In this document: positions 1-64,000 of the stretch, piece after piece
Layout of the letters: each line of letters opens with the position of its first letter
Position numbering within the stretch: position 1 is the stretch's first letter
Virus record (IMG/VR): IMGVR_UViG_3300009545_000018
Coordinates: 383,764 to 447,763 of that record
DNA length: 64,000 bases
Strand: one strand, 5' to 3'
Program-made: the position numbers and the translations under genes
Notes under the pieces: generated by a model
Told to the model about the DNA's origin: nothing
Databases searched by the model: none
What the model saw: the letters and a program-made list of their open reading frames with translations, nothing else

Positions 1-2
1 TC

Positions 3-467
3 TTTTCGTCTTCTTTTTGTTCTATTTATTGGCTCAAAAAACGCGGACTAATGCCTGGACTTGGATTCTCCAATGAACTAATTTCTAGAGATGAAGGTAT
101 GCATACTGATTTTGCTTGCTTATTATACTCTTCATCCGATAACAAATTATCAATTGAACGTATTTATGAAATTCTAACTGAAGCTGTCAATATTGAATGT
201 GAATTTGCAACTGAATCTTTACCTGTAGAATTAATTGGGATGAATAGTAAGCTTATGTCGCAATATATAAAATTTGTTGCAGATAGATTATTAATATCTC
301 TTGGGTATAATAAGCTCTACAACAGTGCAAATCCATTTGATTTTATGGAAATGATTTCTTTACAAAATAAAGCTAATTTTTTCGAAAAGCGAGTGGCAGA
401 ATATCGTAAGTCTGGTGTGGGCAATTCGGCAACCCAAAATACAATTTCATTTGATGCAGATTTTTAA
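3..467 (+). CDS. nrdB: Ribonucleotide reductase class Ia small (beta) subunit, 5'-truncated by window edge
   Basis: Frame is open upstream of ORF 51 ([20 protein letters not shown]); [12 protein letters not shown] iron-ligand motif; [10 protein letters not shown]; C-terminal FDADF. Confidence 0.95.
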
Positions 468-476
468 TGAGGAACG

Positions 477-2876
477 ATGTTTGTAGTAAAAAGAGATGGA
501 AGAAAAGAACAAGTAAAGTTAGATAAAATTTCAAAAAGATTATCTACTGCGTGTAAAGGTTTAAAAAACACAGATCCACTTATTGTTGCACAAAAAGTTA
601 TTAATGGATTATATGATGGAGTTTCTACAGAAGAACTGGATAAGTTAGCTTGTGAAACAGCCTATGCTATGTCTGTAAAACATCCTGAATATGATACGCT
701 TGCAACCAGACTAGTTATATCAAATTTACATAAACAAACGCCATCTACTTTTGTTGAAGTAATTGAAAAACTTAATTCTACAATTGATGTATGGGGAAAT
801 TCAAAATCTCTAATATCAGATAAGGTTTATAAATTTGTAAAAAAATATGGTCATGTATTAGATTCTACCATTGATTATAGTAGAGATTATTTATTTGATT
901 ATTTCGGTTATAAAACATTAGAAAGGTCATATCTATTAAAAATCTATGATAAAAATGATTCTGGAAAAATTACTAAAAGGATCATTGAGCGTCCCCAACA
1001 TATGTGGATGCGTGTAGCAATTGGAATTCACTCAGATGATGTCGAAGCTGCAATTAATACTTATCACTTACTTTCTACTAAAAAAGCAACACATGCTACT
1101 CCAACATTATTTAACTCAGGCTTAGTTAAGAACCAATTAAGTTCTTGCTTCTTGATTGCAATGAAAGATGATAGTATTAGTGGAATTTATGATACACTAA
1201 CAGAATGCGCTTTAATTTCTCAATCTTCTGGTGGAATTGGAGTTCATTTTCATGATATTAGATCTAAAGGATCGCCAATTTATGGGACAGGTGGTGTAAG
1301 TAATGGCATTGTGCCCATGTTAAGAAATTTTAATGAAACTGCCCGCTACGTTGACCAAGGTGGCGGACGTCGAAAAGGTTCTTTTGCCATGTATTTAGAG
1401 CCATGGCATGCTGATGTTTTTGATTTTTTAGATTTACGTAAAAATACTGGCAAAGAAGAATTACGTTGTAGAGATTTAAATTTGGCTTTGTGGGTACCAG
1501 ATCTTTTTTTTAAAAGAGTAGAAGAAGATGGAAATTGGACCTTAATGGATCCTAATAAATGCAAAGGATTATCAGATTTATATGGAATAGCATTTGAAGA
1601 TCAATATTTAAAATATGAAGCATCTAATTTTGGAGAACGAACAATCAAAGCAAGAGAATTGTGGTCTGCTATTGTGGAGTCTCAAATTGAAACTGGACAA
1701 CCTTATATTTTAGCCAAAGATGCATGCAATAATAAATCTAATCAAAAAAATCTAGGAACTATTAAATCAAGCAATTTGTGTGCAGAAATTATTGAACATA
1801 CAGATAAAGATCATACAGCTGTATGTAATTTGGCTAGCATCTCTCTTCCATCTTGTGTTGAAGGTAAAAAATATAAAAAGACATTTAATTTTGATAAGTT
1901 ATATGAGATTACTAAAACATTAACGGAAAATCTTAACAAAATTATTGATACAGAATATTATCCAGTTGAAACAGCTAAAAGATCTAATTTAAAAGACAGA
2001 CCTATTGGAATTGGTATTCAAGGATTAGCAGATGTATTTGCATTAATGAGATATTCGTGGGAAAGCGAATCTGCAACAAATTTAAATAAACAAATTGCGG
2101 AAACTATTTACTATGCTTTTTTAGAAACATCATGTGACCTTGCAAAAGCAGAAAAACCATATTCTTCTTATGAAAATTCCCCAGTAAGTAAAGGAATTTT
2201 ACAATTTGAAGAATGGAATGTTAAACCGTCTGATTTATGGGACTGGGCATCTCTTAAGAAAAAAATTAAAAAATATGGTGTTAGAAATTCTTTAGGTATT
2301 GCATTGATGCCTACAGCCTCAACTTCCCAGATTCTTGGAAACACAGAATGCTTTGAGCCCATTACTAGTAATATATATAAAAGATCCACTTTATCTGGAG
2401 AGTTCATTCAAGTTAACAAATATTTAGTTGATGATTTAATTGAACAAGGTTTATGGACAGAAGATTTAAGGCAAAAAATTATCTCTAATAATGGTTCTAT
2501 TCAAAATATTGATGAGATACCAAATGAAATTAAAAATTTATATAAAACTGTTTGGGAACTATCGCAAAAGATTATTATAAATATGGCAGCTGATCGTGGA
2601 CCATATGTTTGTCAGTCGCAAAGTATGAATCTTTATATTAAGGATCCCAATGCCGCCAAATTAACTAGTGCTATTTTTCTTGCCTGGAAGAGGGGCTTGA
2701 AAACTTTGGTATATTACATGAGAACTAATGCGGCTAAAGATGCTATTAAAATAACTGTTGAAAAAGAAATTGAAAATAATTCAATTTCTATTACTAATGA
2801 AGAGGTGTTAAATAATGAGGAAAGAATTGCTTGTTCTTTGGATAATCCAGAGGCTTGTGAGATGTGTGGAAGCTAA
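477..2876 (+). CDS. nrdA: Ribonucleotide reductase class Ia large (alpha) subunit with N-terminal ATP cone
   Basis: VVKRDG ATP cone, TPTLFN, SSCF, SNLCAEI, CNLAS, MPTASTSQI, C-terminal CEMC. Confidence 0.97.
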   Translation: MFVVKRDGRKEQVKLDKISKRLSTACKGLKNTDPLIVAQKVINGLYDGVSTEELDKLACETAYAMSVKHPEYDTLATRLVISNLHKQTPSTFVEVIEKLNSTIDVWGNSKSLISDKVYKFVKKYGHVLDSTIDYSRDYLFDYFGYKTLERSYLLKIYDKNDSGKITKRIIERPQHMWMRVAIGIHSDDVEAAINTYHLLSTKKATHATPTLFNSGLVKNQLSSCFLIAMKDDSISGIYDTLTECALISQSSGGIGVHFHDIRSKGSPIYGTGGVSNGIVPMLRNFNETARYVDQGGGRRKGSFAMYLEPWHADVFDFLDLRKNTGKEELRCRDLNLALWVPDLFFKRVEEDGNWTLMDPNKCKGLSDLYGIAFEDQYLKYEASNFGERTIKARELWSAIVESQIETGQPYILAKDACNNKSNQKNLGTIKSSNLCAEIIEHTDKDHTAVCNLASISLPSCVEGKKYKKTFNFDKLYEITKTLTENLNKIIDTEYYPVETAKRSNLKDRPIGIGIQGLADVFALMRYSWESESATNLNKQIAETIYYAFLETSCDLAKAEKPYSSYENSPVSKGILQFEEWNVKPSDLWDWASLKKKIKKYGVRNSLGIALMPTASTSQILGNTECFEPITSNIYKRSTLSGEFIQVNKYLVDDLIEQGLWTEDLRQKIISNNGSIQNIDEIPNEIKNLYKTVWELSQKIIINMAADRGPYVCQSQSMNLYIKDPNAAKLTSAIFLAWKRGLKTLVYYMRTNAAKDAIKITVEKEIENNSISITNEEVLNNEERIACSLDNPEACEMCGS

Positions 2877-2917
2877 ATATATTTATATCAATTAACTGAT
2901 ATTGTAATTGAAAGGTT

Positions 2918-3283
2918 ATGAAAGGTACAATACTGCTTAATTATGACGCCAATGTCAAACAAGTAGAAGAAGAAGAGCAAATGCGTTTTCTTTATAGCTT
3001 ACTTGAATCGATGGGCGTTCCTATCCAAGATTTTTGGATGGGTGAAAATTCATTATCCGTAATTCAGAAAATTAAACTTAGAAACCTTCTGCATTTATAC
3101 AATATCAAATTAGTTGATGATCGTGATGGTCACCTAGAAGTATACTGTGAAAATGAGAAAATTGCAGAGTGGCATAAGTGTACCTATAAGATCAAAAAGG
3201 ATCTACAAGAATTAGATCCAAGAAAACAATTATATTTAGAAATGTCTGTAGATTGTTTTAGTGTATTTGATGAAAATGAGTAA
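2918..3283 (+). CDS. Hypothetical protein
   Basis: 121 aa ORF with GAAAGG upstream. Confidence 0.7.
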   Translation: MKGTILLNYDANVKQVEEEEQMRFLYSLLESMGVPIQDFWMGENSLSVIQKIKLRNLLHLYNIKLVDDRDGHLEVYCENEKIAEWHKCTYKIKKDLQELDPRKQLYLEMSVDCFSVFDENE

Positions 3284-3389
3284 TAAAATAACTACAAAAA
3301 TTTTTATTGAAAGAGAAAATTTTCTTAAATCTTCTGGATTTAATTTTGTAAGTATCTGGGAAGATGATTACAAAAAAGGTAATGAATGA
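3276..3389 (+). pseudogene. Internally deleted endonuclease remnant (Vsr/DUF559-like C-terminus)
   Basis: Mini-ORF MSNKITTKIFIERENFLKSSGFNFVSIWEDDYKKGNE; the RE..L...G.N.V.IWE.D pattern resembles Vsr-like phage nucleases. Confidence 0.4.
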
Positions 3390-4693
3390 AAAAATATATA
3401 CTAGATACTTCAACGTTAATTTCTGATCCACAAAGCTTTAAATTTTATCAAGATAGTGAAGTTATCATTCCAATTACTGTGCTTAATGAATTAGATAAAT
3501 TAAAAAAACAACCAGGAGAAGCTGGAAGAAATGCTAGAGTTTCCATTAAACTTATTGATGAAATAAGTTTATTAGGGGATATAAGTACGGGTGTGTTAAT
3601 TGATAATAATATTTTAATTAAAGTAGATGCTACCTATTATGATATAAAAAATGATCCAAAATTTTTGGGGTTTGGTGACCCGACATATGGTGATACTCAG
3701 ATTTTAGCATCTCTTTATACTCATTTTCTTGAGTTTATAAATGATGATGTTATTCTAATTAGTAATGATATTAATTTAAGAATTAAAGCAAAAGCCCGAG
3801 GCATTGATGCATGTGGTTATGAAGGAAATAAATTTTCCATTTCTGACTTATATTCTGGTAATCAATCATTTGTAGATGAAGGAACTGGTAATTTTTTATT
3901 AAAAAATGGATTTATTGATCCTGAAGTTTTTGGTTTAGAATTAAATCAAAATGAGTTTGTAAGTTTCGAAACTAAAAATAATGATTTAATTTCTTTTGGT
4001 AGAAAAATTGATGTTAATAGAGTAGAATTAGTTAAAAAAGTTTATCCCTGGGGAATTACTCCTAAAAATAAAGAACAAGCCTATTCTATAGATTTAATTA
4101 TGGATCCAAATATAGATCTTGTAACTTTAATTGGTAAAGCTGGTACTGGTAAAAGTTTAATGGTGCTGGCAAGTGCTTTGCAATTAGTTTTAAGTAAAAA
4201 ATATTATGAAAAATTTGTTATCTATCGACCAATACAACCAGTAGGTAATGATATTGGATTTTTGCCTGGAACTTTAGAAGAAAAATTAAGTCCTTGGTTT
4301 CAAGCAATTATGGATAACTTTGAGTTTTTATTAGGTGCCAAAAATCGTGAATGGAAAAAAGATTTTGAAATGTGGCAAAAAAAGGGATTAATAGAAATGG
4401 AAGCTATAACTTACATTCGAGGTAGAAGTATTCCTAATTCTATTATTCTTGTAGATGAATGTCAAAATTTATCAAAAGAAGAAGTTAAAACTATTCTCAC
4501 TAGAGCTGGAGAAAACACTAAAATAATATTAACAGGCGATCTTGATCAAATTGATAGATCTGATTTAGATGCAACTAACAATGGATTAATATATGTTATA
4601 GAAAAACTAAAAAACTCTGGTATTTCTGGGCATGTAACCCTAACAAAAGGTGAACGTAGTAAATTAGCTACAATAGCATCAGAATTATTATGA
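3386..4693 (+). CDS. phoH: PIN-domain PhoH family ATPase (PhoH2/YlaK-like)
   Basis: N-terminal YILDTS PIN motif, GKAGTGKS Walker A, IGFLPG, YIRGRS, DECQN, GDLDQID. Confidence 0.93.
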   Translation: MKKYILDTSTLISDPQSFKFYQDSEVIIPITVLNELDKLKKQPGEAGRNARVSIKLIDEISLLGDISTGVLIDNNILIKVDATYYDIKNDPKFLGFGDPTYGDTQILASLYTHFLEFINDDVILISNDINLRIKAKARGIDACGYEGNKFSISDLYSGNQSFVDEGTGNFLLKNGFIDPEVFGLELNQNEFVSFETKNNDLISFGRKIDVNRVELVKKVYPWGITPKNKEQAYSIDLIMDPNIDLVTLIGKAGTGKSLMVLASALQLVLSKKYYEKFVIYRPIQPVGNDIGFLPGTLEEKLSPWFQAIMDNFEFLLGAKNREWKKDFEMWQKKGLIEMEAITYIRGRSIPNSIILVDECQNLSKEEVKTILTRAGENTKIILTGDLDQIDRSDLDATNNGLIYVIEKLKNSGISGHVTLTKGERSKLATIASELL

Positions 4694-4854
4694 TAATATC
4701 AATACCTAATTCTCTTTTACAAACCGAACAAAATATTGAAAAATTTAAAGCTGCCCGTGAATTTGTTAAAATGTCTGATATAGATGAATTTGTTATTATA
4801 ACGGAAAATCATTTAAATAATGATATGTTAAATATATTTTGTAAGGCGTTATGA
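4690..4854 (+). pseudogene. Possible endonuclease remnant (TnsA/T4 gp4-like C-terminus)
   Basis: 54 aa ORF with N..KFKAAREF.....F.IITE..L; ATGA overlaps at both ends. Confidence 0.3.
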
Positions 4855-5204
4855 GCATTCAAATAGGGCTTGGCACACAAATAGGACCTAACGTACAAAT
4901 AGGGACTTATTCTCAAAAGTCTAGTATTATTGATAATAAAGGTGTTGAAATGAGTGAAGAAAATAAAAAGACAAAATTAGATGAAGTAGATCGTTTAGTT
5001 CTTGAGTTGGCAAAATCCCAAAGACAAGTTTCTTTAGCGGATGCTAAGACAGCTCTAGCCAATAATGAAAAATCAGAATTACAATATAAATATGTTGTAC
5101 TTCAAATTTATATGAAATATAATTTAACTGAAAATGATTCCATAACTGAATCTGGTGATATTAATTATGGTGGAGCTATAACTCAACAAGAAAATAAGGC
5201 GTAA
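4851..5204 (+). CDS. Hypothetical protein (start may be 4950)
   Basis: ORF track; helical composition. Confidence 0.6.
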   Translation: MSIQIGLGTQIGPNVQIGTYSQKSSIIDNKGVEMSEENKKTKLDEVDRLVLELAKSQRQVSLADAKTALANNEKSELQYKYVVLQIYMKYNLTENDSITESGDINYGGAITQQENKA

Positions 5205-5407
5205 TTATATGACCGCCGAATTGTCCAGTGAGATATCTAATTTAATTGTTATTCGCAATTATATTGATACTAATATAAATAGCGATACCATTTCTAGAGA
5301 AGAAGTAAATCAATTATATATTATAATGAAGAAAATAGATCGTAAAATAATTGATTTACTTCTATCTAAAGATCTGAAAATATAATTCTACATTAAGGTA
5401 AGTTACA

Positions 5408-6217
5408 ATGAGAATTCAAACTAAAAATACTTTTAGTGATAATTGTATTATTAATTTAAAAAATGATGACTGGTTACATAAACAAAGAGTGGCTGGTAAA
5501 GTTGTAGCAAAAACTCTAACATTTCTTAAAAACGAGGTTGCTAATAAAACAACCTCTACAATGTTAGATCTAAATGCTTTAGCGGAAGAAATAATTATTT
5601 CTTCCGGATGTACTCCAACCTTTAAAAATTATAAAGGATTTCCATCTGGCGTTTGTATTTCCATTAATAAACAATTAGTCCATGGAATTCCAACTGATTA
5701 TAAATTACAAGAAGGTGATGTAGTAAGTTTTGATCTAGGGGCAACTTACCAAGGTGCTATAGCAGATAGTGCAATAACTTGTATTTATGGTGAACCTAAG
5801 TCATTAGATCATGTTCGTTTAATTGAAGCAACTGAAGAATCTCTAATGAAAGGCATAGAGTCTATTAAAGTAGGCAATAGATTGGGTTGTATTGGTAGCG
5901 CCATTTCTAAATGTGCTAAATATCATGGATTTGGTTTAGTATCTAATTATGGTGGTCATGGATTAGATTGGGATGTTCCTCATGCTGCGCCCTTTGTTGC
6001 TAATAAATCTGAAATAAATGAAGGTATTAGAATAGCAGCAGGATTATCAATTGCTATTGAACCTATGTTAACAATTGGTAGCCCAACAACTAAGGTGTTA
6101 GATGATGGTTGGACTGTAGTTACTGATAATATTGGATCTCATTTTGAACACTCTGTTTATGTTCATGAAGATTATGTAGAAATTATTACAGACAGAACAC
6201 AATACAAGATGGCTTAA
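5408..6217 (+). CDS. map: Methionine aminopeptidase type I
   Basis: CISINxxLVHGIP, GDVVSFDLG, ADSAIT, GHGL, AIEPM, HFEHSV. Confidence 0.95.
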   Translation: MRIQTKNTFSDNCIINLKNDDWLHKQRVAGKVVAKTLTFLKNEVANKTTSTMLDLNALAEEIIISSGCTPTFKNYKGFPSGVCISINKQLVHGIPTDYKLQEGDVVSFDLGATYQGAIADSAITCIYGEPKSLDHVRLIEATEESLMKGIESIKVGNRLGCIGSAISKCAKYHGFGLVSNYGGHGLDWDVPHAAPFVANKSEINEGIRIAAGLSIAIEPMLTIGSPTTKVLDDGWTVVTDNIGSHFEHSVYVHEDYVEIITDRTQYKMA

Positions 6218-6220
6218 ATT

Positions 6221-6472
6221 ATGACATTACATGCCACTGAATATGAAAAACAAAAAATTAATAAAATGGTTACAGAAATAGCCAAAATGTCTTTGTCTGA
6301 ATGGCAATCTTTTAAAAAACTTTTTAAATACAAAGGATTGCGTGCAGTTGAAATACATATTAATACTAGTATTAAATATTCAAGTCATTATGTTGAATTT
6401 TTTTCTTATGATACAGTTGATAAATTTTGGGCAGATTTATACAAATTTAGGCATTTAAAAGCTTTCTTATAA
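6221..6472 (+). CDS. Small protein with shared C-terminal tail (HLKAFL)
   Basis: ORF track; tail matches the window-wide family. Confidence 0.7.
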   Translation: MTLHATEYEKQKINKMVTEIAKMSLSEWQSFKKLFKYKGLRAVEIHINTSIKYSSHYVEFFSYDTVDKFWADLYKFRHLKAFL

Positions 6473-6636
6473 TAAGGTTTACATGAAAATAGAATTTGAG
6501 GATAAATCTTACATTGAATGTAAAAAATCTTCTGACGGGAAGATAATTATAATTATTTCAGCAAAAGATCATAATAATGCTCTAAAAAAAATTACAAATG
6601 CTGTTGAGATATCTATTGATGATTTTAAAAGACTAA

Positions 6637-7017
6637 TTGAAGATGTTTAACGTTGAAGAATTTAATGATTATATAAAAAAGAATTATAATAAAAATATTA
6701 TATTTATATATAATGAACAAATACAAAATATAATAAATAATAATACAGTTTGTAATTGTGAAAATATTGAAAAGTTGATAATTAATGTTATGAAAAATGA
6801 GTTTTTTGTAGAAAACTTAGTTAATATTCCGGATTATAAACAGAGTTATGATGATTTTTTAAAAACTTTTACCCAATATAGTTATAATAGATTTAATTAT
6901 TTTTATTGTACACTAGCATCAACAAATAGTAGAGTAGTTGTTATTTTTCCACTTAAATATAGATCAGAATTTCATAAAAGATTGTCTAAAATAAATAATT
7001 TGAAAGTATTTTTATAA
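6637..7017 (+). CDS. Small protein with shared C-terminal tail (NLKVFL)
   Basis: ORF track; tail matches the family. Confidence 0.65.
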   Translation: MKMFNVEEFNDYIKKNYNKNIIFIYNEQIQNIINNNTVCNCENIEKLIINVMKNEFFVENLVNIPDYKQSYDDFLKTFTQYSYNRFNYFYCTLASTNSRVVVIFPLKYRSEFHKRLSKINNLKVFL

Positions 7018-7029
7018 TAAAGGATTAAT

Positions 7030-7581
7030 ATGAAAGTTTATTTTGTAGGATCACATTCAACGGGTAAAACAACTTGTGCTCGTTATATTTCTGAAACATA
7101 TCAGCTCCCAATGATTACTGAGGTTGCCAGAATGATTTTATCAGAAAAAGAGCTACAAATTGACTCTATGAGACATGATTTAAATTTAGTTGACGAATAT
7201 CAACAACAGATATTTTCTAGACAATTAGAAGAAGAATCTAAATATGTTTCATTTGTGTCTGATAGGAGCTTTGATCACTTAGCCTATGCTGCTCAACATA
7301 CAAGAATCCTATCTAAATTAATAAATTCTTCCGAGCTTCGGGACTACCTGACCACCTTGCAGGCGCCGGATTCTTTTATTTTCTTTGTACGTCCCTCTAA
7401 AGCCACCCTTAAAGATGATGGTGTAAGAGAAAGTTTGAGTTGGGATGGCGTAATTGCTATTGACTCTAAAATTCATTTATTATTAGAAATGTTTTCTTTA
7501 AGATATTTTCAAATTAATACTGATAATATGCAAGAAAGAGTTAGACTTATGGATTCTGTTTTAAGTCTTTCTAATGAATAA
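7030..7581 (+). CDS. P-loop NTPase / nucleotide kinase (NadR/AAA_28-like)
   Basis: GSHSTGKTT, EVAR, SDRS motifs; AAGGA SD. Confidence 0.75.
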   Translation: MKVYFVGSHSTGKTTCARYISETYQLPMITEVARMILSEKELQIDSMRHDLNLVDEYQQQIFSRQLEEESKYVSFVSDRSFDHLAYAAQHTRILSKLINSSELRDYLTTLQAPDSFIFFVRPSKATLKDDGVRESLSWDGVIAIDSKIHLLLEMFSLRYFQINTDNMQERVRLMDSVLSLSNE

Positions 7582-7865
7582 TTTATTATATTAAATATGA
7601 GCAAATCTATATTTATAACCGGATATCTCAAATGGGATGGCAAAAAATATATTATTAGAAATAATACTGAAAATATAGATGGAGAAATTACTGTTACATT
7701 AGATGATGAAAAAGTTGTATATTTTGTAAATGGAAAATGTAAAATTGTAAATAAAAATTAAAATATACGTCTTTTTACTATAAATCCTGATTATTTAAAA
7801 TATATGTAAGCTGCCTGCTAAAATTATCATATAATATTAGTACTTAATGTTATGGTGGGTAATTA

Positions 7866-9473
7866 ATGGCAGATTGTTCAGACGCAATTAACGCACTAGT
7901 AGAAGCTGTAGAAGCTATTGAATTTGAATTGGGAGTTACCCCAAGTACAGTCTATGCAAATGTTAGAGCTAGATTAGATATTCTAGAGGCTCGTATAAAT
8001 AATCCATTTGCTCCAGCTCCAGATGTGGAAAATCCATTTTTTATTGGAAATACTGGTGTTACCATTAGAGTTGGAGATGGTTATCCTGGACCTGCTGATG
8101 CGCCTGGTTCTTTATACTTAAGAACTGATGGATATGGTGGGCTTGGTGGTCTTTTCACCAGAGGAGCTGATAATTTATGGTGGGAAATAGGAGCTGGAGG
8201 TGGAGGTGGTGGAGGTGGGGGCGCGCCTTCAGGTCCTGCTGGAGGTGATTTAACTGGCACTTACCCTAATCCTACTATTCAGCTGAATACTATAACATTT
8301 GCTAAAATGCAAACTATAGCTACTGATAGCTTATTAGGCAGAGATACTACAGGTACTGGCAACATTGAGAATATTTTATTAAATACCACATTATCAATGG
8401 ATGGATCTGGTAATTTACAGAGATCTGCATTAACTGGCGATGTAACTGCTTCTGCAGGATCAAATACTACTACAATTGTTAGTGATGCAATTACCACTTC
8501 GAAAATTTTAAATTCAAATGTAACATTTGCTAAAATGCAAACTATAGCTACTGATAGCTTATTAGGTAGAGATACTGCAGGTACTGGTAACGTTGAGAAT
8601 ATATTGTTGAATACTACTTTAAGTATGGATGGGTCCGGCAATCTACAACGTTCTGCTATTTCTGGAGATATTACTATTGCAGCAGGATCTAATACTGCAG
8701 ACATTTCTTCTAATGTTATTGTAAATGCTGATATTAATTCTTCTGCCGCCATTGATTTTAGCAAATTAGCCAATATAGCTACTGATAGTTTATTGGGTAG
8801 AGATACTGCAGGTACTGGAGTTTTAGAGACCATTGGTATTAATAGTACTTTAATTATGAATGGTTCACAAGTTTTGGGTAGAGCAGCTATTAGTGGTGAT
8901 GTAACTATTGCTACAGGATCTAATTCTGCCACAGTAACAGATTTAACTATTACCTCAGAACAACAAGGTTCCATATTATATAACAATGGAAGTAATTGGG
9001 TACAATTATCACCAGCAACTGATGGTTATGTATTAACTACACACTCAACTGGAAATAATCCTACTTGGGCTACTCCATATGCAACAATAACAACTTTACC
9101 AACTGGCTCTCAAAATGTAGAAGTAGATTTTTTGCCCTCTACAATTGCTAGCGGAACTGTTAATACAGGAGGTAACGTTACATATGATGTAGCTTTGACT
9201 AGTGGTAAACGTTATATTATATCTTCTGATGTTTATGTAGATAACGGCTCTGGCGGATGTGCATATCAAAAGGGTTTAAGAATTACGGCACATAATACAA
9301 GTGGAACAGCTACCATTGACATAAATGCAACATTGGGAGACAATGGAGGTTCTGGATTTACCTTTACAGCAGCTATTTCTACTACAAATGTTAGATTTAC
9401 TCTGGCTAACACATCTGGTTCAAATAGAAATTATAATATAATTATTTCTAGAGTAATATTGGATAGACCATGA
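7866..9473 (+). CDS. Putative virion fibre protein with internal repeats
   Basis: Gly/Thr-rich; repeated [15 protein letters not shown]; [12 protein letters not shown]; N-terminal ELGVxPSxVY anchor shared with ORF 15544. Confidence 0.7.
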   Translation: MADCSDAINALVEAVEAIEFELGVTPSTVYANVRARLDILEARINNPFAPAPDVENPFFIGNTGVTIRVGDGYPGPADAPGSLYLRTDGYGGLGGLFTRGADNLWWEIGAGGGGGGGGGAPSGPAGGDLTGTYPNPTIQLNTITFAKMQTIATDSLLGRDTTGTGNIENILLNTTLSMDGSGNLQRSALTGDVTASAGSNTTTIVSDAITTSKILNSNVTFAKMQTIATDSLLGRDTAGTGNVENILLNTTLSMDGSGNLQRSAISGDITIAAGSNTADISSNVIVNADINSSAAIDFSKLANIATDSLLGRDTAGTGVLETIGINSTLIMNGSQVLGRAAISGDVTIATGSNSATVTDLTITSEQQGSILYNNGSNWVQLSPATDGYVLTTHSTGNNPTWATPYATITTLPTGSQNVEVDFLPSTIASGTVNTGGNVTYDVALTSGKRYIISSDVYVDNGSGGCAYQKGLRITAHNTSGTATIDINATLGDNGGSGFTFTAAISTTNVRFTLANTSGSNRNYNIIISRVILDRP

Positions 9474-10240
9474 TAACTGGACCTATGGGGATACGTGCAG
9501 TTGGTAATATTACATTTAATCCATTTTTAATTGGAGGCTTAGTAGGTTGGTTTGATATGCAAGACACCACTAAGTTTACTCAAAGTGGAGGCTTTGTTCA
9601 AAGTATTACTAACAAGGCAACATCAGTCACTTGGAATACAGCCAATACTGTTTTACCAACCTATAATGCTACTGGTATTAATTCTTTTCCAGCAATGTCT
9701 TTTAATGGATCTAGTCAAGGAATAAAATCAACAACCGATACTACTTTATTAAATGCTATTGGTGGAGATTTTGGCTATACTTTATTAGCTGTTATCAATA
9801 TGTCAAACATCTCCAATAGAATGTTTTTTGGAGTTGCTAATAGTGCATCAGCAAACGGATTTAAATGTTGGGGAGCTAATACTAATGGAAGTGTAAAGTG
9901 GTCTATTAATGGAAATACTACTGGTGGCACACAGGCAAATGTTTTCTCAACTGCCAATGCAGATTCCAATAATAATGTTTATGCTGCTTGGGCACCATCT
10001 ACTACCACAGCTTCTCTAAGAATAAATAATGGCTCCGAAGATCCTAGTGGAACTGCCGAATCAGTTGGAACTTTAACTTGTAATAATTTATGCATTGGAT
10101 GTAGACCACGTTCTACAAATGATCTTAAATGGCAAGGCTTTGTAGGAGAAATTATTATATATAATAATTCTTTATCTACAGCCGATATTACTGTATTAAC
10201 TAGATATTTAGGTAATAAGTGGAATATTTCTGTTTCATAA
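9470..10240 (+). CDS. LamG/concanavalin-like beta-sandwich virion protein
   Basis: GLVGWFD at N-terminus; GFVGEIIIYNxxLS...YLxxKW C-terminus typical of these domains. Confidence 0.6.
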   Translation: MITGPMGIRAVGNITFNPFLIGGLVGWFDMQDTTKFTQSGGFVQSITNKATSVTWNTANTVLPTYNATGINSFPAMSFNGSSQGIKSTTDTTLLNAIGGDFGYTLLAVINMSNISNRMFFGVANSASANGFKCWGANTNGSVKWSINGNTTGGTQANVFSTANADSNNNVYAAWAPSTTTASLRINNGSEDPSGTAESVGTLTCNNLCIGCRPRSTNDLKWQGFVGEIIIYNNSLSTADITVLTRYLGNKWNISVS

Positions 10241-11353
10241 ATATTTTTTACATAATAACATTTTACTAAAAATATCTTCTCTTTCTTCTTTATTAACATT
10301 ATAGTTATTCAATATAAATTTAAACATATCATATGATTCTTGAAATTTATTAGTACAAAATGCCGCTAAAGCTAATTCATATTTTATTAACCATAAATAA
10401 CAATTTGTATATATAAATAAACCATCTTCTGGTAATTGTAAATTAATACCTAATTTAGCATAAAAATAACTTAATTGAAACAATTTTTTTCTTCTAAAAA
10501 AAATTGATAAAGCTAATAAAGATTCTGCTCTATGTGGCAAAAGATTATAAGCCATAGTATAGGCATTTATGATACTGTTAGTATCATTAGGAGACATTTC
10601 TTCTAATACGTTTCCTAATCTATAAGCTGCAAAAAATTTTTCTTCAATCCATCCATTTTCCATTAAAGCTCTTTTTTGATATGCTTCTGCAGATTTAGTA
10701 AAATACTCTGCAGATTTTAATATATTTTTTTGTTCTTTATAAATATAAGCAGAATCATAACAACTCTGTGCATAATAAAAAACATTTCTAGGATTAGATG
10801 GATTTTTTTCTATTTCTTTTTGTAAAATATTAGAATCCTTTACATATTTTAGTGGATCTTGAGATCTAGCACCATCTCCACCAAAAATAATATAGCAACC
10901 CTGTAATAATTTGGCTGTTATATTATTAACATCAATATATTCATGCAAAACTCCTATATATTGAGACTGTATTGTGCTAGATATTAAAGCAATTCTTGGA
11001 TATATTGCACCACTATGATGAATGTTTAAATTATATACTGGATAATCTAAATTATTAAAACATAAATTATCATCAATTTGTAAGTAATCATCGGCATCAA
11101 TAAATAGTAGGTAATCTGCTTTGGGTTTAGCTAAATCTAAAGAAATATTTCTATTGGTAGAAAAATCTACCCACTCATTTTTATGAAATTCTCCCGGTAC
11201 ATCTTTTAAAACTTCTTTAATAATTTGCTCAGTGTTATCTGTGGATCCTGTATCACAAATAATCCAATAATCAATGTAATTTTTAACTGACTCTAAGCAC
11301 CGAGCAATACAATGGGCTTCATTTTTTACAATCATAGATAAACATATTGTCAT
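10235..11353 (-). CDS. Glycosyltransferase family 2 with TPR-like C-terminus
   Basis: ICLSMIVKNE, DTGSTD, FIDADD, GVLHE; helical TPR-like tail. Confidence 0.88.
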   Translation of the reverse strand: MTICLSMIVKNEAHCIARCLESVKNYIDYWIICDTGSTDNTEQIIKEVLKDVPGEFHKNEWVDFSTNRNISLDLAKPKADYLLFIDADDYLQIDDNLCFNNLDYPVYNLNIHHSGAIYPRIALISSTIQSQYIGVLHEYIDVNNITAKLLQGCYIIFGGDGARSQDPLKYVKDSNILQKEIEKNPSNPRNVFYYAQSCYDSAYIYKEQKNILKSAEYFTKSAEAYQKRALMENGWIEEKFFAAYRLGNVLEEMSPNDTNSIINAYTMAYNLLPHRAESLLALSIFFRRKKLFQLSYFYAKLGINLQLPEDGLFIYTNCYLWLIKYELALAAFCTNKFQESYDMFKFILNNYNVNKEEREDIFSKMLLCKKYL

Positions 11354-11406
11354 AATAGTCTTTATAACCTATAATCGTTTTTATTAAATTATAATATTAA
11401 CTAAAA

Positions 11407-11796
11407 TTAAAAAGTGCTAGTACGAATGTCGAGCCAACCATTCCAAGCAATAGTGGTGGCAGCCACTCCATTAGCTCTAATTCTAATAATATTAGAAGAA
11501 GTATCTAAAGTAATAGTTGACGATGTTAAAGCGGCTGATCCTTCTGACGCCACAATTGAAGTTTGAGATCCTAGCAAAGAAACAGTTCCTGAACTAATTA
11601 AAAAAGTAGCAGAGGCTTTAATACTAACTCCATTACTTGATTGTTTTCCAATAAGGGTACCTTCCACTACAACTATACAATTATCAACAACTGGAGTGTG
11701 CGAACCTGGTGTCCATGTATGAATGGTTGTCGCCGTAGTAGCATCAGTAGTATTAACAGTTGCAGAATTAACGGTAAAGTGATTAATTAAAGTCAT
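11407..11796 (-). CDS. Small beta-rich fibre-associated protein
   Basis: Thr/Ser/Val-rich; directly downstream of the 1223 aa fibre; resembles the C-terminal domain style of ORF 7866. Confidence 0.5.
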   Translation of the reverse strand: MTLINHFTVNSATVNTTDATTATTIHTWTPGSHTPVVDNCIVVVEGTLIGKQSSNGVSIKASATFLISSGTVSLLGSQTSIVASEGSAALTSSTITLDTSSNIIRIRANGVAATTIAWNGWLDIRTSTF

Positions 11797-11799
11797 GAT

Positions 11800-14700
11800 T
11801 TAACCTATTGTAGTAATGACATCTGAAGTATTTCTTGCATAAAGCTGTCCGCCACTAGCATAGACAATAACACCACTAACAGGAGATGCTGATGGTGCTG
11901 TCGTTGCATTTCCGATATAAACAACTCCATCTCCAGAGTTTGTTGGCATTTGAGTGGAAGTTACTGCAGTGGTGCGAGCTAAGCCTATAACCATTCCGCT
12001 ACTTGGATTAACTATTTGAATGCCAATATTAGATCCTCTTTGTATTTTAACATCACCATCAGCACTGGTTCCAACTCCAGATTTAATAATAATATTGCCA
12101 CCAGTTCTTGTTCCGCTGGCACCACTAGATGCACCAGCAGCAAGGGTAAGAATGCCACCAGTACCACCAGCTAATGTGGTAGCCTGTGCTGTAATTGACA
12201 TTGCAGCACCATCAGCCGCTGGTTGGTTAGCTTGATTTATAACTGCAGATGTTTGTGAGGCGTCCCATTGAAATGTGCTTGTTAGTATTGTAATTTGAGA
12301 TCCAATTCTAAATACATCAGATCCATTTGATAAACATCTAATTGAATTAGCTCCTGAAGGACCTGAAATAACAGTGTTAATAGTGCTATTACCTACAATA
12401 ACAGCATCGCCATTATTAAGTTCTATCATTTTGGCATCAGCCCCTACTGTAGTTCTACCATAAATGCCTTGTGCATTTGATAATCTAATTGCACCAGTAG
12501 TTGCTGGAGAAGATCCAAAAGTAATATAATCTGCTGTGCCAGTAGTCCATTGCGCCACAATAGTGTTACCTTTTTGAATAGTAACATAACCATCAGCACT
12601 AGCACCAGTACCAGAACGTATGGTGATATTACCACCAGTACGAGTTCCTGATCCTCCTGTAGCGTCACCTCCACGAAAAGTTGCTGCACCACCAACAACT
12701 GTTGTTGTTCCGCTACCATCTTGAGCCGCAAATAATGTGGACTGACAAGTGACTGTATTAGAAGCATCGGTTTCTTGCTGATATCTTGGGCTAGCAACAC
12801 TTGATTTGTGTTGTATTTTTGGAGCATAAGATGTTACATCTGTACCAACAGTAAATTTTAAAGTACCACTTGCAAGAATTGAAATTGTAGATAATCCATG
12901 TATAGATGTTGAAAAAGAATCATCACCTATATTTAAGGTATCTGTAGTGGTATTTCCCCAATCAATAATTAAAGAATTATTACTATTAGTACTATTTCTT
13001 CCATAAATAGTAGTTCCATGAGCTAAACGAATAGTTCCAGTATTAGATGGATTAGTGCCAACTTTAAGACCTATTGAGTTTGTAGTAACAATAGTTTGTG
13101 AGCCAAAATCTGGATTTATTTTTGTACCAGCAATAGCAGCAGCGGCATCAACGTTAATATCTTTAATAAAATCAGTAGTTAGTGATGTGCCAGTTCTTAA
13201 GAAAACATATCCATCAGTACCCGCAACAATGTCAACAACATTTGCAGTTGCATTAGTTGGATTACCAACAACTGATAATGCTGCAGATTGTCTAAATTTA
13301 GATCCGCTAACAACATTAGATGCAATTGTTGTTGCATTACTTCCAGCAGGAGCGGTTACATCACCAGTTAATGCAGATCTCTGTAACCCTCCAGCTCCAG
13401 TAAATTCTATTCCACCACCAATAGTTATTTCTTCAATTGGACCAGTTCCAGCAGTATCTCTACCTAATATTCTATCTGTAGTAATATCAGCAAGCTTACT
13501 AATAGCAATAGCAGCCGAAGCATTAATGTCAGAATTTATAATTACACCCGCGGCAATAGCTGTTGTATTAGAGCCTGCAGAAGCAGTAATGTCTCCAGTT
13601 AAAGCTGCCCTCTGTAAAGAGCCCGAACCAGTCATACTTAAAGTTGCATTTAATGTAATATTTTCTATATTGCCAGTACCTGCAGTATCTCTACCTAATA
13701 AGCTATCAGTAGCTATAGTTTGCATTTTAGCAAATGTTACAACATTATTAGCTATAGTGGGATTAGGATAAGTACCAGTTAAATCTCCTCCGGCTGCTCC
13801 ACCAGGTATAGCTACATCCCAAGTAGGATTATTTCCAGTAGAATGTGTAGTTAACACATAACCATCAGTATTTGCGGCTAATCTAACCCAATTACTTCCA
13901 TTAAAATATAGTATATCACCCTGTTGTTGTCCAGAAATAGTTAAATCTGTTACTGTGGGGTTTGGATAAGTTCCTGAAAGATTACCACCAGCTGGACCAA
14001 TAGGTACAGCCCCACCATTGACTAATCCCCAAGTAGGATTATTTCCAGTAGAATGTGTAATTAAAGCATAACCATCAGTACCAGGAGGTAATTGTACCCA
14101 ATTAGTGCCATTAAAATATAGTACAGATCCTTGAGTTTCTCCAGTAATAGTTAAATCTGTTACAATAGATGTAGTTGATCCTGCTGTTATAGTTACATCA
14201 CCACTAATAGCTGATCTTTGTAGTCCACCAGAACCTGTAAATTCTAATCCTCCAGATACGGAAATTGTCTCTAAAGTTCCAGTACCCGCAGTATCTCTAC
14301 CCAATAAACTATCAGTAGTTATAGTGGCTAATTTAGTAAAACTAATATTAGCATTACTATCAATGTATCCATCTACAATTTTAGAAAAGAAATTGGAATA
14401 ACCATCACTTACATATGCTGTATTAACTAATCCTGTTGGTATGCTTCCAGAACCACCCATTGGTATCCATGATGAAGTACCCACTCCATCTTTACTTAAA
14501 ACATATCCATTTGGAACACTGCTTAAATTGCCAATCATGTTGGCGCCATACACATTTAAAGTAGATATTAAATTAGTTTGTGTAGTATTAAAATAAGCAG
14601 CTTGACCACCAATATGAATATTAACAACCACACCAGCAATATTTAATACATCGTTTTCAATAATACTTAAATCATTTAAATAAAAATTAAAATTACCACC

Positions 14701-15471
14701 AGCCACGTTTTCAAATGGAGCATATCCAAGACTTTTTTCTATTCTAGCATATCCATCCATAGTAATATTGCCAGAAGGAGAACTAATTAATGGTGCTGTA
14801 GCAGAGTTTAATGTTCTAAATATAGCATTGTTTAACTTAATATCTGTTGAAACAAATGGCAAACTAGCTATTATATTTGGAGTAGATGTTGCAGCTCCCA
14901 ATACTCTTAGATTTCTAAATTCATAAGAGTTTCTTAAAACTGCACCTTCTGGTAATTGCATAGAAGGTAATATAGATGTATCTCCAGCATAACCTTGAAT
15001 AATAGTATTTTTACTTAAATTCCATGTGCCAGCTGGAATACTAGCTGGTGAAGATAATGAATCATCAATAACAATAGTGGCTAATCCATTTACAGCATTT
15101 CTTGCAGCCATTAATAATGACCAAGAGGTATAAATATTTCCAGTAGCAACACCTGCTGGTTTATAAATAAAAACTTGTCCACCTTGAGGACCAGTTGGAC
15201 CAGTAGGTCCGGTTGGACCAGTAGGTCCAGCAGGTCCTGTTAGTCCTGCAGGTCCTGTAGGTCCTGTTGGACCTGTTGGTCCTGTAATTCCATTTGCTCC
15301 ATTAGTACCATTAGTTCCAGGTGTGCCTGGAGCCCCAGGAGGTCCAACAGGACCTGTTGGTCCCGTTGGTCCAGTGGGTCCAACACCACCTCCACCACCA
15401 CCACCACATCCTCCTGGATCTACTGTTGGTAAAGAATCTGGATCATCATATGCATTAGGATATTTAGTCAT
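11800..15471 (-). CDS. Collagen-like long fibre protein
   Basis: GPT triplet run near N-terminus; the same [10 protein letters not shown] and [16 protein letters not shown] repeats as ORF 7866; starts MTKYP. Confidence 0.75.
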
Positions 15472-15543
15472 ATTTAGTACCTACACGTTATACTTTAGTA
15501 TACTAAATTTTTAGTATATAATAATATTAGAGGTATAAAACTT

Positions 15544-18500
15544 ATGACTAAATATCCCGCTCAATTAGACAACTCTTCAAGTCTACCTATTATTTTAGAT
15601 GATTCTCTTATTAATGGAAGCATTTATAATACATTGAGAGGGGCTGTTATTGCAATAGAACAAGAATTAGGGGTTAAACCAAGTGGAGTTTATTCTACTT
15701 TAAGAAATAGAATTGAAGTTTTAGAAGCAAGTATAGGGCAATCTTCAGGAGTTCAATTAAATAAGGATTTAGGTGGTACTCTTGAACTTCCGACAGTAAT
15801 AGGATTACAAGGAAGACCCATAAGCGAAACAGATCCTTCAATAAATGATATTTTAACTTGGAATGGAGTTGCTTGGATACCTCAAGCTGGAACTGGAGGT
15901 CCTACAGGACCAACAGGACCTGCTGGCGCAGATGGAGCAATAGGACCTACAGGTCCCACAGGTCCTGCTGGAGCAAATGGAATTACAGGACCTACTGGAC
16001 CTACAGGACCTATAGGTCCTACAGGACCCGCTGGTGTAAATGGAGATCCAGGACCAATTGGTGCTACAGGACCCGCCGGACCAATTGGTCCCATTGGTCC
16101 CGTTGGTCCAGGAGGACCAGGTGTTGATGAAAGATCTCCAAGAACTAGTGTTAGAGTTAAAGCAACAACTAATTTAAATATAGCTGGTTTGGTTAGTAGA
16201 ACGCAAGATGGTGTTACTTGTACTGAAAATCAAACTATTTTATTAGGATCACAAACAAATCAAAGTGAAAATGGTATTTATATATTTGGAACAGCTTCTG
16301 CTGGCAATGCTCCTCTTATAAGAATTGATAGTCCATTTTCTAGTTGTTATGCTACTGGTTCTGGTTTTAGAATTATGGTAAGAGAAGGTACCGTTAATGC
16401 AAATACTCAATGGACAATAAATAGTAGTAAACTCGTATCTAGTGCAACTCCAGTTGGATTATCAGCTACTGACGTAGATATTGAAGATTTTTATATTACA
16501 ACTGATGGAAATGATTATTCGCCTGCCTGGCATAGAATGCAAGGAGCAATGCGTTGTAATAATGCTATAGGTACATGTTTTATAAGAAGAAAATCTTCTT
16601 ATAGATTTGCGACACCATTATTATTAACACAAGCTATTGCCATAAAGAGTAATGGTGGTACATTAAAGAACGGACCTCAATTAAATTTTGCTAAATCTGG
16701 TATTTGGGTAATTGGTGGAAATAGAGAAAGTGATGGCGGATTAACTAATGCTGGCGGCACTGTAATGGATGAATTGCTTTTGCTTGGTCCAGGCTATAAT
16801 ACAGCAAATTTTTGGTGTGGTATTAATGCCACTTGTCAAATTTTTGCAAACAATGTATCAGTGCAAAGTTTTCCTGGACGAGGGGTTAATTTATATGGAT
16901 CAACAAGTCATGATTATGACAGTATAAATACAACTACATCAGCTAATTTTACTGTTCCAAGTGCTGGAACTACAGTATCCATTTCTTTTACAAATGGTGC
17001 TTCCATAAATACTGGAACAACTTTAAAAATTGCTGGTGCTGGATATTATTATGTTGAAGCCGTTTTAGGTGGCGGAACATTTACGTGTCAAAATATTGGA
17101 TTTGCTAGCGATACAGCATATGCAGTTGCTAATGCTGTAGCTGGAACCGTAATATCATCAGGGGCAGTTACACGTGGCGTATTCGGAAATGTTGATATCT
17201 CAAGTATAACTGGTGGAGCTATGTTACAAAATGGATTATCTGGATTATACATATCTGGTGATAATTCTAATGCCAGCTATTTTCTTGGTGTAAATATTAC
17301 AGATAATGGGAAAAGACAGATAAAAGATGATAATCATGGTGCAGTTGATGCATCATTTTTAGGTAACACCTGGATTATGATGCAAGCAGCCTCAAATACT
17401 GATCATGTTCCTTTAGGAATTCAAACTGCAGCTAATTTTAATTTGCCAGCAGAATCATATGGTACTACTGATTATGATAACACAAACTCACTTGGGGCGG
17501 CGGGATTACCAACTGTTACCTTAACTTTAACTAGTGTTGCTGGAATATCAGTTGGTGATAGAATAGCTATTGCTGCTGCAGGAACCATAGCAGTAGTTGC
17601 TACCCCGAGCACAAACGTACATCTTGCATCTAATCAAATTAAAGCTAATTTTTTGAGACATACATTGGCAGATGGTTATTTAATCACTAGCGGTAAAGAT
17701 TTATTATGGCCAGCATATGCTTACTTATGTGAAGGATCTGGAGCTGACTCTGCTTATGTGGGATGTTATTCAGAATCTTCCGATGTTAGTAAAATTGATT
17801 TACCTTCTCAAGTTTTAAGCGGAAGAGTCGGAAATATAGGAACTGCTGGTCGAATAACTTCTACTACTGCAGCTACTGAACCTAATACTATGTTTTGGAG
17901 AACTAGGGGCAAACAACAACCATATTTTGGAACTGGTTTATTAGGATCTAATCAAGTCTTTTCATTTGGTTGTGATGCTGGAAGTGATGGAGGTAATGGA
18001 TATACATTTGAGTGGGATGAAACAAATAAGTTTTATAACTTTTTATATGCTGGCAAAATAGCATCTTATTTTACAGGCAATAGTTTTGCTCCTAGTGGAA
18101 AAGCTTATGGAGCTGGTTTTACTAGTTTTCCTAGAGGTCACCTATTCGGATCACATCGCTTTCATTCTTCAACTGTTGCTAACGTACCAACAGTAAGTTC
18201 AGCATCTGATAATTGGGAAGTTGGAGATGTTATTATTAATAGAGATGCTACAGGACCATGGATGTATCGTTGTACATCTAAAGTTTCTAATAATTTAACA
18301 TTTGCTTCTGATAGAATATCTTTAAAAAATCAAACTTGTAATTTAGGATCTTCTGTTGCAGCATCTACAGCTGGAACCACAGTTACTAAAACTTTAACTG
18401 GAGCGGAAGTTGGAGATAATGTTATTTGGAATTTAAGAGGAGCCCCTATAGCTGGAGTAACTTTTTATGTTCGTATTTCAACTACAGATACTGTAGAAAT

Positions 18501-18576
18501 TATTGCATGGAATGGAACAAGCTCACCTCAGGACTTATCAGCCACCATTTTTGATTTTACTGTTATAAAAACATAA
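15544..18576 (+). CDS. Collagen-like fibre/tailspike protein with probable beta-helix domain
   Basis: Starts MTKYP; GPT/GPI triplets; tailspike-like DGNDYSPAW motif followed by a Gly/Asn-rich beta region. Confidence 0.7.
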
Positions 18577-18697
18577 TACATTAAATTTGTAATAATATCA
18601 TTGCAAGTCATGTTAAATCTATTAAAACTAATTTTATTGATTTAAGTTTGATTTTAATTGATATAATATTCGATGCTAACTAAATATTAGGAAAAGC

Positions 18698-19909
18698 ATG
18701 AATAATTTTGATGTTGGAATCATAGGTGCCGGAGTAGCAGGAGCATTTGCGGCTTTAAAAATTTCTAAAGATTATAAAGATGTAAAAACTATTTTATTTG
18801 ATTTAGGTCGCCCCCCAATGAAACGTCGACGCCAGCTTGAAGGTTGGTTAGGTTGTCTTCCAAATAGTGATGGAAAATTTTATCAAACAGATGTAGATAA
18901 AGTTGCCACCTTAGTTGGAAATAAAAAAATTAAATCTGCCAAAACCTTTGTTAACAAAGCACTATTGGATGTAAATGACTTTAACCTTTATAAAGATAAA
19001 GGTCCAACACAATCAGCTATTAAAAAAATTAATAAAAATGGCTTTAATGTTATTTTAAATGATTATATTCAATTATATCCAAAAGATATTCATTTGTTAT
19101 CTAAATTAATGGCTGAATTTATTGAAAGTAATTCTAATATATCATTTAGTTTTGATAATGAAGTTAGAAGAATACATAAACAAAAAAATATGTTCGTTAT
19201 TACTACAGATGAGCAAGAATATCGCTGTAAAAAGATTATTTTTGCTGTAGGTAGAAGTGGATGGCGCTGGGCGCATGATGTTTATTCTAATTTTGGAATT
19301 ATTGATGATAACAATACCGCTCGATTTGGAGTAAGAGTAGAGGTCAATGCGGCTAATTTAAAAGATTTTAATAAATCTAATTGTACTATATTAAAAGATG
19401 ATGATTTAGAAATTGGACCATTATCTTGGAATGGTACAATTATTCCGGAAGATCATGTAGACTTAGCAATATCTGCATTTAGATCAAATGAAAATAGATG
19501 GAAAAGTGATAAAGTAAGTTTTCAATTAATTAAAAATATTAATTTTCCCAATGAAGGATTTCAGCAAACAGATCGAATTGGAAAATTAACATTTGTTTTA
19601 TCAAATGATAGAATTATTAAAGAAAAAGTTTCTACTATTTTATCAGATAAAAGTAAAATATCTATTATTCCTGAATATGATTGGTTAAAAGATAGTTTTA
19701 ATCAATTAGAAACAATTATGCCAGATATTTCAAACAAATCATACTTTCATGTTCCTACTATTGTGCCAATGGCGCCTAAAATATTATTAGGTCAAAATTT
19801 AGAAAGTGAAATAGAAGGAATGTTTGTTGCAGGTGAGAGTGCAGGAATAACAGGAATATTATCTGCCGCTTTAATGGGAGTTATAGCAGGAGAATCTGCT
19901 TGTAAATAA
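18698..19909 (+). CDS. FAD-dependent oxidoreductase
   Basis: IIGAGVAG Rossmann motif, SDGK, AVGRSG, GMFVAGESAG. Confidence 0.85.
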   Translation: MNNFDVGIIGAGVAGAFAALKISKDYKDVKTILFDLGRPPMKRRRQLEGWLGCLPNSDGKFYQTDVDKVATLVGNKKIKSAKTFVNKALLDVNDFNLYKDKGPTQSAIKKINKNGFNVILNDYIQLYPKDIHLLSKLMAEFIESNSNISFSFDNEVRRIHKQKNMFVITTDEQEYRCKKIIFAVGRSGWRWAHDVYSNFGIIDDNNTARFGVRVEVNAANLKDFNKSNCTILKDDDLEIGPLSWNGTIIPEDHVDLAISAFRSNENRWKSDKVSFQLIKNINFPNEGFQQTDRIGKLTFVLSNDRIIKEKVSTILSDKSKISIIPEYDWLKDSFNQLETIMPDISNKSYFHVPTIVPMAPKILLGQNLESEIEGMFVAGESAGITGILSAALMGVIAGESACK

Positions 19910-19919
19910 TGAGGATAAC

Positions 19920-20267
19920 ATGTCAGACAAAGGTAGTGATTCTAATCAAACAATATCTGAGGAATTTAAGGATCAATCATCTAAACATACGTTAAATAAA
20001 TTTGAATATGATTTATATCATGAAGAAGATGATGTTGCTTTCAAAGTAATTAGAGTTAAACATATAGGTCTTCCTAATAAAGGTGATAAATGGAAGATTA
20101 TGGAAGATAATAAAAGTATTTTTATAATTGAAGGAAACAAATTAACAAAAAAAGAAAAAGATTTTTTAAAAACAGTTGATGGCATGAACTTTCTTATTTC
20201 ACAATATAAGACTGGATTAAAATCTCTCAATTATTTAAAAAATGAAATGAAGAAAATTTTAAAATAA
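19920..20267 (+). CDS. Hypothetical protein
   Basis: ORF with GAGGA SD. Confidence 0.7.
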   Translation: MSDKGSDSNQTISEEFKDQSSKHTLNKFEYDLYHEEDDVAFKVIRVKHIGLPNKGDKWKIMEDNKSIFIIEGNKLTKKEKDFLKTVDGMNFLISQYKTGLKSLNYLKNEMKKILK

Positions 20268-20273
20268 TAAAGC

Positions 20274-20301
20274 TTGACATAAATATTTTCATGTTTAAAC
20301 T
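20274..20301 (+). promoter_or_regulatory. sigma70-like promoter
   Basis: TTGACA-N16-TAAACT in the intergenic gap before AGGAGG and the exonuclease ATG. Confidence 0.5.
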
Positions 20302-20324
20302 AAAGCAGCTAAAATTTAGGAGGC

Positions 20325-20945
20325 ATGATGAATAATTACGTTATTTACGTAGCAGATACTGAAACTACTGGTCTTGATGATAGAGTTTATGATATTATTG
20401 AGTTATCTCTTTATCGATTATCTGATGAAACTCAAAAAACTTGGTTTCTTAAGCCAACAAATGTAGATCATATTGATGATGGCGCATTAAGAATTAATGG
20501 TCATAAAAAAGAAGATCTATTACATCAAACTAAATATGGGAGAGATACTTATTTAGATTCTAGTAAAGTTATTGTGGATATTGAAAATTGGATGATGGAA
20601 GATGGCGTTCCACACACTAATAGAATTTTAGTTGGTCATAATGTTTCATTTGATCGTTCTTTTATGGAACAATTATGGATTAAATGTCAATCAAAAGATT
20701 CTTTTCCATTTGGTAGAAGATTTTTAGACACTATGACCGTTGAACTATTTTTAGACTTTTGCAAAGGAGAAATGGCAGAAGGTTATAGCTTAAATAATTT
20801 AACTAAAAAATATGGTGTAAAAAATGAAAAAGCACATAGTGCAGCAGCAGATACTAAAGCAACTAGAGAAACTTTTGGTAAACAAGTAGATTATTTTAAA
20901 AAGATTTTAAATGTACATAATAAAAATTTAAGTTTAGATGTATAA
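20325..20945 (+). CDS. DEDDh 3'-5' exonuclease (DnaQ-like)
   Basis: DTETTG, GHNVSFD, HSAAAD. Confidence 0.9.
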   Translation: MMNNYVIYVADTETTGLDDRVYDIIELSLYRLSDETQKTWFLKPTNVDHIDDGALRINGHKKEDLLHQTKYGRDTYLDSSKVIVDIENWMMEDGVPHTNRILVGHNVSFDRSFMEQLWIKCQSKDSFPFGRRFLDTMTVELFLDFCKGEMAEGYSLNNLTKKYGVKNEKAHSAAADTKATRETFGKQVDYFKKILNVHNKNLSLDV

Positions 20946-21912
20946 AATATTATATGCTGCTAATAATACGCTTAATTCTATAATTCAATTAAATAGATTT
21001 TTAAAGGCTATTGAAAATAAACCATTTACTATAAAAATAGCAGCATATAAAAACTCTATTAAATCATCTAATGTGGATTGGACATTAAATTGTTTGCATA
21101 ATTACTTTGATAAAGATAAATTAAGTTTAGATAATGAATATTTTATAAATTATTACAATAGCATTAAATCATTTAATCCAGATTTAATTATTAGTGATTT
21201 AGAATATTTTACATCTTTTGCTGCCACCGATTTAGGAATACCACTTTGGCAGTGTAGCTCATCTTTATTGAACTATGCTTTGCCATGGAGAGAAAAATAT
21301 AGTTTAAATGTATTTTCTAATTATTCATATTTATTATATAGAAGATCTAATCAAAAATATGTAAACATAATAAATAATTCAGATCTAAATTTAGTTTATT
21401 CTCATTTTGGTGATACAAAAGATCCTCCAAAGCTCAAACAAAATTTTGAATGGATTAGACCATATGCTTATATTGGTAACAAATCTGTTCCCTGTAAACA
21501 TAATATTGTAGGGGCACTTTTATCTAATAATAAAAAAATATTTAAAAATTTAAATAATATTTATGATACTATTGCCTTTACGCCCCATATAAATGAAAAA
21601 TATTCAAATTTAAAATTAAAAGATATAGATGATAATGAAGAATATCAGTGTAACGTGAAAAATTGTAATTTATTTTTGTGTGAAGGACAAACTAGTTTTT
21701 TAGCGGATGCATTTTATAATAATAAATTTGCTTTAGTTGTACCGAATTTGCATGATACTGAATGTATTGTAAATAGTATGTATTCTGAAAAAATCGGATT
21801 AAGTAAAAATATCTATAATGATATAAATCTATCTAAAATAGATTATCAAGAAATTAATTATTCTTTAAATGATAAAGTTTATTACCTTCATGAAAGGTTA
21901 GATCAAATATGA
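20938..21912 (+). CDS. GT-B fold glycosyltransferase-like protein
   Basis: KILYA at N-terminus, PDLIISDLE, GQTSFLADAFYxxK..LVVP. Confidence 0.55.
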   Translation: MYKILYAANNTLNSIIQLNRFLKAIENKPFTIKIAAYKNSIKSSNVDWTLNCLHNYFDKDKLSLDNEYFINYYNSIKSFNPDLIISDLEYFTSFAATDLGIPLWQCSSSLLNYALPWREKYSLNVFSNYSYLLYRRSNQKYVNIINNSDLNLVYSHFGDTKDPPKLKQNFEWIRPYAYIGNKSVPCKHNIVGALLSNNKKIFKNLNNIYDTIAFTPHINEKYSNLKLKDIDDNEEYQCNVKNCNLFLCEGQTSFLADAFYNNKFALVVPNLHDTECIVNSMYSEKIGLSKNIYNDINLSKIDYQEINYSLNDKVYYLHERLDQI

Positions 21913-22598
21913 AATATGTAGCGTTTGATATTGGTGACGTTTTATGTCATTGTTTCGAAGACAAATTTTTAAATGCAGTTTCAGAAAGCGCCAATATATC
22001 TATTGATGATGCTTTGAGATTTTTTAAAAGATTTTGGGAGCATCATGACTTAGGATTTACAACTATTGAAGATGAACTCAAAGACAAATTGAATATCAAA
22101 TCAGAAATAACTATTAAAAAACTTACTGATATTTGGATGGATACCTTAGTTCCTAATAGGGAGATGTTTCAATTTTTAATACAAAAAATGTATACATATA
22201 AATCTATTTCTTGTAGTAAAAGAACTGATTTACAAGTAGCTTTATTATCTAATATTGGTAAGGAACATGCCGCTACTCTAAAAGAAAAGTTTGATAATCA
22301 AACGTATACTTGTAGTTTTGGGTTATTTGATGATTGTATAAAGCATTTAAGTTTTGAGGTAGGGGCTAGAAAACCATCTTTAATATATTATCAAAGTTTC
22401 TTATCTCTACATCCAGAATTTACTGGGTGTGTATATGTAGATGATAGAGAAGAAAACCTTATAACTGCTGAAAAACTAGGATTTCATCCATTTAAATTTA
22501 GCTTAAAAAATTATACAAAAGATAATTATGTTAATTTTAATGATGAAAATAAAATGAAGGCAAAATTACTTGAACTCGATAAACTTATTTCAGCTTGA
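21909..22598 (+). CDS. HAD-superfamily hydrolase
   Basis: FDIGDVL, LLSN, GARKP, YVDDREEN. Confidence 0.85.
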   Translation: MKYVAFDIGDVLCHCFEDKFLNAVSESANISIDDALRFFKRFWEHHDLGFTTIEDELKDKLNIKSEITIKKLTDIWMDTLVPNREMFQFLIQKMYTYKSISCSKRTDLQVALLSNIGKEHAATLKEKFDNQTYTCSFGLFDDCIKHLSFEVGARKPSLIYYQSFLSLHPEFTGCVYVDDREENLITAEKLGFHPFKFSLKNYTKDNYVNFNDENKMKAKLLELDKLISA

Positions 22599-22636
22599 TA
22601 TATAATCGTTTGTACTTCACATAACTAGGAAAATAG

Positions 22637-23113
22637 ATGGAAACCACAAACAAATTTCAAGCTCACGGGAATATAAAAGTAATTAATGGATCTATTTTAA
22701 ATCCACATAATGCCGGATTAAGATTTGTATTATCTTTCAATAATCTAGCTGGCAAGCCTGAAGGAAACCCACTCTTACCTGTTTTTGATAAAAAATGGAA
22801 AAAAGTTAGAGAAGAAAGTCGTGGCTGGTTTACCAATAAAACTGGCGCTTATAAGTTAGGCGCTATTAATACTACAGCTGTACAGTCAGACGTTTGGGTA
22901 GTTCATTTGCTTTGTCAAGATGATGCGCTTAAAGTAGATTTAAGGGGATTAAAAAACGCCTTAAAAGCCACAGCTAAATTAGCTAAATATGAAAAAGCTA
23001 CAATTCATGTTTCTGATATTTTAATTAAAACTGTTCCAGAATTATCTCAATTATTAGAAAGTACTGTTATATCAAATGGTATTTCTGTATCTTTTTATCA
23101 AGAGCCAGTGTAA
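22637..23113 (+). CDS. Divergent macro-domain-like protein
   Basis: IKVINGSI, KKW..VRE...W, YKLGAI...V...VWVVHLLCQ pattern of Poa1p/TARG-like macrodomains; Gly-rich loop not evident. Confidence 0.5.
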   Translation: METTNKFQAHGNIKVINGSILNPHNAGLRFVLSFNNLAGKPEGNPLLPVFDKKWKKVREESRGWFTNKTGAYKLGAINTTAVQSDVWVVHLLCQDDALKVDLRGLKNALKATAKLAKYEKATIHVSDILIKTVPELSQLLESTVISNGISVSFYQEPV

Positions 23114-23130
23114 TAATCTAGTATTATTGA

Positions 23131-23514
23131 ATGGCAAGACTGAAAGCTGGAGATCGTGTAAGCTGTAAGTTGAAAGAATCTAAAATCACAAGTCCATATG
23201 CTGACTTTGATGATATTAAAACATTTGAAATTATAGGTATTGATGAACATCTAAATGGATATTATTTATATATTCCATCTTATATTTTTGTTAAAGACTG
23301 TTTAAAAGTTGATAATTATAATTATAAAAAATTTAATGTAGCCGCCAAATATATTGGTGATGACTATGTTTTTATCGAAGAAAAATTAGTACATCAGGTT
23401 GTTTTTATTCTCGAAGGTACCTGTTGTTTCCGTTGCAAAGAATTTTTTGATTATGTACAAAACACTGATGAAAAGTGGCTTTGTTATTCTTGCAATAAAG
23501 ACCCTTATAGATAA
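23131..23514 (+). CDS. Hypothetical protein with C-terminal Zn finger
   Basis: CxxC...CxxC at C-terminus. Confidence 0.65.
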   Translation: MARLKAGDRVSCKLKESKITSPYADFDDIKTFEIIGIDEHLNGYYLYIPSYIFVKDCLKVDNYNYKKFNVAAKYIGDDYVFIEEKLVHQVVFILEGTCCFRCKEFFDYVQNTDEKWLCYSCNKDPYR

Positions 23515-23531
23515 TAATTTGTCATAATTAC

Positions 23532-24209
23532 ATGGCATACTCTAACGATATGGATTTGCAAGGTTTGTTGCATGAAATGGTTGATCTTATTAAAGGAAAT
23601 AAGAGTCAATCAGTTACATCAATAAATCCAGCTTCTCCAGTTATTGGATTTCAATCACCTATTAAAGGTAACTATTATAATTCTGGTAATTTTTCACCAA
23701 ATACAGCCACTGATGCTAGACATGCGGGCGGGCACCAAGGCATAGATTTGAGAGCTAGTGGTGGTACACCAATTTATTCTATTGGACCAGGCATCGTTAC
23801 ATCTGTTGGTACCGACCCCAAAGGTGGTAATGTTATAAATATTTCTCATCCCCAGGGCATCAAATCATACTATGCTCACTTAGGAACGGTTAAAGTTCAT
23901 AAAGGAGATAGAGTTGGGATGGATACTCAAATTGCTACTATTGGAAATTCTGGAAATGCTAAAGGCACTTTTCCTCATTTACATATTCAAGTGTGGAAAG
24001 ACGGTCAATTAATTGACCCTGGCACATTATTTCATGTTCCAAAGTATTCTAAAGTTGATTCAACTAAAGAAAAAGTATGGTTATCGGATCAAGCAAAAAT
24101 ACAAGCTGCTAATTTTGATATGAAATCTCATAAAGAACAAAAGCTTGCATATCATCAACATGGTGAACTGATGGCTCTAGCTGATATGTTTGAAAATTTA
24201 ACTAAATAA
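23532..24209 (+). CDS. M23 family peptidoglycan endopeptidase
   Basis: HxGID, YAHL, GNSGN, PHLH. Confidence 0.9.
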   Translation: MAYSNDMDLQGLLHEMVDLIKGNKSQSVTSINPASPVIGFQSPIKGNYYNSGNFSPNTATDARHAGGHQGIDLRASGGTPIYSIGPGIVTSVGTDPKGGNVINISHPQGIKSYYAHLGTVKVHKGDRVGMDTQIATIGNSGNAKGTFPHLHIQVWKDGQLIDPGTLFHVPKYSKVDSTKEKVWLSDQAKIQAANFDMKSHKEQKLAYHQHGELMALADMFENLTK

Positions 24210-24525
24210 AAGATAATAATTTTATTTTTCTTTTAAATTCTTCAGTATTTTTACATTCTATCTTCTTGCCTTCATACCAGTATTCATAAATACTATTTTG
24301 TCTATTAAGATAGAATTCATCAATGACAGCTGGACCATCTATTCTGTGTCTTTTGCCATTTGAATAAAATTCAACTCTACCACTATTCCAAATAACTGCA
24401 GGAGCATCATCTCTATGAATTTTACCTTTATATAAATAAATGTATTTAAAGTCTAAATCTTCTCTTGAAGTATACCACCATTTCTTTATAATACTAAAAA
24501 GAGTATAAATTTTCATAGTTACCAA
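24202..24525 (-). CDS. HRxDGPAV-repeat protein with shared C-terminal tail (KLLSFI)
   Basis: HRDDAPAV and HRIDGPAV repeats. Confidence 0.75.
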   Translation of the reverse strand: MVTMKIYTLFSIIKKWWYTSREDLDFKYIYLYKGKIHRDDAPAVIWNSGRVEFYSNGKRHRIDGPAVIDEFYLNRQNSIYEYWYEGKKIECKNTEEFKRKIKLLSFI

Positions 24526-24806
24526 AATGCTTTTAATTTTAAAAGTTTTTCAAACTCTTCTTGAGAAGAACAATTTAATTTATTTCCTTCAATCCACCAT
24601 TCTTTTTTATAACTATAACTAACGGCAGGACCAACCAAACTATGTTTGTAAGAGTCCTTAATGCCATTCTCATATGTTATGATTTTTGCACAAATAAAAT
24701 CACCATTTGAATACTCAAACTTTTGAGTATCATCGTCATAATTAATTAGTACAAATCCATTACCATTTGGATTAGTATAATCTCTTACATCAGAAATCTG
24801 TTTCAT
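24519..24806 (-). CDS. HRxDGPAV-type protein with shared tail (KLKAFW)
   Basis: HSLVGPAV, KEWWIEG, EEFEKLLKLKAFW. Confidence 0.75.
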   Translation of the reverse strand: MKQISDVRDYTNPNGNGFVLINYDDDTQKFEYSNGDFICAKIITYENGIKDSYKHSLVGPAVSYSYKKEWWIEGNKLNCSSQEEFEKLLKLKAFW

Positions 24807-24809
24807 TTA

Positions 24810-25277
24810 TTATATTCTTTTATATATACAATATTTTAATGTAGGAGCATCATAAAGATATTCCCAAGAATCTAACTTAAAAACTGTTGGATCTATCCAT
24901 GGAAACTTGACTGAATTAGAATTTTTTTCTTCATCTGGAGTAATAGTTAAATGAATCTCTTGTGCATATTTCATGCCTTCTTGATATATCTGAGCTCCAC
25001 CAATTAACCAAATTTCTGCACTATGATTTAAATTATCTAATGCTGTAAATAAAGATGGATATACTTCTATATTTTCAATAGGTGTCGAACTAACAACTAT
25101 ATTTCTTCTTTTAGGCAGAGGCTTTCCTATACTCTCAAAAGTTTTTCTACCCATAACTACTATAGAATTAATAGTAAGACTTTTAAAAAGTTTCATGTCA
25201 GCAGGATAATTGAAGGGAATTTTACCATCCACACCAATTACTCCATTACTAGTTACAGCAGCAATCATTTTAATCAT
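24810..25277 (-). CDS. folA: Dihydrofolate reductase
   Basis: IAAVxxNGVIG, DMKLFK, MGRKTFESIGKPLPKRRNIV, IGGAQIY. Confidence 0.95.
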   Translation of the reverse strand: MIKMIAAVTSNGVIGVDGKIPFNYPADMKLFKSLTINSIVVMGRKTFESIGKPLPKRRNIVVSSTPIENIEVYPSLFTALDNLNHSAEIWLIGGAQIYQEGMKYAQEIHLTITPDEEKNSNSVKFPWIDPTVFKLDSWEYLYDAPTLKYCIYKRI

Positions 25278-25283
25278 ATTAGC

Positions 25284-25613
25284 TCACATAAATATTAAAA
25301 GTTTTCTATATTTTTCTACTTTTTCTTGAAATTCATCCCACCATTCAGGGCATTCACTTCTACATTTTACAGTATAGTTTTTTAAATTTAAAACAAGGTT
25401 ATTATAAATAATTACTTCAGGATTTATATTATGTCTTGCTTTATTGGCGGATTCACTTAAAAAGAAATATTTAAATAACAGTTCAACAAAGTTTTGAACT
25501 GTGCCTTTACATATAATTATTTTATCTTTATAAACATTCACTTCAGCAGATTCATCAGAAGAAAGTATAGTAAGATATTCATTATGTGCTGAATATAATA
25601 TAACTGACTTCAT
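25284..25613 (-). CDS. Small protein with shared tail (KLLIFM)
   Basis: ORF inserted between thyA and folA. Confidence 0.65.
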   Translation of the reverse strand: MKSVILYSAHNEYLTILSSDESAEVNVYKDKIIICKGTVQNFVELLFKYFFLSESANKARHNINPEVIIYNNLVLNLKNYTVKCRSECPEWWDEFQEKVEKYRKLLIFM

Positions 25614-26515
25614 ATTGCCATAACTGCTTTAATGGCTGGATGGCTTATATATCCGTTTATTTTAAAATCTTCAAAAGACAATAATTCAATATCTGCTACT
25701 GAATTTAAATCTTTATTAATTTCTAACATAGGAAACGCATAAGGCTCCCTAGATATTTGTTCATTTACTTGTTCTTGATGGTTTAAATAAATATGAGTAT
25801 CACCGCCACTAAATATTAATTCTTTAGATATTAAGCCTACTGTTTTGGCTATAATATGATTCATTATAGCATAGCTCATAATATTAAATGGTAAACCTAA
25901 AAAGGTATCAACTGAACGCATATAAAAATGAGATGATAGTTGTCCATTATCTACATAGTATTGAGCGAGGATATGACATGGCGGAAGTGCCATTTGTTCT
26001 AATTGGTTTGGATTCCAAGCAGAGATAATGTGACGCCGTCCGTTTGGATCTTTTTTAAGACCATCTATTAGATTAGCTAATTGATCAGTTCCATCAAAAG
26101 ACACAGCTGTGTAATGTTTGTTGCCTTCAAAACATACTTTGTGGGCGCCTCCATCAAAATTACGCCATTGATATCCATAACCTTTACCCATATCACCTTC
26201 TGGTAAGTGAGTTAGCCCACGCTTATCTAAAAATTCTCTGGTAGTATTACCTTTCCAAATATTAACTCCCTTAGCCTCTAATTGCTTGGTGTCTGTATCG
26301 CCCCGTAAGAAAAATAATAGTTCCTCAATAACTCCCTTAGAAAACATTTTCTTGGTAGTTAACATTGGAATTTTATTATTTTTTAAAGAGAAGCGCAATT
26401 GAGTTCCAAAGATAGAACGAGTTCCAATGCCCGTTCTATCTTTTCTCTCAGAACCATTCTCAACAATATTTTTTAATAATTTTAAATATTCTTTTTCTTC
26501 AAAGCAATCTTGCAT
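25610..26515 (-). CDS. thyA: Thymidylate synthase
   Basis: DRTGIGT, EELLFFL, YGYQWR, MALPPCH, RSVDxFLGLPFN, GDTHIY. Confidence 0.97.
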   Translation of the reverse strand: MQDCFEEKEYLKLLKNIVENGSERKDRTGIGTRSIFGTQLRFSLKNNKIPMLTTKKMFSKGVIEELLFFLRGDTDTKQLEAKGVNIWKGNTTREFLDKRGLTHLPEGDMGKGYGYQWRNFDGGAHKVCFEGNKHYTAVSFDGTDQLANLIDGLKKDPNGRRHIISAWNPNQLEQMALPPCHILAQYYVDNGQLSSHFYMRSVDTFLGLPFNIMSYAIMNHIIAKTVGLISKELIFSGGDTHIYLNHQEQVNEQISREPYAFPMLEINKDLNSVADIELLSFEDFKINGYISHPAIKAVMAI

Positions 26516-26905
26516 TATCTTTCTCTTTCTTTACTCAAAGAATCTGAATAAACAGAAGCAAAGGAAATTAAAGCCGTAGCAAAAGCACAAATAATTAATG
26601 TTACAATCCAATCAGCCCCAAATGATCTAGCGGCACCTGCAACTATTACATTAATACCAGCATGATATGCAAAAATTATTAAAAATAATATTAAGTATTT
26701 AGTTAACTTACTCTTTATCATTATTTTTACCGAAAAAATACAAAAAATCTTTGTAAACAAAAACACTAGTTCCTAGTGCAATCATAAAACAAACCAAAAC
26801 CATAATTGGAATTTTAACTACTATTCCCCAGACAAAACCAGCTACTAGGGCAAGAAAAGTGATAAGTGTCAATATAGCTAATACTACTCTAAAATATGTA
26901 TTCAT
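26515..26905 (-). CDS. Two small membrane proteins (26515-26766 and 26708-26905)
   Basis: Each has two hydrophobic helices. Confidence 0.55.
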
Positions 26906-26914
26906 TTTTATACC

Positions 26915-27940
26915 TCATAATTTAACATCGTGTGGAAGAGATTCTCTCAAACCAGCATTCGTAATTCTAACAAACTGTGGATCTTCTTTTAATTGTGTCA
27001 AGTTGGAAGATCCTTGATAAGAGCATCCGGAACGAACACCCTCTAACAACTTATTTAAAACATCTTTAAATTTACCCTTACAATCAACAAAAGCCGCCAC
27101 CCCCTCTATATGGTTGGCTTTGTGAGTTGAGCTTCCCACATATTGTTTGTGTGGAGTTCCATTAACCAATATAATTTCTCCTGGAGTTTCTTCACAGCCT
27201 GCAAAAAGATTCCCAGACATTACCATATCTGCAAAACATAATGCTTTGGTGAGATCTCCGGAATTTTTAATTCCACCATCAGCAATAAAAGGAAAATCTC
27301 TATTTAATCCAGCAGCCCTAGCACGAACAATCATTTGTTTTTTAACTTCAGCCACTTCCATAATAGCTGTTAATTGAGGCACACCATTACCTGTTTCAAT
27401 TCTTGTAGTACAAAGTGAACCTGGACCCACCCCAATTTTTATTACATCAGCTCCAGCTTCCCATAAATTTCTAGCCCCAGAACCAGTAGCAACATTTCCT
27501 GCAATTACAATAGTATCGGAATATTTATTTTTAATCCAAGAAATCATTTCCACACAATGAGAAGAATCTCCATGAGCAATATCAATGCAAATGATCTTAA
27601 CTCCAACCTCACTAAACATATCAACAATCTCTCTGTCATTACTTTTAACGCCAACCGAAACTCCGATATATTGCGGTCCATAACGATGGATTAAATCTTT
27701 TGTTATTCTTATTTGATCTTCTAACGGCATGAATCTATGAAGAATGGCTAATCCTTTAGTTTCAGCAATTTGTGCTGCCATTTCCATTCCAGTGATGGTT
27801 TTCATATTAGCTGGAATAATTGGATGTTCGTAAGTATAATTACCAATTTTAACTGATATGTCTACCTGTGAACGACTTTTTAATGTTGAATGTTTAGGGA
27901 CCATTAAAACATCATCAAATACAAGACCGTCTTTAATCAT
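26915..27940 (-). CDS. IMP dehydrogenase / GMP reductase family protein without CBS domains
   Basis: [36 protein letters not shown]; start chosen at MIKDGL after GGAGAG. Confidence 0.9.
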
Positions 27941-28092
27941 TAAACTCTCCGAATTGTGACACCAGGAAAGATATATCATCATCTTATTTTTGCAATAGAT
28001 TCAATATATTATAAAATATCTAACTATAATTTAAAATAATTAATTAACAAAAATTAATTATATGGCTTTCATTGCATTTTTATGAGGTTATT

Positions 28093-28422
28093 ATGATAAA
28101 AGGAACCATTATATTATTATCTTTATTTGCTCTGCATGATTGTACTCCAACAATTGGATCAGATCCTGTACCGCCTAAACCAACTCCAATTCCTACAGAT
28201 ACCGGAATGTGTCAATCAGCAGAAGATCATTTAACACAAATGTGTAAATCTGACCCACAAACAAATTCATATTGTTGTGCAGTAGTTGCTCCAACTAAAA
28301 AGGGTAAATCTTTTAGTCAATTTTGTCAAGATAAACAAAATGATGGCGTATCATTAAATCCAAAATGTTTATCTGAAGTTAAATCTTGTGGGGAAATAGA
28401 TTCTTGTACTGGATCAAAGTGA
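28093..28422 (+). CDS. Cys-rich secreted/lipoprotein-like protein
   Basis: GAGG SD before ATG 28093; hydrophobic signal followed by Cys; 8 Cys. Confidence 0.55.
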   Translation: MIKGTIILLSLFALHDCTPTIGSDPVPPKPTPIPTDTGMCQSAEDHLTQMCKSDPQTNSYCCAVVAPTKKGKSFSQFCQDKQNDGVSLNPKCLSEVKSCGEIDSCTGSK

Positions 28423-28429
28423 GGATAAC

Positions 28430-29251
28430 ATGATGAAATTAAATGGCTGCATATTTGTAAAAGACCACACTAACCCACATCACCCTCTAGCTGTTCAAAG
28501 AGATGCTAAAATAGAGACTTTTGTACCCAGTGATACTTTAAAGAAATTAGGGGCAAGTAATACATCAGATTTATATATGATTCCCGAGTATACTCCAATT
28601 AGTGATCAAGGACCCCTTAGCTCTTGTGTTGCCAATGCTACCGCAGATGCTTTTGAAATTATCAAAGGTTTAGAAAATCCAAATAAAGTAAAACAATTAA
28701 GCAGATTGTTTATCTATTGGAATGCTCGCTTATATAGCAAAGATACAGATAAAGATGAAGGCACATACGTTATGTATGCCATGGATTCTTTATCTCAATA
28801 TGGTGTTTGCGAAGAAACAACTTGGGGATATGATCCTAACAAAGTATTTGCTCAACCTAATATTGTGTCTTATAAAGAAGCAGATGATAATACATTAAAG
28901 ATCGATAATTATTATAAAATAAGAACCTTAGATCAATACAGATTAAATGATATTGAAACTGCTTTACGAGCAAATCATCCAGTTATTTTTGGAACTAAAG
29001 TAAATCAAGATTTTGCTAACTTTGGTGGCGGCGACGATGCTTTTCCTGAACCTACCAATTATGTAGGTGGGCACGCAATGGTTATCGTAGGAGTTAGAAC
29101 CAAGAACAATAATAAAGAGTTTTGTATTAGAAATTCTTGGAGCAGTAGCTGGGGAAATAGTGGTCATGCATGGTTAAGTAGCAATTATATTACTTCTAAT
29201 TATACAGATGACCTTTATGTTCCTACAATAATGCCAGATTTGTTAAAGTGA
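28430..29251 (+). CDS. Papain-like C1 cysteine protease
   Basis: DQGxxSSCVANA, SRLFIY, GGHAM, IRNSW. Confidence 0.9.
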   Translation: MMKLNGCIFVKDHTNPHHPLAVQRDAKIETFVPSDTLKKLGASNTSDLYMIPEYTPISDQGPLSSCVANATADAFEIIKGLENPNKVKQLSRLFIYWNARLYSKDTDKDEGTYVMYAMDSLSQYGVCEETTWGYDPNKVFAQPNIVSYKEADDNTLKIDNYYKIRTLDQYRLNDIETALRANHPVIFGTKVNQDFANFGGGDDAFPEPTNYVGGHAMVIVGVRTKNNNKEFCIRNSWSSSWGNSGHAWLSSNYITSNYTDDLYVPTIMPDLLK

Positions 29252-29258
29252 GATAATT

Positions 29259-30017
29259 ATGGGTCACTTAATACCAGATAGAGATATCAACTGTGTTGGC
29301 GGTAAACAATTTATCACTGATAACATTAATGATAATGGACAAAATAGAGAAGATAATATTATAAAAGAGGCATTGAAAGGAAATATACCTTCCTTTTTAA
29401 GAAATTTTGTTAGCATATCTATTGTTGAAAATACTGATAATATAACTTATTTGGTTATGCCTGATGTCTTTTCTATTGGTAGTGATGATGATTTTGTTAG
29501 AATGCCAATGAACCCATTAACTGCTAAAAAAATATGTGATAAATATAATTGTATTTTGCCAACTAAGAAAATGTGTGATCAGATTTGGAAGGCAGCCACT
29601 ATTAAAATAGAGCCACAACCAAAAGGTCCACCTTATGATATGAGTATGTTAGCCAGCCAAACTTATTTAGATCATAATAATAAAATTGAAAAACAATTAA
29701 TTGGCAAACCACGTGGCGAATTAGTATCTGGACATAAAAAAGACGTTATCTTTGATAAAATTTTATTGACAAAAAAAGATAATGTTGTTATTTATGGATG
29801 GTTTCATCTTAATGGAACCCCCATTCAAGGACCATTACCTAATAGTTCGAGTCATAATGTACACTACCGCGACTATTCTCATGGAATAAGATTAATTGCT
29901 CAAGATGTAATTGTTAATGGTCAGGTTAAAAATATTTATGATGTGCTAAATGATCCTAGTTTATGTCATTTAATCAGTCATGAAGGCTCTTATGATGCGA
30001 AAGGGTTTTATCAATAA
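29259..30017 (+). CDS. Hypothetical protein, possibly a cell-wall enzyme
   Basis: GHKKDV, IYGW, HxxxYxDYSHG conserved-looking motifs. Confidence 0.6.
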   Translation: MGHLIPDRDINCVGGKQFITDNINDNGQNREDNIIKEALKGNIPSFLRNFVSISIVENTDNITYLVMPDVFSIGSDDDFVRMPMNPLTAKKICDKYNCILPTKKMCDQIWKAATIKIEPQPKGPPYDMSMLASQTYLDHNNKIEKQLIGKPRGELVSGHKKDVIFDKILLTKKDNVVIYGWFHLNGTPIQGPLPNSSSHNVHYRDYSHGIRLIAQDVIVNGQVKNIYDVLNDPSLCHLISHEGSYDAKGFYQ

Positions 30018-30409
30018 TGTCTAATGAAAATGTTATTATGGGTAATCCTTATTTACCATCGGATAACCAAATTGGTCCTGGACCTAATGGTGCTCCTAAA
30101 GGTCCACCAGCAGGATTTAAGCCTTTAACAGCCCCTTCAGCTGAAGTTGCAAGAATAGCCAAATCATTATTAGGAAATGATTTTGGAACGCTTATCCCTT
30201 TTAGCATAGAAGGTATTAAGTATATGGCTAGGTTAGAGCCACACTATCATCCACCAGGATTTAAAGGTGGACCAAATGGATGGCATAAGGGAGTTACTGT
30301 TTATCAGATCAATGATTCTATAAAAGAACCAAATAATAAAAAAGTTGATCGTCAAAAGCTTTACGATAGAATTGATGCTTTTTTAAATGAATTTGGTGAT
30401 TTTACGTAA
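30017..30409 (+). CDS. Hypothetical protein
   Basis: EPHYH...GWHKGVTVY. Confidence 0.6.
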   Translation: MSNENVIMGNPYLPSDNQIGPGPNGAPKGPPAGFKPLTAPSAEVARIAKSLLGNDFGTLIPFSIEGIKYMARLEPHYHPPGFKGGPNGWHKGVTVYQINDSIKEPNNKKVDRQKLYDRIDAFLNEFGDFT

Positions 30410-30988
30410 ACACTAGTAGTTTGGCGTATTTTTTAATTATCCTTCCCATATCTGATACATTAAAATCAGGAACTTTAATATAGTTATTTGAGCTATCTAA
30501 CGTAGAAAATATACAAGAATTCGATGAAGTCTTCATTAAGCAAAATTTTTGGTTTTTAGAATACAAATAAAGAGTATGTTCTTGGGAAGATTTAAATCTC
30601 TCAATAACAAAACAATGATGCTTATCCTTACATATAAATCCCTCAAAATACTTTATAGTAAGTTCATTATTACAATATGGGCAATTCATGTAAATGCTAA
30701 AAGCTTTAAATATTTTTCCATATTTCTTTTGCATATTAAAAACGAATCACTAACCTCAAATTTTTCTAATTTCATTTCCAAGATGGGTAGATTTTTCTCC
30801 CATATAGTAAAATAATTATAACGCCCACTAGTTTCTACAGAAAATTCTAAATTTTTACAAAATAAACTTAATACATAATCATTTTTTTTAGCATATAGAA
30901 AATTATGATTGCTATTTTTACATTCAAGACATTCTATGTTGCTATACATCACTGGTTTCATTTCCGATCCACATACCACACAAATCAC
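30402..30988 (-). CDS. Two Zn-ribbon proteins with shared tail (30686-30988 KLLAFT; 30402-~30689 KLLVFT)
   Basis: MICVVC and MNCPYC N-termini; ATGA overlap; same family as the 40-49 kb array. Confidence 0.75.
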
Positions 30989-30990
30989 TA

Positions 30991-31215
30991 TTAATTGCCT
31001 TTTATTCTATAAACAATACGACCCATAGTCATATCATACTCAGAAACCTCAATTTTAACAGAGTCTCCTACTAAAATTCTAACTGAATTTTGTCTTATTT
31101 TACCAGATAAGGTACAAAGCACAATATTATTATCTCCAACATCTACTTTGAATCTGCCTTTATTTGAATCAACAACAACACCTTCAAGCTCAAGACGTTC
31201 TCTTTCAATATTCAT
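30991..31215 (-). CDS. infA: Translation initiation factor IF-1
   Basis: LEGVV, FKV, LSGKIR..VRILVGDxVKIEVSxYDxTxGRIVYR. Confidence 0.92.
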   Translation of the reverse strand: MNIERERLELEGVVVDSNKGRFKVDVGDNNIVLCTLSGKIRQNSVRILVGDSVKIEVSEYDMTMGRIVYRIKGN

Positions 31216-31835
31216 ATTACTTCCTTATATGTTTGTTTTTTAATAATTCTTCTAATAACTTCCGTCCGTTTAATCTTAAATTTCATAGCCAATTCTTTAT
31301 AAGATAATCCTAGATTAAAGTCAATTCTTATTTGTCTTATTTCATCATTTGATAATAGCGCCCGTGGATTATCCTCTCCTTGATGTGATAATTTTGCGAT
31401 ATTAGACATTTTAATTTTCGCTTCATCTGAGTGATTTTTTCCAAACATTACATTTCCGCTGCCTGATCTCTGTTCTGACATTTTTATTTTTGCTTCAGGT
31501 GTATGTGTTTTTCCATACATTGGATTTTTATTTCCACTTAATGCTCCTCTACCACCAAAATCTTCATTATATCCTTCAATTTTCGAACGGAAAAATTCTA
31601 TCCAAAACATTTCAGCTTCAATCATATCATTTTCTTCAGAAAATGACTCTATTACCATAAATTTGAAATTTTCAATACCATACTTATTTATAGCGGCATG
31701 AATACTACTATAATTTTTAGATTTTGTATTTTTAACAATTGACCTATGATCACTCCATCGTCTGGCGGAGTCATTAGTTCTTCCTACATATAATTTATAA
31801 TTAATTAAATTTTGAATGATATATACATAAAACAT
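31212..31835 (-). CDS. GIY-YIG homing endonuclease with NUMOD3 repeats (free-standing)
   Basis: YVY..Q...YVGRT, AIxKYG..NF, GYN, NPMYGKTHT repeats. Confidence 0.88.
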   Translation of the reverse strand: MFYVYIIQNLINYKLYVGRTNDSARRWSDHRSIVKNTKSKNYSSIHAAINKYGIENFKFMVIESFSEENDMIEAEMFWIEFFRSKIEGYNEDFGGRGALSGNKNPMYGKTHTPEAKIKMSEQRSGSGNVMFGKNHSDEAKIKMSNIAKLSHQGEDNPRALLSNDEIRQIRIDFNLGLSYKELAMKFKIKRTEVIRRIIKKQTYKEVI

Positions 31836-32492
31836 TTATTTAAAAACACTTGATAAATTAGGATAATCCTTTTTTATCAGATCAATACAAGTTTGGTTTG
31901 GTGGTAGTAATGTTAGCCATTGGCTGGCTCGAAGACAAGGGAATGGTATATTTTTTAAATTGTCTAAACTTAAAAAATATTTAATGTCTGTTTTTGCTGC
32001 TATAAACTTTAAATTATTAATACCTAAATGAAGAGTAGAAATTTGATTCCATTCTCCGTCAAAAAAATAAGTTCTAAAATAATTATCTATTCCTAATAAA
32101 CAAATATAATTTCTCTCTTCCAAAGTATCATCATCAAATCCGGCACACAAATAGGCTAATTTACTTATCTTTATCATATTTGATAAAGATAAACCATAGT
32201 ATAAGTCTGTACAATTAATCTTATCTCTATCCAAAGATAGATCATTATAAATGATTTTGATTTTTTTATTCTTTGTAATAATGAATGAATTACCAAATTC
32301 ATCTATCCAATGTCTTTTTAAAACTATTTTTGGATTCCGGTCTTTTAGATAATCAATAGGTACTAATCTACAAGATTTAATAATAAATGACAAACCTTTA
32401 CATTCTGTATAAGATTCAGCGAGTAGTATTTGTTTTTGTATATTATGGTGAATTGATTCCAGACTTAAGCTTTTCATTAAATTTATCTTCAT
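31836..32492 (-). CDS. Hypothetical protein
   Basis: 218 aa ORF in operon context. Confidence 0.6.
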   Translation of the reverse strand: MKINLMKSLSLESIHHNIQKQILLAESYTECKGLSFIIKSCRLVPIDYLKDRNPKIVLKRHWIDEFGNSFIITKNKKIKIIYNDLSLDRDKINCTDLYYGLSLSNMIKISKLAYLCAGFDDDTLEERNYICLLGIDNYFRTYFFDGEWNQISTLHLGINNLKFIAAKTDIKYFLSLDNLKNIPFPCLRASQWLTLLPPNQTCIDLIKKDYPNLSSVFK

Positions 32493-32826
32493 TTACTAAA
32501 TAGTAAACTAGGAATGCTAAAAAGTGTGCCCAACCAAAAGATAATAAAATTGAAAACACTACCCTTCTAGTTATGGTAAAATATGGAGATGAAGATAAAC
32601 CAGCTGTTATAAACCATACCACTATAGCAACTAATAATCCTATTATAAAAAATCCAAAAGGATTTATAAAAGTTGCCTTCATTATAATAAATAATATTAT
32701 TGCGCCCAGCAAAAAATATGGTAAATTATGAATTGATAATTTATTACCAATTACTTGGTTTCCTTGAATGATAGTGTTTACTAAAATTAATGAACTTATG
32801 ACGTGTAATAATAGAAGATAGTGCAT
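32443..32826 (-). CDS. Membrane protein
   Basis: About four hydrophobic segments. Confidence 0.6.
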   Translation of the reverse strand: MHYLLLLHVISSLILVNTIIQGNQVIGNKLSIHNLPYFLLGAIILFIIMKATFINPFGFFIIGLLVAIVVWFITAGLSSSPYFTITRRVVFSILLSFGWAHFLAFLVYYLVNEDKFNEKLKSGINSP

Positions 32827-32827
32827 G

Positions 32828-33466
32828 TTACTCTAATAAAGAAAGATCTAAACCTTCTTCATCAGTTGAAGAGTCTAAGTTAATTGTATGAATTGCTGTT
32901 TTAATAAATGGTAAGTAATCTACCTTTTTATTTTCAACTAAATCTTTGTGTAATAGATATGTATTCCTACTGTCCACTTTTGCGTTATGGGCGTCCGAAA
33001 ACTTTTTTATCCCCGCAATTTCACAACTTGCATGTAAATTTACTTTGGGTTTAACTAAACCAATTTTTTTAGCATATTCTCTAGTCAAAGACATAGTGTC
33101 TAACCAAAGATCTGCTGGAAATCTTTTTCCCATTTGTTCCCATAAAGCATGAAGGAATTTTCTGTCGAATGGCGCATTATGAGCTATAATAATGCGATGC
33201 GCCGAAGTCAAGCCATCTTCATTAAAAAATTTTTCACATTCTTCTACTACTTCTCCTTTTGTATGTCCCTTTTCTAAATCAGCTAATGTTTTCTTCGTTA
33301 TGGCTAAAGCATCAAAATTGGCTCGTTCAGGATATTCTGCTTTAATCTGTCTCCATAATTGTACACGATCAGTACATCTAATAATACCAATTTCAGTCAT
33401 TTCGTGATAACCAGATTTTAGCCCTGTTGTTTCCGTATCGATCACATAATATTGTAAATTACTCAT
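32828..33466 (-). CDS. DEDDh 3'-5' exonuclease (second paralogue)
   Basis: DTETTG, AHNAPFD, HNAKVD. Confidence 0.9.
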   Translation of the reverse strand: MSNLQYYVIDTETTGLKSGYHEMTEIGIIRCTDRVQLWRQIKAEYPERANFDALAITKKTLADLEKGHTKGEVVEECEKFFNEDGLTSAHRIIIAHNAPFDRKFLHALWEQMGKRFPADLWLDTMSLTREYAKKIGLVKPKVNLHASCEIAGIKKFSDAHNAKVDSRNTYLLHKDLVENKKVDYLPFIKTAIHTINLDSSTDEEGLDLSLLE

Positions 33467-33488
33467 ATTTAATTCCTTATTACTTTTT

Positions 33489-34033
33489 CTATTTTATTCT
33501 TCTAATGGTGGAAAAACTTAAATTACCTTCACTATAAATAAATGTGATAGTATCTTTATATTTAGATAAATGTGAGGAAATATAATTTTTAACTTCTTCT
33601 AAACTTTCTTTATCTGCTAAAGAAACAAAATCTGTAGGTAACACATCAGTAATTATAGTCCATTTGCAAGTATACCAGCAATATGTCTCCCAATTTATTT
33701 CATTTTTATTATTCCAATATTCTTTAGGAATGAGAGATCCGTTTCTTACACCAATAAATGTGGTCATATTTACCAAAATACTTTATTTTTACAAGCTCTT
33801 TTCATCTCTTCTTCCGAAAAAAATCTTTGTCCATAAGCCCAAAATTGCACTTCATTAATTTTATCTAAACAAATAACTAATTCATATCCTGCATAAATGA
33901 CATTGTCAAGCCTGCAGATTTGATATCCATCCTCATATATATCTAATATATAAGCTTTCCAGTGTGGATAATAAGAGGAATGATCGGGATAAAAATAAGT
34001 ACCTATTTTAATTAAATTAATTATTTCATTCAT
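33489..34033 (-). CDS. Two hypothetical proteins (33489-33776; 33770-34033 with tail KNKVFW)
   Basis: ORF track; overlapping starts and stops. Confidence 0.55.
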
Positions 34034-34419
34034 AAAAATGCTTTTAATTTAAATTTCTTATATTCAATTGAATTTAATAGTTCTTCATTAGATTCAACGA
34101 GCACCCTATTTCCATCAATATACCATAATTTATTATATGGTTCTATTGTAAATTCCACTGCCGGACCATTCTCATTATGCAGCTTTGTGTCTCTATACCA
34201 CTCAACGTAATGTGCATATTTTACACAATAATTTCTAATTATTTTTTCTTTATAGGGAGGATGATATCTCATCTGACGGCTCCCACAACCTAAACAAATA
34301 TAATGAAAATTATCATATAGGCAAATACATTTATATTGTATTTTACAACTATGACATTCAATTATCTTAGGAAAATAATATTCAATTAAATAGGCTTCTT
34401 TATTTAAATCTACACTCAT
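34030..34419 (-). CDS. Zn-finger plus HxxxGPAV protein with tail KLKAFL
   Basis: CxxC pairs, HNENGPAVEF, WYIDG. Confidence 0.7.
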   Translation of the reverse strand: MSVDLNKEAYLIEYYFPKIIECHSCKIQYKCICLYDNFHYICLGCGSRQMRYHPPYKEKIIRNYCVKYAHYVEWYRDTKLHNENGPAVEFTIEPYNKLWYIDGNRVLVESNEELLNSIEYKKFKLKAFL

Positions 34420-34895
34420 TTTTTCATAAAAATATTTGTTATCATAAAAAGCGGAATAATGCCCTTTTGTTTATATTCCTCTTGTAGTAGAGGGTCTAGA
34501 TATTGTAAGCCACTAATAACTTTTCTACAATTAAATGAACCACAATTGCATTGCATGGTCCAACTATCTAACGTATCAGTAGAACTAGTGGAATAATCAA
34601 ATGTGATTTCTGTATTTGGCTCAATAACATATGTTGAATATAAAAAGGCTCGTTTGCCTACTATATGTAGATAGCAATTGGGGTTACAATTATGTCTAAC
34701 AGCATCTCCAATATTTCCTGAAGGAGATAAATAATAATTTGGACCTATTTGTAATACTTCTGGTTGAGGTATTTTTTTATTATCATGTAAGTCGCCACCA
34801 AACTCTAAAACAATTGAATTTGCAGGAATTTTAATATTAGTAAAAACTCCAACACCAGTTTTGGTAAGAACTAAAGATAAATTTTGATTATACAT
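34416..34895 (-). CDS. SET-domain methyltransferase with post-SET
   Basis: GVGVF, RHNCNPN (NHxCxPN-like), EITFDY, CNCGSFNCR. Confidence 0.88.
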   Translation of the reverse strand: MYNQNLSLVLTKTGVGVFTNIKIPANSIVLEFGGDLHDNKKIPQPEVLQIGPNYYLSPSGNIGDAVRHNCNPNCYLHIVGKRAFLYSTYVIEPNTEITFDYSTSSTDTLDSWTMQCNCGSFNCRKVISGLQYLDPLLQEEYKQKGIIPLFMITNIFMKK

Positions 34896-35135
34896 TTAAA
34901 ATAGTTTCCTAATGAATTTAATTAAATTACTACCTGCTGAGTAAACAGCTAATTTTAATTCTTTTTTTCCAGCTAATTTGTGTTTAACTCCTACTGGGGA
35001 GTGATGTTTATATAATTCAGCTGCTTGCTCTGGTGTTTCTGCTAAAACTCTATAAGTAACAGTGGCTGGTAGCATACATTCAACTTTTACATCAAAATAG
35101 AACTTTTGGGGAGGTTGTAATTTATCTTGTTTCAT
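34896..35135 (-). CDS. Hypothetical protein
   Basis: 79 aa ORF coupled to its neighbours. Confidence 0.6.
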   Translation of the reverse strand: MKQDKLQPPQKFYFDVKVECMLPATVTYRVLAETPEQAAELYKHHSPVGVKHKLAGKKELKLAVYSAGSNLIKFIRKLF

Positions 35136-36697
35136 CTATTATTTATATCATTATACTCATACTTTAAATAATGATTATAATAAGTCTCGGGTGTACCCGT
35201 TAATTCGTAAAATCTCTTCATAAATAGATCTTTTGCTTGTTGAGGAGGCAATGGATCTATTATAAATGGGTAGGCTTCTTTTTTTATTTCCCAATCTGAA
35301 CGAAGAGTTTTAAATAAATCTCTAGCTTCAGTGTATAACATTTTTGTATCGGCAAATTTAACGCTTTGTGGTTCATTTTGTGATAAACCAAATTTCTTAT
35401 AAATAGTTTCTTGTAAAGAGTTTTCATATTCTTTAAATATATTAAACTTACCAGATCTTTTTAATGGGCTCGGTAAATCTATTAAATATGCTTCAGAAGC
35501 ATCATGCAACAAACCGTGTAATGCATGTGCACTATCACATAAATGACTGACTAAAACAGAATGTTGAGCTACAGAGTTATGTGCACCGTAACCTTCAGCA
35601 AAATATGTTTTAGAGCTTGTTTCTAAAGCTACTACTTCTTGAACACCAAGATCTTCTATTTTTAGAATCTCGGACATATTAATGCTATCAAATTCTTTAC
35701 GCCAATCACCATTTTTTAAACTATTTTTAAAGTTATTTATTAATCTTTTACTTTTAATTTTTCCAAGAGATTGTAATTTAGTAAACCATTTACCAGTTAA
35801 AGTAATATTTTTACAATTTTTATTTGTTTTATATTGTGAATTGGGCACTTTATTATTATCTAATAATTTTTTTATTTTGTTTAAAATTTCTCCCTCATTT
35901 TGAGCAATTGAAATAACAAAACCTTTCTTTTTTGCTGAAATAGTTGCTTCACCATCAAATATTCCTTCTAAATAAGCTAACTCATAATTTAGGGGATCTT
36001 CTTTCCACACATCAATAAATTTAAGCATAAATCTTTGTTTGCCTGACTTTACTGCTTTTACAATTCCTTCGGTTGTTTCCCAAAATTGATTTCTAGATTT
36101 TTTAGAACAAATAAGCCAAGGATGTTCAGCAGATGATTTTAAAATAGTTCCATCTGATAAATGAAGGGCAAATACATGTCTTTTTATTATGCCTGTATGT
36201 AGAACATATGAGTTATCTAATTTTCTACGACTCTCCCTATTATTTTTTTTTAAACCATCAACTCCAGTATTTTCATCAAATCCAATTAATTGTTCAAAAT
36301 TTTTAAGTTCGCCCGCCGGCTTCCAAGTTAAATCTGCCGTTAAAACTTTTGTATCTGGAGTAACACAATAAAATTTTTTAATATGACCAGAAAATCGACA
36401 TGTCATGGCAAGAGCATGAGCTATATCTTGAATTACAATTGTATCAGGATTTGGATTCAAAGGTGTAAATCTTAAACCCGTATAAGTTTGAATCCAAGGC
36501 TCAGATGGATCATAGTTGAAAGGATCTTGTTCTTTATTTTTTAAATCTGTATTATCATTATAAAACTGTTTAATTACATCTAATTCTTCTGGTTGAACCA
36601 ACGGAGAATTTAAATCTTGTGATGCTGTTGATTCCCATTTTATTTTAACTTCGTCAAATTGGGATGGATTATTAATTATATCTTGTTTATCTTTCAT
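35132..36697 (-). CDS. HD-domain 5'-deoxynucleotidase (YfdR/YfbR-like) interrupted by an intein
   Basis: WIQTYTG, DIAHALAxxCRFxGH, FY|SVAQHS, LLHDASEAY; start at MKDKQD just after the dUTPase stop. Confidence 0.88.
   Translation of the reverse strand: MKDKQDIINNPSQFDEVKIKWESTASQDLNSPLVQPEELDVIKQFYNDNTDLKNKEQDPFNYDPSEPWIQTYTGLRFTPLNPNPDTIVIQDIAHALAMTCRFSGHIKKFYCVTPDTKVLTADLTWKPAGELKNFEQLIGFDENTGVDGLKKNNRESRRKLDNSYVLHTGIIKRHVFALHLSDGTILKSSAEHPWLICSKKSRNQFWETTEGIVKAVKSGKQRFMLKFIDVWKEDPLNYELAYLEGIFDGEATISAKKKGFVISIAQNEGEILNKIKKLLDNNKVPNSQYKTNKNCKNITLTGKWFTKLQSLGKIKSKRLINNFKNSLKNGDWRKEFDSINMSEILKIEDLGVQEVVALETSSKTYFAEGYGAHNSVAQHSVLVSHLCDSAHALHGLLHDASEAYLIDLPSPLKRSGKFNIFKEYENSLQETIYKKFGLSQNEPQSVKFADTKMLYTEARDLFKTLRSDWEIKKEAYPFIIDPLPPQQAKDLFMKRFYELTGTPETYYNHYLKYEYNDINNR
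35576..36367 (-). mobile_element. Intein (264 aa) with LAGLIDADG-like motif
   Basis: Starts CVTPDTKVLTAD, SAEHPWL block B, YLEGIFDGEA, ends YFAEGYGAHN followed by Ser. Confidence 0.92.
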
Positions 36698-36698
36698 T

Positions 36699-37211
36699 TT
36701 ACTTTCCTGTACTACCAAATCCACTAGCTCCACGACTAGCATTCCTATTTTTACACAAGACATCATATTCTTCATTTGATATTTCTTCAACAATCATTTC
36801 TTTTCTTTTGACAGGAATAATTTGCCCCAAGGCATCCCCAAAATTAATTTCTAACTTTTTACTATTACTAAATGAAGTTTCATTATTAGTACAAATAATA
36901 GCTTCAGGTATATATTGGCAAGCTAATAATAATTCTCCTTCATAGGTTTCATCGATTGTACCATATAAACAGTGCAATCGTTTTTTACCAAATGTTGAAG
37001 ATCTTGGCTTTAATTCAAACCACCAACCCTCTGGGCAAAAAGTTCTAAAACCTAATGGAATAATAGCTTTCTCAAAAGGAGAAAGCGATAAACTTGTGGC
37101 TGCTCTTACATCCCATCCTGTGGCATGTGGCTCTGCTTTTGTTGGTAAAAACTCTTTATTATTTTTTAGATCTTCTCTTAATGCAAACTTAAAATTTGGA
37201 ATTTCTGACAT
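36699..37211 (-). CDS. dut: Trimeric dUTPase
   Basis: GWDVRA, PRSS, GTIDETYEG, RGASGFGSTG. Confidence 0.93.
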   Translation of the reverse strand: MSEIPNFKFALREDLKNNKEFLPTKAEPHATGWDVRAATSLSLSPFEKAIIPLGFRTFCPEGWWFELKPRSSTFGKKRLHCLYGTIDETYEGELLLACQYIPEAIICTNNETSFSNSKKLEINFGDALGQIIPVKRKEMIVEEISNEEYDVLCKNRNASRGASGFGSTGK

Positions 37212-37271
37212 TAATACTTTCCTGTTAATTTGATTCGATCGTCTATATCCTATGAAATTTTTAATTAATTA

Positions 37272-37547
37272 TTACCAAAATGCTTTTAATTCCAAAGGTT
37301 TAAACATATTTTGTACAATTATTTGAAAATCATTCAAAGAATTAACATCTATTAAATATCCTTTATAATAGAATTTAATTTCATCATCTAATTCAATTGC
37401 AGGACCATTTATTCTATGTTTTTTGCCTTTTACCCAATATTCTTTTCCACCATCTTTATATTCTACTGCTGGACCATCTAAACGATGTAATAAGTCATTC
37501 TCATAATAATAATCTCCATATTCATCTGTAACTATTCCATTTTTCAT
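37272..37547 (-). CDS. HRxDGPAV-repeat protein with tail ELKAFW
   Basis: HRLDGPAVE and HRINGPAIE. Confidence 0.75.
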   Translation of the reverse strand: MKNGIVTDEYGDYYYENDLLHRLDGPAVEYKDGGKEYWVKGKKHRINGPAIELDDEIKFYYKGYLIDVNSLNDFQIIVQNMFKPLELKAFW

Positions 37548-37575
37548 AATTATCCTAATATTTACACATTAATTT

Positions 37576-39008
37576 ATGCAATTGCCACCTGCCATCATAT
37601 TTATAAATTCTGATTTAAATGACACCTCTAAGGCGACATTACGCTCACAACTTTATATTAATCAAATAATTACTGGAAAACAATTTGATGATGTAGTAGC
37701 AATTGATCCTACTTTTCCAGATCAAATTCATTTAAATGGTGCCAGGGTTCTAGTCATCCGAGATGAATTCTACCCTTATCCTAACTATAACCTTGCTGAC
37801 GTGGTTGTATTTTTAAAACAAAGGCTAGCTACTGTTGAAAAAAATAATTTAGGTCCTCCCAAATTAACTTTATCATTAGATAGATTAAATATTTATGCTC
37901 TTTTACGTGGAGCTAATTCTCAATATGTTACTATTTTGCCACAATTACCTTGCGGTCCAAGATTAAATTGTGGATGTTTTTGCCATCAACATTGTAATGG
38001 ATTTAGAGGAATTATTGGTATTGAATGGTATGCTAATGATACTACTGGCGTACATTGTAAAAATCCTGACAATATTTTTAATAATCAAGCCTTTATAAAT
38101 AGAAAATAAAATTTATTTATGGCATAATAAAGTATGTTTTATAAGTTTCATCATAAAGGTGTTTTATGTCAAAGTTTGATGCATTGTTTAGTAAAGTAGA
38201 CGTTTATGAAAAATTGTCTATCTATGGAGATAGATTAGACTTTTTACAATCTTTATCTCAAGATTATCAATCTGTTTCAGATAAGGATTTAACTGCTAAT
38301 ATCAATTCTGTTAAAAATGCAGTACAAAATTGGATTAATAATGATGCTGAAAAACAAGAAGATCTTCCGGGTGGTCAAATTCGTGGATTACCTCCAGGGC
38401 TACGAAGTCCTTATCAAGTAATTAGATCTATTAATACTTTTGATGCAGATACTTTACCACAAGTATATCAAGCTTTGCTTCAATTATCAACTGTAAATAA
38501 TTTAGGTAATATGGGAGGTGATGCTAAATCTGCTTGGTTACAATCAGTATTCCCAGTACTTGGAACAGCTATGAAAGTTGTAAAACAACAAATAGATTAT
38601 ATAAAAGCTTGGTCAAATAAATTTCCAGTAGATGATGCACCAACAGAAAATGCAAATTATCATACTAACTCAGAGCCTACTCCAGTAGCTAATACAAAAC
38701 ATATGGTAAAATCAAAAAATGAAGAAGCAAAGTCATTATCTAAAATATTGAATAATAAAATAGAAAAATTACCAAATAGTCCAAATAGAGCTGCTGAACT
38801 AAAAAATATTAATGAATATGTAAAATCATTGCAAAATCATTTTAAAGCATTACAACACAACAATGATTTACAAAGTTATTTCGCCAGAATGGAAATTGCA
38901 AAATCATTACAAAATGCCTACAATACACTCGATTATAATGATCTAGACTTAGTAAGTGCTCTTAATTCTGGACGTGGAGTTCCAGAAAATCCTGACTCAA
39001 AAATATAA
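37576..39008 (+). CDS. Two hypothetical proteins (37576-38109; 38166-39008)
   Basis: Long ORFs in AT-rich DNA; no recognisable motif. Confidence 0.6.
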
Positions 39009-39080
39009 AAACATAGAGAATTAGGTTAGTCTCACTATCATATTAGGTTTGATGATAGTTGTTTAATAAATACTTATCTT

Positions 39081-39115
39081 AAAGGCGTTATTTAATCATA
39101 GCGCCTTTTTCTTTT
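39081..39115 (+). terminator. Intrinsic terminator
   Basis: AAAGGCGTTA/TAGCGCCTTT stem with T tract. Confidence 0.6.
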
Positions 39116-39221
39116 AATTAAACGAACTTTTTCTCGACATGTGTTGAGGGGATCTATAGGGGAGTAGACATTGATACTGATCATAATAATTTATAAATTA
39201 TTAATAACCTAGTATCTATTT

Positions 39222-39869
39222 ATGAATTCAAAGAAACTTCTAAGATTTGCTATAGCATTCTATTCAATAGCAATGAAAGAAAAACTACCAGAAAATTCTA
39301 AAGATACTTCTAAAATACTTAAAAACTTAGAGGCATTAGAATCATTTAATGCTCGCAAAAGATATGCCAACGCCAATTTAAAAAATTTATCTTCCGGCTC
39401 ATCCAGGATTGTGTACTTGACACCTGATAAAACTATCCTTAAGTTAGCAAAAAATGAAAAAGGATTGGCTCAAAATGAAGCAGAGTCTAATCCTAAAATG
39501 AAATCTAAGTATATTAATAAAGTACTTAAACGAGCTAAAAATGATGCTTGGATAGAGGTTCCATATTTAGATAAGATTACTGAAAGAGATTTTAAAAAGA
39601 TGACAACATTATCTTTTAATGATTTTAGTAATTGTATTAGGTATGGTTTAAAATCAGTATCAGGAAATACTGATAAAGATAAACCTGACTGTTTTGATAA
39701 GGTGTCCAAACATCCTTTGTATGTAGAAATGTTAGAAATAGGTAAAAAATTTAAATTAATGCCCGGTGATTTATCCAAAATATCATCTTGGGGATCTAAA
39801 GATAATAAACCTATTCTTATAGATGCTGGATTGACACAAAAAGTATATGAAGAATTTTATGAATCATGA
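39222..39869 (+). CDS. Protein-kinase-like protein
   Basis: SSGSSRIVY loop, ILKLAK...QNxxE, GDL...SWG, LIDAG. Confidence 0.55.
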   Translation: MNSKKLLRFAIAFYSIAMKEKLPENSKDTSKILKNLEALESFNARKRYANANLKNLSSGSSRIVYLTPDKTILKLAKNEKGLAQNEAESNPKMKSKYINKVLKRAKNDAWIEVPYLDKITERDFKKMTTLSFNDFSNCIRYGLKSVSGNTDKDKPDCFDKVSKHPLYVEMLEIGKKFKLMPGDLSKISSWGSKDNKPILIDAGLTQKVYEEFYES

Positions 39870-41600
39870 TATTTAATAAAATCTTGGATGGATTATATTA
39901 TTACGGAACATGTATTTTATGTGATGGTAATATGTCTATAAATAATGATGGATTTAATTACCAACCAGCTTATAATAATTGTGGTTTCAATTTAGTATTT
40001 AATCTTGACAAGATGGATAGACTTGTTGTAGATCCAATTTCAGAGTCTGTATATATAAATTATGAACCGGAAGAGTTACTTTTTTATAATAATGATGTTG
40101 ATGATTTTAAAAATATATATGGATATAATGATTGTTTTACAACTATAATAAAATGTAAGAATTGTGATAAGTTTGCGTACTCTATAGATATTCATATTGA
40201 TTTATATGATCAAAAAATATTACATAGTAATTTAAATGATATTACTTGTAATTATAAAGAAAAATATTGGATAATGAATAATTATTATCAAAATACAACA
40301 ACATTATTAAATGATGTTAATGATGAATTGATTAAAGTGCCATTAATTACACTAGAAAAACAAAATATTAATTATATTTTTAATCGTTTACAAAAATTAA
40401 TTATTTTCTCCTAATGCTATATGTAGTGGCATGTTATCTTCAAATTTTTTAGAGCATGGTAAAACGTGCCCAATTTGTAATAAAAAATTGTCTTTATATG
40501 CAATAGTAGGTGAAATAGGAACTTTTAAATGCAATAACAATTATGTTGCAAATAAAAAAAGAAAACTTAATTTTTATCCATTAAGAGATAAAATGTTTTT
40601 ATTACACTCAAGTGTGAATAAAACTGACAATTTTGTAATTAAATTAATGGATGATAATAAATTTGATTTTACTTTCTCTTCTGAGAATTTATTTAAAACT
40701 ATAATTAAATCTAATATAAGTTTTTTTTATATTTGTAATCTATCTTCATTTTATAATGAAACAAGCTATTCTATTAATAGCTATAATGTTGACGGGTTTA
40801 ATGCATGTTATTATAAATTATCCAGTATTCTTTCTTTTAATTATAAAGACGATAATTTAACCCTAACAAATTATAATTCAAGTTCATGTCATTTAGAAAT
40901 GTTCTCTCTATTAGAAGATAATAATAAATATTCTTTGATTTATAATTATGGAACTCAAAAAACTCTATTTTATTTTAATGACTCTAAAGAAAACAATATA
41001 GAACCATCCTTCTTTAAAGAATTTGATATTTTAGAATATTATCCTGATTTTACTAATCATTCTAAAGTTTTGAATAAATTTAAATCTTGGGTTCTATTAT
41101 CATAAATGATTACTATTAATGATTTTATAAATAGCCGAAATCATTGTTTCTGTTGTGGTTCAAATTTAGAAATCTGTATAGAAAGTTTTTCTTTACAAAA
41201 AACACCTTCTTTATTATTAAAAAACAATATATTATTAATTAATTCATCTTACTTTGATATACATATAGATTTATTAAATAATTATGTAATAAAAGGTTGC
41301 GATAAATCACATTGGGAATTTAAACTGGTATTATTTTGTCCTTTACATAAAGAGTTGCCAAAAGATATATATAAGTATGAACTTATTTTTGATATTTATT
41401 GTGGAAAAATAGCCAATGAAACGCCTATAGAATACCTAATGACTGATAATTTTATTTTACAGTCATTTCCATCTCTAGATGAGATGGAATATGTTAGTTT
41501 AAAATCCAACAAAAAAATTACATTTCCTTACTTTGATTATAGTCAGATGTCACTACCAAAGTTAAAGAGTAAACTAAAGACATATTTGTTAATGCAATGA
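39866..41600 (+). CDS. Three Zn-ribbon array proteins (39866-40414, 40431-41105, 41106-41600)
   Basis: N-terminal CxxC; tails KLIIFS, KSWVLLS, KTYLLMQ. Confidence 0.7.
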
Positions 41601-42676
41601 ATACATATCAAAAAATAATGGCTTGTGAAGATAAATTTCAAGCTATCCAAAAAATTATCTCAATAGATGAATTTACAAGAAGACTTTCAGAAATTGATCA
41701 TATTTGTAACGATCCTACTACATGGAATGATCATAAAGCTGCCGCACGTATCATGAAAGAACGGCAAAAAATATCTGATGTAATAAGTAAATATACTTAC
41801 TTTAAAAATTGGGTTCTCTTTTTTAAAGAGATAGTAAATGAACTTCCAGAAGAAATACAATCGTTTAGCCAAGAATCTTCTACTCTGCTATCAGAATTGT
41901 CTGCATTTGAGATTAGTCAGATTTTTAAAGAAGAGTCTGATGATTTGCCTGCTATCCTCTCTATCAATGCCGGGGCTGGTGGTTTAGAGGCAGCAAATTG
42001 GGTTACTATGCTCTTACGTATGTATGCTAGATATGCCAGTAATAATAATTTCAAAGTAGAAATTTTAGACACCAAACCATCTGAAGAGCATAGTTCTATT
42101 TGTACTGATTCAGTATCTATTAGAATAGAAGGTACTTATGCTTATGGTTTTTTTAAAAGTGAGTCTGGTGTACATAGGTTAATACGTAACTCTCCATTTA
42201 GTTCAAATGATACTAGACATACATCCTTTGCTGCCGTGTCTGTTATGCCAGATATAGAAGACACTATTGATATTAATATTTTAGATAAGGATTTAGAAAT
42301 AACTGCAATGCGGGCGGGCGGTAGTGGAGGACAACATCAAAATAAAACTAATAGTGCCGTTAGATTAAAACACTTGCCAACAGGGATTAATATTGCTGTT
42401 AGAGGTGAGAGAGATTATCATCAAAATAAAAGAACAGCTATGAAGATGTTGAAAGCTAAATTATATGAAATTGAGTTAAAGAAGCAACAAGAAGAAAAGA
42501 ATAAACATTTAGATGCTATGCAAGATGTAGCTTTTGGTTCTCAAATAAGAACTTATACTATGAGTCCCACTCAAATAGTAAAAGATCATAGAACAGATTT
42601 TGAATGTAATAATACTAATAATGTTTTAGATGGAGAAATTGATGATTTTATTAGTGCCTATTTGCATATGATGTAA
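41597..42676 (+). CDS. prfB: Peptide chain release factor 2 (no internal frameshift)
   Basis: AGAGGxEA, ESGVHRLIRNSPF (SPF specificity motif), RHTSF, GGQ, FGSQIRTY. Confidence 0.93.
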   Translation: MNTYQKIMACEDKFQAIQKIISIDEFTRRLSEIDHICNDPTTWNDHKAAARIMKERQKISDVISKYTYFKNWVLFFKEIVNELPEEIQSFSQESSTLLSELSAFEISQIFKEESDDLPAILSINAGAGGLEAANWVTMLLRMYARYASNNNFKVEILDTKPSEEHSSICTDSVSIRIEGTYAYGFFKSESGVHRLIRNSPFSSNDTRHTSFAAVSVMPDIEDTIDINILDKDLEITAMRAGGSGGQHQNKTNSAVRLKHLPTGINIAVRGERDYHQNKRTAMKMLKAKLYEIELKKQQEEKNKHLDAMQDVAFGSQIRTYTMSPTQIVKDHRTDFECNNTNNVLDGEIDDFISAYLHMM

Positions 42677-42677
42677 T

Positions 42678-43250
42678 ATGAATAAGCTTTTATTAAAAGA
42701 TTTTATAAAATATAATAGTCCTTGTTTTGTCTGCAATAGTAATATTGAATTAATTGTTAATAATTATGATAATTTAACTCAACATAACTCTAGACTACAT
42801 TGTCATGTTTCATCTAAACAAACTGTTATACCAATTAAAATTAAGTATAGTAATTCTCTAGAGTTAATCATTCATCATAAAGATAATAGATTTAGCACTA
42901 ACAATATAGATGAGTTACTAAAGTATTTTCAAACAAACATTTTGTGGTTAACTAGCCAATGTTCAAATTTAAAATGTAATTCTGTTATTGTATCCTCTCA
43001 AATTGTATTAAATACTAAATTTTTTAGACTTGATCCTCTAACCATACAATATGAACATTTTTACTTAAAAAATTCTAATAAAATATCAGCTATAGTAATG
43101 ACTGATTATAGAAATAATAGTACAGTCATATCTTTAGCTGATGAATTTAATATTATTCTTAATCTATCACTAACCGCAATGAGTTTGAAAAAATATAAAA
43201 CTAAAGAACAATTCTTTAAAAAAATGAAAACGTATATTACATTTTCATAA
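42678..43250 (+). CDS. Zn-ribbon array protein (tail KTYITFS)
   Basis: CFVC; family tail. Confidence 0.7.
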   Translation: MNKLLLKDFIKYNSPCFVCNSNIELIVNNYDNLTQHNSRLHCHVSSKQTVIPIKIKYSNSLELIIHHKDNRFSTNNIDELLKYFQTNILWLTSQCSNLKCNSVIVSSQIVLNTKFFRLDPLTIQYEHFYLKNSNKISAIVMTDYRNNSTVISLADEFNIILNLSLTAMSLKKYKTKEQFFKKMKTYITFS

Positions 43251-43649
43251 AAAAATCTTAAGATTATTAAGCCTTTTACAGTATAGAATGGTTTCTACTA
43301 AATCACGTATCTTTAATTGATGTTCATTGTTGTCTTTAATCCATTTTTGTTTTTTAAATCTGTAATCTGTTTTAATATTTATCTCTTTACCTAATTCAAA
43401 TAATCTAATTTGAAAATGACTAAACTCTCTAAGTTTTTTAGGTTTACAATCGTAAGCGTCGTCAAGAACTAATTGTATATTATAATCGCCTACCTTAATA
43501 AAGTTATCAAAAATAATCCTTTTATTCTTATTGTAGTAGGTATATAATATAATGTTGTCTCTTAGAGATTCTTTTATTTTATTTTTAGTAACTTTATTAC
43601 TAAAATCTAAAATTACGGTTGTTTGTCTAGTTGCTTTAATTAAACTCAT
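43245..43649 (-). CDS. Protein with shared tail (NLKIFL), opposite strand
   Basis: Likely start MSLIK; family tail. Confidence 0.6.
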   Translation of the reverse strand: MSLIKATRQTTVILDFSNKVTKNKIKESLRDNIILYTYYNKNKRIIFDNFIKVGDYNIQLVLDDAYDCKPKKLREFSHFQIRLFELGKEINIKTDYRFKKQKWIKDNNEHQLKIRDLVETILYCKRLNNLKIFL

Positions 43650-43679
43650 AATGTATGTTTGTAATGCAGGTATATTAAT

Positions 43680-46600
43680 ATGTTTGATGTAAATGATCCA
43701 CATTGCTTAATTTGTAATAGACAATGTCGTGCTTTTATAGAAAACTTTTACTCCTGTGATCTTATGCCAGCTCATTATTTTTCAATAATGATCAAAGATA
43801 ATGTAATTAAACATATTCAAATTAGATTGGAAAATTTTTGCGCAACTTCCAATTATTCTTTGAATAAAACTTTTATTTGGAAGCATTGTGATAATAATTT
43901 AAATTGTTCCAAAATTATTATGTCTCCGGCAATGGAATTTGATTTTAATAATTATATTAAGATGTTAAATAAATTGAAAACCATAATTAATTTTAGTTGA
44001 TAATGTTACATATAAAAGTGATATTAAAACAAATGCCAATTAATTGTCCAATATGTAATGGACCCTTAGTCAATAACTTTAAAGAATATCCCAAAGGTAA
44101 TACATATGCAATGGATAAAAATTGTTTTCAAGCCAGCCATTACTTTTATTGTGCTTCTACAAAAGGTAAGGAAGATGAAGTTGCTTTTATTTGTATCGGA
44201 CTTGATCCATATAAAAAAGTAACGGCAAATTGGTTAGTCTTAGAAAAGAAATTATATATTTATGGTAATGAGTCTACCAATAATCGAAAAAATATCTCAG
44301 AAGTAAAAACGACATATATTCCATATGTTGAACCAGATTTTTCGGATCCTTTTAAATTAATTGACAAAATAAGATTATATTGTAAATTAATATAATCGTG
44401 TTATATGTCCATCATATGGATGATACTTTGCTGTGTCCTATCTGTGGCAGCAAGATGAGAAACCTTATTATGAATGATAAGTTTTGTTATCAAATTGGTA
44501 AAGTTCTCTCTTACATAGAGAGATCTTGTCATAATAAAGTAAATCATTATGTTCAAATGATTGTAGACAAGAGTTCTAAAAAAGTTTTTTGTGTAAAACT
44601 TCCTTTGAATCCACAATATTCTAAAACAATAGAAATAAATTTCTATAAAAGTGAATGTATTTTAAATCTTCTTAAAGATAAAATAAGTTATACTTTAAAT
44701 ATTCCTAAAATAATTGTGCCTGACTTTCCAAATCTAATTAAATTGAAACAACAAGTTAACTTATATTCTCTATTTTCATGAGGTGATATATATAAAGTAT
44801 GATAAATTGTCAAGTCTGCGGACAAAATCTAGTGAGATCAGGCAATGCAGAAATATATACTTGTATGTCTTCTTTCCATTGGATTGAAACTTATAATAAA
44901 TATATAGAATATAAACACTTTGCTTGTCATTTTAAAGATAGTAAAATATTATATAAGGTTGTAACAATCTATCCATATTGTTTCAAAATGTTTTATGAAG
45001 ATAATAAAACTAGAATATCTAAATCCATTGTCAGGTCTGAAATTAAGAAAAATGGTAAAGAGACCGCTTACTCTTCTGAAGAAGTTAATATTTTAGAAAT
45101 TGATTCTATCATAGAATTTCCTTGGTCTAATAAAGATCAAGTGCTTGATAAATTAAAATTATATTCTATCTTTTCATGAACTATCAATGTCATTATTGTA
45201 ATAAAAATTTAGAAAGAACCTCAACTGTTACATTGTCTTGTATTGGAACAGGAAATTACATTATTAAATGTTTAAATTGTTTTAAAACTAAAATAAAATT
45301 TAAGGATTATAATATTTTTGATGTAATTCTAGTTGGTAATAATTATAGTTGTCTAAAATTTTCTAATAGTTTTGATAGTAATAAAAGTTGTATAGAGGTA
45401 AATTCTTCCGAACATTTATATTTAAATAAGTGTTTATCTTATGAAGATTGTATATTAATCTTTAAAAAATTTAACAAAATATCTGCTTTCTTATGATTTG
45501 TCCTATTTGTAACTATAATTTATCTAAAAGTGACCTTCATGAAGGCGTCTTTATTTGTCAACAAGAAAAGAAAGTAAAACATATTTTTATGTGTTATTTT
45601 TCTTTATCTGAACCAGATATTCTAGAAGATTATTATATAGAAGTTTCTTCTCTTAATTTAAATATTGATGGTTACCCCACTGACAATGAAACTCATATAA
45701 CTTTTAATAAGAATACAATAATTTTCTCATATATAGATTATTGTGACGCCTTAGAACTCTTTAATAAAATAAAGAAAATGTATATATTTACTTAATTATG
45801 TTATGTCCCATCTGTAATAATCCATGTTCTCCTAAATTAACTACTAAAAATAATATTATTGGTGTATCTTGTGAAATAATTACAATTAGTAATTATTATC
45901 ATATATTTATTTATGCTTCTGAAGACAATTTTATGCTGGCAATATATTACACTACCCTTGAAGAAGAACAATTTATAATTGTTGGCTGTTACAATGATAG
46001 TAATTCTGTAAATTTTATTTTTTCTATAAAAAATAAAACCTTTTTAATACCACAATTTAATCCCTGTTCTTCTTTAGAAGTAATAGATAAATATTTAAAT
46101 ATGAAGGCATTTATATAATGTGTCCTATTTGTTTTGAACCTCATCCTTCTCATAAAGTTAGATTTAATCATAGGTTTGTTTATATAAATGACTTTCATTG
46201 GTCTCTTTCTATACATTATAAAAATACTACTATAGAAATTAGCAGAGAATGTCCTAGTAATGGTTTTAATTATAATTATTATGTTTATTTACAGATCGGC
46301 TCAAACGAATACCAATTACCAGAATTTGAATTGTGTAATACTTTAGAAGTATTAAATAAATTTATGAAAATTAAATCATTTGCATAATTATTTTTAATTG
46401 CTTTATCGATTATCATGATTATAGTAGTGCTGATATAAAATTTTCAATGCATTGTCCAATTTGTAATAAATTTATAACGCCTGACGCCGATGCCATCAGA
46501 GTATGTCGAGGTAATAATCCAGAGGGATTTCATCATTTTTATTTTGAAAACCCAACTAATTTTAGTTTATTTTTTGAAAATGTAGAACTCCATGCCCTTA

Positions 46601-47589
46601 ATAATAAATATACTTTTATAGTCGAAGAGCCCCGCCAAATAATAAAAATTAATTTAGATAAAATTGAATATTGTGAAATTATGGAAATTATAGATAGATA
46701 TATGAAAATGTTGGTTTTTTCATGAATTGTCCCATTTGTCAGCTATCTATGACACTTATTAAAATAAATAATAAAGATGAAAGATTTCGCTGTGAATCAA
46801 ATAAGCAACATTATTGTGTTTATTATTTAAATGGACTTACTTGGTGGGTGCAACATAATAACATGGAAATTGAATATGATCATCTATTTGGTTGTAGTTT
46901 AATTGTAAATGATGAATCAGGTATAGAACACTATTACAGAATAGATTATAATGTGTCTTTTCAAGATGCACCAAAACTTTTAAAATTGAAAGCTTTTTTA
47001 TGAATTGTCCAGTTTGTAATCAACCTATGATTTATGTAAAAGAAGATGAAGGTGGTCCGCAAACCTTTAATAGAAATAAATGTAACTATCGTCCTGACCA
47101 TGATACTAGGCATTATGATGATGGTGCCTGGTTTACAAAATTAAATAATATTCAAATAGGACATAATCTAGATGATCCTAATCTTTCCAACTTCTATGTA
47201 AGAATAATTGGCGAACATGAAACCTCCTTTTTAAATATTGATGCAATATCTTTTGAAGATAGTTATAATTATCTTATTAAATTTTCGAAATTGAAAGCCT
47301 TTCTATGAATTGCCCCATCTGTAACCATCAAATGGAAGAAAGATATAAATATTTAGCTCCCACAGGAATTTTCTTTAGATGTATCCAATTCTCACAACAG
47401 CATGATACCGTTTTTATTAACGAAAAAGAATGGACCGTTAGATATAACAGTATCATTTTGTTTACAATAAATAGTTTGTTTTATTTAAAATTTTCCACCA
47501 ATAGTCAAAGCATTAATATTCCCAATATTCCTTTTAATGAATCTTTTAAATGTATACAAAAATATCTTAAATTACAAAGCTTTACATGA
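43680..47589 (+). CDS. Tandem run of 12 small Zn-ribbon genes (starts 43680, ~44033, ~44416, 44799, 45176, 45493, 45798, 46118, 46447, 46722, 47000, 47305)
   Basis: M-x(0-2)-CPxC or related N-terminus, downstream C..H, variable beta middle, K-hydrophobic-x-x-F-x tail; ATGA/TAATG overlaps. Confidence 0.8.
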
Positions 47590-47642
47590 TCTGCCCCTTT
47601 AATATTCTGCAACGTTATATTAATTTATCAGCTTTCTTATGA
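47586..47642 (+). pseudogene. Mini-gene MICPFNILQRYINLSAFL (deleted array member)
   Basis: Keeps the family N-terminus and tail; ATGA overlaps on both sides. Confidence 0.6.
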
Positions 47643-48009
47643 TTATTCTTTATACTTTTCTCTTGTCTTTAATATTAGCAGCTTGGCTTACAGCTACCCC
47701 CAAATTACAGCTAATCCCAACTAAACATCTTCTTATATGTCCATTTTGTCTAAAACAATTGGATAAGTATGCTGTTATGTTTAGAGACTGTAATAATTTC
47801 CCTCCCCTGGAAAAATTAATCATGCTTTCTCTATGTTTGCAGAAAATTTCTATCTGATTGTTTATGCTGATGTTACTATTAAATTAGAAAAATATTATAA
47901 TTCATATTTTATCACAATCAATGATAAAATATTTACAATCCCTCCCTTCCAAGTGTGTAATAGTTTAGAGGTAATGCATAAATATTTAAAATTATTGCCC
48001 TTTTCTTAA
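47639..48009 (+). pseudogene. Frameshifted Zn-ribbon array member with N-terminal hydrophobic segment
   Basis: The CPFC frame stops at 47857; the -1 frame from TTTCCCTCCCCTGG continues to ...HKYLKLLPFS stop. Confidence 0.6.
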
Positions 48010-48053
48010 CAACATACAATATCTCGATCGCAACTTCCCTCGCGCATAAAATT

Positions 48054-49291
48054 ATGAAATGTCCCCTCTGTTATGATAGCTGTCAAACTCTCTATTCTAA
48101 TGAATTTAGATGTACTAAGTTTGATCATAGTTTCGTTTTTTCTCATCATGATTGGGCTCTCTATCATATACCATCGGATATAATTACTACAACTTATGGG
48201 CTATCGTATTATACCAGTAATAATATTATCTCCTTTGAAACGCTAAAATCCCCTGATGCTGCTATTAAAATTTTGTTAAAATTCTTAAAAATATCCGCCT
48301 TTGCCTAAAATGAATTGTCCCATTTGTCAAGCTAAACTTATAAAATATCTAAGAATCCATTAGAAGAATTGTCTTGCTATAAAATGAAAATTATCCCGTT
48401 TTCAGAGTGTTATCAAACGTTACAACGCTATATCAAGATGTCTGCCTTCCTATGAAAATTTGTCCCGTTTGTCATCAGCCACTAATAAAAGAAAAATTAG
48501 GTAGTCCCATATTTACTTCTTATTATTGTACCGAATTTGGTCATGTTGCTTCTTGGTCTTCTTCTAACAGTTGGTCATTATACTGCTATGTTAATGATTA
48601 TTTATATGCTATTATCGGCTCGGAAGATAAATGTAGTTTTATCACCTTTACTGATAATACAACAAAAGTAACAACAACGAATATTTATACTTCTTTTGAA
48701 GAGTCTTATCTGTCTATCCAACGAATGGTTAAATTATTAACTTTTATTTAAAATGAATTGCCCCCACTGTAATATAATGTGTTCTAAATCTGATCATACT
48801 TATGATTGTTTTAAAGATTTTAAACATACTTTTATCTTTTCTAACAAAAACTCTTGGTGGCTTATTATTAAATATGATAGTCTAATAGAATATCGTTTGG
48901 AAATTCATAATTCTCTTCCTACTTTTTATGTCTTTGCTAATCCTCCCTTTTCTATAGTCTTTGAATATGTAATACATGAACCCGTAATAGCAGCAAATGC
49001 TAAATCTATAATAGAAAAATATATTAATCATTATAATAAAATGAAAGCCTTTATATGAAAGAATTACCTGTTAAAAATGATAGTTATTTCTATAATGATA
49101 ATAATTGGTCTGTTTATTATGTTTTCTGTAATAAATATAAGGTAAGAATTTGCTGCATCTTAGAAAAATGTTATGTCCATATGTTGAATGAACAATACGT
49201 AACGGTAAAATGTATGCCAATTAATTCTTTAAAGTTTGATGATGCAGATTCTTTTGTTAATAGATATTTTAATTTAATGGCTTTTTATTAA
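48054..49291 (+). CDS. Last array genes (48054-48308, 48452-48751, 48753-49058, 49055-49291) plus remnant 48310-48455
   Basis: CPxC starts (absent in the last gene); tails KISAFA, KLLTFI, KMKAFI, NLMAFY; remnant ends KMSAFL. Confidence 0.75.
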
Positions 49292-49904
49292 AATATAATG
49301 TCATAGGATGCTGTCAAAGGGAGCAAAGTGTTAGAAAGTGGGAGGGTGTGGGAAGATAGCTGAATTAATGTCTTTTAATGTTTTGGCTGTCATTTGGGGT
49401 GGAATAGGATAGAAAGAGAAGATAAGTTATACTTTGATTTAGAAGGTTTAAGGAGGAAAGTAAGATTTTGGATTGGTTTGAACTGTATTATAGAGCTTAT
49501 AGATGGTTTGATGTGTTTAAAATAGCTGTAGACCGGGTCCCCAGCCGCCTCGGACCGTCAAACTCCCCACCTTTTCACTGCTGCTACAATACAGGGTTTG
49601 GCATACTCTCTGCATTATTCAATTAACATACCAATTATTCTTTTATAAGTCTTATTAATTAATTATACTTACATTACAATCATTTAATAAACATTATTAA
49701 TCATTTATGGCATCTTTCTTGCTTTCGCTGTTATTTTGCCTCACTGAACAGCTTTTCAGCCCTTTTAGTAGTCTTGGTACAGTAACTGCAAGATGCAAAG
49801 CCTATACCATGCCATAGCAGTCATTCCAGTTACACTGCACTTACCCATCTTTTAACGGTTAGTACCTGATTAATGTAGCGGGTAGCTGAGATAAGGAGAT
49901 TACT

Positions 49905-50096
49905 ATGGCACAATTCAAGATTTTGTCTCAAGTCAATGGTTCTTGGTTGGAGCAGGGGAAAGATCTCGGCGGTACTACTGTTATGAATCAAGCTGCTCAA
50001 TTGGAAAAGCAGGGATTGAATGTTCGAGTTTTCCGAACTGATATTCCCAAGTTCATTTATGAAACGGGAGCAGGATACCACGGAATCTGGTACTGA
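49905..50096 (+). CDS. First small gene of the motif block
   Basis: AAGGAG SD; follows motif 49844; ends before a terminator. Confidence 0.75.
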   Translation: MAQFKILSQVNGSWLEQGKDLGGTTVMNQAAQLEKQGLNVRVFRTDIPKFIYETGAGYHGIWY

Positions 50097-50102
50097 AAGA
50101 AT

Positions 50103-50130
50103 AAAGGAGCCTAAGGCTCCTTTTCTTTTT
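50103..50130 (+). terminator. Intrinsic terminator
   Basis: AAAGGAGCC-TAA-GGCTCCTTT with T tract. Confidence 0.85.
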
Positions 50131-50244
50131 ATCTTTGTGGTATAGGATTTGCTTATTGCAATTAATATACCAAGACTTTTTAGATAAAAGAGCTCTACCC
50201 ATCCTATAACGGAATCAAAGCAGCTATTGTAAGGTAGGTATCAT

Positions 50245-50616
50245 ATGGAATTCACCTATGAGAATGATGAAGGGGAAGACATTACAGTCACCTTCCCTAG
50301 TGTTAAGGTAGTTTGCCCAAGGTGTAAAGGGCACGGAACCCACCTTCACAATGATATTGGTAGCTATGCTTACAGCGTAGAAGAATTCCAAGATTCCTTT
50401 GATGAAGAAGAACAGGCAGAGTATTTTCGCCATGGTGGAAGATATGACGTTCTCTGCGAACGCTGTCACGGTAAAAACGTGGTGGATGAGATTGACGAAG
50501 AGAAGTGTCAGCAGGATCCGGCTTTGACAGAAGCCTGGCAAGCTTTTTGTCAGAAAGAAAAGGATGATGCTGATTATGAAAGACTCTGTGAATCAGAGCG
50601 GCGCTTTGGTTGCTGA
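50245..50616 (+). CDS. Acidic protein with CxxCxGxG Zn finger
   Basis: CPRCKGHG...CERCHGK. Confidence 0.75.
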   Translation: MEFTYENDEGEDITVTFPSVKVVCPRCKGHGTHLHNDIGSYAYSVEEFQDSFDEEEQAEYFRHGGRYDVLCERCHGKNVVDEIDEEKCQQDPALTEAWQAFCQKEKDDADYERLCESERRFGC

Positions 50617-50653
50617 TTGAGATCCCATCCTATAACGGATTACTGCTAATAGT

Positions 50654-53199
50654 ATGACAACCCTGCAGAATCTCAAGAAGCGTGACTTGTCTTTTGCTTA
50701 CCAGATTGCAGTGGCAGACTGGAAAAAACTTTCTGCTATGTGTTCTGGGCAGTCAGCTGACGATCTGGCTAATGGCTTTCATGGTAAGTCATTGGCTGGA
50801 GTGCTGTTTGATTCGGAATTGGCAGTGGATCAGATTGCAGCTAAGCTGGATCGGTTGAATCCTTAAGGGATTGAAAGGGAGGTTTACCTCCCTTTCTTTT
50901 TAATTGATGCTGGTATGCCGTTTGCATATTGCAATGTTCGAGCCAACCGTCATAAAGTTTGCTTTAAACTTGTTCCCATCTGATAACGGATAGATCCTAA
51001 TAGTATAGTTTTTCTGAGGGTTCTGACTAAAAGTAAAACCCTCCCCCTTTACGTTGCAAACAGTAACTGTAGTAGGCAATAAGCTTCCAGTTATATTGTA
51101 ACAAAGTTTGGCGGTATCTTAAAACCGCCACATTTTTTAATCCCATCATTTAACGGAAAGGTCTAAGTAATATGAATACTCTTTTTAAGTTGGTTGTTGT
51201 GATGTTGGCATTGTTTGCCGTGACTTTCTTGATTCAAACCTATGCCAATTCTTGGTTTCATCAAGTGGCATTCACGGCTCCTATCATTGGAACCATGAGC
51301 TATGCAGCTTGTACCATTGTGGCAGTAGGTTGTGTGTTGCTGTCAAAGCTGCATTGGGGCAAGTAATGTTAGGTTTCGTGGTGTTTTGCCTGGTAGGTTT
51401 TTTTACTGGGCATTGGGTAGTGGGTGGTATTATTGGAATTGTAGTATACGCCCTAAATAAGTAACTCCCATCAATAAACGGTTGAATGTTATTGATATGA
51501 CATATCATCCCAGTTACCGAGCAGTAGATTCTGTTGGTACTGAATGTGAAACTTTTGAACATGAGTATCAAGCGGTAGACTATTGGACTGGTGCTCCTAC
51601 TGGAATTGATATTCAATATTGGAATGGTTCTGAATGGGAAGAATATAATCCTAGGACTTTCACTAAAGATTAATTCCCATCAATTAACGGATTGTACCTA
51701 GTTATTGAGATGCAAAACCTAAAAGACCGATTGGAAAAGTTAGCAGATTCTTTTAAGGGTACTACCAATTCTTTTGGTAGGTTTACCGTCACCAATGTAG
51801 GTTGCGGGATTCTGAGAGTTGATGGTGAAGGTGTGCAGTATACTCCCGATGTAATATTGGGTTTTCTCAATCGACACGGCATTAAGTAATTCCCATCAAT
51901 AAACGGATTAGATCTATTAGAAAGGATAAAAAAGATGAAAGCATTCAATTGTTATATTGTCAAGCGCAAGGGCAAAGTCATCAAGGGTGAGAGTCGCAAG
52001 CTGCGCAATGCAGCCAAGCGACAACGTCAAGGTCGCTAAACCAAAAGAATGAGAGCTTAATTGTTCTCATTCTTTTTTAATTGGTCTTGGCATATGCTTT
52101 GCAACTTGCAATAAGCTTGCCAGGCGTTATATTTTTATATCCCATCTATTAACGGAAAGACATACTAAGTGGAGGCTGGTAATGTTCATTAAGATTAAAG
52201 CTTTGTTCAAGCTGTATGATCTGGGAATCATTAGCAGCGAACGTTTATCCGAAGCCTTGGTAAAGCTCTCCCCATCTGATAACGGATAAAGATTATTAAT
52301 TATGAATACTCTAGAATTCAGCCGAGCTTGCCGAACAGAGTTTGCTGCTTTGCCGGAAGCCTATCGTAATGACGATGTCTTGGAATTCTGGTTTGAGGGT
52401 GGGCTTTGGTATTGCCGCCCCAAACTATCAGAAGTAACAATTCTAGGAAACTGGGAATGTTATTATAGTGATGGTGTATGGGAGAATCAAGAAGCCCATC
52501 TTTAAACGGATGATAGGAGTCTAATATGAAAGCCAGGACTCAGTATCTGATTAATGTTTATGTCACGTTGAATAGTGCTGGTCGTAAGGATCAATTCCGC
52601 CGGGGTCGTTACAATGACCCGGAACACTCTGCCATAGCTTGGGGTGGGGTTCATGGTCCTCTTTTGGGCTGCGAACCTTCCGCTGAGGAATTGCAAGAAT
52701 TGGTAACAGAGGGTTACATTACAGTTAAGTCCAATGGCGCTGTAACTCCTACAGCTAAAGCTAAGGCGGCTAGGACTGGAAGCTTAGGCAGTATTAGTCC
52801 TTAATACCAATGAATAGTTTAGAGCCTAAAGAGACAGAAGATCAACGCAGAGCCCGATTAGCATCAAGAGAAGATCTAGCGTGTTTAGAGTGCCACCATA
52901 GGGTTTGCTTATACTTTTGCTCTAAGAGAGTTAAAAAGCGTCCCATCAAGTAACGGATTAGTGTATCTAATATGAAGTACCTAGATGAAAAGTCTGTTAC
53001 TGCAGTGCGTCGAACTAAGCCTCTAGCAGTTAGGACTAGGTCAGGATATGGGAGTAAACTTCCAACTGATATTATGCTGCAATTGAATAAGCGTTGGTAT
53101 CGGGTCTATGTGATGATCTATTCTAATGCTGGTTCGGCATATATCTTGCAAAAGGGAGAAAAGGTTTTGCTTGGGTCCTATGATCCTCAACCCATCTAA
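50654..53199 (+). CDS. Small motif-associated genes: 50654-50866, 51172-51366, 51366-51464, 51497-51673, 51710-51889, 51935-52039, 52182-52289, 52302-52505, 52526-52804, 52810-52953, 52972-53199
   Basis: Each starts just after a motif or is coupled to the previous gene; products unknown (two are hydrophobic). Confidence 0.65.
50873..50901 (+). terminator. Intrinsic terminator
   Basis: GAAAGGGAGG/CCTCCCTTTC with T tract. Confidence 0.85.
51005..51138 (+). ncRNA. Candidate small structured RNA
   Basis: ORF-free unit between motif 50975 and a terminator; stems GAGGGTT/AACCCTC, GTTGCAA/TTGTAAC, TAACTG/CAGTTA. Confidence 0.5.
51109..51138 (+). terminator. Intrinsic terminator
   Basis: TGGCGGT/ACCGCCA with T tract. 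Confidence 0.75.
52043..52078 (+). terminator. Intrinsic terminator
   Basis: AAAAGAATGAGAGC/GTTCTCATTCTTTT. Confidence 0.8.
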
Positions 53200-53210
53200 T
53201 AACGGATTCC

Positions 53211-53241
53211 AGGGGAGCTGTAATGGCTCCCTTTTCTTTTT
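53211..53241 (+). terminator. Intrinsic terminator
   Basis: GGGAGCT/GGCTCCC with T tract. Confidence 0.8.
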
Positions 53242-53330
53242 GGTGGGGTGGCAAGGCTTTTGCATATTGCAAGGCTCGTGCCACGCCCCAATAACAACCC
53301 ATCTATTAACGGATTAATAGGTATTATGTA

Positions 53331-53446
53331 TCCGATTGGTTGGCACCTTTTTAGTTAGTAGTGAAACATAATTCATTAGCTTTCACTGGCAATTAATGAA
53401 TTATGTTCTGACTAAAACTAAGGTTCGATTCCTTAGAGTCGGGCTA
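53331..53446 (+). ncRNA. tRNA-like RNA with greatly extended central arm
   Basis: CCGATT/AGTCGG acceptor-like stem, TAAGG-TTCGATT-CCTTA T-arm, long central stem. Confidence 0.55.
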
Positions 53447-53479
53447 ATTCCCATCTAATAACGGTAGAATATAATTAAT

Positions 53480-56400
53480 ATGAATCGCACTAAGCAAAAC
53501 CTAGATTCTGCTAAGATGCTGGTTGCTAAAGCTCTGGCTATTCTGGCGCAAGCTGGTTTGGCTCAACGATAGAGAAGACAATGAAAAAGCCCAATCAAGA
53601 ATTGTTTCGGCTGCTTCGTTTTGCCATTCGTTTTCCAGGCTGGCACTCTTACGATTCCAGTGTAGCTAAACATATCAAAAGGGCAGCTGCATTGGAATTT
53701 CTGGAAGTTGATACCAAAACCAAACAATTCCGATTGATGCCAAGTCAATGGGCGGAAGACTTTCGCAAAGGTCCCATCGTTTAACGGTTGAGGGTATCTA
53801 ATATGAATCTCAATAAAAGAATCAAGCTGGATCGTTCCTTCGAACTAGCAGAAGATTCTGCTAAGCCTGATATTACTGGAACCATTGTGGGCTTGGGACA
53901 TATTGTCGGCATAACAGTTTATATCGTGGAACTGGATCAAGGTTTCTATTCGCCAGATAGGCGAATCTATATTAGCAGAATGGTAGTAGCAAGGGAAAGC
54001 CTTCGTCCCATCGAATAACGGGTGAAGGTAACTAACTGGGGACTGAAACCCGAGCTGACCGAAAGGAAAAGCTCCATATAGTATTACTGGATGAGATCCT
54101 AATCCGGGTTGTAAAAGAATAACGGTTGGTACCGTTTACAATCATGTCGAAAGACCTTAGGCTGGCGAAGTAAGTCCCCATCATTTAACGGCGGAAGATT
54201 AATAACATGAGGAAAAACGCTCAAAAGGTTCTGCAAGCTTTCAATGCTGGGCAGGCTGCTAATGAGAAAACCATTAGCACCAATGGTAAGGAATTGTTTT
54301 CCTACGCCATGTTGATCGCCCGCAAGAATGGCGATAAGGTAGAGCTTATCGATTATAGTAAAGCTCCCAGCAACACTACCCGCAGTCAGGTTAACGCAGT
54401 GCGGCAATTCTTTCCTGCTAGTCAGATTGTGGTAGTGGAGAGTTTCTAAAAACAAGTTTTCCTAAAACTTGTTCCCATCCTTTAACGGAATAAGGCTCTT
54501 ACCATGAGAGTTGGTCCTGCTACACTATCCTACTTGAAACGTTTGGGCGATGAGGAAGCTGCTTTGATGTTGAAAGCCGGTTCATTGGTTTTCAGTCAAG
54601 CTCAAAAAGCAGGTTTGACGCCGGGTTTCTTTTTCATTCAAGGGCAACTGAGAATGGTGCCAGTACCCAAAACCTTTGCAGTGAGTCCCATCTTCTAACG
54701 GAAGGATCCTTCTAATATGGAAGAGTTAATGGATCGAGCCCGGGAATGGGTCAATGAGAATTATCCTCACTTGGAAGGCGATGACTATTCCGCCAAGCTA
54801 GAAGAGACACTATGGGATCTGGCGGAGATTGATGGCACGGATCCTATTAACTATCTGACTTATTATAATTAATTACACTAAAGCAATAATTGAGGTTTAA
54901 TGATTCGAGCCCCGCCGAGCTAGGCGTCTCTAATGTTTAATAATAGTTGATTGAATTTATAAGATTACAGTTTGAGAGGAATGGGGAGAAGGCGACCTTC
55001 TCCCCATTCCAATGTTATACATTGGTATAGGCTTTGCATCTTGCAATCCTTATACCAACCTTGCTATTATCTTTCCCATCCAATAACGGAAGCATTCAAT
55101 TAGATATGACAATTAGTTATCACAAGCGAGACTTGCAACATGCCCAAAAGATTGCAGAAGCAGAAAAGTACCATATCCTGAGTTTCAGTGACGGTGCAAA
55201 CTCCGCGGAGCATCTAGTTCGGGTAGTAGAACTGGAAAACGATCTTCGTCGTATCTCTCAACAATTGAATCCCATCAAGTAACGGCTAGAGACATAATAT
55301 AAGAAACATGGCAAAGTCAAACAAGTACTGTAGGGATTGTGAGTGTTATCATCCGGCAGGCGATTGTAATGGTAATGATCGTCGGCAAGATCATAAGAAG
55401 CGAGAAAAGGTCAAGCAAGCCGAAAGCCCCATGTTCTTCTATGATCAAGATCCAATGTTGATGGATCCATAAAAACCTGTTCCCATCTGATAACAGTTAA
55501 TGTAAGTGGTTGTATCATTGAACGCGGCGTAAAAGACTATAATTAATAAGGTTCACGCGGGAAAAAGATAGTCTTTCCACTTTTCCATCTAATAACGGCT
55601 CCTAGATACTAATTGAAAGAATAAAGACAATGTTTTATGTAACCAAGAATGACGCGCAATACATCATGGCTGCCCTGCTGATTCCGACCCTGCTGGGCTT
55701 TTACTCTCTCTGCCTTTACTTCTAAAAACTTAATAGGCAGTTTAGAATAGCTGCCTATCTTTCTTCCGGTTTAGCTCAGTTGGCAGGGAAACATTAATGA
55801 CAGCTAATTGGTTGCATAATGTTTCCCATCCATTAACGGTTGAAGGTGTCTAATATGACTTGGAATAAAGAACAGATTAGGATTGCCATTCAAACCCGTG
55901 ATGTTGTGGTAGAGCGTGCCATTGTTGCTATCTATCAACGTCAGACACTAGACGAACAATCCTCAGAAGAAACCAAGCATTCTAATGGAGTTGGTTTTAG
56001 TGGGGCGCATGCACGTTTGGGCACGTATTATGCCAAGTGGATTCTTCAGGGACGTCACTTAACCGGAAACCATCTAGTCAAAGCTCGTGCCATGGCATTG
56101 CATTACGTAGGACAATTAGAGCAGATTGCTGCACAAGTTTAATTCAAACTTGTTCCCATCTATTAACGGATTGATATTACTAATATGGATTACCTAACTC
56201 GTAACATTCAAGACACTGGTAGCAAAACGGTTTTGATGCCAGCCAGCCACGTTCGTGGGAGCACCATTATCTTTTGGACTTGCTGTGTGTTCTGGACCAT
56301 TGCCGCCATTGCTTATCACAGCATGCACTGAACCAAGATGCATATCTTCCTGTTAGTCATTATGGCATACTGTCATGTCTCCTGGGAATCTACCGATAGG

Positions 56401-57052
56401 GGACAGCCTGTTTATGATGCTAACGGGTATAACTACAGTGACAATGTTATCTCCTGTCATATCGATCCCATTGAGGATAATATAACAGAACAACGTCACC
56501 ATATTACTTGCTGGGGCACTGATAAGCAGGTAGTGGTAGATCGGTCCTTGCATTGTGATAAGCAGCAGATTGAAGATTACATTGAAGTGCAAAGCTTATT
56601 CTTAGGCTGTAAGTATCACTGAATGTTAGGCATTATTCTTGCCGCTGTAATTCCGATAGTAATACCAGTTATTATTAATTGTTTGGATTACTTCATAGAT
56701 TAAATCCCATCTGATAACGGAGAAGGGTTTGTAGGCATTATCAAGAGGGAATTTATATTACTGAACATTCCAATATGTTGGAGTTGATTAATCGTTGCAA
56801 TAAGCTTGCAACCTTACAGACAACTATTACATGGATGTATGTAGTTGTCTGAGTTTATAACGGCACTGTAATGGTGCCGTTTCTTTTATGCGCGTGTTGG
56901 TACGTGCTTTGCATATTGCAATAAGCTTGCCAACCATCCGTCAAGCCAAATTATTATCCCATCTAATAACGGAAGGATACACGTAAATGAAGCTAAAGTT
57001 AATAGGTCAAGGTACACACACTCGTAAGGGTGCCGCAATCTATGGCGACTAA
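53480..57052 (+). CDS. Small motif-associated genes: 53480-53572, 53581-53784, 53803-54018, 54207-54449, 54504-54698, 54717-54872, 55106-55282, 55308-55472, 55630-55725, 55855-56142, 56185-56331, 56338-56622, 56987-57052
   Basis: Starts re-assigned to the ATG about 15 nt after each motif where present; products unknown. Confidence 0.65.
54037..54180 (+). ncRNA. Candidate multi-stem structured RNA
   Basis: Closing stem TGGGGACT/AGTCCCCA, GAAA tetraloops, several nested stems. Confidence 0.6.
54978..55010. terminator. 15-bp perfect hairpin without a U tract
   Basis: GGAATGGGGAGAAGG-CGA-CCTTCTCCCCATTCC. Confidence 0.6.
56736..56887 (+). ncRNA. Candidate small structured RNA
   Basis: ORF-poor unit after motif 56706; GTTGCAA/TTGCAAC and CAGACAACTA/TAGTTGTCTG hairpins, then a terminator. 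Confidence 0.4.
56859..56887 (+). terminator. Intrinsic terminator
   Basis: AACGGCAC/GTGCCGTT with T tract. Confidence 0.8.
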
Positions 57053-57149
57053 TCCACATAGGTTGTTCTGATTAGAGAATAGCTTTAAAAGCTCCGAACA
57101 CTTTAGCTTCCCATCCTATAACGGTTTCATACTCTGATTGAGATACACA

Positions 57150-57518
57150 ATGAAGATCGAATGTACCACTGAGGAATTGGTAGCGCTGCAACGTACCACG
57201 GAACTGGAATCCTTGCAATATGAAGTAGTAGCATTGCGAGAACGGAATTCTTCCCTGGAAGATCGGATCGCTAACCTGAAGGATCACAACACTGACCTAC
57301 AGCGGGAATTGGTGAAGCCGGCAGCTACTATTAATGGCGCCAGTATGCAGCAAGTTTCGGATCTGTTCAAGGTATACTTGGGTGGTGCCAATAGGGAAAC
57401 CCCTATTGGAGCCCAAAAGATCGCTGCTATCAAAGCCGTTCGTGAAGTTTTCAAGTGCGGATTAAGGGAAGCCAAGTTTATCATTGAAGGTAACTTGGAA
57501 AACGAGCGATACGGCTGA
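57150..57518 (+). CDS. Coiled-coil protein with ribosomal protein bL12 (L7/L12) C-terminal-like domain
   Basis: KIAAIKAVREVFKCGLREAKFIIE matches the bL12 KIxxIKxVRxxxGxGLKEAKxxVE signature. Confidence 0.7.
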   Translation: MKIECTTEELVALQRTTELESLQYEVVALRERNSSLEDRIANLKDHNTDLQRELVKPAATINGASMQQVSDLFKVYLGGANRETPIGAQKIAAIKAVREVFKCGLREAKFIIEGNLENERYG

Positions 57519-57556
57519 ATAAACTTCCCATCCTTTAACGGTTGATTGCATTCAAT

Positions 57557-60500
57557 ATGGATCCTGAGCAATTGATTCAGCAAAGCGCGGCTTCTGGGGA
57601 AACCATCAAGATTGATTGGAATGTCAAAGTGTTTTCTCACTTGATGCGCCGGTCTCCTATTTACACCGAATATACAACCTTCACGGAATTCCAGGGTAAA
57701 GAATTGGATAAGTCCTGGTGTATCCAATTGATACATTAACCCATCCTTTAACGGTTAGAGACACCTAACATGACATTCGATAAAGGACAGCGAGTCAACA
57801 CTCCTAATGGTCTTGGTACTATTAATTACCAAAGGATGGTACCGCCCGATTACAGTGAAGCTATGATAGTTTCTGTCTTTCTGGATTCTCGCCAATTGGA
57901 TCGGGACTTGGGAAAGTATTCTGGAACTATCTTTCCGGCAGATGTTGTTACTCCCATCCAATAACGGACTACTAATAATAGTATAAGACAAATGGTAAAA
58001 ACCAACCACCATAACGAATGGTTTCGACCCGTTACCAAAACCACTTGCTCTTGCGGTCAAAAGAAAACGCAAGTTTATAGTTGGGGAGAATATGTGTGTG
58101 CCAAGTGGCGCACCATTGACTATGTGTGTCAAAACTGTTTTCCGATTGTAAGCGAACGTTTACAGCAGCATAAAAAGGAATGCGGCTGTGAATTTAAGCT
58201 AATTGGTTATCGCGGCTGTAGTTTGCCTGACTGGCTTAAAATGCCTGTGCAATCTTGCCAGTTTTCCCATCAAGTAACGGTTGAAGATGTCTAATATGAC
58301 TAAGCAACAAGCTCTGCAGGACTTTAAAGAAAACGTACTGCCGGCAGTCAAACAGCAATATCCACATGATAAGCATGCTGTTATTCAAGCTTGGAATGAT
58401 TACACTGACAGCTTGTGTAAAGACCGGCAGATTACCGCCAAGCAATACCATAACTGGTCCAATCCTTTTTGAGCCTCATGTCTAAGTGTGAACATGTATT
58501 TCCACGTGTAGCTAATTACGAGTTATTAGGCACTGGTGGCAAAAGGATTATATGGTCCTGCAATAACTGTCTTTCCATCAAGGTTCACTTCATTAATGAT
58601 GTAAAAGTTAATGATAAATGGACTACATATGAAAAAACAGTCATAGTAGACTGTTTAGATTACGATCCTGATCCCATCCAGTAACGGTTAGGTACAACCA
58701 ATATGACAACTATGTATCTAATACGCGATACCACTGGCAAGATATTGTCGAGTTGCTCTTTCAATTCCGTTGCAGCTTTATGTGAAGCAGTTAAGGTCTG
58801 GCATTATTTGGGCAACATTAGCGCCGATAGCTATGGTGTTGTAGTTATCTTTTAGTTCCCATCCTATAACGGCTAGGTACAATTAATATGAGCCAGTTAT
58901 CCGAAGCCCTAAAAAAAGTCGCTGCTATTGCATCTTCTACCTACCTAGGAGAAGAGACTGAAAAGTATAGTCAAGGCAGCGGTACTTACAAGGTTAATAA
59001 GTGGAAAGTAGAATTGTCTTTCCAGGGGCGCCGATATACTTGTCCCTTATATAAGACAGGTGAAGGTCTTCGAAAGAAAAAGTACAGCTTTAATAGCAAG
59101 CTGGGACAATGGGGTAATTTTCCCGTTGCAGGATCAAACCACCCTGATGTAGCTGACGTTATTCATTGTCTGATTACTGATACTCATTGCGGCATGATGG
59201 CATTCGACGAGTATTGCAGCGAGTTTGGACTTGATACTGATTCCCGTGCTGCTTTCAAAGTGTGGGAGCAATGCGTGGAAACTGCTGGACCTTTTAGACG
59301 GTTTCTAGGTTCGGAGTTTGATCATCTGTCAATGTTGGAACACTAATGAAAACTTACAGGCTCAAAGAAAACCATCCCACCTATCAGAAATTTCTTAAGC
59401 TATATAATCTAGCTGAGAAGTTAGGTATCTCTCTTGAATTTATTGGAGATCAATGTTTTTTGGTAGATTTTGATCTGCCTAAGATACGGTTTCAAGTGAA
59501 AGATATAGAGCCTAATCATATCTTAACTTCGTTTCCTTATCCAACGGAATTTGAGATTACATATCAGAAGCCCCATCCATAGACGGAAGTGTGTATTTAA
59601 TATGCGCAACTATCAAAGCATGATTGAGCGACGAAAAGCGGAATTCCAAGATCATTTCTCGGATGTTGGATTGTCCAAACAGTTCATTCAATATTACGAG
59701 AATGGCAAGCGTATCAAGGTGCGGTTTCCCGATGGTCGTACAGAGTGCGGTACCGTTGGAGTTACAACCGGTTGGGTCCCTTGCTTTCTGCTAATGCATC
59801 GCAGTACTGATACTGGAAGCTCTACAGTCTTGGCAGACATGGATAAGATTGTGGGCGTGCAAGTCAGTAAGAAGTACGTTACGCCGTGAATGGAAAAGGA
59901 GCATCTGCTCCTTTTCATTTTGCCCAATATGGTATGTGCTTTGCATATTGCAGCATTCGTACCACTACCTCCGGGGCAAAAAACAAACTCCCATCACATA
60001 ACGGGTTGATACTAAAGGTAAGAGATATGAAAGTTAAAGTGTTTCCCGTCAATGGCAGCTATACTATCTGTGCGGTTTTACCTAACGGCAGCATGGATCC
60101 GCATTATCCTGCTATTACGGATATTGCGCATCATGGTAATGCGCAATACATTGCGGACAGAATCAATGAGGCTTATCGGGCGGGTGAAACCAATAAAGCC
60201 ATTGAGATTCGAAAAGTCTTGGGTCTTTTATATTAATCCCATCTTCTAACGGATGAATGCAATTAATATGGCAAAACAATATCCCTGTGATGGTTTTACT
60301 CGACTCACAGAAGAATCAGACTTGGTTCCAGGTACCGTGCTTCGCATGGTTAACTTTATCGATAACCCTGCTGTTAGCGCTCCCTTTTCCGATTGTGTCA
60401 TTACTAAAGTAGAAGATGGTATTGTCTACCTGAATCGTCCCATGGGATGGTCCAATGGCAAAACTCATACAGAAGAGTTTTGTGCCTACACTACCAGGGT

Positions 60501-62428
60501 TGTCAAGTTCTGGCATACTGTACTGACCGCTAGTGGTAAGCCTTATAGTATGTTTGGGGTGTAGTTCCCATCCTGTAACGGAACCAGTATATTAATTATG
60601 GATAGATTTACAAGGTGTCTGCTACTAGGTCTATTCTTCTTTGTTCTAAACGTTCTTTTATATAAGATGTTTAGGTTGGTTTATTGGGAACGTACAGTCA
60701 TTACCTCTATAGTAGCACTTTATGTCGGTTGGTTTCATGGCAGTTGGTTTTTCAAAAAAAGAAATAAACCCATCCAGTAACGGATATTATCTTCCTATTG
60801 TAAGAAAGTAAAAGACAATGGAAATTCTTTCTCATTCTCGCAGTGTTAAGGTAGAACAATACAGCTTGTGTTTCGATTATATCGGAGCCAGCAAGCATCA
60901 TGGTTTCTCGTTTGACTGCAATGCAGCTGGAGAAGTAGATGTTGTGGCTTTGCAGAAAAAGCCGGCAGCATATGATAACTATCTGAAATGTCTGTCAGGC
61001 GAGCATAAGGTTCATGCTCCTTACGTTCAGGACTTTTCGCATCGTTATACCGAGCCGGCAGTAGGTCGGTGTGTCTGCGGCTGCAAAGTAGAATTGGCTC
61101 GTTTTACCAATACCTGCGATGGTTGCAATCGGGATTACAATTACAGCGGAGATCTTTTGGCACATAGAAGCCAATGGGGTGAGGAAACTGGGGAAAGCTA
61201 CTGTGATATTCAGGACCTGTAATGAAAAAGCGCAATCGCTGTAAGTGTAAAAAGTGTGGTACGATTATTGAATCCAAACATCGGCATGACTTTGTTTACT
61301 GTAGATGTAAGTCCATTTTCACTGATGGTGGAACTGATTACATTAGAAGGGGAGGAGATCTTTCTTTAATTGAGGAAGTTCCAGAAGATAACAACATCTC
61401 CTAACGGAATATATTATGAGTTACGAACTAAGCTTCAGTGAAACATTCTTCTTCGGCGAATGTGATCCCTACGAAACTGACATTACTGCAACACCTACCA
61501 GTGTGTATGCTGCTATCTGCTGCTGTAAGGAACTGGATCCTGACAAGTGGCAAGACATTGCAGCGGAAGTCTTTCAAGTAGAGCCGGATCTATTGACAGA
61601 GGAAGCTGTCATGAGAAAGATTCGTAAAACCGACACATGTTCTAACTTGAACGTGCCTGTACGGGTGTGGATAGATGAACAGGGTTGGTATAAACTAGAA
61701 GTGTATTGATCCCATCTGATAACGGTGGAGCATATCTAATATGAAGATTACAGCAGATCGTTTCAGTGAGCTATCTCTTTCGATTCAAGATCAAGCCACT
61801 AGTCTTTACAATAAGGCTTTTCGTTTGGGCTTTAATGCCGAGCTTGGCGCTAAAGATGGTGGCACTGAAACTGTCATTAGCATGATTACGGAACTGGAAT
61901 CTACCTTGCGGGTATTGAAACGACGCCTGCAGGAAACCCTCCCATCCTCTAACGGGTAGAGATACTTATTATGCAAGCCAGTCTTTGTGATTCAGATTGC
62001 AGTGAAAATGCTGTCATAGCAATCCTTCAAGGTGAAGGTGCTGCTAAGTTTGCCAAAGAGACATGTCAATCGCTCAATGGTAGCAACTGGGAATGTGATG
62101 GCAATGATTTTGCCTATTGTCTCACGGAAAACTGTCCAAGCTTATTGGAAGAATTCCAAAAAGACTTGGGCGATATTGAGATAAACGATTCTGAGTATAC
62201 TCCCATCACATAACGGATAATAAATATAATATGTTAACTCAAAAGGGAATGGAAATTCTGTTGAAGATGTATTCTCTACATCGCAGCAATTTCTTAGAAA
62301 CTCATGATGGTTGCAATCGGAATGATTGCGAGCGGGATTTTCTCCATAACATTCTGTCGAAAGTTTCCGGTAGTTATAACGAAATTGTCTATGCCAAGTT
62401 AGCTAACGAGATTGAAAGCATTCGATGA
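57557..62428 (+). CDS. Small motif-associated genes: 57557-57739, 57770-57964, 57992-58294, 58296-58472, ~58478-58684, 58703-58855, 58888-59346, 59346-59582, 59602-59889, 60027-60236, 60268-60564, 60598-60780, 60818-61222, 61222-61404, 61416-61709, 61741-61959, 61971-62213, 62231-62428
   Basis: Same unit architecture; several are Cys-rich Zn-binding peptides (57992, 60818, 61222). Confidence 0.7.
59893..59921 (+). terminator. Intrinsic terminator
   Basis: GAAAAGGAGC/GCTCCTTTTC then ATTTT. Confidence 0.75.
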
Positions 62429-62823
62429 AAGCTGTACTACTAGGATTGTTACTGTTAGGTTGCGGAGATCATGATAATCCTCCTCCGGAAGCCCCTAAGT
62501 TTTGCATTCAACCCGCCGCCACTTATGTAGAAAGTTTTAGTCCGGTCTATGGTAGTTGTCCAGGTTTACCATCAGTTTTGATTACCATTCCGGAAGATGG
62601 AAGTTTTCCAATCAATACGGATGAAACCTGTCATGTTAAGGTAGATGGTTGCAAGGCAGACAATACTGGGTGCGTGTATCAGAGTGACGGCTGCACTATC
62701 AAGTCTGATACCACTGTCACCTTTAAGGATGATGGTACTGCAGTAGGCTATATGACAGTATCGACAGCTAAGTGTGGATACGACTGTATGGGTATCTATG
62801 AGTTGTACTTAGTTAAGCAATAA
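62425..62823 (+). CDS. Cys-rich lipoprotein
   Basis: MKAVLLGLLLLG-C lipobox. Confidence 0.75.
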   Translation: MKAVLLGLLLLGCGDHDNPPPEAPKFCIQPAATYVESFSPVYGSCPGLPSVLITIPEDGSFPINTDETCHVKVDGCKADNTGCVYQSDGCTIKSDTTVTFKDDGTAVGYMTVSTAKCGYDCMGIYELYLVKQ

Positions 62824-62825
62824 CT

Positions 62826-63776
62826 ATGGAACTGGTAAAGTTAGGCGCTAAGCAAGGCACAGAATGCTGTACCTGTAGAAACAGGATTAAGCATAACGAG
62901 ATCTGTTATCGAAAACAACGCTTAGCCGAAACTTATCACGAACGATTACATGCTAACGGTAAAGGCATGGTTCAATGGTACCATCACAAGTCATGCATTG
63001 AAAAAATTCCCATCTGATAACGGATACCTACGAGTAATATGAGTAGCAAATGCACAGTTAAGAAAGCCAAAGAGTTGAATGCCTATGACATTAAATTCAA
63101 GCTAACGCAGGGAGAATTAATTGCATTGTACAATGCATTAAAACGATATTCCTCTGCTTCTACTGGAGGCGCGGCTGTACACGCTTATCTGTGTAATAGT
63201 TTGCAAGAGCTGTCTGTGGAACATGGCGTCAAGTTTCCCATCGACTAACGGAAGAGCTTATTTAATATGCTAAGTATGAAGGTAGAGACGGTTGTTAACG
63301 CACTAGTTACTCAATTGCTGTCAACGGATCTATATAATGAAGCAATTCATTTCCACTTGGATTGCCGGCTCAATTACTTTGAGGATGGCAAGCGTAATTA
63401 TCGAACGGCACGCGCCTTGCATTTGCTATATCAGCGTCATACGGGAAGCACCTATATCAGTGCCTTTTCTGCTGTCTTGGATAATCCATTCGATAAGATT
63501 GATAAGGTCAAAGATTGGAATCATGAATGCACTCATGACTACTGCTGGCGTAGTGTAAACTGTTTCTCTGCCGTCTATTTTTCTATGGCAGAAGATATTA
63601 ATCGTCAGTTGGTAAAAGCTGGATTGTCGGAAGTAGCACCCATTGATATGAGAGAGTTTAACTCTTTTGGTGGCATTAGCGGAAATGTTTTCCAATTGGT
63701 TCCAGTCAAGGTAGAACTGGATCCTACAGACAAGAATCATCATAGAAGGATGATAACAGTTTCTCCCATCCTTTAA
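62826..63776 (+). CDS. Three small genes (62826-63017, 63039-63248, 63267-63776)
   Basis: All end inside the next motif (IPI, FPID, SPIL). Confidence 0.7.
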
Positions 63777-63810
63777 CGGAATAGTGCTTAGATTATTACC
63801 AGGAAAGTAA

Positions 63811-64000
63811 ATGAATTATATTAAATTAAGTGTGTTGCAAACATTGGTTTTCTTGATCTGTGCAGTTGCTTGTGGGCAAACTCTGCAAACTACAAGCTTC
63901 TCCGAAGGAGGCAGTAATTCTGCCATTGGTGGCGAGTCTGGAAACCCAGCTATGCTGTCAATGTCTGGTGGAGTAGCAGAAGATCCATCTGTCGGGGGCG
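63811..64000 (+). CDS. Putative lipoprotein, 3'-truncated by window edge
   Basis: MNYIKLSVLQTLVFLICAVA-CGQ followed by a Gly/Ser-rich linker; AGGA SD. Confidence 0.6.
   Translation, partial: MNYIKLSVLQTLVFLICAVACGQTLQTTSFSEGGSNSAIGGESGNPAMLSMSGGVAEDPSVGG

What the first reader, a model, noticed from the sequence alone, without database searches (positions are those of the whole stretch)
54037..54180. Compact multi-stem RNA occupying one motif unit
Seen: TGGGGACT starts exactly 16 nt after motif 54007 and pairs with AGTCCCCA, which overlaps the next motif. Internal helices are AACCCG/CGGGTT, GAGCT/AGCTC around CC-GAAA-GG, GGA-TGAGA-TCC, TTGTAAA/TTTACAA with AACGGT/ACCGTT, and GTC-GAAA-GAC. 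There is no plus-strand ORF. Inference: an unannotated ncRNA or ribozyme. I cannot assign it to a known family.
Basis: partly seen in the sequence, partly recalled or inferred. Interest (0 to 1): 0.7.

Follow-up and report, generated by a model that had tools for sequence, protein, structure and literature searches.

The report
Orphan structured RNA unit, huge phage
One slot in a long row of tiny early genes of a 448-kb phage holds no gene but a 144-base stretch that folds into a compact closed RNA shape; it is probably a small non-coding RNA, but no relative was found, so this rests on folding and position alone.

Summary
The window is the last 64 kb of a 447,763-bp phage record. From 49.8 kb onward, and across the record's ends, lies an array of about 90 small plus-strand units. 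Each is headed by (T)CCCATCNNNTAACGG, usually with ATG exactly 15 nt after it.

In the unit 54007-54191, TGGGGACT sits where the ATG should be. There is no plus-strand ORF of 20 aa or more.

Positions 54037-54180 fold at -43.7 kcal/mol (z -2.9). The 8-bp closing helix P1 and two hairpin domains are robust and persist in a 444-nt context.

ORF-poor units in this array are much more structured than coding units. Relatives also have ORF-less units closed by a motif-to-motif helix.

There is no match in Rfam, including the self-cleaving classes Rfam holds. There is no paralogue, and no significant homologue in roughly 0.87 Mb searched with a covariance model. Covariation therefore cannot be tested, and no RNA run was listed.

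One borderline hit lies inside a real small protein gene. A decayed-gene origin was tested and not supported.

Verdict: a plausible orphan structured RNA cassette; function unknown; ribozyme unsupported.

The parts
54007..54021 (+). Upstream copy of the unit-heading motif CCCATCGAATAACGG
   Evidence: 47 copies in the window, all on the plus strand, against 1.8 expected by chance. 96 copies genome-wide with up to 2 mismatches.
54022..54036 (+). 15-nt spacer GTGAAGGTAACTAAC, equivalent to the short purine-rich leader that precedes ATG in coding units
   Evidence: ATG lies 15 nt after the motif in most units. Here TGG occupies that place.
54037..54180 (+). The structured element (144 nt)
   Evidence: MFE -43.7 kcal/mol, z -2.88. 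The same fold appears within 444 nt of context. The covariance model R1 finds only this copy in the genome.
54037..54044 (+). P1 5' strand TGGGGACT
   Evidence: Pairs with 54173-54180; pair probabilities 0.54-1.0.
54173..54180 (+). P1 3' strand AGTCCCCA, whose last 4 nt are the first 4 nt of the next motif
54052..54074 (+). Hairpin GAGCU-GA-CC-GAAA-GG-AAA-AGCUC (GNRA tetraloop)
   Evidence: Pair probabilities 0.96-0.99.
54087..54107 (+).
   Evidence: In the MFE, but the competing pairings all have low probability.
54108..54142 (+). Long hairpin GUUGUAA...UUACAAU with the inner ACGGU-UGGU-ACCGU; contains GAATAACGG, a repeat of the motif's 3' half
   Evidence: Pair probabilities 0.87-0.99. The sequence is read directly.
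54147..54168 (+). 3' irregular hairpin; the alternative GUC-GAAA-GAC tetraloop hairpin lies at 54146-54155
   Evidence: In the MFE; the GUC/GAC alternative has probability 0.15.
54177..54191 (+). Downstream motif copy CCCATCATTTAACGG heading the next gene
   Evidence: One of only 4 of 90 copies with C instead of T at -1.
54207..54449 (+). Next unit's gene (80 aa), with ATG 15 nt after its motif
   Evidence: Weak match to phrog_554 (E 0.0011). No other homologue among 5.8 billion proteins.
53803..54018 (+). Previous unit's gene (71 aa), ending at the TAA inside motif 54007

Best explanation
The unit 54007-54191 is a non-coding cassette in the early-gene array of a huge phage. Its payload is a roughly 145-nt RNA rather than a small protein.

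Shown: the array, the fixed 15-nt spacing, the absence of a plus-strand ORF, the fold and its robustness to context, and the excess structure of ORF-poor units.

Inferred: the element is transcribed on the plus strand together with its neighbours, within the stretch between the terminator-like hairpins at 53211 and 55733. It folds into a closed body whose 5' and 3' ends are joined by the 8-bp helix P1, around two robust stem-loop domains. A closed form of this kind would resist exonucleases.

It would then act as a small stable RNA. Alternatively, because P1 hides the first bases of the next motif, it could act as a cis element that tunes use of that motif. Expression, the RNA's ends and any target are all inferred.
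For: - Position: the structure starts exactly where the ATG lies in most units and ends in the next motif. Among 77 units only this one and the unit at 56958 have a perfect start-to-end helix of 8 bp or more.
- Folding: z -2.88 on the plus strand and -2.0 on the minus strand. The fold is unchanged in 444 nt of context, z -3.18.
- Class effect: ORF-poor short units have a median z of -3.95 against -0.94 for coding units. The seven most structured of 38 units are all ORF-poor, and the focal unit ranks seventh.
- Precedent for RNA payloads behind the same motif: it precedes tRNA genes at genome positions 12015, 71737 and 76021. Relatives carry ORF-less units closed by 8-22-bp helices. One such RNA family shows compensatory changes and recurs in L011 (twice) and L047 (124 bits).
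- Not coding: no plus-strand ORF of 20 aa or more. There is no protein similarity in any frame. The antisense ORFs have no family match.
Against: - It is a single sequence. The only other copy, L009, comes from a second sample and differs from this genome at 2 of 13,706 bases.
- R1 found no homologue at a significant E-value in the roughly 0.87 Mb searched: own genome 448 kb, G001 118 kb, and loci L010-L022, L041-L052 and L055-L066. There is therefore no covariation evidence.
- No RNA sequencing run was listed.
- A z-score of -2.9 is modest. Some coding units reach -2.5 to -2.8.
- Part of the excess structure of ORF-poor units comes from terminator hairpins, which this unit lacks.
- There is no terminator at its 3' end, so a discrete RNA would need processing.
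Confidence: 0.45

Rival explanations
1. It is a decayed gene cassette or plain spacer with no function. A small early gene lost its start codon and frame, and the remaining 155 nt happen to fold well.
For: - These arrays turn over quickly. Cassettes are shuffled between relatives, and the neighbouring gene has no homologue anywhere.
- The best covariance-model hit, L041:9972-10120 (13.1 bits, E 0.066), lies inside an open 68-aa ORF. That ORF belongs to a real small-protein family with 30 representatives at E <= 0.001.
- The focal frame 'ETRADRKEKLH' matches 'EVRADRKEENH' of P0043.
- A frameshift-tolerant comparison gives p = 0.04 against shuffles.
Against: - Against 501 natural windows of the same region, the frameshift-tolerant score lies only at the 5% (best member) and 15% (top-five sum) quantiles.
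- A profile of the family does not list the focal region among the six-frame pieces of the genome up to E = 100.
- The L041 unit is not an outlier among 322 units in nucleotide alignment.
- tblastn with the L041 protein does not hit the element.
- A neutral remnant would not be expected to give 1-in-200 folding, or an 8-bp helix joining exactly the two unit boundaries.
Confidence: 0.27
2. It is a cis-acting leader of the next gene (54207-54449). The structure is a long 5' leader whose helix P1 sequesters the first bases (CCCCA) of motif 54177, so it sets how much of that gene is made. It could also protect the downstream mRNA from decay.
For: - The P1 3' strand overlaps the motif by 4 nt.
- There is no terminator between the element and the next gene.
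- Short hairpins whose 3' arm includes the motif's CCC(A) recur in relatives (L042:1358-1389, L047:4355-4377) and in this genome (window unit 55584).
Against: - Occlusion matters only if the motif works at the RNA level, and this is unresolved.
- The rest of the motif, the spacer and the start codon of the gene at 54207 stay unpaired or only loosely paired in the fold.
- No riboswitch or leader family matches.
- The unit has its own complete upstream motif and spacer, like an independent unit.
Confidence: 0.18
3. It is a self-cleaving ribozyme, or a tRNA-like substrate for tRNA-processing enzymes, that cuts the early polycistronic RNA at this place.
For: - It has two GAAA tetraloop hairpins and a multi-stem body.
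- P1 (UGGGGAC/GUCCCCA) is identical to the acceptor stem of bacterial tRNA-Glu, and the following motif equals tRNA-Glu positions up to 19.
Against: - No model of the self-cleaving classes held in Rfam, and no tRNA model, reaches E = 10.
- ARAGORN finds no tRNA or tmRNA in the window.
- The helix is 'inside-out' relative to a tRNA, there is no T-arm, and the hammerhead-like box has an extra G.
Confidence: 0.06
4. The conservation or structure reflects a minus-strand protein gene (54032-54184, 50 aa, or 54099-54455, 118 aa).
For: Both frames are open.
Against: - Neither has a Pfam or PHROG match.
- All motif-headed genes of the array are on the plus strand.
- The 118-aa frame runs antisense to a properly spaced plus-strand gene with a PHROG match.
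- The ATG of the 50-aa frame is simply the reverse complement of CCCATCAT in the motif.
Confidence: 0.03

Closest known systems
PeSL cassettes (promoter-early stem-loop) of T4-type phages (Arbiol et al. 2010, PMC2839356; Comeau et al. 2014, PMC4122927)
   Same: A short conserved regulatory motif is repeated in one orientation between many small, fast-evolving early genes. Stem-loops adjoin the motif. Cassettes are shuffled between related phages at the motif.
   Different: The motif here is an unrelated 15-mer with a fixed 15-nt distance to ATG. Separate sigma-70-like promoters and terminators also exist in the array. The phage is a 448-kb phage, not T4-like. PeSLs are not described as carrying 145-nt multi-stem payloads.
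Small stable RNAs of phage T4 (species 1 and 2, rnaC and rnaD, in the tRNA region); from my own knowledge, not checked here
   Same: They are phage-encoded structured RNAs of about 120-140 nt and unknown function. They lie among early or tRNA-region genes and have paired ends.
   Different: The T4 RNAs are made by tRNA-type processing within a tRNA cluster.
Bacterial tRNA-Glu
   Same: GTCCCCATC...TAACGG at 54174-54191 equals tRNA-Glu positions 1-19 of Leucothrix and Obscuribacterales tRNA-Glu genes, apart from 3 variable bases. TGGGGAC at 54037-54043 equals the 3' acceptor strand.
   Different: There is no D-stem pairing, anticodon arm or T-arm. The strand order is permuted. ARAGORN and Rfam's tRNA model find nothing.
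Known self-cleaving ribozymes (hammerhead, twister, HDV-like, pistol, hatchet) in phage genomes
   Same: It is a compact multi-stem RNA with GNRA loops in a phage intergenic slot.
   Different: No covariance-model match even at E = 10, and no conserved catalytic core was recognised.

Membership tests
Any Rfam 15 family | Covariance-model score at or above the family's gathering threshold | tested here: not met
   There were 0 matches over the whole window. On 53950-54260 only noise appeared: 12-13.6 bits against thresholds of 38-81, with E >= 1.4.
Hammerhead and other self-cleaving ribozymes | Conserved catalytic core (for example CUGANGA plus GAAA around a three-way junction) recognised by the family model | tested here: not met
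   No ribozyme model is listed at E <= 10. The sequence has CUGGAUGAG, with an extra G. Cleavage itself was not tested.
tRNA or tRNA-like element | Cloverleaf with T-arm and D-arm; acceptor stem closing the body | tested here: not met
   ARAGORN finds 0 genes in the window and there is no Rfam tRNA hit. Only the acceptor-stem sequence and the 5' 19 nt resemble tRNA-Glu.
Conserved structured ncRNA (general criterion) | Homologues with compensatory base changes supporting the helices | not testable with these tools
   No homologue was found. R1 finds only itself in the genome. All hits in relatives have E >= 0.06. L009 differs from this genome at 2 of 13,706 bases and its copy of the element is identical.
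Expressed small RNA | Discrete transcript with defined ends | not testable with these tools
   Only one DNA run holds the region, and no RNA run was listed.
PeSL-like mobile regulatory cassette array (context) | Repeated oriented regulatory motif between small variable early genes, with shuffling at the motif among relatives | tested here: met
   There are 96 oriented copies. The same motif occurs in L011, L012, L017, L019, L021, L022, L036, L041-L044, L047 and L049. Homologous cassettes lie in a different order in L017, L019 and L022.
PeSL-like mobile regulatory cassette array (context) | The motif is an early promoter | not testable with these tools
   No T7-type or multisubunit RNA polymerase domain was found, though the control for PF00940 did not ring. 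One sigma-70-like gene was found. Sigma-70-like promoters and terminators occur separately in the array.
Small protein family LPvLG..GHYLW..FGWHDC..ED (seen in L041) | Significant similarity of the translated pieces to the family | tested here: inconclusive
   p = 0.04 against shuffles, but only the 5-15% quantile against natural windows. The family profile does not list the focal pieces.

The most novel reading that the evidence does not exclude
The 15-nt motif that heads every early unit copies the 5' end of tRNA-Glu. In this unit the RNA supplies the matching 3' acceptor strand in cis, rebuilding a tRNA-Glu acceptor helix. If this is not coincidence, the phage may punctuate its early polycistronic RNAs with minimal tRNA mimics that tRNA-processing or tRNA-binding enzymes read. 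The ORF-less structured units would then be a new class of motif-delimited RNA cassettes that guide or titrate that machinery.
Probability: 0.07. Interest if true: 0.85.

Novelty: new member of a known kind. Interest (0 to 1): 0.4.

Why it matters
If real, this is a new phage-encoded structured RNA carried as a cassette on equal footing with early proteins. It would show that the early "host-takeover" arrays of huge phages trade RNA payloads as well as tiny proteins.

The wider context may matter more than this single element. It has three parts:
- A clade-wide 15-mer with a fixed distance to the start codon.
- The 15-mer's identity to the 5' end of tRNA-Glu.
- Recurrent ORF-less units closed by a helix.

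If the element is only a decayed cassette, it is ordinary.

Tried and rejected
- **Rfam:** gathering thresholds on the window, and permissive E-value scans on 311 nt and on 14.3 kb, gave nothing.
- **tRNA/tmRNA scan:** none in the window.
- **Exact and degenerate DNA pattern scans:**
  - The 5' 19-mer finds only L009, a near-identical copy of this region (99.985% over 13.7 kb) from another sample.
  - Motif-based patterns in viral, metagenome and genome collections gave relatives (L011, L012, L017, L019, L021, L022, L036). In bacterial genomes they gave only tRNA-Glu gene arrays.
  - Two sub-motif scans gave chance hits only.
- **BLAST:** a distant search of GenBank phages gave nothing. blastn and tblastx against relatives and the own genome gave nothing.
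- **Covariance model R1** from the single sequence:
  - Only itself in the 448-kb genome and nothing in the 118-kb relative G001.
  - Best elsewhere is L041:9972-10120 at E 0.066. I reject this as not significant after all searches are counted. That region folds at z -0.66 and is a real protein gene.
- **Relatives through proteins:**
  - The neighbour gene has no homologue.
  - An early 114-aa protein gave 38 homologues. Contigs for nine of them were fetched, and six of those loci carry the motif array. None has the element.
- **Decayed-gene hypothesis:** profile search of six-frame pieces, profile-to-DNA alignment, frameshift-tolerant alignment against shuffles and against natural windows, and unit-against-unit nucleotide ranking. 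Not supported.
- **Stop-codon recoding:** no gain in ORF length when TAG is read through.
- **RNA evidence:** none was listed.
- **Failed steps:** relatives cannot be drawn for a virus record.

Full report
**Where the element lies**

The window is the last 64 kb of a 447,763-bp virus record that CheckV rates complete. The first 49.8 kb have about 29% G+C. They carry ordinary large-phage genes: ribonucleotide reductase, PhoH, collagen/DUF5907 proteins, GMP reductase and a release-factor-like protein.

At 49.8 kb the G+C content jumps to 42%. There an array begins of small plus-strand units, each headed by CCCATCNNNTAACGG. The window holds 47 copies, all on the plus strand, against 1.8 expected by chance. 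The genome holds 96 copies with up to two mismatches. They are dense from 433.6 kb across the record's ends to about 15 kb, then sparse to about 76 kb.

In most units ATG lies exactly 15 nt after the motif, preceded by TAAT. The preceding gene often ends at the TAA inside the motif.

**The observation**

Motif 54007-54021 is followed by a 15-nt spacer. Then, where the ATG should be, comes TGGGGACT (54037-54044). It pairs with AGTCCCCA (54173-54180), whose last four bases open the next motif.

The 144 nt fold at -43.7 kcal/mol against -33.0 +/- 3.7 for dinucleotide shuffles (z -2.88; 1 of 200 as good). The minus strand gives z -2.0.

Pair probabilities show three robust parts:
- P1.
- The hairpin GAGCU...AGCUC with its inner CC-GAAA-GG.
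- The long hairpin UUGUAAA...UUUACAA with ACGGU/ACCGU.

Folding 444 nt around the element returns the same domain unchanged. There is no plus-strand ORF of 20 aa or more.

**Is it more than a chance fold?**

I compared all short units of the array. ORF-poor units have a median z of -3.95 and coding units -0.94. The seven most structured of 38 are all ORF-poor, and the focal unit ranks seventh.

Part of this effect comes from terminator hairpins. Strong terminator-like hairpins lie at 50103, 50873, 51109, 53211, 55733 and 56859. Three of them (50103, 53211, 56859) are followed by a recurring TTGCATATTGCAA-type sequence, and sigma-70-like promoter matches lie just upstream of the motifs at 52141, 55075 and 56958. 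The focal unit has no terminator.

Among 77 units only the focal one and the unit at 56958 have a perfect helix of 8 bp or more joining the ATG-equivalent position to the next motif.

**RNA payloads behind this motif**

- The motif also precedes tRNA genes at genome positions 12015, 71737 and 76021.
- Relatives that share the motif system are L011, L012, L017, L019, L021, L022, L036, L041-L044, L047 and L049. I found them through pattern scans and through homologues of an early protein.
- These relatives contain many ORF-less units closed by helices of 8-22 bp that start 12-20 nt after one motif and end just before the next.
- One such RNA shows compensatory changes between two copies in L011 and recurs in L047 at 124 bits.

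So RNA payloads are a real feature of these arrays.

**Homology**

- Rfam gives nothing and ARAGORN finds nothing in the window.
- The only other copy, L009, is the same phage from a second sample, with 2 differences in 13.7 kb.
- A covariance model of the element finds only itself in the 448-kb genome.
- It finds no significant hit in the 118-kb relative, or in about 300 kb of related or pattern-selected DNA.
- GenBank phages give nothing.
- The flanking gene has no homologue among 5.8 billion proteins.

Covariation therefore cannot be tested. No RNA run was listed.

**The one lead, and its test**

The best hit was L041:9972-10120 (13.1 bits, E 0.066). It shares the hairpin GAnnnGACCnAAAGGAAAAGnnnC with two compensated pairs. 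However, that stretch lies inside an open 68-aa ORF of a real, uncharacterised small-protein family. The family has 30 representatives with the consensus LPvLG..GHYLW..FGWHDC..ED and no Pfam or PHROG match. The stretch folds no better than chance.

By eye, the focal frames show 'ETRADRKEKLH' against 'EVRADRKEENH' of one member. I therefore tested whether the element is a decayed gene of this family:
- A family profile does not list the focal pieces among the six-frame fragments of the genome.
- A frameshift-tolerant alignment gives p = 0.04 against shuffles.
- The same alignment reaches only the 5-15% quantile against 501 natural windows.
- The L041 unit is not an outlier among 322 units at the nucleotide level.

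I conclude that the similarity is not beyond chance. The decayed-cassette reading stays as the main rival on general grounds.

**How it most likely works**

Shown: a motif-headed unit that is non-coding on the plus strand, with a compact, context-robust fold whose ends are paired exactly at the unit's boundaries.

Inferred: it is transcribed with its neighbours inside the stretch between the terminators at 53211 and 55733. Its payload is the RNA, either as a small stable RNA after processing, or as a cis element. The cis reading arises because P1 buries the first bases of the next motif. I put 0.45 on a functional structured RNA payload, 0.18 on a purely cis leader, 0.27 on a functionless remnant, and little on a ribozyme or an antisense gene.

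**An unexplained resemblance**

The genome scan for two motifs at unit spacing hit arrays of bacterial tRNA-Glu genes. The motif equals tRNA-Glu positions 4-19, and with the usual T before it, 3-19.

In the focal unit GTCCCCATC...TAACGG matches positions 1-19, and TGGGGAC matches the 3' acceptor strand. P1 is thus a tRNA-Glu acceptor stem in permuted order. Only 4 of 90 motif copies have C at -1.

The extra match is worth about 1 in 64. By my own rough count, the motif's match to some tRNA is worth perhaps 1-3%. This is a lead, not a finding. There is no T-arm, and no tRNA model matches.

**Comparison with known systems and novelty**

The array resembles the PeSL cassettes of T4-type phages in logic (PMC2839356, PMC4122927), but with another motif and in another kind of phage. 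The element resembles no described RNA family. If real, it is a new member of the known kind 'phage-encoded small structured RNA'. Its interest is moderate because it stands on one sequence.

Noticed in passing
window 49844-63779; genome 433607-447763 and 1 to about 76000: An array of about 90 oriented units is headed by (T)CCCATCNNNTAACGG, with ATG exactly 15 nt downstream in most units. G+C is 42% in the array against about 29% in the rest of the genome, declining gradually from 1 to 30 kb. The same motif system occurs in several uncultured relatives.
   Followed up: partly
window 54174-54191 and 54037-54043; L034:2900-3400 (minus strand): The motif equals positions 4-19 of bacterial tRNA-Glu (3-19 with the usual preceding T). 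The focal element's closing helix equals the tRNA-Glu acceptor stem in permuted order. The phage's own tRNA-Glu (genome 179769-179845) is one of only three places outside the array region (beyond about 76 kb) that match the motif on this strand with up to 2 mismatches, and it is a tRNA gene.
   Followed up: partly
window 53298-53464: An ORF-less unit has a perfect T-arm-like hairpin (TAAGG-TTCGATT-CCTTA) followed by an acceptor-like strand that pairs with CCGATT near the unit's start. ARAGORN calls no tRNA. It gets a weak hit from RNA model R2 (E 0.063).
   Followed up: partly
window 56958-57124: A second unit is closed by an 11-bp helix (GAAGCTAAAGT/ACTTTAGCTTC) from the start-codon position to the next motif, with an inner GNRA hairpin. 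It has only a 21-codon ORF and folds at z -3.97.
   Followed up: partly
L011:4673-4801 and 5102-5238 (minus strand); L047:404-538; weaker L044:2510-2622; genome 1575-1692: A structured RNA family (model R2) lies immediately upstream of the motif. It has a closing stem of about 19 bp with compensatory changes between copies and a conserved GCAACATAWTCCGC stretch. It is not in Rfam as far as tested on the window.
   Followed up: partly
window 50103-50123, 53211-53233, 56859-56881 and the 30-60 nt after each: Strong terminator-like hairpins are followed by a recurring TTGCATATTGCAA-type sequence. Sigma-70-like promoter matches lie just upstream of the motifs at 52141, 55075 and 56958. The array thus seems to be cut into multi-unit operons. 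TTGCATATTGC also recurs four times in relative L043.
   Followed up: partly
genome 12293, 21678; window 49844, 55482; L011, L041-L044, L047, L049 units: Several ORF-less units carry a start codon directly followed by a stop codon (ATG TAA, GTG TAA) at or near the canonical start position: 11 of 63 ORF-poor units against 21 of 268 coding units. TAATA at +11 to +15 is kept in units without an ORF.
   Followed up: partly
genome 212881-213035; window 41597-42676: There are two adjacent tRNAs with anticodon CTA (they read TAG) among 37 phage tRNAs, and a protein with PCRF and RF-1 domains. Reading TAG through does not lengthen ORFs more than chance, so there is no sign of genome-wide recoding.
   Followed up: partly
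L041:9945-10151; P0041-P0070: An uncharacterised small-protein family (about 45-80 aa; consensus LPvLG..GHYLW..FGWHDC..ED) has no Pfam or PHROG match. It is also present as 4-7 repeats in proteins of 500-2300 aa.
   Followed up: partly
genome 2921-3265 (L005:1532-1876): An early 114-aa protein has 38 homologues at 60-79% identity. They lie on contigs with the motif array (L041-L044, L047, L049) and on contigs without it, including L037/L038/L039 (P0021, a protein also recorded on a 475-kb contig), L045 and L046. This makes it a useful marker for the clade.
   Followed up: partly
window 35132-36793 (minus strand); 7866-9473; 11800-18576: There is a 553-aa protein with a LAGLIDADG domain, and very large collagen-repeat/DUF5907 proteins.
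   Followed up: no
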